Source of the DNA: Selaginella moellendorffii | Taxonomy: Eukaryota; Plantae; Lycopodiophyta | Length of the DNA: 64,000 bases | NCBI RefSeq assembly: GCF_000143415.4 | Contig: NW_003314310.1 | Coordinates: 1,296,611-1,360,610 of the forward strand | Direction: 5' to 3' | Shown here: positions 1-64,000 of the stretch, one piece after another | Layout: each line of letters starts with the position of its first letter | Position numbering within the stretch: position 1 is the stretch's first letter | Notes under the pieces: model-generated | The model's input: only the letters and a program-made list of their open reading frames with translations | Told to the model about the DNA's origin: nothing | The model's database searches: none | Made by a program: the position numbers and the translations under genes

Positions 1-1
1 C

Positions 2-877
2 ATTCACAGGCTGGCGGCGGGGTCGTCCTACGTGGAGGTGTCCAAGATGTTCGCGGTGGGCGAGGCGACGGTACTCACGTGCACGCGGGAGGTGTACGCG
101 GCGCTGTCCACCGCCTTTGGCTCGGTGCTCGCCTTCCCCACGGATGCCGCGGCGCTGACAAGGGTGGCGCGCGGCTTTCACAACCTCATGGCCCTGCCAA
201 ACTGCTGCGGCCTCCTCACGGTGCTCCACCTGCGGATCAGGCGCCCCTCGGGCCCCTGCGGCTCCAACTACCTGGACCACAACACCAACTTCAGCATCGC
301 GGCACAGCTGGTGGTGGACGCGTCCATGCGCATCCTCAACATCGCCGTCGGCTTCCCGGGGGGCGTCCACCATGCCAAGATCCTCAAGCAGTCTGGGCTG
401 TTTGCCAAGCTACGGGACGGCCTGCTGCTCACGGGAGGCTGCTGCGGCCTCATGGACTTGTCCCGAGCAACACCCGTCAGCGTTCCCCGGTACCTGGTGA
501 GCAGCAACACCAGCTACCCGTTGCAGCCGTGGTTGATGCTGCCCTACCACCTCCACGAGGGGGACGAGACGAGGGGCGCAAAGGCCGAGTTCAACGACAG
601 GCTCCTCCAGGCGGCGGCGGTGGGGGAGGACTTGTTCGGGGCGCTCACCAACTGGGGCGTGCTGGCCAAGGTTATGAACGTGGACGTCCACACGGCTGTG
701 GAGCTGGTTGTGGCTTGCGCCATTCTCCACAACGTGCTGCTGGGCCGCCACGACTCCGACCACGGCTGCGACGACGACGACGTGCCGCTGGTGGAGGCGA
801 GCACGGGCCAACACCACGACGGCGACGACGCGCAACACATCCGCGACGCCCTCGCTTGTCACTGCGTCTACTCCTAG
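2..877 (+). CDS. ALP1/HARBI1-like PIF/Harbinger transposase-derived protein (5' end outside window)
   Basis: Frame open from base 2 ([24 protein letters not shown]), then [50 protein letters not shown]: DDE_Tnp_4/ALP1 family motifs. Catalytic Asp positions appear substituted. Confidence 0.85.
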
Positions 878-878
878 C

Positions 879-886
879 TAGGGTTT
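879..886 (+). promoter_or_regulatory. Telo-box (TAGGGTTT) upstream of HEN2 start
   Basis: Exact reverse complement of AAACCCTA in the 35-bp gap; telo-boxes are typical of plant RNA-processing and translation genes. Confidence 0.45.
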
Positions 887-912
887 TGTGCGAGAGCTTT
901 AGGTTACGGAGG

Positions 913-3900
913 ATGATGGCGGGCAAAAGGAAGGAGCGGGAACAGCAAGAGGCTGGCGCGGCCGGTGGCGGCAAGAAGCCCAATGCCATGCTCGGGCGCA
1001 GCTGCGTCCACGAGGTGGCGGTGCCCACAGGCTTCATAGCGCAGCTGGATGAGGCGGTGCACGGTAGCATTGGAGAGCCGGTGTTTATGGGCGACAGGGC
1101 CAAGAGCTACCCGTTCGAGCTGGACCCGTTCCAGCAAATCTCCATCGCCTGCCTGGAGCGTAAAGAGTCGCTGCTGGTGTCGGCCCACACCTCGGCCGGT
1201 AAGACCGCGGTTGCCGAGTATGCCATCGCCATGGCCTTCAGGGACAAGCAGCGCGTCATATACACGTCGCCCCTCAAGGCCCTGAGCAACCAAAAGTACC
1301 GGGAGCTCAGCCACGAGTTCAGCGACGTCGGCCTCATGACGGGCGACGTGAGCTTGTCCCCCAACGCAACCTGCATTGTCATGACCACGGAGATCTTGCG
1401 CGGTATGCTCTACAGGGGCTCCGAGGTGCTCAGGGAGGTGGCGTGGGTTGTGTTTGACGAGATACACTACATGCGGGACAGGGAGCGCGGCGTCGTGTGG
1501 GAGGAAAGCATCATCCTCCTGCCACCCGCCATCAAGATGGTCTTCCTCTCCGCCACCATGTCCAACGCCACCGAGTTTGCGCAGTGGATCTGCCACCTGC
1601 ACAAGCAGCCGTGCCATGTTGTCTACACCGACTTCAGGCCCACTCCGCTCCAACATTATGCTTTCGCCATGGGCGGCTCCGGCCTCTACCTCATGGTGGA
1701 CGACAAGGGCCACTTTCGGGACGACAACTTCGCCAAGCTGCAGCAGTCATCCAGAAACGCTGGCCCGGACGATTCCCTCGCGCCTCCGGGGCGGAGGCGA
1801 GGAGGGGGAGGCAGGAGAGGTGGAGGACGAGGGGGTGCCAAGGCCTCTGCTGGAGTATCCACGGACATTTACAAGATAGTCAAGGTCTTGCATGAGCCTC
1901 TCCTCTTCTTCCCCCTAACATGACCTCTCTTTCCAGATGATTATGGAGCGTTCCATGCAGCCCGTCATTGTCTTCAGCTTCAGCCGCAGGGAGTGCGAGC
2001 AGTATGCGCTCTCGGTATCCAAGCTTGATTTCAACAGCGACCAAGAGAAGATGGACGTGGAACACGTGTTTTCCAACGCCATACAGTGCCTCAGCGAGGA
2101 AGACCGGAGCCTCCCGCCCATTCATCAACTATTACCGCTTCTCAAGCGTGGGGTTGCCTTTCATCACTCGGGCCTACTCCCCATCTTGAAAGAAATAGTT
2201 GAGATCCTTTTCCAGGAGGGCCTTGTCAAGGCCTTGTTTGCTACAGAAACGGTGGGCGCTCGTGTTCTACCTTTTTCTTACTCACCAGTTCGTTTCCAGT
2301 TTGCAATGGGATTGAATATGCCTGCTAAGACTGTCGTCTTCACTGCCCTACGGAAATGGGATGGTGACGCTCATCGTTACATGTCGTCAGGCGAGTACAT
2401 ACAGGTATAATCTCGCCTATCAACGTGATGCCGCTTGACGTGCTTATAACCAGATGAGTGGAAGGGCTGGGAGACGCGGGAAGGACGAGCGTGGGATTTG
2501 CATCATAATGATCGATGACCAGGTAGAGTTTAGCAACTGACAGAAACCGGACTGCTCGCTCGCTCTTGCTTGTAGATGGATGTCAGCACGTGCAGGGAAA
2601 TGATCCTGGGGAAGCCTGCTCCGCTAGTCAGCACCTTCAGGCTCAGCTACTACTCGTTGCTGAATTTGATGAGCCGTGCAGAGGGGCACTTTGACATGGA
2701 GTACGTGATGAAACATTCTTTCCATCAGTTTCAGCACGAGAAGGTCTGATTGCCCGATTTATATCTGTTCTCGGGTTTGAACGTCGGTATTGCTTGCAGA
2801 ATGTCCCCGAAATGGAGAACAGGATCAACAAGCTGGAGCAAGAAGCCGCATTGCTGGATGCGGCGGGAGAGGTGCTTTCCAAGTCATTGTGGTTACCTCA
2901 TCTGATTCTGCATCCTTTCAGGAGACTGTTGCCGAGTACCACCGTCTAAGACTAAAGCTTGCAGAACTTGAAAGACAGCTCATGTCAGAAATTATCCGGC
3001 CTGATCGGATTATTGTATTTCTACAACCCGGTCGATTGGTATGGGTTTCTTTTGGTTGCCTCCTGTGGATGACTTTGTTTTGCCAGGTGAAAGTTCGTGA
3101 CGGAGCAGACGATTGGGGTTGGGGTGTTGTCATCAATGTCGTCAAGAAACCCACGCCTGGTGGACCGCTCCCCTCAACCATTGTGGCAGCGCCCCGTGCT
3201 GCCTCGTACCTGGTAGACACCCTTTTACTTTGTGCTCCGGGTATGGAACTGGACGGTTCGCGTTTGAAACCGAGGCCCTGCTCACCGGGGCAGAAAGGAG
3301 AGATGCATGTGGTGAGTGTGTCCGCGTGTCGACTGGTTTGTGTGCCGCTGATTACGGTGTTGGCGTATCAGGTCCCCGTGCAAATGACCCTGCTCTGCGC
3401 AATCAGTACTCTCAGGGTGGCTGTTCCCACTGATTTGCGGCCAGCGGATGCCCGATTGAGTGTACTGATGGCAATGCAGGAGCTTGAACGACGATTCCCG
3501 GACGGCTTGCCACGGTTGGATCCTGTGGAGGTGCATCAATGGTTTCGTCGTGGCATGACTCTGTTTCGGCTGTGCAGGACATGCAAATAGATGATCCGGA
3601 GCTTGTGAGTATCGTGAAGCAAATTGATGAGGAGGAGAAAAAACTGGTTGTCCACCCTTTACACAAGGTACGTGTGGAAAATTTGGGTCTTTGTATTGAC
3701 GACATGCCGTTACTCCCAGTCGGAGAAAGAGGCAAGCCATTATTCAGCTTTCCAGAAGAAGGCCGAGCTGTTGACTGAAGCACAGCGGCTGAGGTCTAGA
3801 CTGCGAGATTCTCAGGTTAGTACGTGCGTGTACTCTGGGTTTCTGGACCTACTAACTTCCCGGTTTCTTTCGTGTGCGTAGCTGCACAAGTTTCGGGAAG

Positions 3901-4705
3901 AGCTTCGGAACCGGACGAGAGTATTGAAGCGGCTGGGACACATAAACGAGCTCTCAGTCGTACAGCTTAAAGGTCGCGCAGCTTGCCTGATTGACACCGC
4001 GGATGAGCTGCTTGTAGCGGAGCTGATCTTTGAGGGTAAAATACAATGTGCATCGAACCAGTCTTAGATTGCGGGCATGCAGGGCTCTTCAACGATCTTG
4101 ATCACCATCAGATTGTGGCGCTCTCGAGCTGCTTTCTACCAATTGAAAAATCCAATGAGCAAATTCATCTCAAGGCGGAGCTGGCCTGGCCTTTCCGGCG
4201 CCTCCAAGACACGGCTCGGATGATTGCCGAGGTATGTATGACTCTTGTGGGACTTGGAAGTTGATTGTCACCCTTGGCTGTCTCTCAGGTGGAGAGGGAG
4301 TGCAAACTGGAAACAGAAGTGGAGCACTACGTTGAAAAGTTTCAACCATATCTGATGGACGTGATTTACAGCTGGTCCAAGGTGCGTCTATCATGTAAAT
4401 CTTGGGGGGCTCTGGGTGTGAGTTGTGACATATATGAGTTGCAGGGATCAAGCTTTGCGGAGATCTGCGAGATGACGGACATATTTGAAGGTAGCATTAT
4501 CCGGGTGGCAAGGAGGCTGGAAGAGTTTTTGAACCAGGTAGACGTGGATGCTATTCTATACACTCAAGCACACGTTGCTTGTTTTCATGTGCAGCTGCGG
4601 TTAGTTTTCCAGGCCATTGGCAACGGTGAGCTGGAGAAGAAGTTTGAGGCAGGGATCGAGAGCATACGGCGGGGCATCATGTTCGCCAACTCCTTGTACC
4701 TATGA
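913..4705 (+). CDS. HEN2: HEN2 (MTR4/SKI2-family DExH RNA helicase, nuclear exosome cofactor), multi-exon
   Basis: [10 protein letters not shown]...[46 protein letters not shown]/arch region, C-terminal [13 protein letters not shown]-terminus resembles Arabidopsis HEN2 more than MTR4 (recalled). Many ~48-58 nt GT-AG introns, e.g. 1885-1936 and 2252-2299. Confidence 0.9.
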
Positions 4706-4743
4706 AGCGCCGCCCAAAAATATTATTATTCTAGGTCGGGTGA

Positions 4744-5993
4744 ATGGAGGCGCCGCCCAAGCAGCTTGCCAGTGCACTCGAGGGCTTGAACCGAGCCATC
4801 CGGCTGATTGCAGATGTCCGCTCTGGAGCGGATGCGCTGCTCGAGGCATTCGACAGTGCGGACAGCCTGCGGGTCCACGACCCGGAGCGAGCAAACCAGG
4901 CCATCTCCTCGGCGGTGGAAGGTAGCAAGCGTGCCATGGATCTCCTCCGCGCCACAGGTAATAGCAAGCGCACTAGGCGCACTAGGCGCTGAGGTTTTGT
5001 GCGTGGATACAGCCAAGGAGCTGGAGGCGGCGGGCGTGTTTGTGGGTGCCCAGCAGCGGTATCAGGACAACCAGCCATGGGGGCTCCAGGTGCCAGTGGT
5101 GTGCCCCGACGGAGCGCTGGTAGCCTACTCGTGGAAGCGCCAGATTGCGGGCCAAGCTGCGGCATCTGCAGTTGATCGGACTAAGCTTGCCCTCAGATCG
5201 TTTTGCGAGCAGAAGAAGCGCTTCCTTCCACACATGGCAAAGGCGGCGGCCAAGGGTGACGAGGAGCCGCGCAACACACCAGCACACTCGCTGCCGGACG
5301 TGGTGAAGCGCTGCCTCCAGGAGGCCCCAGGGATGTCCATCACTCCGCACTCGCGCCTCTCCAAGTCACCCTCGTGTCAAGTCCACGATGCTGCACTGCT
5401 CCATGTCGCCATCCCTGGTGTGCTCAGGGCAGTCATCTCACTGCTCCCGGCTGGCTCTCCCAATCCGGATGCGATTGCCATCTACTCGCCCAACGAGGTC
5501 CCCTTCGGTCGTAGATATACACTTCGATGATTGGACTCACGCGATTCTTGCAGCCGCACATGGACGCGTGGGGAGCCTCCACGCATCAGACGTTCCAACG
5601 GATTTCAGTAGGTGCTTGCCTTGGCTGAGAGCTCGGCTGACGCTTGCCAGTGCAGGAGTGCGCAACCAACGCAATGCACCACTTTACGCGCGTTGCCAAT
5701 GCCTCGGCCACCCTCCTCCTCCTCCTGGTAAAACCCTCTGCTCATTCTTTGCACTCTTTAAAGGCTCCTCTCATGACACAGACGTGGCTCTTCTCCTATC
5801 GCTCTCTCTTTGCCAAGCCTTGCAAGTACGTATATAAGTCTCGCGTTTCTATACTGCCTATGATGCTTGCAGGCAGTGCCGTCGTTTGTTAGCGCCCGAT
5901 GGCGTCTCCAACGTGCCCTTGCCCCCAACACACCGGACGTATGCGGATGGCAACGAGCACGAAGCGTACCACCCCGGCTGCGTTGCTTTGTAA
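4744..5993 (+). CDS. MED27: Mediator of RNA polymerase II transcription subunit 27, multi-exon
   Basis: EAPPKQ..A.E.LN.A.R.IAD.R.GAD, WGLQVPVVCPDGALVAYSWKRQIAGQAAASAVDRT, LLPAGSPNPDAIAIYSPNE, FAKPCKQCRRLL...EAYHPGC match plant MED27. Confidence 0.9.
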
Positions 5994-6033
5994 AAGACCG
6001 GCATTCTTATTCACGGGCACAAGCAATACAGAT

Positions 6034-7244
6034 TTACTTGCGGTAGAGAATGTCGTAATGCCCTGGCCTGTAGAGCAGGACAACATGGGGGTTCTCACAT
6101 CTCTGCTCCTCTGCATCAGCTCCCCCTGGTATGAAGTCGTGGTGGTTCACGTCCGTGGTCTTGCCGTTGTCGCAGATGCTGCGGTCCAGATAGACTACAC
6201 GGACAGGCACACCCAGGGCATCTGTCAAGGCAATTATGTGGACGTGGTCGCTCTCCTCGCCCATGGGTTCCACGGAAGATTTGCAAAACTGCAACCATAT
6301 GAGCGCCAGGTGAGCCATTCCCATTGGTGTACCTATACCTGATCAACCGTAGTGCTCGAAATCCCGAGAATGAATGGCTCAAAAAACTCGGCTCGCCTGC
6401 GAATCTCGGACGACGTGACAAATCTGAAGAACATAATCACTACAACACCAGCGTGGTGATGATAATGGCGTAACAGAGTAAAGCCAAGCATACCATAGTT
6501 CGAAATGTATTGATCGCGGCAGCGCTCAACAAGCGTTCCAATGCTGAAAGCACAAAGTTGAGGGTGAAATCCAAACCTCATCTGGGAGTAGCGGGATACC
6601 TCATCGACGTTGGCTTGCCCGGTAGAGCGTTTTCCACTTGTTCCACAAATATCTGCTCGCAGCACGTTCAGATGGGAACAAATAATGCTATAAACCCACC
6701 GCCAGGAAGTCTTCGAAGGTGAACTCGGCATAGCCTAAGCTGACTAAGGCGTTTCGGCACTGCTCCACGTTTTGCAGCACCCGGGCAGCTTCTCTCTCGT
6801 CCTCCGCTTCCAGAACGTGCTCCTGAAGGACGAGGCAGTGGTAAGTGCGAGGCGAATACGAGAAAGCCAAGGCGGACCAGATACGCGAACATGAAGCTCC
6901 TGAAGAAGCAATTGCCATCGCCTCGGGTCCGACGGATTGCTCCATATGTTTTCCCTAGTTGCTGTTCTGAAAAATACGTGGTCAGTTAGTCGCATGCGGA
7001 GTTGGCGCCCGGGCACACCTCAATCTTGGCTTTGAACACGGGATTCCCCAACTCGTACTCGGCAGCCAGCACCGACAGTGGTTCCTAAACAAAACAAAGA
7101 GAGTTATGAGGGGGAGCGAGAGCAAGGGCTCACCTTGTCACCCACAAACTCGGACTTGCACGTCCCCTCTTGGCACACGGCTTGGTGATGCGCCATAATA
7201 TCCTCGTCCCGCGGCCTCTCCTGCGCCTCCGCTTCCACCTCCAT
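6034..7244 (-). CDS. OTU1: Otubain-like deubiquitinase OTU1 (peptidase C65), multi-exon
   Basis: FVGDK/EPLSVLAAEY, RRTRGDGNCFFRSFMF (catalytic Cys), VEPMGEESDHVHIIALTDALGV, LLYRPGHYDILY (catalytic His). ATG at 7244. Confidence 0.92.
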
Positions 7245-7307
7245 GTCACTCGCCTCGCGTTTTAGGGCAGCGATGGCTGCCCTAATGCCCTAAAAGGCGG
7301 CAGCAGC
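7245..7307. promoter_or_regulatory. 63-bp divergent intergenic region with palindromic CCCTAA motifs
   Basis: Head-to-head ATGs at 7244(-) and 7308(+). Perfect inverted repeat TTAGGGCAGC(7262-7271)-GATG-GCTGCCCTAA(7276-7285), plus TTTTAGGGCA/TGCCCTAAAA. Confidence 0.55.
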
Positions 7308-8476
7308 ATGCTTCCCACCACGGCGGGCCGCGGCTTGAGGCACCCGCAGCAGCAGCAGCAGCAGCTGCCACACTACCTGCGCCGGATCGTCAAGGTGCCC
7401 TCCCCTCTCTCCCTCTCTCTTTGCCGCTGACCGTCTTGTTGCAGTGGAGGCAAATGGATGTCGAGTACACCTTTTGGCAAATGTTGCACTTGTGTACCGC
7501 ACCCAAAGTCGTGTAAGCATACAGCCACCTCTCCTTAGCTCATACTTCCCAATTACAGCTACCAGCACACCAAATATCACAAGCGTACGAAGCTTGACGC
7601 CATTGCTTTCAACTGCAACACAAACAGTTGGGCCTTTGTTTCGTGCAGAAACCAAGAACCAGTGGGCACGCGATGATCCAGCCTTCACCGTCATCAGCAG
7701 CATCTTCTTGGCGCTGGCTGCCTCCGCCTACTGTGCCGCGTAAGCTCATGCTCCCCTCCTTACCTTGACCTCTTGCTGCTCCGCGCCACAGGTACGGCTC
7801 CAGCTTCCTCCAGGCCGGCGTAACTGTCGTTGGAGTCGTCTGGCTTCACTTTTTACTCACCGGCATCTCCTTGGCAAGCATCTGCTGGTAAGCGCTTGGT
7901 AACGAGTCGTTCAAGCTTCAGACGGTAGCTGCAGGTTTCTCTGCAATCGCTACCTCCGGGAAGAAGCAGCAATCCACAGCCATGTGGTGGAACAGCGTGT
8001 GGAATGGCTCTATGCGTTTGACGTGCATTGTAATGCCTACTTTCCTCTCTTCATCGTGCTCTACGGTGAGACTAGAAACAGACGTCGCTCTGAGTGGGAC
8101 TGACGCCATCCTGCTGGTTGCAGTGATCCATTATTTCTTTTCTCCTCTGCTTATTCTTCGGGGGTTCGTCCCCACGCTGCTTTCCAACCTTTTCTTCTTG
8201 GTTTCACTTTCATATTACCACTACCTCAATTTCCTTGGTTATGATGGTGAGTTCGCTGTAGTCTTGCCTTACCTAATGTGCTTGCTACTAGTCTTGCCTT
8301 TTTTGGAGAGAACTACGTTCTTCCTGTATCCGGTGGCTGTCCTCGTTGTCCTCTTCCCGTGCGGTAAGTGTAGATATCTCAGGTATTAGTTTGTGTTTCT
8401 CTCTCACTCGGTGCAAACTTCAGCATTGTTAGCAGGATTCAATCCGACGAGGTTTGTGTTAGGCCTGTATTTTTGA
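7308..8476 (+). CDS. UNC50: UNC-50/GMH1 family Golgi membrane protein, multi-exon
   Basis: Spliced reading MLPTT...YLRRIVK/WRQMDVEYTFWQMLHLC..PKVVYQHTKYHKQTKNQWARDDPAF, HVVEQRVEWLYAFDVHCN, YYHYLNFLGYD, GFNPTRF. Confidence 0.9.
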
Positions 8477-8742
8477 AGGGATCTCTGCTGAACTAAAACT
8501 ATGCTTTGTATATATATAATTTAGTGTTTGTGTGTGTCATTTTCAGCCGCCTCTCTCTTCATTGTGTGTTCACTGGCACTGCAAACCTTCAGATCTGCCT
8601 GGCCAGCACGCTCTTCGAAGCTTGGACAAGCGGGCGGGAAGAAGATTGTATATTTTAACTAAGTAGTGTGAGGTGAGAGAAAGCGAGGGAGAGAAGGGTG
8701 TTGCTGCGAGTGAGGCGAGGGAGGCGCTACGAGGTTAGCAGA

Positions 8743-11700
8743 ATGGTTGTCGAATGGGCAATGGTGGTGGTGATGGCGGCGGCAGCGCTGCTAGCGGTGC
8801 AGCACCATGGGTGTAGAGGTGCCAGTGTTGACGACACTCAAGTGTTGCTGAGTTTTATGAAGGGAATAGACAAAGATCCGCTGGGCAGTCTCACCAAGTC
8901 ATGGCTGCCGGAAAGCAAGGACTCCAATGGGTGCCCATCAAAGTGGCATGGTGTGTATTGCGACAACAAGGACGGCCGGGTGAGCCGGCTGGAGCTCCAA
9001 GGCTTGGGACTGTCTGGCCGCCTTTTGCCCGATACGCTGGGTGCTCTCCACTCGCTCGTCTACCTGTCGCTTGCCAACAACCTGCTGTCTGGCCCGCTCC
9101 CTGCCGACTTGGCTCGCCTCTCTCTCCTGGAGCAGCTCGATGTGTCGGGGAACATGCTGGACGGAGAGATGATCCCGGCAATGGGCAGCGGCTTGCGACG
9201 GTTGCAGAGGCTGTCCCTGGCCAACAACCGCCTGTCGGGGCCCATCCCGGCCGACGCCTTGACCGGCATGTCGGCACTCGAGGAGCTCGACCTGAGCAAC
9301 AATGCGCTCGTTGGCCCCATCCCAGCCTCGCTGGCGGCGCTGGAGCTGCTCCGGGTGTGCGACCTGTCGGGCAACCAGCTCAACGGCAGCCTCTCGGCGC
9401 AGCTGGGCCGTCTCCAGCACCTGGAGCTCCTCCACCTGGCCGCCAACCAGCTGACGGGCAGCATCCCCTCCTCGTGGATGCTGCTGCCCGCCATCCAGAG
9501 CCTCCACCTCGCCCTCAACCGCCTGTCGGGCCCCCTCCCTTGGATCGCCTCGCTTCTCCCCCCGGACCTGCTCTACGTCAACATGAGCTTCAACCGGCTC
9601 TCCGGCCCGCTGGCACCAGACGACGCCGCCAACAATCTCTTCGCCAACAAGATCCAGATCCTCGATCTCAGCGCCAACGCCCTGGCCGGCTCCCTCCCCT
9701 CGTTTGAGTTTGTCTTCTCGCTCCGGGTTCTCAAGCTCCGGGCCAACCAGTTCACGGGATTTGTGCCACCTGCGCTACTGTCGGCGGAAGCGTCACTGCT
9801 CGAGGAGCTGGATCTGAGCAACAACCGGCTCTCAGGTAAGAATGGCTGGCCTTATACATGTCTTTACGTGTGCATGCATGGCCACCACAGGGAATGTCTG
9901 GACGATCTCAGCTGCTCGCCTCACCCTGCTCAACCTCTCCCGCAACGCCTTGTCGGGCGGCCTGCCCCCACGGCTTGGCAGCTGCGCCCGAGTGGACCTC
10001 AGCGCCAACACCTTCTCCGGCAACTTGTCCGTCATGAGGTCGTGGGGCAACAGCTTGGAATGGATGGACCTCAGCAACAACTCCCTCTCGGGCGCACTGC
10101 CCAGCCAGACTGCGCAGCTCCTGCGCCTCACCTCACTCGCTTTTGCGAACAACAAGCTCGAGGGTGGCATCCCTGCTGCCTTCGCAAGCTTCCCCAAGTT
10201 GACGAGCTTGGACTTGAGCGGCAACACCTTGCTCGGCCCCATACCCCCCACCTTTTTCAACTCATGCACGCTCGTAGCACTCAAGCTCTCCAGCAACCGG
10301 CTCTCCGGGACAATTCCCGTCCCGACCGCCAGCGCCACCGACGCTCCATTGCGCCTTCTCGACTTGGCAAGCAACCAGCTGGATGGCGCTATTCCCTCCA
10401 GCCTCCTCACGGCCACCCTGCAGTTTCTCAACCTCAGCAACAACAAGCTATCGGGTGACATACCGGTGGACGTGACCAAACTCGATCGCCTGCAGCAGCT
10501 CGACCTCTCCTCTAACCAGCTCACCGGTTCCATCCCCTCAACGCTCGGTCCTCCTACACTCACTCTGCTCAACCTCTCCAACAACAACCTCTCGGGAGCC
10601 ATTCCGTCCCAGCTAGAATCCAAGTTCCCGCCTTCGTCCTTCTACCCTGGAAACGCCCAGCTCCTGTCCAATGGCTTCCCCAGCTGGAATGGCCATGCAC
10701 CACAGGCCAACCAGCCCTTGGGCCTTGTCAACAAAACCCGGCGGAATGGTCGAGTGTCTCCGTCTCTCAAAGCTGGCCTCCTCGGCGGTTGTGCTGCAGC
10801 CTTGCTACTAGCCCTCGCTATAGTCGGCCTTGTCTATTACAACAGGCAGCGGCAAAGTCAAGGTGACAACAAGTCTGGCATTCCGGTGTTTAAGATTGTG
10901 GAGAGAGATTTCAAGGTCCATCACCAGCAGCAGCCGCAGCAGGAGCAGCAGCAGCAGCAGCGGCAGGTAGAGAATGAGAAGGACGACAACGTGTTGAAAC
11001 GGTTGCCCTCGAGAAAGGGCTTCTTCTCGTCGCTGAGACCAGCAAGTGCGAGGGAGGAGGAGGGTGCCTTAGGCTGGAACTCCCCAGACAAGCTAGCAGG
11101 CGATCTTTTCCTTTGGGATGGCGACGTGCTCTTCACTGCCGAAGAGCTGTCACGAGCACCAGCGGAGGTTCTTGGCCGAAGCAGCCATGGAACGTCGTAC
11201 AAAGCAACACTGGACAGTGGTCATACCATCACTGTCAAGTGGCTCAAGGAAGGGTTGGCAAAGTGCAAGCGGGAATTCACCATGGAGGCCAGAAGGTTTG
11301 GAGGCATCAGGCACGACAACGTGCTCCCATTGCGGGGCTACTACTGGGGGCCCAGGGAACACGAGAAGCTCATCCTCACTGATTTCGTTGCCTATGGCAG
11401 CTTAGCGGACCGACTTTTAACTGCAGGTACGGTTCTCGTCTTGTGGTGCTCACCTACATCTAAATTACGTTGCAGAGAAGTCATCCGGTGTTGGCCGATA
11501 TCCACCATTGTCGTGGCCTCAGCGCCTACGAGTCTCCGCGGATATTGCCCGAGGCCTGTGCTATCTCCACGACGATCACAAGCTTGCGCATGGCAACCTC
11601 AAGGCGTCCAATGTTTTGTTTGAAGGATCCGACCTGCGTGGACGTCTCACCGACTATGGCCTGCACAGGCTCATGACCGCTGCGGGAACAGCCAGCCAGT

Positions 11701-12071
11701 TTGTCAATGCGGCAGCTCTTGGTTACAGAGCTCCAGAGCTGTCGAACATCAAGCGTCCAAAGCCAACCACCGGGGCGGATGTCTATGCCTACGGGGTCCT
11801 CCTGCTCGAGATCCTCACTGCCAAGGCTGCAGACGACGTCATCTCTGGGGGCTCCACTGCGGTCGATCTCCCAGAGTGGGTTAAGCTGCTCGTATCGCAC
11901 AACAGGTCCAGTGAGTGCTTTGACCCTCACCTGCATGCCGGCAGCTTGGAGCTGCAACAGCTTCTAACGCTTGCCTTGCGATGCATCTCAGCAGAGCCAT
12001 CAGCTCGGCCCGCCATTCGCATTGTCTACCAGGAGCTGCTCCCCATGCTTGAAGCCGCAGCAGCTGAATGA
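8743..12071 (+). CDS. LRR receptor-like pseudokinase, LRR-III GHR1/SIRK1 group
   Basis: Signal peptide, GCPSKWHGVYC LRRNT, many plant LRRs, TM helix, SPDKLAGDL, EELSRAPAEVLGRSSHGTSYKATL, YYWGPREHEKLIL, HGNLKASN and DYG. Introns ~9836-9890 and ~11428-11475. Confidence 0.88.
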
Positions 12072-12188
12072 TGGGGACACCAGTTCAAGTTTTGACTCGT
12101 GCACGGATGGTTGCATATGCTACTTACTATGTTGGCCGAGCTGACCTTTCACTCCTCACCTCTGTCTCGGCCACCTCTCACACTTCCT

Positions 12189-13458
12189 CTATATCGTTCG
12201 AGCTGACCTGGGGCTGCTGCTTTTGGGAGACCCAGGAGACGATACGCTCCCACCATTAGCTCTGATCTTTTGTTCCACTTTAATAAGCTCCGCTTCCAGG
12301 CACACGCGCGTGGCTTCCAGGTTCTTCCTATCGTGTCTCTCCTTGTGCAGGCAATCCTTCATCAGCGCAATCTGGTCTTGTAAATCCTTGCACCGCTTGG
12401 CATTTCTTCTGGCGTTGAGACTCGTCTCGGTTACCCTCTGCCTATAAGTCACGACGTCACGGTTGGCCCTCTCCAGGGCCCGGCTTACAACCTGAAAAAC
12501 AGCAAGCGGTTCTTTTTGAGCCAAGAAAAGGGAAGCACTCACGTCCATGCAATTCTCTAGATGGTGATTAACTAGTTCTAGGTCTCCTGCTCTGTCTCTG
12601 ATTCGACACAGTTCCTTGTTCTCGCAGCAGAGCTGACTGTTCAAAGACTTGAGCCGCTTGACATCCTTTTGCAGCTTGGCTATCTCCTCCACGAAAACAT
12701 CCCGCTCCATTTCTATTTCCTGCGGGGAATCAGTATCATATACGTCTGTGGAGCAAAAGCAGTTGGATTAATACTTCTGCTGCTTACAATTAGCTTACTC
12801 TTGCGTGTGATATCCGAACGTCCCTCCGTAAGTGAGTTATCTCTTCGTGCTGGCCATCACAGATGTTCTGAAGCTCCTCGTACCTTATCTTCATTCCTAA
12901 TCATAGGACATTTAGGATTTCTTACGGTGTAAAACACCAAGCATACCTTGGAGTTTTGCTCTAACTCTAGTTGCTCCACTTGTCTTGTACGAGGGCATGT
13001 TCGTTTGCATCTCCATGTCTTTAATATCGTTCTCCAGCTTCCTGCTTTCTATTTCTTGTAAGCATGAAATGCTCGGAGCTAAACAATCACCTGTTCTCAA
13101 TCTTGACTGTCGATGCATGAACCTTGTCCCGCTTTAGATAAAACGCTTGATCGATGAGCATCCGTTTCAGACGTAGGGCTTCTTCCAGCAGTGACTCTTT
13201 GTCCCTACTCGCCAGCATCAATTTTTGGGTGAACGATGGGCTTCCTCCCCTAACTTTCGCACTTACCAAGCCCTCCGTCACTTCCACAACCCCTTCCGTA
13301 GGGTGCGGAGGAGTCGGAGGCACCCAAGCGCCTCCTCCACGCCGTGGATTTGGAGGATCCCATACAAATGGATCAAACGTGTTGGAAATGGGTGTCCCCT
13401 TGGAGCGCTTGCTGCTACACAGAGTCCGAGGTCTATAAACACTCTCCATGTCTTCCAT
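12189..13458 (-). CDS. Unknown coiled-coil protein, multi-exon
   Basis: Consecutive minus-strand ORFs (13087-13458, ~12950-13040, 12189-12710) rich in E/K/L heptads and separated by short intron-like gaps. No family recognised; ends uncertain. Confidence 0.55.
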
Positions 13459-15415
13459 TTTCCTCAGAGCTTATAATTTAAAGCTGAGGTAGCTGACATC
13501 TCCAATGTTTACTATCTATTCTGCTCCTTGACCTAGCAAGGCTATGCATAACTTCCAACAGCAGAATATTCATTTAGTGCAGTGTAAGCCCATTGGTTAC
13601 TTGGGATTGACCGTTTCATTACGGAAGAACCAGTTTTGGGCTAGACTAAGCTCTAGACAAGGAGGATCCGGCATAGCGCAGCAAATACGTGAAAGAAAAA
13701 CAGGGCAGATCAAGATTCAAAAATGAAATAAAAATAACTTTGGTTAGGCACAAACCAAGTTTTAAATGTACCGGCACCGGCCTTCTCTCAATATGGAAAC
13801 GCCGGACGTCCCCCAACGGCAAATCGCTGCCCAGCCTACCGAGATCCATGGGAGCAAGACAAACTAAAGTCTACAGGCGACAGGGCACGCAGTTCGGAAA
13901 TCCGCCGGCAACACAACGCATGGCTTCTCACCCTGGAGAAAGCCCGATGTGCGACGAACGAAAATGGAAGGGAAAGAGTGTTCAACTTATTGTTCTATCT
14001 TTTTGAGGAAGTGGTATTTGGGGCTTATTTGTCGCTAAAACGATAGACTCCCAAATTGGAAGAAAAGTTTGTTCAAGGCGTCTGTGGAATCCCTCATAGA
14101 ATGGACGAGTGACGTAATATCTACTCCAGAGTCTTCTCCGCATATAACAAAACGTCTCCTGATAGAGCTGATAGACTGGCACCAGTTTCTGTGGTATTCA
14201 AAGGTTATATTTTAGATTATCGGACCTGTATTTCTGTTTATGTAGATTTTGGCTCGTGTTTATTTAATATATTAGCTGCAAAATATTGAGTTAAGATGGA
14301 TTCCCATATGATCTCTTACAAAAGCCTGACCCTGTTTCCACCACGACATCCAGGGCATAGTGACTGCGAGCATCGGACATGTTGAAACACCACTCTTTTG
14401 GAATTTGGATCAAGCATTCCAAACTTCCGAGGAGAGAAGCTTCTTATCTCATGCTTCAACCATGTCGTGAACTACAAGTGTACTTCAAATAAGATATGAT
14501 TATTGGGATGGTTACAAAGTTGGGTGAAACGTCCCAGGAAATATACACAGATTCTGGATGCACTCACGGCCATGACAATCTTTTGGGATTGGGTATGAGC
14601 AACAATTTGCCAAAAGAAAGAAGGTGTTGTCTTCTTTAACATGGAGGTGTATAATAATTACAGCTATTCTGGGGGTCAACAAGACCAATAACGGTTTGAC
14701 CTCTTGACCTAGTGGAATCCCCAAGATCAGTTTTCTTGGGGTCAACAAGACCAGTAATTATGGAACAGAGGCTTCCTTTTCCTACTCTATGTAGCCATCC
14801 AACAATAGTGATAGGGAGAAACAAATCAGAAAGGTGAAGGAATAAAAAATGTGGAAGCCACTTACCTATACTGCTGGAAAACGCATGAGAGATTCTTTAT
14901 ATACAAGAAAATCATTTAAGAGTTCAATCATACCTTTGTGAGGATTGGAAGTTGTGTCTGCTGGAAATCCTTACAGCTGTTATCCTGATTCATGACTTGA
15001 ATATCACCAAGGACCTGGCACACCACAGTGCGTTCCACAGCAGCATGAGTATTAGCTTTATGCATTGAGCAACCATTACAGTGAAACTAGAGGTGGCCAT
15101 TTGAACATAACAAGGTTTCCCATCTTCCTTACTTTTTTCTTTTAATCTTTTCAGCTGGACCTTTGTAAGTAATATCATTGAAACCTTGTTTCCTATGAGA
15201 ATTAAATCTATCAGGAAAACTGGCAATGAAGATATTGGGGGGTTCCAAATGTATAGTAGGGATAATAGGTATATCAAACATGGCTGATCAACCTAAGGCA
15301 TAATTTAGCTAAACTTACATAGTTGTCCTTGTTCTGCATTCAACTTAAGTCTAAGCTTAAGTTCCATACCATGCTAGTTAGTGAAGTACCTAAATTTTCG
15401 TGTTAAATTAATGAT

Positions 15416-15765
15416 TGTAAGCTCCTGAATTTAAACTTCTTAGAAGGTAACCCAACTGAGTATTATTCAAACCCAATTATTCAAACCTAACTACCCAAGT
15501 ATCCCAAAACCTTTAACTGATTGAAAAGGGGATGTACTTTTATTCATGGGCTTTTTCCCTGTATATTTAAACCTTTATAAATTATCTCTCGAGTCATTCT
15601 CTTTGGTTGTTTATAATTCATTATGCTTCCATGCAAGTTCATGCCCTTGTGAATATAAGCTGAGAGTTACAAGAGCCCTACACCCTACCCCTCTAGTCAA
15701 GCCCAACCAAAGGTAAACTAAACTTCCAAAATGTCAATTTTAACAAATGGTGTGATTCCTCTAAA
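15416..15765 (-). mobile_element. Cassandra-like TRIM (family B), 3' LTR plus partial internal region
   Basis: LTR 15416-15615 homologous to 17553-17745; adjacent sequence matches the internal domain at 39153-39357. Confidence 0.7.
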
Positions 15766-17552
15766 GTTATTCTTTTAGTAGCACTTTATTTAACTCTATT
15801 TTACATGTTAGTTTTGGTGTTGGGATGCTAAATGCTCTAAGTGTTCATGTCTTTTCATTCCTTGGGATATACACTCAAGAGTCATTCCATGCTCCAATTC
15901 CTTTGCTCCTTGTCTCTAGTTTGGGAGTTTGGCTCTGTCCCTCTGTTTAGTGGCCACCAAAACCCTTAAGTTATCATATTGCACTCCATAATTATCTTAT
16001 AATAAATCTATATAGGGTAAAGGGTGAAAACCACACCCGCTAGATCTATTAGTGAAGCATACCTACAAAATGTAGAGATTGTCCTAAACATGGTTTTGTT
16101 CCCACATCCAAATTTGTAATCTAGCACCATTTCTTAGTTAGGAAGTTTTATGATTATCCCATAAACTAACTCCTGAGACTACGGTGTCCTAGAGACTAAC
16201 TCTTAAGACTAAGGTGAAAGCCCAAAGTGTGTAGTCCTATACAGGTGTGAGGTTCCAAATGTATAGTAGGGATAGTAGATGAAGCATGGCCAACTAATCT
16301 AAGGCATAGTTTAGCTCCCTGCTTGTGTGCCTATCCTTGTTCTATGTCCAGATTGGGTCTAAACCAAGCTCTATACCATGTTAATTAGCGAAGTACTCAT
16401 ATCCTCTCGTTAAACCATTGGTATATTAAAATAGTGCTAAAATTTGTTTAAATTTTTTTTGTGTGTTAGTCTTGGCATTGGGATGCTGAATGCTTTAGGA
16501 CTATTCTAATTTTGCTCCATACTCATGTCCCTTCACTCCTTGGGTTATACACTCAAGAGTTGTTTTATGCTCCAATTCCTTCCCTTTTTGGTTGTAACTT
16601 GGGAGTTTAGCTTTGTGCCTTCATTCAATGGCCCAAAGCCCCAGAACTTAGGTTCTACTCTATTATTCTTAGCCCACATGTTCAATTGTTACATTGCACT
16701 CCATGGTTATTCTATAGTAAATCACAATAAGATAAAGGGTGAAAATCACGTACTATATTTAGTATCAAAAGATTATCCAATGAGATTGAGAAACTAGTCA
16801 TATTACATATGCAGAAATGAAAATAATGATCTGAATAGGTACACATTTGATTGTTATAGCTTCGCATGCATCCCTTGGGTATGGATTTTAGTTACCTTTT
16901 CATATTATATTGTATGAGCTTTCACTTAGGCTCACAAAATGGATTTAAGATATACTATTTTCACAAGTTTGTGCTTGGCTTGTGATTGAGGCACATTGGT
17001 AACTTAAAGTTACACTTTGAGTAGGCATCTAAAGATATATAGACATCTGAAGATATGTTCTTCATGATCAAAATTTAGGTATTCATTAGCATTTGCAAAT
17101 GTTGATATTAGATATAAAAAATATAGGCATAATGTTGCATACTTAAGCATATTGTTAGGTCATAAAAATTTGTATTGGGATGAACTTATATGAAGTTTTA
17201 AGTAGGAGGAAGTTGGTTGAGTCTTAAAAATTTGTAATTTTAAACTAAGAGTCATTCTTTCTCTAGGATGAAAAATTTTCCATAAATTTTCTTAAGCTTT
17301 TTCAATGGCTCTTTTGCTAATCATTTTGCTTGGAAACCATTTTGTTTTCAAAAGCTATTACAAACTAGTGAAGGGGATAGAGTTGACTTTGGTTAGTTTA
17401 GACTTTAGTACATAATTTGTATAATGTGGCCTAAAAAAGAATATTAACTTTTAGGGCTAAGGCAATTAGATTGAATAGAGTCTAGATTTAACATAGAAAA
17501 GTAGCTATGGTGCTTTTTTAGAAAGGTGACCATTATACCTTTCTATTATAAT

Positions 17553-17745
17553 TGTAAGCTCCTGAATTTAGACTTCCCGAGAGGTCACTCAGCCGAGTAT
17601 TATTCAAACGCAAAGACGTTTGACTCCAAATATCCCAAGATCTTAACCGATTGGAAAGGGGGTGCACTCTTATTTATGAGCCTTTTCCCTCTATATTTGA
17701 ACCCTCATGGATCATCTCTCGAGTCGTTCTTTTTTGTTGTTTACA
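17553..17745 (-). mobile_element. Solo LTR (193 bp) of Cassandra-like TRIM containing a 5S rRNA-derived segment
   Basis: TG...CA ends, perfect ATAAT TSD. Minus strand AGTCAAACGTCTTTGCGTTTGAATAATACTCGGCTGAGTGACCTCTCGGGAAGTC aligns without gaps to the plant 5S A-box/IE/C-box region (40/55 by eye against recalled 5S). Confidence 0.8.
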
Positions 17746-18244
17746 ATAATGATATAGTTGGTGGCAAGTTGCATTTTGTATTTCGTTAAACTCTATGAGA
17801 GTAGTGAGCTCTCATTGATATTGAATTAGTTTTTTTTAGCCTTATGCCTTGGCTAAGGATGGTGATATCGAATTTAGTTTTTGCTATTGAGATATTAGTC
17901 TTGTCTATTAGGAGGTTGTGTACTTATATAAGTCTATCTCATAATCTTCACTTTAGTTTCAGCTAAATGTTGATCATGCTTAGTTAGCCTCTTTGGTTAT
18001 ATTTAGAGGTATTGGCTATACATATAAATAGGGCTTATTTCTATATATTTGAATTTAAGTAGTCATTTTATCCATATACTTGTCTGTGATATTTTATGTT
18101 GTACCTTGGGTGTTAACTTTCCGTAGGACAAGTATATGGTGTAAGCAACTAAATTTTCCATTCTACTTTAGTCACTTAATCATGCCCTTTACCACTTGAA
18201 GGAGTCCTACTCATAGCCTCTGTAGATCCTCATTTTAACTTGAA

Positions 18245-18599
18245 TATAAGCAACCAAAGAAAATAATTTGAGAGATGATTTATAAAGGTTCGAATATAGA
18301 AGGAAAGAGCTTATAAATAAGAGTGCACTCCCCTTTTCAATTGATTAAAGGTTTTGGGATACTTGGGGTTAAATGTCCTTGGATTTGAGTAATACTAAGT
18401 TGGGTAACCTCTTAAGAAGTTTAAATTTAAGAGCTTATATTTGGTATTAAAGGGGTCTTAAATCTGACTCTTTTTGTTAGCTAAAGGAATCATACCACAT
18501 GTTGATCGACATTTGGTAGATCTAATTTTCTCTAATTGGGCTTAACCCAAGGGGTAGGGTATCAAGAGAGCGGGATAAATCCAAATTCAGAAGCTTACA
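18245..18599 (+). mobile_element. Cassandra-like TRIM, internally deleted
   Basis: 5' LTR 18245-18439 with 5S-like segment, decayed Met PBS TTTGGTATTAAAG, short internal region, 3' LTR tip ending GCTTACA; TSD TTGAA/TTGAG. Confidence 0.75.
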
Positions 18600-19999
18600 T
18601 TGAGGTAGTTGCTAGCCCCCCGATGTGTGTTCTCACAACCACATTGAGCTTGCACTTGGTTTAAATGCTCTACGTGTCTAATCCCATACCAATTTTGCAC
18701 TCAATTCAAATGCTCCACATGTTTGGTCCCACTTTAGACATCTAAAGTTATCATCAGTGAAAACTAGAAGAATTCTAGTGTAGTTAAGCTTGTGATTGTG
18801 ACTAGCTGCACAGGTTTGCTACTATGGTTGTAGAACAATAGAGGGCTTTCGATGTCATTGGTTTTGCATTGGCACATTAATTCTTGCCTTGGAACAAGCT
18901 ACCAAACACATTAGTTAATTAGAAATTAATATGAGACCTTCAATCCCCAAGAAAGCTCATGCAAGTGGTCGTGAGTAAGGATAAGCTTGACACCACTAGA
19001 ATATTTTGAGTCTTAAGCAAATGGATGTGCATTGGTGATAAACTAAAATACAATAGAGATAGGGATAAGGGTCGAGTGCTAACTCTTCCCCTTAACTACT
19101 CCTAAATGGTGGCAATCACCATTTCTTCTTGAGTCCTAATTGTCAAGATCATAACCTTGAGTGTCAAGGTCATAATCTTGACTGTCAAGAAAATGCTTGA
19201 ATGCATGGTTAATCTGCTGTACTTCACTCTCCCATGACTAAACGGAGTTTCATCTCAAGGTTCCTATTGCTCCATTGCGTTGGTTGGCTTTGTTGGTGCT
19301 GAATTTCCTGCAAGTTCAACCTTGAATTTTTTGAGTTGCTAATGGAACTCTTCATCATCGCCATTCTCCTTGTTGTGCTCACTTTCATTGTCATCTTCCA
19401 TTACTGTGGGCTGCTTTGCCTTCAGAATGTGAATATCACTGTGAAGCTCCGCATTTTCTTTAGCGAGCTGGTTGTTGATGTGTTGTGTCTTCGCATATAC
19501 TATCCCCTAAAGGATGTATCTAGGGTTAGATTTTGCCCTTTGCCATGGAGTGTTGAGTTTGAGTCCTTGTAGTAACTTTCTTAAGTTTTCTCTTTGTTGG
19601 TGTGGTAGTGTTGGAGAAGCTTGCTTCATGTTGTTCTTTGGGATGTCTGTTGATGAGTCTTGAAAGATTCATTGATCTCTAAGTTTTGTTTTTGGTCAAA
19701 GTTCTTTAAGTTGTTTTTCTTCATGTTGCTTTCTTGAGCTTGATTCTTTAAAGTCTTTCTTATTTTGGATTTTTGAACTTGGAGCTTTGTGTTTCTTGAC
19801 TATGTTGAGTTCTTGAGCTTGAATTTTATAAACCTTGAATGTGTTGAATTCTTAATGTTGAGTCTTCATAGTCTTGATCTCTTGATCTTCATACTTGTAG
19901 TTCTTCTTGATGTTTCGTTCTTGATCTTTAAAGTTGAAATCTTCATTTTTTTCAAAGTCACTGTTGATGATGTTTGAGTCGTACAATTGGTATTTCTTG

Positions 20000-21215
20000 A
20001 GCTTGTTGAGGTTGATAGTTTGGAGATGGTCGCCATCAATGCTGCCATTTCTGGAGCTTTGAATTCTTGGATGAGGAATGGTCCTTCCCATCTCGACTTC
20101 ATTTTGGAGCCGATTTTCTCGATGTTTCCTTGAAACTAGAGTACTTGATCATTGATCTTGAATTCTTCATTTTTCTTTAGCCTTCTCTTTCTATCGTGGT
20201 TTGCTTATCTTCAAACTTGAATGGCTTCAAGTGTCCAAATTACTTATAGTCTTTCTTTATCAAGTGTTTTTAGCATTGTTAGTCTTCTCTTGATTGATTG
20301 GTTGATTTCATATTGTATTGTCATTCACAATAAAGGAATAATGTACTTGAGTGGTTTCAGGGCTTTTAAACAATAGACGAGCGTGAATGATGTTAAATTT
20401 GTTGAAACCTTGTATGCAGTTCGATATGCCCATAGAGCATCGTGGATACAATTGTCCCAATCTTTTTGATTTGTATTTATGATTTTCTTGAGGATGTTCT
20501 TGACTGTCTTGTTTGAAGACTCTACTTAACCATTCCCTTGAGGGTAGTATGGTGTTGAAGCCTTGTGCTTGATCATCAATTCTTGCATTAGAATCTTGAT
20601 GGTTTCATTGATGAAGTGTGTTCCTTGATCTATGATGAGTTCTCAAAATAGGTTATATTTTATAATGATATTTTTGTAGATGAACTTTGCTGTATTCTTT
20701 GCTATTGCAATCTTCATTGGTTAAGCTTCGGCCCATTTTGTCATATAGTCAGTCATTATAAGGATGTATTTATTTTGCTTGGAACTTGTTATGAGTGGTC
20801 CAACGAAGTTGAGTCCCCATCGTTGAAATGGTTCTAGTGGTGTTGTTGGATGAAGCTCTTAAGTTTGTTTTTTCGGTATGTACTTGGTTTGTTGACAAAT
20901 GTTGCATTCTTGATAAAATTTTGTTGAGTTGTGCCAAAGTGTTGGCCAGCAGAGTCCTACTTACAAAATTTTGTGAGCTGTAATTTCTTTTGTGAAGTGG
21001 CCTTTTGCTTGTGCACAGTGGGCTTCTTAAAGTAGATCTTGAATTTCTTCAGATTGTACACATTTTCATAGTAAGTTGTTTCATCATTTCTTGTACAGTC
21101 TTCCTTCTATAATTGAATATGATCTTGTCCTCAAGATAAATTGTTGATGGTGATTAGAGGTTGAGTATCGACTTGGTATTGTTGCTATTGTAAGGTAGTA
21201 GTAGATGTCGTGCAT
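20000..21215 (-). pseudogene. Decayed integrase of family D
   Basis: Remnants HCAQAKGHF, WPTL..ECNICQQ, PLEPFQRWGLNFVGP, TPYYPQGNG.VESSNK, ALWAYRTAYK, KSRWEGPF, with many stops. Confidence 0.75.
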
Positions 21216-23990
21216 TGTAGCGCACCTGAATTTAGAGTTGAACTCCAATCCCATTGTGTTACAGAAGAAGGGTCTAGTACAATCCCATAAGCACTAGCTC
21301 TTTATATCCAACATTAGCTCTTCATATCCAATAGCTGTATGCAAAATAGTGTTAGACAATGTCTGGCACAATTTTGGCATATCGGTGGCCTAACGCAAGG
21401 AGGAGGGTACTCCACTGACTAGAGCAGCATGGAGTTTGGGATTAGACCAAGCTATATGCAGAACAAGGAGCAACATAGCCCAGTAGGAGATAAACTAATA
21501 TCTTAGGGGGTTGGACATGCATTCCAACCAATATCTCTACTATACATTTGGAACCCTCTATATCCCCCCCTCTAAGGAACACATGCTTTGGGTTTTCACC
21601 CTAAGCCTCCCTTAGTACTAGGAGTTAGTCTCTAGAACAAGCATGAAACTTACTAAATATAGAATGCACTAAATTGCGAATCTAGAAGCAGGAACAACAC
21701 CATAAGGTTTAGGACACTCTTTACATTCCATAGATATACCTCTTAGGTGAATTTAGATACTTATCATAAATAGCATATGGATCTAGAACATAACCAACAC
21801 ATAAGGCATGATAGCAAGGGTGTTTGGGAAATACAATAAGCTATCATTTAGCAAATATTGAGGAATTAATCTCAATATTATAGGGGTTCCCAACATTAGC
21901 AAATGCAAGCCAACAACATGAGTTTCTCATCACCGTGTTAATTATGCTTGACTTAATGATAACTTAGGATTTCCTTCCTTAGTGCCTTTCCAGTTTAAGT
22001 GCACCATGTGCTAACCAGTTTCTCAACTAGCTTAAGTGGAGACCATAAAGGAAACCAATAGTATTGACCTCCTACCGTCATAGCAATAAGGAGAGAGTGT
22101 CTATAAGGATTAGCTAACAAGTATCTTTGGATATCCAAAGTCACATTTGCAACACTCTTCCGCCCTTAAGAAAGATCGATGTCCTTATCAATGCATATTC
22201 GAGTCTAGCAAATTGTTAAGGAAACAACTCCAAAAGTTAATGAAAAGTACATTATATGGGAAATACACAGACTTAAAATGAGTTATAGAACAATATCTCC
22301 TCTACGTCCAAAGACGTTAAGATTCAAACACCCTCTGGCCGTCACCAACAAGGAAATGACTAATGGAGTTAGCCACTCTTACTGCTCCAAGTACCATTCG
22401 GCTTATAAAGGAATGATACATCCATGCCTGCAAGGATATAAGGAGAGAGCTAAAGGCTCAAGTTCCCCTAAGCAAGAAATCAACCCCATTGGGAAGATTT
22501 AGACAACTATTATAAATTGGTAGATGAAGTTGTTTACACGACCACACCCCTTTTTAAAAATGAGTTAACAAGAGAGAGGCAGGGACTTATGATCAGTCTA
22601 TAATAGTTATCTTCATGGTTATAGATTGGACCATGCACCAAAGTGCTAAAGTCAACCTGCCAAAACTAATCCAAAAACTAATGAATGAGAGAAACGAAAC
22701 TTTTGATTTTATATAGAAATGTATTACTTTATTGATTTGCAAGATTTATTACAAGATTTACAAAAGTTATTCTTTATTAAGATTCTTGTACTCCATGACA
22801 AGTTTACGAGCATGCATAAGATTCCTATGAGGCTCTCAAGTTGATTCACAAGATGGATAACCTTTCCACTTAACTAAATTTTCTTTGGTTCAACCACCAC
22901 GTGTCTTACAAGACAAAAGAATAGCCTCAACCTCATACTTAGGTTCACTATCAATAACATCTAGAGCTGGATAGACATCCTTAGAGCAACTAGGATCCTC
23001 ATAATATAGGGCCAGTAAATTAACATGAAACACATCATGAAGTCTGGATATCTCTTGTGGAATATCTAATTGATATGATACGTCACCAAGTTATTTCAAC
23101 ATCTGATAGGGTCCAACATATCTTGGTAATAGCTTCTGAGACAAAGATCCCTTAATGTTCAAGTTCCGGGAAGATAACCACACCTGATCTCCCACTTGAT
23201 AGGATACATCTTGACAATGCTGATATTTATCACATCAATACCTATCCTGAGCTCTACCCATCACCTCAGTAGCTTTAGACCAACTTTGGCATAGCTGTTC
23301 CAAATAAGTCTTAACGGCCAAGACCAACACTTTGGACATTGGTGTCGGAACAACAATTTGTTGAGGCACCCCACGAGCATTCTCTTGCAACATTTCCCAT
23401 GGAGAACAGCCAATAGTGCTATGAAATGTGTTGTTATAAAGATTTCTGCTGTATCCAAATGCTCAACCCAATCACGTTGGTTTGCTTTGACATAGTATTG
23501 CAGATAATCCTCAACTTGAGCATTCACACATTCGGTTTGAGGATGATAATCTGTACTAAATTTCAACTTGGTATCAAACAACTAGAATAGTGTGCCCCAA
23601 AACTTCCTTGTAAATCTCAAATCTCTATTTGAGATCATCTCTTTGGGAAGACCATGAACTCATACCACTTCATGGAAAAAGAGCTTTGCTACTTGCTTCG
23701 CATTAACTATTTTCACAGTTGAAATGAAGTGTACAATCTACGAGACCTGATCCACAACCGTTTGTGAGACACAAATCCCTAAGCCCCAAAGTGGAGTAAA
23801 AAGAGTGCCACATGGTAGTGGTCAAAGTGGAAGTTTAACAAGCGTAACATGTTTGGACCAAAGGCTCTAACTTAGAAAGTTGAGAGTGGGAGTGGAACTT
23901 TGAATGAAATGCTCAAGGGATGAGTACAAAGTAATTGTTGAATGAGTTTCTAAAAAGGGACACAAGAAGGACTGACACATGGAAAATGTT

Positions 23991-24438
23991 TGTGAGACAC
24001 AAAATCCCTAGGCCCCAAAGTGGAGCTGAAAAGGTGCCATGTGGTAGTGGCCAAAGTGAAAGCCAAACGAGCGTAACACGTTTGGACTAAAAGCTCCGAC
24101 TTGAAAAGTTGAGAGTGGGAGTGAAACTCCCAACAAAGTGCTCGAGGAACAAGCATGAAGCGAGCAATAGAGTGAGTCTCTAGAAAAGGGACACAGGAGG
24201 ACCAATACATGACACATGAAAGAGTCCGAGATGGAATCCAAGATGGAGTCCGAGATGGACCCGAGATGGACCGAGATGAACTCGAGATGGAGTCCGAGAT
24301 GGACCTGAGATGGAGTCCAAGATGGGCCCGAGATAGAGTTTGAGATGGACCCGAGGAGTCTGAGATGGAGTCTGAGATGGACCCAAGATGGAGTCTGAGA
24401 TGAAGTCCGAGTTGGAACTGAGACCAAGACCGAGACCA

Positions 24439-24472
<34 letters not shown>

Positions 24473-27400
24473 TGAGTCCGAGTCCGAAACCAGGACCGAG
24501 ACTGAGTCCGAGTTCAAGTCTGAGTCCAAGTTCAAATACTAATACAGGTTGTTGGGTGAAAGCCCAAAGCGATTGTCCCCCGGGGGGGGGGGGGGAGTTT
24601 GATTTTGAAACCAAGACCAAGACTGAGTCCAAGTCTGAGTCCAAGTTCGAGTCCGAAGTTTGAGTCTGAATACTAATATAGGCTGTTGGGTGAGAGCCAA
24701 AAGCGATTTTCCCCCAGGTTGGGGGGGGGGGGGGGGGCTCCAAAAGTATAGTAGGGAGAGTGTGGGGGTTAGAGCCCAGTGGAGCTAGTTTGGCCTAGGA
24801 AGGCCATATTCAGTTGTTGGGTGATGGGATGACCACTGGGAAGTCCAAGGCTAAAGTGATTATGGACCAACAAGTGGGGTAGTTTGGTGAAGTGTTCAAG
24901 AGCCAACTCTAGTTCCCTCAGGAGATCAAATGGTTGATGCTCCCAGTCCAAGTGTGGGTGGCACTACCTACTTGGATACCTGGTGTGGCTCAATGAAACC
25001 TCGCTCTAAGCCCATGGCTAGAGCACCCAAAGGCAGAAGGTCGGGAGAGTACGCGTAAAGCTATGGTGTTCCGAAATGTTGTCCCAAAGTCCCAGACTGT
25101 GAAAAGGAAGAGGAGTAGCCCTCTGGTGTAGAGACCAAGGATACGGTCATGTGAAGAGGAAGTCCCAGAGGACCATGGGACTTAGTGGTTAGGCCTATGG
25201 GCCTTGATCCAGTGGTAGTGTTGGTGAACATGCCCAGGAATAGAAAGGGACTTGGTGGGGACCGAAAAAAGGATATTGGGGAAGGCTATTCTCCATGCTT
25301 GTGAGCATCCTAAGGATACTAAGGAGTGGATCTGGGATGATCACTCATGGATGGATGGCCCAGTCTCTGAGAGATAGGATGTTGATGTAGGTGGTGTTAG
25401 ACCACCGGTGTAACCAAGGTGAAGGGGCGTGGCCTTAGCATAACAGGCTGATATGTTAGTGGTACATTGGGGTGTTGATCTTGGGATTGGACATGTGGAC
25501 CACTTGGACCAAGTGCAAAGGTTGAGTGGTATAGATGCCATTCTCGGGGATAGCAAGCCCTAAGTCCTAAGTTGAACTTATGGAGGTTATGAATAGGACT
25601 CCTCTAAGTGGTAAGAGGTGTGGTTAAGTGATTAAAGTAGAATGGAAAAATTAATCGCTTACAACTTGGAATTGAAATTGTCTCTTAATCTGACTGTTAT
25701 TGGTGGCCAAGTATATCACCACTTGTATTTTAATTGGAAGGTCCTAGGTATGGATCTATCCTCGAGGAGTAGCATGTCGAGAGGACATGGCTCCCCACTC
25801 AAGTTCATGCGTGAACTTATGCGCAATGTGGTGGATGGAAAAGGGCTAATAAGGAACAACTTTGGGATCTTGGGAACAGTATAAAGTTTTCCTCAGAGAG
25901 TTGAGAATGTGATCCAAATGAGCGTTTGACTTAGTAAAATAGTTAATATAGTTGTGGTAAACAACTATAGTTGGGATTCGGGAAAGATAAAGACTCCAAA
26001 GCAATAAAGGAGTCACAAGATTATCCTCATGTAACTGAGGTTGGTGCTCATAAATGTGAGACCAGAATTAATGACAATGGGAGGTCAAATATGGAAGAGG
26101 ACACAAATCTTTGAAATGGTAGTTGGGGCTAGCTTTAATAAATGCTGGAATAACCCAAGGAATTGGGGGTGTATTTAGAAGATAAGTTGGTATTCTCATC
26201 ACATGGACAAATAGTCTTAAGGGGAAAAAGTTGCCCCCAGAGAACAAAATCAAGTGTTGGAGTAACACTTGCAAAGATGGTCCTTGTGAGTAGGATAGGA
26301 ATACAAAAAGTTGTATTCCAGCGAACTGGCACCTCAAAAAAAGACTTTATGGGTTATTGGATTATGAAGTCCAAAAATGCTAGATGACTCAAGTGGAGTC
26401 AAGGAATGGTCCTAAGGGATTGCTAAAAGCATTTGGACTGAGGTGTGTTGTGCCCCACGAAAAATGGGGAAGATCATAAGATCCAAGTATGAGAATAGTG
26501 GGTATCTCATTGATGGCAAAAGGTGCCATACTAAAGTTATAGGAAAGGTGTTCCCAGAAAAAAACAACTTTAACACAAAGTTGTGTGTAAACTTTATAGT
26601 GTAGTGCTAATGGATAATTGGCATGAGAAAGAATCATATTGATTTTGGCAAGGACCTAAACACAAGTAAAAGTGTCATAAAAGTAGATTCGTGGAGCCGA
26701 TGGTGTGGAGACACCAAATATGCCAAGGCGTGATGCCTTAGGGTCAAGTTGGCGAGTTCATGAGAACCCCTTCCCAAAGGAATCCTAATGGAAATAGGAA
26801 TGGCACAGCCTGAAGGCATGTGGTTGGAGTGTGATGCCCAAGTAATGATGGAGGTGTGAAAGCACCAACAATGAGTTGTAGGATTTGACAACTATGAGGC
26901 AACTAAGCAAAAGGTGCAAAATAATTGGTTAATTTGGTAGAAGGTAACTATCTAAGACTTCTAGGATAAGGAAGTTAGATATATCCTCATGGGAAATAAA
27001 TTGCTTATGTTGCAATATAGTAAGTCAATGTCGTAGAGGGAATGCTCATTGTCAAATAAAGCCATCATTGGGATATCAAAACACTCTAGAACACCAAGAG
27101 GTGGTGTTTGGTGTCGTGAGGGTAATAAACATAGCCCAAGGGATTAAGTCTTTAGTGAATAATGGATAGAGGGTGCTATTCAAAAGTCTAAGGTTGTGAA
27201 GATGAGAGAAGTCCATCTACCCGAATTGAACAAAGCCTAAAATGGGATTTTGGCAAGGCTAGTGATGGGCATATAGAGGCCCATAAGTAGTAATGCTAAT
27301 CTCAGTGTGTGGGATTATAAAGTGAGCATACCCCGATCAAGGAACCACTCCCTAGGTTATTGGATAGGTTTATCCCTATGAATACTTGCTAAGGCATAGT

Positions 27401-30400
27401 AGAAAGTGCAAAGCTATCCTCCTAGTCTGGAGGAGAATAACTGAAGGAAATGTGTGAGGCCAAAAGCAAGTAAGACCTAGATGTGAGACACAAATCCCTA
27501 AACCCCAAAGTGGAGCTGAAAGGGTGCCACATGGTAGTGGTCGAAGCAAAAGCCAAACGAGCGTAACACATTTGGACTAAAAGGCTCTGACTTGAAAGGT
27601 TGAGAGCGGGAGTGGAACTCCCAACAGAGTGCTCAAGGAACGAGCATGAACCGAGCAATAAGTGAGGCTCCAAAAAGGGACCCAAAAGGACCAACACATG
27701 ATACGTGGAAGTGTCTGAGATGGACCCGAGTTGGAGTCCGAGGTGGAGTCCGAGATGGACCCGAGTTGGAGTCCGAGGTGGAGTCCGAGATGGACCCAAG
27801 TTGGAGTCCGAGATGGAGTCCGAGGTGGAGTCCGAGATGGAGTCCGAGATGGACCGAGATGGAATCTGAGATGGAGTTCGAGAAGGACTCGAGATGGAGT
27901 CCGAGGTCGAGACCGAGACCGGGACCGAGACCGGGACCGAGACTGAGACCAAGACCGAGGCCGAGACCGAGACCGGGACCGGGACCGAGACCGAGGCCGA
28001 GGCCAAGACCAAGCCTGAGCCCGAGCCCGAGTCCGAGTCCGAGTCTGAGTCCGAGTCCGAGTTCGAGTCTAAGAGGGTGAAAGCCCAAAGCGTTCGTCTC
28101 CCAGACCCTGGGGGGTTTGGTGAGCTCCAAAAGTATAGTACGGGGAGGATTGTAGTGGAGCCAGTTTGGCTAGGAAAGGCCAGTTTGGCCCAGGAAGGCC
28201 AGACCCAGTGTTGGGTGATGAACTGACCACTGGGAAGTCCAAGACTAGAGTGAATATGGACTGACAAGCGGGGTAGCTTGGTGAAGTGTTCAAGAGCTAG
28301 CTCTAGTTCCCCTGGGAGATCGACTGGCTGATGCTCCCAGTCCAAGTGTGGGTGGCACTACCTACTTGGATACCTGGTGTGGCTCAACAGAACCTCGCTC
28401 TAAGCCCATGGCTAGAGCACCCAAAGGCGGAAGGCAGGGAGAGTACCCATGAGGCTTGCGTAAGGCCACGGTGTTCCGAAATGTTGTCCCAAAGGCCCAG
28501 ACGAAGGAAAGGAAGAGGAGTAGTCCTCTGGTGTAGTGACCAAGGATACAGTCATGTGGGGAGGAAGTCCCAGAGGATCGTGGGACTTAGTGGTCGGGCC
28601 TATGGGCCCTGATCCAGTGGCAGTGTTGGCGAACACGGCCAAGGACAGAAAGGGACTTGGTGGGGACCAAAAAGGAAATATTGGGGAAGGCTATTCCCCA
28701 TGTCTGCGGGCATCCTAAGGATGCTAAAGAGTGGATCTGGGATGACCACTCATGGACGGATGGCCCAGTCTTGGAGAGACGGGATTGCAATGCAGGTGGT
28801 GTTGGACCACCGATGTGACCAAGGTGATTGGGCATGGCCTAGCGTAACAGGTTGGTATGTTGGTGGTGCCTTGGGGTGTTGGTCATGGGACCAGACACGT
28901 GGAGCACTGGGACCAAGTGCAAAGGTTGAGTATCATAGATGCCATTCTCAGGGCTAGCAAGCCCCAAGTCCTGAGTGGGACTTATGGAGGTTGTGAATGA
29001 GACTCCTCCAAGTGGTCGGAGGTGTGGTTAAGTGACTAAAGTAGAATGGAAAAATTTAGTCGCTTACATTATGATAGAACCGAATTATAGAAATTGAAGG
29101 GCATAACCAAAAGTGGTTAGGCAAGTGGGGAGTGGAGAATCAAGTGGGTGCTCGAGTATGTTGTTACTAACAACCATGATGCCATGGAGAGTCTAAAGCA
29201 TGGAATTGTCCATGTTAAACCATATGGCAATTAGAAAGCTTGCGAAAGGAGAGGCCTTAGCAAGCTAAGGGACAAAGTTTCTTTAAAGTTCCCAAAGACA
29301 AACCTAGGTAACTTAATACCTAAAAAGCCAAGTGTAAATGGTTCATAGAACGCACAAAATCAGAGTGGTACAGTAGAAGCATGTCTTGAAGCTTGCCATA
29401 AAGCAATGCTATCAAGGTTGGGGAAGTAGTTTCCAAGTGTTCAAAGGGATGGCTTTGAATGAAAGTTGATGGTCAAAGACTTTCACGTTGATGCATGAAA
29501 CTATGCTACATTGGTCAAATGACTTGTTAAGCGAGATTTGCAAGTCAAGGGAACAAATCCCCTAGTTGAAGAAGCTAACTTCAAAAGGGGTGGCCCATGG
29601 GGCCAAGCATGGAGGAATCTATACATGATCACAGACTTGTCAAGTGAGAGGGCTTGGCAGAACGGAGGAATTAGGTTCCTAAGCTATGATTTATAGAGCG
29701 CTTTAAGTATAAATTGATGCACCGGCGTGTGGAGTCACGCCAAGCATCCTTGGTGATGCCGTTTGTAAATGCATATATGGAGGTTGGGTTCGAGTCCCGA
29801 CCCTTTAGTGCTTGGGTTCAAGTCCCAACTCACTAGAGTGCAGTGATGGTTTGGAATATGAGGACACTCATTTTTTGGTGGTTATAGACTCTCAGTAAGG
29901 AGACTGGCTTGGGCACACCACCAAACAGGGGATGTCCCGGAGTCGTGATACACAGTTAGATTGCTTAGTGTAGCTTGACATATCTAACTTGAACACTTTG
30001 GTGTAAGTGGCACCAAGCATGGGGTGAATGAGATAGGGACGCCCAGTCTCAGTTGCTATGGACCCTTGGCCGGAAGGGCTGGCTTGGGGGCACTGCCAAG
30101 TGTGGGGGATGCCTCCGGGGTCATGGTCAACAAGTTAAAGGTCTGGAAGACCTAGTATCTATTGACAAACCTATCAAGGTGACCAAAGTGAGATCACTAG
30201 GTGATCTTGTAGCTAAATAAGGACAAGGTCCTTGTTTGGTTAAGGAATAAGATTCCTAGTTCAAAGTGATGATTTGAATTATTGATAATGGCGTGACTTG
30301 GTCAAAGTGACCAAGTGGGAAAGACACCAAAAAATGAAATCAATGGTGTCAATGCAATGGTATAGTAAGTCCAAGGAAGTAGTCTCTAGGAAAGACCCAT

Positions 30401-32773
30401 GAAAGGGTCACAAAGTTGAGCAATGGATAGAGCCCTTAGCAAAGAATGCTAAAGAAATTTACTAGGGGTGAGCACCTTCTGGATTTGGTAAAGTGGAGCC
30501 TTTGCTATAGAACCGAAAGAATACCTCAAGGATGGAAGTAGTGAGCCTATGTTACTTGGTGCAACAATCAATGGATAAGAGTAAGAGACTAGTGGCCAAG
30601 TTTGGGCCATGGGATTCATTGGAAGGAATTCAGATAGCAAAGTTAGCTAAGGAACACTAATGTGTTAAATGCTAACGGATTGTGGGAAAGGAAGTGTATT
30701 TTCAAGGATGGATTCCCAAGTGCTCTAATTTGGCGAAGTAAAAGTTCCAAGTGAAGGAGTGGCAAAGTAGCTAAATGATAGGGTCATGGACAACCCTAGC
30801 ACGAATTATGATAATTGGGACGTAATGCCAAAGGTGGCACAAAATAGAAAAGAGGATGATGGTGCCCTCAAGTAGAGAACTTTCTAGTATGGGGAAGTGG
30901 AGTTGCACAAAATGTGCAAAGTAAGGTGTCGAAGACACCTAGGAAATTGATTCCGAGAAGTCAAAATTAAAGGTTCCAAAGTGCTAAGGTTATATTGATG
31001 GAAACTAAGACTATTCGTGAATGAGTAGTGGGAATGAGATAGGGAAGGTGTCTCTAATAGGTTTAGTAAGAACTAAACCAATAAAAAAAAAGAACCACCA
31101 TAATTGGTCAAATGAGTTTCTAATTTGGAAAGACTATGCTCCTTAGAGGATGGGCAAGGCATGGTGAGCCTTCAGTGTCAAACCATTGATGAATATTGGC
31201 GAGATGCCAAAGATGGAAAGGGTAATATATGTTGATATTACTTTATAAAATAGTTTATCATTCGATGAGGACATCAAACTTTGTCTATAGGTGGTGGAGT
31301 TGTGAGACACAAAATCCCTAGGCCCCAAAGTGGAGCCGAAAGGGTGCCACATGGTAGTGGTCAAGCAAAAGCCAAACGAGCATAACACATTTGGACTAAA
31401 AGCTCCAACTTGAAAAGTCGAGAGCGGGAGTGAAATTCCCAAAAAAGCGCTTGAGGAACAAGCACGAAGTGAGCAATAGAGTGAGTCTCTAAAAAAGGGA
31501 CACAAGAGGACCAACACATAACACGTGGAAGAGTCCGAGATCGAGTCCAAGATGGAGTCCGAGATAGAATCCAAGATAGACTCGAGATGGAGTCCGAGAT
31601 GGACCTCAGATGGAGTCCGAGATGGACCCAAGATGGAGTCCGAGATGGATCCGAGATGGAGTTCGAGATGGAGTCTAAGTCGGAGCCGAGACCGAGACCG
31701 AGTCTGAGTCTGAGTCCAAGTTCGAGTCTGAGTCCAAGTCCGAGTCCGAGTCCGAGTCCAAGTCCGAATACTAATACAGGCTGTTGGGTGAAAGCCTAAA
31801 GCGATTGTTCCCCAGGGGGGGGGGAGCTGCAAGGGGTTCCAAAAGTATAGTAGAGAGAGTGTGGGGGTTGGAGCCTAGTGGAGCCAGTTTGGCCCATGAA
31901 GGCTATACCCAGCTATTGGGTGATAGGATGACCACTGGGAAGTCCTAGACTAGAGTGAATACAAACCGACAAGCGAGGTAGCTTGGTGAAGTGTTCAAGA
32001 GCCGGCTCTAGTTTCCCCGGGAGATCAAATGGTCGATGCTCCCAGTCCAAGTGTGGGTGGCACTACCTACTTGGATACCTAGCATGGCTGAATGGAACCT
32101 TGCTTTAAGCCTATGGCTAGAGCACCCAAAGGTGGAAGGTGGGGAGAGTACCCACAAGGCTCGCGTAAAGCTATGGTTTTCTGAAATGTTGTCCCAAAGT
32201 CCCAGACTATGAAAAGGAAGAGGAGCAGCCCTCTGGTGTAGAGACCAAGGATATGATCATGTGAGGAGGAAGTCCCAGAGGACCGTTGGACTTAGTGGTC
32301 AGGCCTATAGGCTTTGATCCAGTGGTAGTGTTGGTGAACACGGCTAGGAACAGAAAGAGACTTAGTGGGGACCAGAAAAGGGATATTGGGGAAGGCTATT
32401 CCCCATGCCTGCGGGCATCTTAAGGATACAAAGGAGTGGATTTGGGATGATCATTCATGGATGGATGGCATAGTCTTTGAGAGACGGGATGGTGATGTAG
32501 GTGGTGTTAGACCATTGGTGTGATCAAGGTGAAGGGGCATAGCCTTAGCGTAACAAGACGACATGTTAGTGGTACCTTGGGGTGTCAGTCTTGGGATTAG
32601 ACATGTGGACCACTTGAACCAAGTGCAAAGGTTGAGTGGTATAGATGCCATTCTCGGGGATAGCAAGCCCCAAGTCCTGAGTTGGACTTATGGAGGTTGT
32701 GAATAGAACTCCTCCAAGTGGTTAGAGGTGTGGTTAAGTGACTAAAGTAGAATGGAAAAATTAGTCATTTCTA
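23991..32773 (+). mobile_element. Family-C non-autonomous LTR element (C-i) inserted in the 5' LTR of C-o
   Basis: LTRs 23991-25663 and 31301-32773; PPT AGGTGGTGGAGT; TSD ATGTT/GTGTT; internal region colinear with that of C-o. Confidence 0.8.
27482..29068 (+). mobile_element. Family-C solo LTR inside C-i
   Basis: TGTGAGACAC...GTCGCTTACA, no adjacent PBS or PPT; flanks CTAGA/TTATG do not form a TSD. Confidence 0.8.
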
Positions 32774-35700
32774 GTGTTGTGACACATGGAAGTGTCAAAA
32801 ACGAGTCTAAAAAGGAGTTCAAGAAGGAGTCCAATATAGACCCTAGATGGACCTAATATGAACTCGAGATAGAGCCTGAGATGGACCTAAGATGGAGTTC
32901 AAAATAGAGTCTGAGATGGATCTGAGATGGAGTTTGAGATTGACCTAAAATGGAGTCCAAGATGGACCTGAGATGGAGTCCAAGGATGGACCCAAGATGG
33001 ACCCAAGATGGAGTCCGAGATCGAGACCGAGACCGAGACCAAAATTGAGATTGAGACCAAGAACGAGCCCGAGTCCGAGTCTGAGAATAGGTTTAAGACC
33101 AAGTTCAAGTCTAAGTCCAAGTCCAAGTTTAAGTCCGAGGGTCAAAGCCCAAAGCAATCATCTCCCAGACCCTAGGGGGTTTAATGAGCTCCAAAAGTAT
33201 AGTAGGGGGGGAAGACTCCAGTGGAGCCAGTTTGGCCAAGAAAGGCTAGTGTGACCAAGGAAGGCTATATCGATGTGTTGGTGATGATATAACCATTAAG
33301 GAGTCTAAGGCTAAAGTGAATATGGACAGACAAGTGGGGTAGTTTTAGTGAAGTGTTCAAGAGCCAACTCTAGCTCCCCCAGGAGATTGAATGGTTGATG
33401 ATCCCAATCCAAGTGTGGGTGGCACTACCTACTTAGATACCTAGTGTGGCTCATTGGAACCTCGCTCTAGCCACATGGCTAGGGCACTTAAGGGTAGAAG
33501 GTGGGGAGAGTATCCACGAGGCTCGCTTAGGGCTATAGTGTTTTGAAATGTCATCCCAAAGTCCCGGATTGTGGAAAGGAGGAAAAATAGTCCTCTTGTG
33601 TAGTGACTAAGGATATGGTCTCATGATAAGGAAGTCTTAGAGGTCAATAGGATTTAGTGGTCAAGCCTTTAGGCCTTGACCCAATGGTAGTGTTGGCAAG
33701 CATGGCCGTGAATATGGATTTGGTAGGAATTAAAGAAGAAATATTGGGGAATGATGTTCCTCATATCTTTAAGCATCCTAAGGGTGCTAAAATGTGGTTA
33801 AGGGATGACCACTTATGGATGGATAACTCAGTATTTGAGAGATGGGATGTTGATGTAGGTGGTCTTGGACTACTGATGTAACAAGAGTGAATAGGCATGG
33901 CTTTAGCATAATGTGCTAATATGTCAGTAGTACCTTCAGGTTTCAATCATGGGATCGAACATATGGAACACTTGGACCAATTGCAAAGGCTGAGTGGCAT
34001 AGATGCCATTCATAGGCCTAACAAATCCCCAAGTCTGGAATAGGATATATGGAGGTTGTGAGTGAGACTCCTCCAAGTGATTAGAAGTATGGTAAGTGAC
34101 TAAAGTAGAATGGAAAATTTAGTCACTAACAATTTGGTATCAGAACTATTCCTTCATCTAACTTTTAGTGGTAATCAAGTATATCACCACTTGTATTAGC
34201 ATCAAAAGGTCCCAAGAGTGAGTCTATCTTTAAGGAATAGCATGTCAAAAGGGCATGACTCTCCACCTTAGTTCGTACGTGAATATGTAGGCAATATGGT
34301 GGATACAAGGGGGCCAATAAGGGGATGACTTTGAAATCTTGGGAATAATATAAAGCTTTAATCATAAAGTTGAAAATGTGATCCAAATGAGTATTTGACT
34401 TAGCAAATTGGCTAATGTGGTTGTGGTAAAAAACTATAGTTGGGATCACGGGAAGGATGAAGACTTTGAGACAATAAAGGAGTCATAAGATTTTCCTTAT
34501 ATAGTTAAAGATGGTACTTATGAATTTGAAACGAGAATTAATGACTATAGAAGGTCAAATATGGAAAGGATATAGGTCCTTGAAATGGTAGTTGGGGCTA
34601 CCTCTAATAAATGTTGGAACAACTTAAAGGTTAGGGGTGTACTTAGAGGGTGAGTCAGTATTCTCCTCATATGGACAGGTAGTCCTAAGAGGCAAAAGTA
34701 GCTCATATGGAATAAAGAATAATCAAGTGTCAAGATAACACTTGCAAATATGGTCCTTGTGAGTAGGATATGTATACAAAAAGTGGTATTTTAGCGAGCT
34801 AACATTTCAAAAATAGGATCTTAAGGGTCATCAGATTAGTAAAAGTCTAAAAAGTTAGATGACTCAAATGAAGTTAAGGAATAATACTAATGTATTTGTG
34901 GAAACTTTTGGACTAAAGTGTGTTATACCCTACGAAGGATAGGGAGGATCATAAGATCCAAGTATGAGAATAGTGGGTATCTCATTGATAGCAAAATATG
35001 CCATACTAAAGTCGTGGGAAATGTTTTCCTGAAAGAAAGCAAATTTGGTGTAGAGTTGTATGTGAATATTATGGTGCAGTGCTAATTGATAATTGGCATG
35101 AAAAACGAGGGTAGGCTCGTAGAGTCAATGGTGTGGAGACATTAAATATGCCAAAGTGTGATGCCTTGAGGTCAAGTTAGCTGGTTCATAAGAACCCCTT
35201 GCCAAAAAAATCCCAATGAAAATGGGATTAGTATAGCCTAAGCTAGAAGATATGTGATTTGAATGTAGTGACCTAAATAATAATGAAGGTGTGGAAGCAT
35301 TAGTAATGAGTATAGGACTTGACAACTATGAAATAACTAAGCAAAAAATACAACATAATTGATTGGATTGGTAGAAGTTAACTTCCCAAGACTTCTTATT
35401 AAGATAAGGAGGTTAGATATAACCCTTGGGGGGATAAAATATTTATATTATGATATAGTGCGTCAATGTCATAAAAAGAAATACATATTGTCAAAGAAGG
35501 CTATCATTGAAACATCTAAACACTTTAAAACACTAAGAAGTGGTGTTTGGTATTATGAGGGCATTAGATAAAGCCCAAGGGACTAAATCCCTAGTGAATA
35601 ATAGATAGAAGATGTTATTCAACGTCCAAGATTGTAGAGATGAGAAAAGTTCATCTATCCAAATTGGACAACGCCAAAAACGATTTTGGCAAAGCTAGTG

Positions 35701-36207
35701 ATGGGCATATAAAGACCCATAAGTAGCAACATTAATCCTGATATGTGGGATTACAAAGTGAGTATATCCAGATTGAAGAACCACTCTTTAGGCTATCGAG
35801 TAAGTTCATCTTTAAAAATGCTTGCTAATGCATGGTAAAAAGTGCAAAACTATCCTCCTATCCTAGAGAAGAATAACCAAAGGAAACATGTGAGGCAAAA
35901 AACAAGTAGTAAAGGGATAGGATTAAACTATGGAAAGCGAAGGGTATAGCCAAGGGTAGTTATGTAAGTTCGTAGTGAAAAATCAAGTAGATGCTTGAAG
36001 ATGTGTTGCTACTGGCAACCATGATACTATAGAGAGTCTAAGGTATGGAATTGTCTATATTAAACCATATAACAATTAAAAAGCTTATGAAAGGAGAGGC
36101 CTTAGCAAGTTAAGGAATAAAATCCTTTCAATGTTCCCAAACACAATTTTATGTAGGTTGATACCTAGAAAGACAAGTGTAAATGATTCATAGGATTACG
36201 CAAAATT

Positions 36208-38520
36208 TACAAGAAACCAACTCTCCGAGGTGTCGAAGGCTAAAGGATCCTCGAAAGCACGATCAAAATGATAAAGAGTTCATCAGATGAGATTGAGTCC
36301 AAGATCAAGTTCAAGACCACCTCTAAGACTGAATTCGAGACCAAGTCCGACATTGAGTTTGAGACAGACTTCGAGACCGAGTTCGAGACCGAGTTTGAAA
36401 TCTGATATTGGATCCGAGACCGAGTCTGAGATCGAGTCTGAGATAGAGTCTGAGGTTGGGTCCAAGATCGAGTCTAAGATCGAGTCTGAGATTGAGTCCG
36501 AAATCAAGTTTGAGATCGAGTCCGAACTCAAGTCCGAGATTAAGTGCGAGACCGAGTCTGAACACTAATACAGGTCGTGGGATGAAAACCCAAAGTGTGT
36601 GTTTCCCCAAGGGGGGGCGGGGGTTCCAAAAGTATAATAGGGATATGGAAGTCTAGGAACTAGTCTTGAAGAAACTCTCTAGTGTTGCTTCCAAACTGAC
36701 TTGAGGTTGAGGCTGGGGCCAAGGGGCCTTGAGTGGGAGTGAGCATGGACTTGGGTGGTGCCGGAGGGGCCACCCAAGGAAGTGCTCAAAGGCAGCTCCC
36801 ATGTAAGGAACCAACTCGCCGAAGTGTTGTAGGCTAAAAGAGCCCCGAAACCAAAATGATAAAGAGTTCATCGAATGGGACCAAGTCTAAGATCGAGTCC
36901 AAGACCGACTCTAAGACCGAGCTCGAAATAGAGTCCGGAATCGAGTCCGAGACCGACTCGGAGACCAAGTTCGAGACTGAGTTCGAGACCGAGTTTGAGA
37001 CTGAGTTCGAGACGGAGTCTGAGATCCGAAATCGGGTCCGAGACCGAGTCCGAGGTCAAGTCCGAGGTCGGGTCCGAGATTGGGTCCGAGATCAAGTCCG
37101 AGATCGAGTCCGAGACTGAATCCGAAGTCGGATCCGAGATCGAGTCCGAGATCGAGCCAGAGACTAAGTCCGAGTACTAATATGGGTCAAGGGGTGAAAG
37201 CCCAAAGCATGCGTCTCCCAAGGGGCAGGGGGGGGCTGCAGGGGGTTCCAAAAGTATAGTAGGGATAGTGAGGTCCAGGAGCCAGTCTTGAAGGAACTCT
37301 CCAGTAGTGCTTCCAAACTGACTTGAGGTTGAGACTGGGGCCGAGGGGCCTTGGGTGGGAGTGAGCATGGGCATGGGTGGTGTCGGAGGGGCCACCCAGG
37401 GAAGTGTTAAAGAGCAGCTCCCACTCCCAAAAGGGAAACCGACTGCGGTGCTCCTAGCTCAGGTGGAGTGGTGCCCCACTTGAGTACCTTGTGGCTCATT
37501 GGTCCTCGCCCTTCCTAGGGGCTTGGGCCTTCCCTTCGATATGGAAGTGGGGGGGGGTAGAGGTACCCATACGAGGCTGTTAGGCCACGGTGTTTCGCCC
37601 CGACGTCCCGAAGCAAGTGCTGCACCCAAGGCTTGGGATTTAGAGGGTCCCATGATCAAGTCTTGTTGTACTAAGGGGTGTTAGGAACCTGGAGGCTTGG
37701 TGTGCTTGGCTGCTTGTGCCTGTGGGGAGTGTAGCTGAACCTTAAGTTCAGTCTAACCCGGGGAGGGGGATTGGGAGAGATTTGGGAATCCGTATATGGA
37801 TGGCTAACACTTCGTTGCTTGTGTAGTGAGTAGCTGAAACCAAGTAGGACCAAGTAGGAGCTGGTACAATAGGCGAGAACCTTGGCAAGAGAACTTAGCA
37901 CAAGCCAAGGCAGTGTTGGTCGGATAGACGAGGTAAGCTGGCAAATTGGAAAGGAAAAATTTGTGGCTTACATCCCACTCCCAGAATGAAAATTGACTGC
38001 AGTGCTCCTGGCTCATGTAGAGTGGTGCCCCACTTGAGTACCTTATGGCTCATTAGTCCTCGCCTTTTCTAGGGGCTTGGGCCTTCCCTTTGGGATGGAA
38101 GTGGGGGACTAGGGGTACCCATATTGGGCCGTTAGGCCACAGTGTTTCCCCCCCACATCCCAAAACAAATGATGCACCTAAGGCTTAGGATTTAGAGGGT
38201 TCCATAATTAAGTCTTGTTATACCAAAGGATGTTAGGTACCTGGAGGCTTGGTGTGCTTGGCTGTTTGTGCCAGTGGGGAGTGTAGCCAAACCTTAAGTC
38301 TAGTCTAACCCAGGGAGGGGGATTGGGAGAGATTTGGGAATCCATGGATGGATGGCTTACGCTTTGTTGCTCGTGCAATGAGTAGCTGAAACCAAGTAAG
38401 ACCAAGAGCTAGTACAATATGCGGGAACCTTGGCAAGGGAACTTAGTTAATGCTAAGGTAATATTGGTCGGATAGACGAGGTAAGTTGGCAAATTGGAAA
38501 GGAAAAATTTGTGGCTTACA
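36208..38520 (+). mobile_element. Older family-E solo LTR (interrupted)
   Basis: Homologous to the reverse complement of 57889-59018; ends GTGGCTTACA; TSD AAATT/AAATC. Confidence 0.75.
36802..37972 (+). mobile_element. Younger family-E solo LTR nested in the older E solo LTR
   Basis: TGTAAGGAACC...GTGGCTTACA with perfect TCCCA TSD. Confidence 0.88.
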
Positions 38521-39439
38521 AAATCAAAGTGGCGTAACAAAACCATGATCTTGAAGCTTGCCATGAGGCGAGGCTATCAAGGTTAGAGGATTATTTCTCG
38601 AGTGTTTAAAGGGATGGCTTTAAATGAAAGTTAATAATTAAAGACTTTCATACTTATGAATAATACTATGTTACACTGGTCGGGTGACTTGCTAAGTGAG
38701 ATTGGCAAGTCGAGGGAACAAAGACTCTAATTGAAGGTGTTGACTTCAAAAGGGGAGGTTTATGGGGCTAAGCTGGTGATGGTTTGGAATATAAGGACAC
38801 TCATTTTTCAGTGGTTATGGACTCTCAATATGGAGGCTAGCTTGGGCACACCACCAAGCAAGGGATGTCATGAAATCATGATGCACAGTTAGATTATTTA
38901 GTGTACGAGCTCAGCATATCTAACTTGAACATTTGGTGCAAGTGACACTAAGGACGTGATGAATGAGATGGGGACACTTAGTCTCAATTGCTATGGACCC
39001 TTGGCCAAAAGGGCTGGCTTGGGAGCACTACCAAGTGTGGGGATGCCCCTAGGTGTAAGCAATCAAAGGGAACGATTTGAAAGATGATTCAAGGTTAAAT
39101 GTCCTTGGGTTTAAATAGTATTGGGTAGGAAGTCTAAATATAGGAGTTTATATTTAGTATTAGAGTGGTCTTGGGTCCAACTCTGTTGGTTGGCTAGGGG
39201 AATCACACCATATGTTGATTGACATTTAACTGGTCTAGTTTGCTCTAGTTGGGTTTGACCTAAAGGGTAGGGTGTCAAGAGAGCGGGGCTCTCCTAAGAG
39301 CTATGGATCTCAGCTTCTATTCACGAGAGTGTGAACTTGCAGGGAAGTGTGGTGGATTATAAACAACCAAAGAAAATGACTCGAGGTCTGATACTTCAAG
39401 ATACACACTTTTGGTTTGAATAGTATTGGGCTGGGTGAC

Positions 39440-42400
39440 TATCGCGAATGTGACTTCGGGTATCGAAAGTTACCTGTCGGTGAGTGCTTACGAACACTCT
39501 TTCTTTACTGCCATGATAGCAGGAGGTCGGTATTGCTGGTTCCCTTTATCAGCCCCTCTTGTTCATGTGTTAATAAATTAGGCTTAGCACTTGTACTTGG
39601 CCAGATGGACATAAGGTAGGAACTCCTATGTGTTTCTAGCTGAGCATACTCGGCCTGGCTCTTAGTTCTCTTTTGTTCTATCTTGCACTAGCTTGACAAG
39701 AACCCTCACGTATTGAGGTTCCTCAATATCACTGGATGATAGCTTACCGTGTCTGCCAAACACCTTTGCTATCATGCCCTTTGTGTTAGTCTCATTTCGG
39801 TCCCAAATGTTATTTATGGAAAATGTCTAGATTTGCTTATTTGGCATATCTATGGATTGTAGAGATTGGTCTGAACATAATGGTATTCATCCCGTGTCCA
39901 AATTTGCAATCTAGTGCCATACCATATTTAATAAGTTTCAAGCTTATCCTAGAGACTAACTCCTGATACTAAGGGAGGCTTGGGGTGAAAGCCCAAAGTG
40001 TGTGTTCCTCAAGGGGGGGGGGGGGCTATGGGGGGTTCTAAATGTATAATAGGGATAGTGGGTAGGTCAGGCATGGCTGACCAACCTGAGGCATAGTCTA
40101 GCTCCTGCTTGCATTCCTGTCCTTGTTCTACGTCCGACTTGGGTCTAAGCCCAAGTTCCATTCCATGCTAGCTGGTGGAGTACCCATATCATTGTGTTAG
40201 GCCACCAGTATGCCAAAATAATGCCAAACTCCATTTAGCTTCGTTTTGCGTGCTGGTCTTGGCATTAGGATGCTGGATACTTGTAGCGCACGTGGTTTTG
40301 ACCCTTTATCCTATGGTGATTTACCATAGGATAACACCACGAAGCGGAACCTAAACCCTCTTTGTGCCACGTGACGGATGCCACGTGTCACATGCCACAT
40401 GTCCATGCCACGTGTCCATAAGAACCCGAGGTTCAGGGCCTTGGGCCACTGAACAAAGGAATGGTGCCAAACTCCCAAGCATGGAGCCAAGGAGTGACGG
40501 AACCGAACCACGGAGCAACTCCCAAGCATGAAGCCCAAGGAGCGAAGGGACAGGAGCTCGGAGCGACTTGGAACAGTCCTAGAGTAACCAGCATCCTAAT
40601 GCCAGGACCAGCACGCAAAACGGAGCCAAACGGAGTCTAGCGCTATTTTGGCATACCAGTGGCCTAACGCGAGGATATGGGTACTCCACCAACTAGCATG
40701 GAATGGAACTTGGGCTTAGACCCAAGCTGAATGTAGAACAAGGACAGGCACGCAAGCAGGAGCTAGACTATGCCTCAGGTTGGTCAGCCATGCCCGACCT
40801 ACCCACTATCCCTACTATACATTTGGAACCCCCCACAGCCCCCCCCCCCTTGAGGAACACACGCTTTGGGCTTTCACCCCAAGCCTCCCTTAGTATCAGG
40901 AGTTAGTCTCTGGGACAAGCTCGAAACTTACTAAATATGGAATGTCCCTAGATTGCGAATTTGGACATGGGACGAACACCATTGTGTTCAGGACGTTCTC
41001 TACATTCCATAGATATGCCAAATGAGCAAATCTGGACACTTTCCATAAATAACATTTGGGACCGAAATGAGACTAACACAAAGGGCATGATAGCGAGGGT
41101 GTTTGGCAGACACGGTAAGCTATCATGTAGCGATATTGAGGGACCAATCTCAATACGCGAGGGTTCTTGTCACTAGCAAGTGCAAGACAAAACGAGACGG
41201 GAACTCCTTACCGGGCTAAGTATGCTTAGCTAATAACACGTAGGAATTCCGTCCTTATGCTCGTCCAGTCTAAGTACACTCGAAATGCCCAGTTAACTCC
41301 ACTAGCACAAGAGGGACTGATAAAGGGTCCAGCAATACCGACCTCCTGCCATCGTGGCAGTAAGGTAAGAGTGTCCGTAAGGACTAGTCGACAGGTAACT
41401 TTCGATACCTGAAGTCACATGCGCGACACTCTCCCCCCCTAGGGAAGATCGACGTCCTCGTCGATGCACACTCGAGTCTAGAATACCACCAAGGAAACAA
41501 CTCCAGAAAAAGTTCATGGTATTCACACTATGTGAGAAATGCACCAACTTAAATGAGTTAGGGGTAACCTCTTTGTCTAACGCGGATGCGCTTTCAGCTC
41601 AGACACCTTCCGGCCGTCACCGACAAGGAAATGACCAACGGAGTCAGCCACCCCTGCTGCTTTGGGAGTCACCCAGCTTACAAAAGTGTGATATGCCCTG
41701 CCCGCAGAGACATAGAGAGAGAAGCCAGAGGCCCCAACCCTCTTGAGCAAAGAAACCAAACCCGTCGGTAAGGTTTAGATAGACTACTATAAACAGGCAG
41801 TTAGAGTTGTTTACACGGTCACGCCCTTTGAACGGAATAAGGAACATCGACAGAGAGGCGGGTTATGTGACCAGTCGACTAGAGATTTCAACATGCACAC
41901 GAAGTGCCGAAGCCAGTCTGCCTATACTGGCCCAAACTCAAAGATCAATAGATGGACAATATCAAAGTTATAGACAATGATATCTTAGAGACTTAATTAT
42001 CAGTGAATAAATCTTATATTAGAACACAAAAGTATTCCAAGTAAGTTATCATTCGATAAACTAGTATTAAAGGATAGGAACCACCAAGATCATCTTTTTT
42101 TGGGAAACATAGGAATCACCATCCAACAAAAATTCAATAGCTAGGATATCATCAAGTAAACTCAATGATGAAACTTAAGCATTGAAGATTGCAGATAGAG
42201 TGCTAAACAACTTACAAAAGATAACTCAAAGAACACAAAGTATCATCGACTGGCAAGCAAAATGCTCGCAAATGTATCACCCGAAGGAAATAACATCCCA
42301 ATCTATCAGAACTAACTTGAGCAACAATCAACAGAATAGAATGAATGTGGCAAGACCAACAAACACTCGTTCATGCCAACTATCACACTAGCCAATCTGA

Positions 42401-45400
42401 ATAGACCCCGGCCAACAATACCAAGGAACCAGAGTTGCTCAAGCAAGTGTCAGCAAGATCCTATTGATGCCTCAAACCCAAGAGACCAATCCAGAGCAAA
42501 CCACAAAGAACATATGGTATTGCAAAAAGCCATAAGCCACCAAGGAGAATAACTAACTATCATGAAAGATCATCAATCATCCTATCAATAAAGAAATGCA
42601 TAATCATTATCGAAGAAAGAATCTACTATCCCGAAGAACAACAAATCATTCTATACCAACAATAATCAAGCAAAACCCTTGACAAGGATAATCAACTATC
42701 TTAGATGATAGTCAATCATCACCAATGATTGCTAGATGCAAAGACTAACGTCAACATCGAAGCTAATGAGCCAAAATGCCTTCCCTCAACAACTTCTAAC
42801 AAATGGAACAATGAGCATGAAAACTCAAATAACCAAAAGTTCGAAGAAGTCTATAGCCAAGTCTTGCCTAATAATGATCACGAGTCTCACATGGACTAAC
42901 GTCAATGCTAAAGAAGAAATCATGGTACAACCCACAATATCCTCCTCAACACATCTATAAGCTAAACTTCATAATGCAAAGTTAATGAAAAGCATTTCTG
43001 CATCAATCCAAAAGCTAAGCATAGCAAAGTTATGCTCAACAAGTGATCACTAAATGATCCTCCATGAATCCATCTATAGCAAGACGTAACTCACATCATA
43101 ACAAGCACAAGAAGAATCGTCAATGATTGATATATTCCAACTCAAATCCAATAAGGATTCAAATATTCCAATATCAATCACTAACTCTTCATCTCGTAAA
43201 GTTAGTGTTATCCACGACTAAATCACTTTTCAAGGAAACGCTGAAGCTCAACCCCTACTAAATAACCACGTTTAGAACACAACTAACTCAAACTTGCCAC
43301 TCAGTTCATTTGAACGTCAATACAGTTGCTATCTAGCAAATGCACGAATGCTAATAATACAGAGCTATAGCTAAATCATCAACACTATCTTTATCAAGAC
43401 TAATGAAACTCGACATCAATCTTGTAGAGAGACATCTCATTTCACTGAAATCTCAACATCAACAATGTCAACGATAAGGCATCACTTCAATACCATCAAC
43501 ACTAGAACAAAGCTAGAAGAAAGCACGAGTGAATCACCACTCAAAGCTCTCTAGCAACTAAACTAACCAAGGTCAAAAATACTTTAGTTAGTATCTGAGA
43601 CCAATTTCTCAACAATACTCAGGTACAGATAACACTTCCTCATGGAGTGAATCACCACATCCAAGACTCAATGAAATCCAACACTATGAACTAAACGCAA
43701 CCAAATGATATCGACAAAGGTAGAGTCGACATGCCAACATGGAAAACCCATGCAAGTTTAACGACATGATCCTCCGCAACCCCATTTGGTAAAGCAAGCC
43801 CATCACTGATAAATCTTCATCGAGTGAAGCAAGTGTCAAAAGCCCTTGACAAAGTCTACAAGCAATCACTAGTTGCAAAGCAACCAACAATCACTTGTCT
43901 TGCCTTTCACAAGACCCAAACACTAACTCATGTCATTGAGTCATATACTTGTCTAACATGAACTTAATACCTCAGGTATGAGTTAAAGGTTCATGGACAA
44001 GCATAACTAAATAACCACTCAAATCCAACTCAACCGCAATAAGCTCACTAATGCACTTAGCCAACAGCTCTGAGCATGCCTTGAAGAGGCTAGCTATACA
44101 TGATCAACACTCAGTCGAAACTAAAGTGAAGACCATGAGATGAACTCATATCGGTACACAACCTCCTCATAGACAAAGCTATAATATGAGTACTAACATC
44201 TCAAACTCAAACAACGAAGTTGAACATCACCATCCTTAGCCAAGGTGTAGGGCCACCAAGACCAAGTCAAGATCAGTGAGAGCTCACTACTCTCATTGAG
44301 TCTAACGAAATGCAAAGTGCAACCTGCCACCAAGCATAACGCTACAAAAGAAAGGCACAAGGGTCACCTTTCTAGAAAAGTGCAACGGCCACTTTTCTAC
44401 ACTAACTCCACACTCTATCCAACTTAATTGCTTTAGCCCCAAAAGTTAGCATCCCTTTCGGGTTGCATCATACAAACTACCTACTAAGATCTAAGCCAAC
44501 CGAAGTCAACTCCAACCCCTTCACTAGTTTGTATTGGCTTATGAAAACGGAATGGTTTTCGAGCAAAGTGATAACAGATCAGCCATTGGAAAAGTCTAAG
44601 AAAATTTGTGGAAAATTTCCATCCTAGAGAAAGAATGACTCTCAGTCCAGGAATTCAAACTTTCAAGACTCAACCAACTTCCTCCTACCAACAACTTCAC
44701 ATAGTTTCACCTCAACACCAATTCTCCAGATCCATAGTATGCTTAAGCCTCAAACATCTTTCTGCCCATTCTTTCGACATCCAACACTAATATCCGTAAA
44801 ATGCAAATGGAACATCCAAGGCTTGATCATGAAGACCACATCTTCGGATATCCATATTGCACTAACACTCTTCTTCAACCACTTTCAAGATCCAATGTGA
44901 AGCTAAAATACTAACAAGAAAAATGACATGGAAAATCAAGCTCTAAGGAAAATTCTTTATCACTCGAAGTAATAATGCCACTTCCACTAACACAAGTGCT
45001 AGTGATGTCAATGCCCCAACTACACATCTTCTCCATCCAACAATCTACTCCAAGTGCTAACGGATCAACTAATGAGCTATAGCAAATGCTACAACCCTTT
45101 TCCAACACCACAATGGGCAAACTCTCAAAGGAACAACGTACCAACTTAAGCTTAGCATAATGGACCACTATCGAGAATCCCGTCAAAGCTACTACAATGC
45201 TACTACTTGCAAGTAGACTAGCTTCTCCATCAACCACTTTGGGGTTGATCATCGTTTAACCAAGCAACTTCGTAAACACATTGCTCATTATCACATGGAT
45301 ATGATATGGAAATCACAATGATTTGATCATCAATTGAGCAATACCACGAGCAATGCCAATGTTATTACTTCAAAGGTTTATGTGACTATCAAGTGTCAAC

Positions 45401-47502
45401 TCGATTTGACAAAATGCAACATAAATGCCACATTCCACCAATAGAGATTAACAACACCCGACACCACTAACTTTTGTTCACAACATGGATAAACACATGC
45501 CACTCTTTTTCCGACCAAACTCAAAACTAATCCAACCAAGCTACTCAAGGAACAATAGCAAGGTTCCCGGAAAAAGAATTGAGCATTGTAACTCAAGTCT
45601 TCCAATAGCGAGCTTAGACAAAATGGTATAGCACTTCACTGCTATCTATCCCATAACTCACCATTTGTAAGACCATCATCTCCAACATGCATCAAGATAG
45701 GGACTCTTGATTGCATGATGTGAACACGAGTAATGAGTCACCCCTCGTTGCAAATCATCCCTCCAAGAAGAGAAGATGATTTATGTGTTTGATCCTTCGT
45801 CCCCAATGACTTTCTTTTCGGTCTCATCTTTGACTAAACCTCAAGCTTGCTTTCGCACTGCCTTCAGTCCAATCCAAGAAAAGTTTATGAGAGAGCACGG
45901 CAATGATTACTTGAACCAATAGACTAATCCCTACAGTCTTAGTTGATCCACTTGTAACCATGCCTAGGAAGGATCCACTAGTGCCGTGCTAAACAGCTAC
46001 GGACCAGCCTATTTGCCACTCATAGCAAACCCAAGGAAGGTTTGCTTTCACTCACGGTACATGGAACAACTCATGGAACCACCGATAGGCTAACATTAAT
46101 CCTGCCAACTCAAAGTGCAACCTTGAGTTGCTAATGTGCCTGACACACGAGCCCAAGCTCAAACTCGTGCTAATGGAGCATCTCAAATCCATCCTATGAG
46201 CCCAAGAGCAAGCTCACATCATAAGGTACAACAAGGTAACAAAAACCATACCCAAGGAACGATTGCGAAGCCTTTGCACCAAAACGTGTACCCACTCAGA
46301 TCATCATTTTCATCTCTGCGTATGCAACGAGACTAGTTGCCCAATCTCATTGTATAGTACTCGCTGAGACTCATCCTCTGATACCAAATGTAGCGCACGT
46401 GGTTTTGACCCTTTATCCTATGGTGATTTACCATAGGATAACACCACGAAGCGGAACCTAAACCCTCTTTGTGCCACGTGACGGATGCCACGTGTCACAT
46501 GCCACGTGTCCATAAGAACCCGAGGTTCAAGGCCTTGGGCCACTGAACAAAGGAATGGTGCCAAACTCCCAAGCATGGAGCCAAGGAGTGACGGAACCAA
46601 ACCACGGAGCAACTCTCGAGCATGAAGCCTAAGGAGCGAAGAGACAGGAGCCCGAAGCGACTTGGAACAGTCCTAGAGTAACCAGCATCCTAATGCCAGG
46701 ACCAGCACGCAAAACGGAGCCAAACAGAGTCTTGCGCTATTTTGGCATACCGGTGGCCTAACGCGAGGATATGGGTACTCCACCAACTAGCATGGAATGG
46801 AACTTGGGCTTAGACCCAAGCCGGACGCAGAACAAGGACAGGCACGCAAGCGGGAGCTAGACTATGCCTCAGGTTGGTCGGCCATGCCCGACCTACCCAC
46901 TATCCCTACTATACATTTGGAACCCCCCACAGCCCCCCCCCTTGAGGAACACACGCTTTGGGCTTTCACCCCAAGCCTCCCTTAGTATCAGGAGTTAGTC
47001 TCTGGGACAAGCTCGAAACTTACTAAATATGGAATGTCCCTAGATTGCGAATTTGGACATGGGACGAACACCATTGTGTTCAGGACGATCTCTACATTCC
47101 ATAGATATGCCAAATGAGCAAATCTGGACACTTTCCATAAATAGCATTTGGGACCGAAATGAGACTAACACAAAGGGCATGATAGCGAGGGTGTTTGGCA
47201 GACACGGTAAGCTATCATGTAGCGATATGCTCCTGTCCCTTCACTCCTTGGGCTAAATGCTCAAGGGTTGTTCCATACTCTAGTACCATCGCTCCTTGGC
47301 TCTATGCTTGGGAGTTTGGCACTGTTCCTCTGTTCAATGATCCAAGGCCCTGAACCTTGGGTTCTGTACCACTATCCTTTGGACACATGGCATATGACAT
47401 GTGGCATGTTTCACGTGGCATAAAGAGGGTTTAGGTTCTACTTCGTGGTGTTATTCAATTGTAAATCACCATAGGATAAAGGTTTTGACCACATGCGCTA
47501 CA
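39440..47502 (+). mobile_element. Family-A solo LTR (39440-40281 plus 47229-47502), interrupted
   Basis: Reverse complement of 40282-41428; ends GCGCTACA; TSD GTGAC/ATGAC. Confidence 0.8.
40282..47228 (-). mobile_element. Young non-autonomous family-A LTR element (LARD-like)
   Basis: 3' LTR 40282-41428; PPT AGGGGGGGAGAG; Met PBS 46376-46386; highly similar 5' LTR 46389-47228 (truncated); ~5 kb internal region with no ORF over 113 aa and no recognisable pol. Confidence 0.85.
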
Positions 47503-50064
47503 ATGACCTCCCGAGAAGTCTACATTTAGCAGTTTACATTGGGGTTTAACTTAAATGTCTGGAAAACCTAGTACCTATTGGCAAAATTATTAATATATCA
47601 AAGTGAAGATCACTAAATGATGTTGTGGCTAAGTAAGGACAAGGTCTTGTTTGGTTAAGGAATGAGATTCCTAGTTTAATGTGATGATTTGAACTGTTGA
47701 TAATGATGTGGCTTGGTCAAGGTGACCAAGTGGGAAGGACACCTAAAGGGAAATCAATTGTGTTAATGTAATGGTATAGTGAATCCAAGAAAGTAATCTT
47801 TAGGAAAGACTCATGGGAGGGTTGCAAAGTTAGGACGTGAATAGAACTTATAATAAATAATGCTCAAGAGACTTACTAGGGGTGAACACCCCTTAGACTT
47901 AGCAAAGTAGAACTTTTGTTATGGAGCTAAAAAGATACTTCAAGAATGGAAGTAGTGATCCTATGTTGTTTGGTGCAACAATCAAAGGATAGAAACAAAA
48001 GATTAATGGCCAAGATTGGGCCATAGAAGTCATTGGAAGAAATCCAAATGACAAGTTAGGCAAGAAACACCCACAAGGTGGATACTAATGGATTGTGGGA
48101 AAGGAAATATATTTCTAAGAAGTGATTCCAAAATGCTTTACTTAGCAAAGGGTAAAAGCTTCAAAAGAGATGGAGTGATAAGGTAGCCAAATGATAGGGC
48201 TATAAATAACCCTAATATGAATTATAGATAAATGGAATTTAATCCCAAGGGTGGCATGAAATAAAAGAGGAGATGATGGTATCCTTTAATAAGGAACTTC
48301 CTAAGATGGGGAAGTGGGGTTTGTATAACCTGTGTAATCCAAGGTGTTGGACACACCTAAGAAATTGACTCAAGATGTCAATATTAAAGTTCCAAAGTGT
48401 GATAGTTATGCTCGTAAGGCCGAGGCTACTCCTGAATGAGTAATCAAATTGAAATAAAGAAAGTGTCTCTAACAAATTTAGCATGAACTAAACAAAGAAA
48501 AGGGAAAGGACCACTATAAGTGGTCTAATGAATCTCTAAGTTAGAGAGGCTATGCTCGTTAAAGGATGGGCAAGGCATAGTGAGTTTTCGATGTCGAACC
48601 ATTGATGAATATTGGTTGGGTGTTAAGGATGAAAAATGGTAATCCATAATGAAGTTGCTTTGTAAAATAGTTCATCATTTAACAAGAACATAGAGGTGGT
48701 GGAGTTGTGAGACACAAATCCCTAAGACCCAAAGTGGAGCAGAAATGGTGTCACATAGTAGTGGTCAAAGTGGAAGTCCAATAGGCTTAACATGTTTGGA
48801 CCAAAGGCTTCGACTTAAAAAGTTGAGAGTGGGAGTGAAACTTTGAATGAAATGCTCTAGGGATGAGTACGAAGCAATTGGTGAATCAGTTTCTAAAAAG
48901 GGATATAAGAAGAATTGACATGTGGCAAGTGTCATGACACATAAAAGTGTTTGGAACGAGTATGAAAAGGAGTCAAATATAGACCCGAGATGGAGTTTGA
49001 GATGGAGTCAGAGATGGACCCAAGATAAAGTCCGAAATGGACCCGAGATGGAGTCCAAGATGGAGCCGAGATGGAGTCTGAAATGGACCCGAGATGGAGT
49101 CTGAAATGGACCCGAGATGGAGTCTGAAATGGACCCGAGATGGAGTCTGAAATGGACCCGAGATGGAGTCTGAGGTTGAGTCTAAAATGGACTTGAGATG
49201 GAGTCCAAGGTTGAGATCGAGGCCGAGACTAAGACCAAGACCGAGACCAAGTTCGAGTCCGAGTCCAAGTCCAAGACCAAGTCTGAGACTATGTTTGAGT
49301 TCAAGTCCGAGTCCAAGTCCATGTTTGAGGGTGAAAGCCCAAAGCAATTGTCTCCCAGACCCTTAAGGGTTTGGTGAGCTCCAAAAGTATAGTAGGGGGG
49401 AGGACTCCAATAGAGTTAGTTTAGCCAGGAAAGGCTCGTGTGACCAAGGAAGGCTATACCTATGTGTTGGGTGATGATATAACCATTGAGGATTCTAAAG
49501 ATAGAGTGAATTCAGACAAATAAATGGGGTAGCTTGATGAAGTGTTCAAGAGCTGGTTCTAGATCCCCCGGGAAATCTGATGGTCAATGCTCCCAATCCA
49601 AATATGAGTGGCACTACCTACTTGGATACCTAGTGTAGCTCATTGGAATCTCACTTTAGCCATATGGCTAGGGCAAAAGGTAGGGAAAGTACTCATAAAA
49701 CTTGCGTAGGGATATGGTGTTTCCAAATGTCATCCCAAATTCCTGGATTGTGGAAAAAAAGAGGAATAGTCCTTTTGTGTAGTGACTAAGAATACAATCA
49801 CATGGTGAGGAAGTCCTAGAGGTTAGTGGGACTTAATGGTTAATCCTTTAAGCCTTCACCCAGTGGTGGTGTTGCAAACACGGCCGTGGATAGAGATTTG
49901 GTGGGAACTGAAGAAGGGATATTGAGAAAGGATGTTCCCCATGTTTTCAAGCATCTTAAGGGTGCTAAAGTGTGGTCAAAGGATGACCACTCATTGATGG
50001 ATGGCCCAGTATTTGAGAGATGGGATGGTGATGCAAGTGGTCTTGGACTACTGATGTGATAAGG

Positions 50065-51160
50065 TGTAAGCGACTAAATTTTCCATTCTACTTTAGTCAC
50101 TTAACCACACCTCTAACCACTTGGAGGAGTCTCATTCAAAAGCTCCATAAGTCCAATCCAGGACTTGGGACTTGCTAGCCCCGAGAATGGCATCCATGCC
50201 ACTCAACATTTGCACTTGGTCCAAGTGCTCCACGTGTCCGATCCCATGACCGACACTCAAAGGTACCACCGACATAGCAGCCCGTTATGCTAAGGCCATG
50301 CCCAATCACCTTTGCCACACTGGTAGTCCAATACCACCTGCATCACCGTCTTGGCTCTCCAAGACTAGGCAAACCATCCGTGAGTGGTCATCTCAGATCC
50401 ACTCCTTAGCATCCTTAGGATGCCCACCGACAAGGGGAATAGCCTTCCCCAATATCCCTCTGTCAGTCCCCACTAAGTCCCTTCCTGCCCCTGGCTGTGT
50501 TTGCCAACACTGCCACTGGATCGAGACCCACAGGCCCGACCACTAAGTCCCACGGTCCTCTGGGACTTCCTCACCACACGACTGTGTCCTTGGTTACTAC
50601 CCCAGAGGACTGCTCCTCTTCCTTTCCACAGTCTGGGCCTTTGGGACAACATTTCGGAACACCGTGGCCTTACGCGAGCCACCTGGGTACTCTCCTCGCC
50701 TTCTGCCCTAGGGTGCTCTAGCCATGGGCTTAGAGCGGGTTCCATTGAGCCACACCAGGTATCCAAGTAGGTAGTGCCACCCACACTTGGACCGGGAGCA
50801 TCGGCCAGTCGATCTCCTGGGGGAACTAGAGCCGGCTCTTGAACACTTCACCAAGCTACCCCGCTTGTCGGTCTGTGTTCACTCTAGTCTTGGACTTCCC
50901 AGTGGGCAGCTCATCACCCAACACTGGGTCCGGCCTTCCTGGGCCAAACTGGCCTTTCCTGGCCAAACTGGCTCCACTGCAGTCCTCCCCCTACTATACT
51001 TTTGGAGCTCACCAAACCCCCCAGGGTCTGGGAGACGAACGCTTTGGGCTTTCACCCTCTCAGGCTCCGGACTCGGACTCGGACTCAGACTCAGACTCGG
51101 ACTCGGACTCGGGCTCGGGCTCGGTCTCGGCCTCGGCCTCGGTCTCAGTCTCGGTCCCGA

Positions 51161-51192
<32 letters not shown>

Positions 51193-51855
51193 CCGGTCTC
51201 GGTCTCGACTTCGGACTCCATCTCGGACTCCATCTCGGACTCCATCTCGGACTCCATCTCGGACTCCATCTCGGGTCCATGTCGGACTCCATCTCGGGTC
51301 CATCTCGGACTCCATCTCGGACTCCATTTCGGGTCCATCTCGGGTCCACCTCGGACTCCATCTCGGACTCCATCTCGGACTCCATCTCGGGTCCATCTCG
51401 GACTCCACTTCGGACTCCAACTCGGGTCCATCTTGGGTCCACCTCGGACTCCACTTCGGACTCCTTCTCGGACTCCATCTCGGGTCCATCTCGGACTCCA
51501 ACTCGGGTCCATCTCGGACTCCACTTCGGACTCCAACTCGGGTCCATCTCGGACTCCACTTCGGACTCCAACTCGGGTCCATCTCGGACTCCACTTCGGA
51601 CTCCAACTCGAGTCCATCTCGGACACTCCCACGTGTCATGTGTTGGTCCTTTTGGGTCCCTTTTTGGAGCCTCGCCTTTTGCTCGCTTCGTGCTCGTTCC
51701 TCGAGCACTTCGTTGGGAGTTCCACTCCCGCTTTTGACTTTTCAAGTCGGAGCTTTTGGTCCAAACGTGTTACGCTCGTTTGGCTCTCGCTTCGGCCACT
51801 ACCATGTGGCACCCTTCCGGCTCCACTTTGGGGCCTAGGGATTTTGTGTCTCACA
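50065..51855 (-). mobile_element. Young family-C solo LTR, antiparallel within the C-o 3' LTR
   Basis: TG...CA ends, perfect TAAGG TSD, CpG-rich and little decayed. Confidence 0.9.
51065..51625. repeat. LTR-internal minisatellite (GGACTC/GGTCTC hexamers, CTCGGACTCCAT 12-mers and higher-order units)
   Basis: Directly visible. Homologous arrays at ~24220-24530, 27715-28070, 31530-31765, 32830-33140, 36290-36560, 36880-37175, 48985-49325 and 58680-58935. Confidence 0.9.
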
Positions 51856-54800
51856 TAAGGGTGAATGGGTATAGTCTTAGCATAATGGGCCAATATATCA
51901 GTGGTACCTTTAAGTGTTGATCATAAAATTAGACATATGGAGGATTTGGACCAAGTGCAAAGGTTGAGTGGTATAGATGCCATTCATGGGGCTTACAAGT
52001 CCCCAAGTCCAGAATAGGACTTATGGAGGTTGTGTGTGAGACTCCTTCAAGTGATCAGAGGTGTGGTTAAGTGACTAAAATAAAATGGAAAATTTAATCA
52101 TTGACACCACCATCAAAGTATCATAACCCTTAGACTTTGGCAAGCAAGTGATAAATTCAAGGGTCACACTTTGAAATGGCCATGTCGGTGTTAGAATGCA
52201 TTGCAACTTTCCAGTCTACTTCTCAATTTTACACTTACATTGCTGGCATATAGGGTAAGAATGAATATAATCCACTTCATCACCTTCCATACTATACTAG
52301 AAAATTCACTTTTTCAATGAAGCAAGAGTCTTTCATTTTCCACCATGTCTTACTATTGGAACACCATGATGTTCCCGTAGAAACAATTGCTACAGATCCT
52401 TAGAGGGAAGATACAATCTTTCTTGATTATAGAAAATAAACCCATCCCGAACTAAGAAGTGATGTTTCATATTGGCATGATTAGCAACTTTCACCACTTC
52501 AGTACCAGGGTTCTGCTTCGAAACTCCATATGGAGTAAGATTTCCTTTGCCAATGGATCACTTCTATATGAAGCCTGAATGTCCTCCAACCAGTTCAAAC
52601 TGATTGCTGACATTGCCTGGAACTGAGCTTGACAATTCAATGCATCTAGAACAATATTATCTTTACCAAGTTTATAGATAATATTCCAAGGACCTATGTC
52701 CTATCTCTCTGCAATGGAAGCAATGACCCACACTACTTGTTCCACTAGAAGTAGGTTTCTTAGGTTGCTACTACTTGTACCCAATAAGAGGAGGAACATA
52801 GAGCTTGGGACCAAAAGAAGCTGCTGGTGGTTATCAACCACCACCTTTGTTAACTATTGCTTGTGAGCCTCCAGGGCGAAACTTTCCTTCCACCCTCTTT
52901 TTCCAATCATCTTATTTATTCCCAGAGATCTTATTCTTGTACAAGGTACTAGCATACAGCTACTGATATTGTTCCATGAGTGAGTGACTAAAGGCAACTT
53001 GGTATGGTGCCTCCTTACACTCCAAGTACGTCATCTTCGGCTTAAACTTCAAAATCTCATTGTGAGAAAGTGAATTTAAACCTTCCAAGAAATAACTTCG
53101 AGTATCTTCATCACTCATATTTACAATCATAATGCACTTCTAAGCAAACACATTAATGTAATGTATAATGTCCCCTCACTGCTTTAACTACCATACCGTT
53201 GCGTGAAGTTTCATACCAAGATCATCCGGCAAGTATTCTTTATGGATCCGAGATTGCATCTTGGTCCAACTTCTAATTTGCCCTTTTTCAACACACACTT
53301 GGCACCACCACGTTTTGGCATGTTCAGTGAGAAAGGATTATGCATACACAACTTTTGTACGATCATCTATGTCTACCACTATGAAATAGTTTTCCATATC
53401 ATAGACCCAGTCTTCCAAAACTTAATAGTCTTGTATGCCTTTGAAATTGGGTGGTTTTAGAGGCTTGAACTTTGAAACTCATGTAACCGGGGGTGGTTGC
53501 AAAACTTCATCATCCTCAAAACTTTAAGAGGAGTTTAGTTGTTTAGGTTTAGCTAGTTTCGTTGCCTCAACTTCTTTCTTCTTCTTCTTATTCTCCTTCT
53601 TCCACTTGCAAACTTCCCCTTACAAATTCTCAATCTCAACTTCTTGAGCTGTATGCTGTAATGCTGTAGCATTAGGCTCTTCTTCCTCTGATTTAGCCTT
53701 TGCCTCTCCTGTAGTATCTTTAGCAAGAGTTTCCTCCTCTCAATTCGCCCATCTAAAAGTTTCAGCATCATCAAAATGGTTCTTTTTCACCATCTTGCTA
53801 GTTGTATACATACCTTTATCAATAATTGAACATGCATACAACATTTTTACCGAATGGTGCAATCACACTAATATTACACAGGTCACTTTAGATCTACTAC
53901 AAAAGTCTCTTCATATGCAACGCAAGTCAAAATTTTTGACAAAAGTTGAATAAGAATCGTTGAGACAATTCCTCTGATACCAAATGTAGTGCATCTAAAT
54001 TTGGAGTTGAACTCCAAGCCTATTGTGCTACAGAACGAGGGTCTAGTACAATCCCATGAGCACCAACTCCTCATATCCAGCATTTGCATGTAAAATTGTG
54101 TCAGACAGTGTTAGGCATGATTTTGGCATACTAGTGGCCTAACGTGAAGAGGAGAGTACTCTACTGACTAAAGTAGTGTGGAGCTTGGGCTTAGACCCAA
54201 GCCGAACACATAATAAGGAGTGATACAGCTTAGCAAGAGCTAAACTAATGTCTTAGGTGGTCAAAATACATTCCAACCACTATCCTTACTATACATTTGG
54301 AACCCCCAATAACCCCCCCCACCCCCCCCCCCCCCCCCCCCCCTTGAGGAACACACGCTTTGGGTTTTCACCCCAAGCTTCCTTTAGTACTAAGAGTTTT
54401 GTTCTTTTGGTGAAAGTGGATATGATTGATAATTATTAGTGGTGTAACTTTCATATTCTGGAGTTTCTAATGGTGGTATATCTTTGTCTAGTTGTAAATC
54501 TTCTATTGTTGAGTTGTCTTCTAATTTTGTTGTAGTTGTGTGGCTTAATTCACCAACTTGTGTTGCTTGGTTTTTTTTGTCGTAGGTGTCGAATATTATC
54601 TCAAGAATTTCTTTTTGAGATTGAGTTATCTGTTGTTTATGTAGTGTTGAAGGTTGCTAGAGTTGTCTTCTACTTGCTTGATTTTCTTAACATCGATCTC
54701 ACTCTTGTATCTTGAGTTGGTTGGGTTTGTGCTCATATATTTGATGTTGTGTTGGAGTTTTCTTGAATTTTTGTTTTCTTAAATTTGGTTTCTTGAATTT

Positions 54801-56584
54801 GTTTTATTGGATTTGTTGTTATTGTCTTTGGTTTGTTGTGTTCTTATTAAGGAAATGTTGTATAGTTATAGAATTGTGTGGTGTAGACTAACACGATCTT
54901 GTATGTTGGTATTTGTATTGCTACATTGTACTCAGTTAAATAAAGTTGATCAGTTGTCAACAACTGCTTGCCAACTTTGAGATCAAACAAGAGTGCATAC
55001 TATAGTTACTCTTTTTATGAGTTTTTGTTGTGTTAAATTGTTGTAAAGTAATTGTGGCCTACCTCTAATTATGTTGTATAAATTTTTACATATCCTCACT
55101 ATGAGCTTCCGCGATCTCCAATAGATGGTGATATTTGAAAAGTTTGAGCTGAGTAGTGGTTGTATTCGAAGTATTGTTATCCTCAAGATTGTTGTTGAAA
55201 TAGATTTTCAAAATTCTTGATTCTTGTATTCTTCTATCTTCAATTGCAGTCCATGCATTGAGATATGGATTCCAATAGACTTCTTTAATTAATAGTTGTA
55301 GTGTTTGGGGGTGTATCCAGTGTTCTTTTGCCCAAGTTCCTCTTCATATTTCTTCATCTTGTAATTTGTATATGGCTGTGTCGATGGGTGTAACATATCC
55401 ATTAATATCATCTAATAATTTCTTTGATTTGTTATAGTAGAAAGGTTGGAAGTTTTTCTTAGATTCGTTGTGTGTTGTTTTTTTTTTTCTTTTTGGCAAA
55501 TTTATTTTTGATCTAAGTAGATGTTGGAAATCCAAAAAAGTTCAAGGATGATTCTCCACATGTAGAGTTTGGTTTTGTCTTGATGTTCTACAAACTTCTT
55601 CTAGTGGATGATGACTCTAGAGTGGATTGGTGTATGTGTTTCTTTTCTTTGTTGATTGTAGATTTTGTTGAAGATTCTTTCTTGAATCTTGAGAGGTAGA
55701 TTCTTGAGTGCCCTCGTGAGTCTTCTTTTTGTATCCTCGATGATGACTAAAGTAGGATTTTAAACTCATGATGTTGAGATTTCGGTCATGATTTGGATTG
55801 GAGGTAGATAGCATTGAGGTCATGAAACTACAAGATTTGTTTATTGCTTCATTTGCTATCATTGACTTTCTTGACTTTTAAGAAAATATTTGTAAGAGTC
55901 AGGAAAAGTTTCTTGAATCCCACATACCCATCATAATCACCATTGAAAACTAGAAGAATATTGGTGTAGTTAGGCTTGCGATTGTGACTAGCTGTACCAG
56001 TCTACTGCTGTGGCTGCAGAATGAAAGATGTTGTATTGTTGGTGATTTCTCGAAGTTAGATTTCAAGTCTTTGAGTCGATTCTTGATTTTGAATTCTTCA
56101 AGATTGTGGAAGAACTTAATTTTGTTAGTGAGGCAATTTAATTGGTCTTTATTCTCTTGTTTGGTCCTGATGAAGCAGTGATGTTTGCAAGTGGGGCTTT
56201 TGATGTTATTGATCTTGCATTGGCACAATAATTCTTGCCGTGGAACAAGCTATCAAACACATGAGTTAATTAGAAACTAATCTAAGACCTTCAATCCCCA
56301 AGAAGGCTCATGCAAGCGGTCATAAGTAAGAATAGGCTTCACATCACTAGAATACTCTGAATCTTGAGCAAATGGATGTGCATTGGTGATAGACAAGAGT
56401 ATAATAGAGATAAGGATAGGGATCGAGTGCTAACTCTCCCCATTAACTACTCCTACATGGTGGCAACTACCACTTCTTCTTGAGTTCTGACTATTTAGAT
56501 CATAACCTTGAGTGTCAAAGTTGTAATCTCGATTATCAAGAAAATGCTCAAATGTATGATTAATCTGTTGTGCTTCAACCAGGG

Positions 56585-57026
56585 TATAAACTTTTAAATT
56601 TGAACTTCTTGGGAGGTCACTCAACCTAAGTGCTCTACGTATTTGATCCCTTACCGACCTTGCACTTAAGTGCTCTACATATTTAGTCCCAAAAGTACTA
56701 GTAGCATGCAAACTCCTAAGTTTGGACTTTTTGGGAGGTCACTTTGCCCAATACTATTCAAACCTAAGGACGTTTAACCCAAGTATCTTAAGACCCTTAA
56801 CCAATTAAAAAAGGGGGTGCACTCTTGTTCATGGGCCCTTTCCTTCTAACTCCTTCCTAAGAAGTCACTCAACCTAGTACTATTTAAACCTAAAGACGAT
56901 TAACCCTAAGTATCCCAAAACCCTTAACCGATTGGAAAAGGGGGACCACTCTTGTTCATGAGCTTTTTCCCTTTATATTTGAACCCTATGGATTGTCTCT
57001 CAAATTGTTCTCTTTGGTTACTCACA
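56585..57026 (-). mobile_element. Rearranged cluster of Cassandra-like LTR fragments
   Basis: Three partial copies of the 5S-like segment (e.g. GACTTTTTGGGAGGTCAC, AGTCACTCAACCTAGTACTA) ending TTGGTTACTCACA. Confidence 0.65.
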
Positions 57027-59803
57027 CAGTGTAAGAACCTCATATGCTAAGGTTATGTCTGTTCTCAATATCTCATTGGTAGTCTAAAACCAACCGTATT
57101 ATAATCCTATTTTTTCAAGATTAAGCTATCCATCCATAAGTAGTTATCCTATAACCACACTTTAGCATTTTTAGAATGTCCCAAGATATAGGAAATACCT
57201 TTCCCTAATATCCCTTTTTTTATCCCCACCAAGTTCCTCTTTGTCTATAGTAATGCTTATCAACACCACCACTAGTCCAGGGCATAAAGGCCTATCCAAC
57301 CTCTGGAACTTCTTCACCACATAACCATACTCTTGGTCACTAAGTAAGAGGACCTACTTCCATAGTTCAGGACTTTGGGACAACATTTCAATACACCATA
57401 GCCCAATGCGAGTGTTATGGGTACTAACCCCACCTTCCACCACTAGGGTGCCTTAGCAATGTGGCTAGAGCAAGGTTCCAATGAGCCTTACATGGTATTT
57501 AAGTAGGTAATGCCACCCACACTTGGATTGAGAGTATTGACTATTTAAACTCCCGAGGAAGCTAGAGCTAGCTTTTGAACACTTTACCAAATTACCCCAT
57601 TTATCTTTTCGTGTTCACTCTAGCCTTGGACTCCTTAATGGTTATGTCATCACCCACCACATGGGTGTAGCCTTCCTTAGTCACATTGGCCTTTCTTGGC
57701 CAAACTAGTTCCACTAAAACCCTCCCCCCTACTATACCATAGAGACTCACCAAACCCCCCAGGGTTTAGGAGATGATTGCTTTGGGCTTTCACCTTCAGA
57801 TTCAAACTCAGACTTAAACCTGGTTTCGATCTTGGTCTCAGTGTTGATTTAAGTCTTTAACTCCTTCTTGGACTCCATCTCAAGCTCCTGTAAGCCACAA
57901 ATTTTTCCTTTCCAATTTGCCAGCTTACCTCATCTATCCGTCCAACTCTGCCTTGGCTTTTGCTAAATTCTCTTGCCAAAGTTCCCGCCTATGGTACCAA
58001 CTCCTACTTGGTCTTACTTGGTTTCAGCTACTCACTACACAAGCAATGGAGTGTTAGCCATCCATCCACGGATTCCCAAATCTCTCCCAATCCCCCTCCC
58101 CGGGTTAGACTGGACTTAAGGTTCGGCTACACTCCCCACAAGCACAAGCAGCCAAGCACACCAAGCTTCCAGGTTCCTAACATCCCTTGGTACCACAAGA
58201 TTTGATCATGGGACCCTCTAAATCCCAAGTCTTGGGTGCAACACTTGCTTCGGGACGCCAGGGCGAAACACCATGGCCTAACGGCCCGGTATGGGTACCT
58301 CTACCTCCCCCCCACTTCCATCCCGAAGGGAAGGTCCAAGCCCCTAGGAAGGGCGAGGACCAATGAGCCACATGGTACTCAAGTGGGGCACCACTCCACA
58401 TGAGCCAAGAGCACCGCAGTTAGTTTCCCTTTCGGGAGTGGGAGCTGCTCTTGAGCACTTCCTTGGATGGCCCCTCCGGCACCAACCACGTCCATGCTCA
58501 CTCCCACCCAAGGCCCCTCAGTCCCAGTCCCAACCTCAAGTCAGTTTGGAAGCCCCACTGGAGAGTTCTTTCAAAACTGGTTCCTGGACCTCACTATCCC
58601 TACTATACTTTTGGAACCCCCTGCCCCCCTAGGAGACGCACGCTTTGGGCTTTCACCCCTTGACCCATATTAGTACTCGAACTCAGTCTCTGGCTCGATC
58701 TTAGACTCGATCTCGGATCCGACTTCGGATTCGGTCTCAGACTCGATCTCGGACTCGATCTCAGACCCAATCTCGGACCTGACCTCGGACTCGACCCCGG
58801 ACTCGGTCTCAGACCCAATTTCGGATCTCGGACTCTGTCTCGAACTCGGTCTCCGAGTCGGCCTTGGACTCGATTCCGGACTCTATCTCGAACTCAGTCT
58901 CCGAGTCGGTCTTGGACTCGATCTTAGACTCGGTCCCATCCAATGAACTCTTTATCATTTTGGTCATGCTTTCGGGGATCTTTTAGCCTATGACACCTTG
59001 AGGAGTTGGTTCTTTACAACTCCACCACCGATAGAAGAAGTTCGATGCCCACATTGAACATCTCTTTTTTATCCTATGACTTGTTGACCATGTCTCCGAG
59101 GGCATCCCCCCACTTAGCGGTGTGCCTAAGTTAGCCTCCCTAACCAAGAGCCCATGACAACGGAATATAGGTGTCCCTATACTCCTCACCTCACCACGCC
59201 CTAGTATAGGGTCGGGACTTGAACCCAGCCTTGCTTTACTAGGGGGTTGGGACTCAAACCCAACCTCCGTAGAATACATCTACGGATTTGACATCCCCGC
59301 AGAGAGTCGGGCGTAGTTCCCTACACCTGGTCGACCTAGCTAACCCATGCTAATTAGCTTACCTTCGGCGTGCCTTCAGGTCCCAACATATGCCATTGCT
59401 CAACTTCTCAAATTGATACTTTTAATTGAATTTTGCATAAGTACATAGAGTTCTGCCTTGCAGAAATTCCTCCACTAGATCTCGCGCGTTCACTAGGTTC
59501 TCCTCTAGTTCCTATGTTGCTTCGCAGTGTGGAAATCCTTTCCACTTCACATAGAACTCTCTCACCTTGCATCCTTGTCGCTTGCTCTTGCGTGCATTGA
59601 GGATGGCCTCGACTTCGTATTCCTCTTCCCCTTGGATAACCTCAGGTAAAGGTCTCACTTGGTCTTTGCGAAGCGGATCCTCAAAATACGGCTTGAGTAA
59701 GTTCACGTGGAACACGGGATGCATCTTCCCCATCTCTTGAGGAAGTGGGAGACGGTAAGCCACTTTACCGATTCGAGCCTCAATCTCGTAAGGCCCCGCG
59801 AAC

Positions 59804-59855
59804 CTACTTAAGGAACTCAAGATCAATTCATTTACAGGAATACATGCATTTTTAC
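59804..59855 (-). other. Putative 52-nt spliceosomal intron before the GPY motif and chromodomain
   Basis: AG|GTAAAA...TTCCTTAAGTAG|G; removal restores KLTQRFAGPYEI. Confidence 0.75.
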
Positions 59856-60273
59856 CTTTGGGTCAACTTCCGGCTGATCCCACTTGGTAGCCTGAGGTCC
59901 TTGGTGTTCAGCCACACCTTCTCCCCAGCTTGGAACTCTACATCTCGACGCTTCTTTTTCGCGTACTTAGTTTGCCTTTGTTGAGCCCGTTCCAAGGAAT
60001 CCCTCACTAAATTCCAAATGTTGAGTCTTTCCGCCGTGAATGCCTCCACTGTGGGTAACTCTCCATGATACTCGGCCACACCAAGTTCCACAGGACCTTT
60101 AATAGCTCACCCATTGATGACTTCCCATGGACTCACCCCGATGCTCGAATGTGGTGAGTTGTTATAACACATTTCCGCAAGTCCCAAATGACTTACCCAA
60201 TCGGTCTGGTCTCCCGAGACATAGCATTGCAAATAATCCTCCAGCTGCCTATTCACCCTTTCCGTTTGTCCGT

Positions 60274-60320
60274 CTGTCAAGAAGTGTTAGTGCCATCAAA
60301 CTTGACTTAATACCCATTAC
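60274..60320 (-). other. Putative 47-nt spliceosomal intron in the integrase core
   Basis: AG|GTAATG...CACTAAC ACTTCTTGACAG|AC; removal restores AYHLQTDGQTERVN. Confidence 0.75.
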
Positions 60321-61756
60321 CTGTCTGCAGGTGATAGGCTATACTGAATTTCAACTTGGTGCGATACTGTTCTAGGAGTGTCTTCAAGAACCTACTGGTG
60401 AAGATCTTATCTCGATCTGAGATAATCTCTTCCAGCCTTCCCCGCACTCGAACCACTTGTTCGAAGAACAGCTTCACCACCCCTTCCGCATCCACTTCTG
60501 TTGTGGTGGGTATGAAATGTGCCATCTTCGAAAATCAATCCACCACCACAAATATCGCATCGAACCCCTCGCTTGAGGGAAGTCCCGTGATGAAGTCCAT
60601 CGTAAGACATTTCCACGGACGATCTAGAAATGGGATGCTTTGTAACAAGCCCCCACTAGCCTTAGTCACGGCTTTAACCTGTTGACATGTTGGACATGTC
60701 TTTACATAGTCTTGGACATCCTTAGCCATATCTGGCCAGTGGTACTTCCTCTTGAGTAAGCCCATTGTCTTGGGCACTCTGCCGTGTCTCACAAGAGGTC
60801 TGTCATGACACTCTTCTAAGGCTACCTTCCTTAGTTCCCCTTCTGGAACATACACCATCGTTTGCTTGTAATATATGAGTCCATTGCATTCCACATAGCT
60901 CGTTTTCTCTTCCGTTGGCAACTCACCTCTCTGGTGAGCTTCCCGTGCCTCTAGATTCCACAGCAACACTTCTTGTGCTAGACCATCATTCTCGTAGGCG
61001 GTCCGTACATCATCCCAAAAGGTTGCTGTTGCACTAGATATTGCCAATTTCAAACTCGCTTTTCGATTTAGCGCATCTGCCACGATGTTGCGCTTCCCAG
61101 GCTTGTATAGAATCGCGCAATCAAACTCGGCCAAAGCATTGGCCCACCGACCTTGTTTTCCCCTCAGGTCGGGCTGTGACAAGAAGTGTTTCGTTGCCAC
61201 ATTGTCCGTGTAAACCTTGAAGTGTCTCCCAAGGTAGTGTCGCCACTCCTTGAGTGCCTTGACCACCGCAAACAATTCCTTCTTATGGGCAGGCCACTTC
61301 CGTTGAGCCATGTCCAACTTCTTCAAGAAGAACGCTACTAGATGGTTGTCTTGCTTCAAAACTGCACCCAACGCAAAGTCTAAAGCATCTGTTTCTACCT
61401 CAAAGTCCTTACCAAAGTCTGGTAACACCAACATGGGAGCCTTCCTCAACTTCCCTTTGAGGTGGATGAATGCCGCCTCGCATTCCACTGTCCATACCAT
61501 CTTTCTTTTTCCCGTTTGGTACGTTAAGGGCAGGGCTACTCTCGAATAGTGTTTGATAAACTTTCGATAGTAGTTGCATAGCCCCATGAATGCCCTTAAC
61601 TCATGTACATTCGATGGTCGCTCCCAATCCTGGATCACTTGGACCTTCTCCGGGTCCACCTTGAGCCCGTCCTGGCCCACCACATGCCCGAGAAACTTTA
61701 CCTCTTGTTGAGCAAAGTTACATTTGCTCTCTTTAGCATACAGTTTGTGTTCCCTT

Positions 61757-62152
61757 AGTTTCTCAAACACCTTCGCCAAGTGTTCGGCATGCTCCTCAAG
61801 CGTCTCGCTATAGATCAGGATGTCGTCGATATAGACGACCACGAAGTGATCTAGATAGGGTACAAATATGTGGTTCATCAGCGCCGAAAGTTTCTCAAAC
61901 ACCTTCGTCAAGTGTTTGGCATGCTCCTCTAACATTTCGCTATAGATCAGGATGTCATCAATATAGACGACCACAAAGTGATCCAGATAGGGTACAAATA
62001 TATGGTTCATCAGTGCCGAAAGTTTCTCAAACACCTTCGTCAAGTGTTTGGCATGCTCCTCTAGCGTTTCGCTATAGATCAGGATGTCGTCAATATAGAC
62101 GACCACAAAGTGATCCAGATAGGGTATAAAAATATGGTTCATCAACGCCGAA
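61757..62152 (-). repeat. 3 x 132-bp in-frame tandem repeat within RT
   Basis: Units start at 61757, 61889 and 62021; each encodes 44 aa including YIDD. Confidence 0.95.
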
Positions 62153-64000
62153 AACGTGGCATTGCATAGCCCGAAGGGCATCACCAGAAACTCAAAGCTC
62201 CCATACCTCGTTCGACAGGTTGTCTTCTCGACATCTTCCTCTGCTACCCTGATCTAGAAGTATCCTGACCTTAGGTCAATCCTCGAGAAGTATTTTGCCT
62301 TTCCCAACCTATCGAACAGGTCCTCAATCCTTGGCAAAGGGTACTTGTTCTTCTTTGTATATTTGTTGAGCAACCGGTAGTCTATGCACATGCGCATAGA
62401 TCCATCTTTCTTTTTCACAAATAGCACCGGTACCCTATATGGCGACTTGCTCAACCTAACATACCCTTTGTCCACCAACTTTTCTAGTTGGCGCTTGAGC
62501 TCCGCAAGTTCTTTTTCGTTCAAACGATAAAAGGGACGAACCACTGCCTCAGCACCCTCGACCAGCTCAATCTTATGTTCTATCAGTCGTGCGGGGGGCA
62601 ACCCCGCCGGTAGCTCCTCTGGCATGATATCCCGAAATTGGTCCAACACCCGTTGGATCACTAAAGGTACTTCTTCCATTCCTGTCTTTTTGTCACTTCT
62701 CACTGAGAGTAAGCACAAAAATGCAGCTTTGGTCCCTTTAGTGAGTTGTCCTCTCATGGACACCAGGTTTAAGCACGAATCTTTGGCCTTACATTGCCCT
62801 ACCTTTAGATCCTAGGCCTCCACCCTGGATCTTCTTCCTTGGGCATTTGCTAATACCACAAAGTTCCTACCTTGTCCATGTAGGGCTACCATAAACCGAT
62901 TGAACCAATCCATCCTGAAGATCTCGTCAAATCTCGCCATGTCCAACACAGTGAAATCCATGTCTACTTTCCAAGTCCCTACTTCGACTCTCACTTGTCG
63001 AAGTACCTCATCGGCGCTTTGGCTACCTTGAACAAACTCTATAGTCCTTGGTTTGCCCAGCTGCTGCACCGTTAGTCCGGCTTGCCGGACTATGTCTGCA
63101 GCCACAAAATTATCCGAAGCACCCGTGTCAATAAGGATCTTAACAAAGCTACCTCCGAGCTTCCTTCGGAGGGCTAGTAGATGTCGCGAACGACTCTCTA
63201 CCAAAGTTGCTCGTGTAATGTGTAACTTTAAGCTAGGGACTGGATCACATACTTCAGTTTGGACTTCACCCGACTTAATGGCCATATTGGCTCTAGCCTT
63301 CTTTAGGTAAGGACATTCCCTCGAAAAGTATCCCGCCTCACCGCAGTTATAGCATATGTTATTTCCCACGTTGCTAAATGACTTGACCTTCTTATCCATG
63401 GGTTTGTCTCTTTTTGCTTGACTCCCCCACGTACTTGCTCGCTGGCCACCGAATTTGCCTTTTCGGAACCCCGAGGACTCATTCTTAGAGAAACTCTTCT
63501 TGAATTTCCCTTTGCTATAAGTTCCCTTTGGTTTGGCCCCTTTGCTAAACGTGGACCCCGACCCCGTCGTGTTCCCCTTTCACAGGTTATCGTTGAAATG
63601 CACCTTGATAGCTGCATCCAACGCTTCTTTGTAATTGGTCAAGTTCCACCGCATCACTTTGCCGCGAGCCCAGGTTTGCAAGCCTGATATGAAGGCATGG
63701 AACGCATCCATATCCCCCATGTCCGTGATAAGTATCCTCTTTGCCATGAACCCATTCACATACTCCTGGATGGTTCCAGTCTGCTTCAGCCTACTCAGCT
63801 CATCTCTTAGATGCAAAGTGGCATTCAGAGGAACGTATGTTGCGTGGATCCTGGCCTTCATCATGTCCCAAGTGGCCACCGGTCCTTCGTTGGCCTCTGT
63901 CGTTCTTCACCAAGATTTGGCATTATCTGCCAAGTATGGTTTTGCACATAGGACCTTCTCCGAGCTCAGTAACCGCAACGCTCGGAAGTAGTCCTCCATA

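Follow-up and report, generated by a model that had tools for sequence, protein, structure and literature searches.

How a retrotransposon family of hundreds of copies can keep two mini-introns inside its integrase is the question raised by the locus described here, since retrotransposition is the textbook route of intron loss. The locus lies on the minus strand at one end of the window (the whole stretch of 64,000 nucleotides of Selaginella moellendorffii DNA that was analysed), and a preliminary description, made from the letters alone, had placed two short GT...AG segments in the integrase frame of an LTR retrotransposon and had built on them a splicing switch that would govern integration and target choice. 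The same locus raises a second question, namely how the unspliced RNA is chosen for packaging when RNA assemblies show the spliced form.

Identity, anatomy and decay of the element

An LTR retrotransposon occupies the minus strand from 57889 to the end of the window (64000) and continues past it, so that its 5' LTR, leader, primer-binding site and target-site duplication fall outside the window. A Pfam profile search, run separately on each piece between stop codons, recovered on this strand, in order, Retrotrans_gag, zf-CCHC, RVP_2, RVT_1, RT_RNaseH, Integrase_H2C2 and rve, then SH3_Tf2-1 and Chromo; by this domain order and the C-terminal chromodomain the element is a Ty3/gypsy chromovirus. 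Its coding region is divided into three exons. The part of exon 1 that lies in the window (60321-64000) encodes gag, protease (PR), reverse transcriptase (RT), RNase H (RH), the integrase (IN) zinc finger and the rve core as far as the residues YHLQT, as assigned by Pfam. Exon 2 (59856-60273) contributes the motif with the catalytic glutamate (D-GQTER), the remaining integrase and the start of an SH3-like domain, and exon 3 (59422-59803) the rest of this SH3-like integrase C-terminal domain, with its GPY motif, and the chromodomain. Exon 3 matches positions 24-63/64 of the SH3_Tf2-1 profile (E 4.8e-15), and the Chromo match (PF00385, E 1.8e-7) follows downstream within the same exon. Beyond the natural stop codon (59422-59424), a 3' untranslated region (59019-59421) leads to the 3' LTR (57889-59018; 1130 bp, with TG...CA ends), which is 87.5% identical to a second LTR copy at 36802-37972.

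The copy in the window is dead, and it documents the structure of the family only. Seven in-frame stops interrupt it: five in exon 1 (first bases 63909, 63582, 62814, 62256 and 60537), one in exon 2 (60107-60109, first base 60109) and one in exon 3 (59512-59514, first base 59514). Within RT, a unit of 132 nt that includes the YIDD motif is present as an in-frame tandem triplication (61757-62153; 3 x 132 nt, the units 92-93% alike, as seen in self-matches and in the translation). Neither the seven stops nor the triplication figures in the preliminary description, and because of them this copy could not express anything useful. Sister copies differ from it at many letters, most of the differences being transitions, and one of them falls inside its last stop; since the sister copies read another letter there, this stop at least, and many of the other differences, are private decay. 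The divergence among the RT units suggests that the triplication is not of very recent origin.

A domesticated host gene was also considered, but is ruled out by the presence of an LTR and of stop codons and by the many copies of the family. No close kin was found in protein libraries: a 549-aa RT-RH-IN open reading frame found no match above 53% identity in them, and for the 83-aa piece of exon 2 none of the top matches listed from a representative protein library, ranked by E value, exceeded 45%, with a few weaker partial matches at 50-60%.

Two GT-AG inserts divide the integrase

A single frame runs from 63999 to 60321 on the minus strand, is shifted at insert 1 (60274-60320, 47 nt, phase 1) and is shifted back at insert 2 (59804-59855, 52 nt, phase 2). 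No further frameshift occurs in the ~4.6 kb of gag-pol, and the coordinates first proposed for the two frame-breaking segments proved exact. With a slash at the exon boundaries, insert 1 reads CAG/GTAATG ... CACTAAC ... ACAG/A and insert 2 reads AAG/GTAAAA ... GTAG/G. The AG/GTAA donors can be read directly, and both inserts are AT-rich as had been stated, with a GC content of 0.38 (insert 1) and 0.31 (insert 2) against 0.48 in the flanking exons. Translation through the inserts ends at stops directly after GNGY and QR, respectively; exact excision of both yields YHLQT-D-GQTER and KLTQ-R-FAGPY and restores the frame, so that this part of the preliminary description also stands. The position of insert 1 is four codons upstream of the integrase catalytic E, the last member of the DD(35)E triad.

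Several features set these segments apart from random indels. Along the sense strand of the 4.6 kb, the hexamer AGGTAA turns up only three times, and at two of these places it marks exactly the frame breaks. Alignment with intron-free chromovirus proteins of other organisms leaves exactly one residue between the products of exon 1 and exon 2, as expected of a split codon, in 11 of 11 homologues. For insert 2, whose neighbourhood is less conserved than that of insert 1 and whose junction was judged only in homologues with an exon 2 alignment that nears the site, the gap between the flanks ranges from -1 to +4 residues in three homologues (P0022, P0034 and P0062).

Host genes in the window provide a yardstick for length. 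An MTR4/HEN2-like RNA helicase (79-4700, plus strand; DEAD, MTR4 beta-barrel and DSHCT domains) carries GT..AG introns of 52, 49, 53 and 56 nt, and an LRR receptor kinase (8698-12071, plus strand) carries one of 49 nt. The match in size with helicase introns, given earlier as 48 and 52 nt, is therefore real, although the shorter of the two measures 49 nt and not 48. The inserts thus have the GT..AG ends, the host-like donor and a length near those of the five host introns (49-56 nt) that characterize GT-AG introns, and the rarity and placement of AGGTAA, the one-residue junction in 11 of 11 homologues and the host-like size together exclude chance as their origin. By eye, insert 1 contains a branch-site-like CACTAAC, located 17 nt ahead of the final base of the insert, the acceptor G; insert 2 offers weak branch-site candidates only (TTGATC and CTTAAG), likewise picked by eye.

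Relation to SM1-Galahad and to intron-free relatives

Among the elements described from Selaginella, SM1-Galahad (Novikova and Smyshlyaev 2012, PMC3350952) was grouped with the Galadriel chromoviruses, and was reported with a consensus of ~7.5 kb, hundreds of copies at ~95% identity and LTRs of 1076/1146 bp. Downstream of its ORF1, which ends within the core integrase, come "two additional short ORFs", and the final one contains a group I chromodomain (PMC3350952). The copy in the window shares with this family the host genus, the gag-PR-RT-RH-IN order, TG..CA LTRs of just over 1 kb (the 1130 bp of the 3' LTR agree with the published lengths) and a high copy number, and the published three-ORF layout is exactly the exon layout found here. 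Through the three-ORF layout, the LTR length and the copy number, all compared with the published description and not with the consensus sequence itself, SM1-Galahad is a well-fitting assignment: a high-copy Ty3/gypsy chromovirus of Selaginella, from a decayed copy of which the integrase-chromodomain stretch described here derives. The published account (PMC3350952) describes three ORFs, and the words intron and splicing are absent from it. The intron reading corrects this three-ORF reading, and both it and the RNA evidence given below are new relative to that account; in the literature searched, we found no prior report of introns in this Selaginella family or in any chromovirus integrase.

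Two relatives are uninterrupted. SM2-Galahad, in the same genome and with the same domain order, has one continuous ORF that includes the chromodomain (PMC3350952). In the window itself, a decayed, AT-rich chromovirus fragment, A2 (22788-23758, minus strand), has an integrase ~50% identical to that of the element and, as was first pointed out in the preliminary description, carries no insert at either site. SM2-Galahad and A2 are both without the inserts, which confines the introns to the SM1 line; they were therefore either gained in that line or lost in SM2-Galahad and A2. A2 also shows a loss of four residues exactly at site 1, where it reads YHPQT-ECVN instead of YHPQTDGQTERVN.

The inserts are kept in DNA and removed in RNA-type contigs

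Contigs and reads from sequencing runs were aligned at 85% likeness to positions 59000-61750, a stretch ended at 61750 so as to avoid the tandem repeat in RT. From DNA run X1, 30,029 contigs aligned, with likeness from 99% to below 90%. Their summed word depth (~0.8-1.0 million) is flat across both inserts, and a skip of 47 or 52 nt is not among the 15 joints listed for this run (joint depth 166-345); with 43 further joints beyond that list, rare intron-free DNA copies may exist. A diverged DNA contig of X1 (record 7, at 86% likeness) runs across intron 1, and a contig of X4 (record 16, 59777-59938), a run labelled as another organism, runs across intron 2. Record 16 differs from the decayed window copy at only 2 positions, and X4, despite its label, may come from the same species or from one very closely related to it.

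Both inserts are missing from contigs of run X15. One of them (record 9, 734 nt) aligns to 59470-59801 and 59854-60255, a 52-nt skip that corresponds to 59804-59855 after a 2-nt slide of the GT (an equivalent GT..AG placement); another (record 10, 194 nt) aligns to 60197-60273 and 60321-60432, and its skip is exactly 60274-60320. The two junctions that had been proposed as a check in RNA, 60321^60273 and 59856^59803, are thus both found in RNA-type contigs, each on a low-depth contig of its own (word depth 7.3 and 3.1). Records 9 and 10 are ~94-95% like the window copy, and since they differ from it by ~5% they derive from sister copies. X15 is a 31-Mb assembly with only 5 contigs on the stretch, at depth 2-7 and with holes; this sparse, low-depth and holey coverage, against ~30,000 contigs in DNA run X1, argues that X15, the only run of its type that was aligned, is RNA rather than genomic DNA, its RNA label being itself a guess. 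None of the 5 contigs of X15 shows an unspliced or a singly spliced form.

A raw RNA run, X21, gave nine reads and no listed joint. By bin-depth arithmetic, one 150-nt read would fit the spliced sequence 60170-60273 plus 60321-60366 (26 + 78 + 46 = 150, the missing 14 + 33 making up the 47 nt of intron 1), and another, by the same arithmetic, seems to extend 19 nt into intron 2.

Both inserts are thus true introns of spliceosomal type that belong to the family as a whole, kept in its genomic copies and excised exactly in RNA-type contigs.

A proposed division of labour between spliced and unspliced RNA, and its alternatives

We regard it as probable, with some confidence, that in the SM1-Galahad family pol is split by two host-type mini-introns in such a way that the spliced RNA gives the integrase and the unspliced RNA gives the new copies. 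Transcripts of the family would divide into two pools. Spliced mRNA would be the sole source of the complete integrase with its chromodomain; unspliced RNA would yield Gag-PR-RT-RH and only an integrase stump without the catalytic E, because that residue is encoded four codons beyond intron 1. As the introns persist in new copies, reverse transcription must start from unspliced RNA; unspliced RNA would accordingly be the only form that is packaged and reverse transcribed, and this exclusive packaging would be what allows the introns to survive retrotransposition. The integrase would be supplied to the particles in trans, in an amount set by host splicing. A stronger form of the proposal, in which the genome RNA is uncoupled from the integrase messenger, every particle receives its integrase in trans and the host spliceosome becomes a compulsory, dosage-setting step of integration, is possible, and we put it forward tentatively, as doubtful. 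The mini-introns may in addition give the element a host-gene-like messenger, with splicing-dependent export and protection from RNA silencing, or they may carry signals that exclude spliced RNA from particles.

Of the readings that compete with this one, the best placed, though improbable, is the switch envisaged in the preliminary description: a splicing-gated choice among three states, in which unspliced RNA would encode a dead integrase, singly spliced RNA an integrase without the targeting module and doubly spliced RNA a full targeting integrase, and which would tune both integration and target choice. Each intron does present an immediate in-frame stop; the two junctions were found on separate X15 contigs, so that independent splicing would be possible; and the intron of Ogre elements is spliced in a subset of transcripts only (PMC6317226). 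Against this stands the position of intron 2, which in homologous proteins corresponds to a site ~27 residues inside the SH3-like domain (P0035, SH3 771-836, site 797/798; P0022, SH3 772-837, site 798/799; P0043, SH3 734-796, site 758/759). Exon 3 begins at position 24 of 64 of SH3_Tf2-1, and a functional, singly spliced "untargeted" integrase is for this reason unlikely: the intermediate product, which had been expected to be a clean integrase lacking GPY motif and chromodomain, would be a broken, truncated fold and not a modular truncation. In X15, the one RNA-type assembly that covers the region, the only forms seen are those from which the intron concerned has been removed, both introns being represented but on separate contigs, with no singly spliced or unspliced contig among the five; and nothing connects the splice state with target choice. 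What survives of the gating claim is that the complete integrase-chromodomain protein can come only from spliced RNA; its extension to a graded switch is unsupported.

It is less probable still, and in our judgement quite unlikely, that the family is a defective, non-autonomous lineage, whose ancestral integrase was broken by the inserts, which borrows the integrase of an intron-free relative such as SM2-Galahad, and in which the observed splicing uses cryptic sites. A lender would be at hand in SM2-Galahad, which is closely related and abundant and has one uninterrupted gag-pol-chromodomain ORF, and the authors of the 2012 survey found no intact SM1 copy (PMC3350952); the intron-free relative A2 lies in the same window. 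The reading requires, however, two independent accidents, each of which produced an AG/GTAA donor, an AG acceptor, a host-like length and base-exact excision, where AGGTAA is found only once elsewhere in the 4.6 kb. Moreover, exons 2 and 3 retain their frame and their domain signatures even in the decayed copy, as expected if the family still translates them.

That the intron-free contigs of X15 are not RNA at all, but DNA of processed retrocopies, is very improbable: X15 is labelled RNA by a guess only, as noted, but its five low-depth, holey contigs in an assembly of 31 Mb contrast with ~30,000 in the DNA run, and no such skip is among the joints listed for X1. We reject the remaining reading, by which the inserts would be private indels acquired by the window copy after its insertion, as having next to no probability, since, clearly decayed as this copy is (seven stops and the RT triplication), the inserts are carried by sister DNA contigs down to 86% likeness and under a second organism label (X4), DNA depth in X1 is flat across them and the same layout of three ORFs is seen in the consensus published for the family (PMC3350952); the inserts are a property of the family.

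Comparison with other elements that use splicing

According to a 2025 review, plant LTR retrotransposons are in general intron-free, with Ogre and EVADE as the exceptions (PMC12786077). In Ogre elements of pea and Medicago, which belong to the Tat/Ogre lineage, an intron lies in the polyprotein frame and is kept in genomic copies, and the downstream part of pol needs splicing for its expression (PMC6317226; PMC12786077). The element in the window resembles them in that its introns also interrupt the polyprotein frame and its downstream domains require splicing; splicing that restores pol is thus a principle with precedent. The two are nevertheless distinct, Ogre being a member of a non-chromovirus lineage and the present element a lycophyte chromovirus with a chromodomain and SH3_Tf2-1, so that it works like Ogre without being one. 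They also differ in what is gated: the Ogre intron controls RT as well, whereas in the SM1-type element RT is made without splicing and only the integrase depends on it, through two introns (47 and 52 nt) that lie inside the integrase, at the catalytic core and in the SH3-like domain. With these differences, Ogre is the closest functional analogue.

Among Ty1/copia elements, host splicing also shapes which proteins are made from BARE1, copia and EVADE (PMC3735527; PMC12786077), and in BARE the RNA that is translated and the RNA that is packaged are known to form separate pools (PMC3735527). In BARE1, copia and EVADE splicing removes pol and leaves a gag-only subgenomic RNA, the unspliced RNA encoding the complete Pol, whereas the unspliced RNA of the SM1-type element lacks a complete integrase.

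Retroviruses and Cer1 of C. elegans translate Gag-Pol from the unspliced genome, and we know of no retrovirus that requires splicing to complete its integrase. The arrangement of retroviral env and accessory genes and of Cer1 (PMC10309623) resembles the one proposed here in that the genome is an unspliced RNA while a spliced RNA serves as messenger, and in that an intron-containing RNA must exit the nucleus.

The SM1-Galahad family offers a natural system in which to study how the RNA of a plant retroelement is partitioned between translation and replication, how introns originate in a mobile element (with a sister family, SM2, that has none) and whether splicing sets integrase dosage. It also carries a warning for annotation, in that pipelines which require a single open frame will score elements of this kind as defective.

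Surroundings of the element

The element is embedded in a nest of other repeats. Two adjacent LTR-like copies, on the opposite strand and 79-87% identical to the LTR of the element, lie at 36215-38520, and they could represent a solo LTR with a partial LTR, or else what is left of a nested element of the same family. Just outside the 3' LTR, the segment 57043-57838 belongs to a different repeat, represented in the window by at least six copies that are ~70-73% alike (for example 33096-33873, 28054-28818 and 49326-50061), and a further segment, 56194-56577, shows 86% likeness to 18843-19226.

The few raw RNA reads of X21 concentrate in the 3' untranslated region of the element, at 59092-59367, with the first mate always on the minus strand. 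The same interval contains two T-arm-like motifs of the form GGGTT(C/T)(A/G)AGTCCC; a tRNA or other Rfam identity for the T-arm-like repeats at 59100-59340 was considered and dropped, there being no match with ARAGORN or Rfam. Elsewhere in the window, positions 24000-40000 show a sustained, strongly positive GC skew of 0.20-0.28 over ~16 kb, with a GC content of 0.35 to 0.50.
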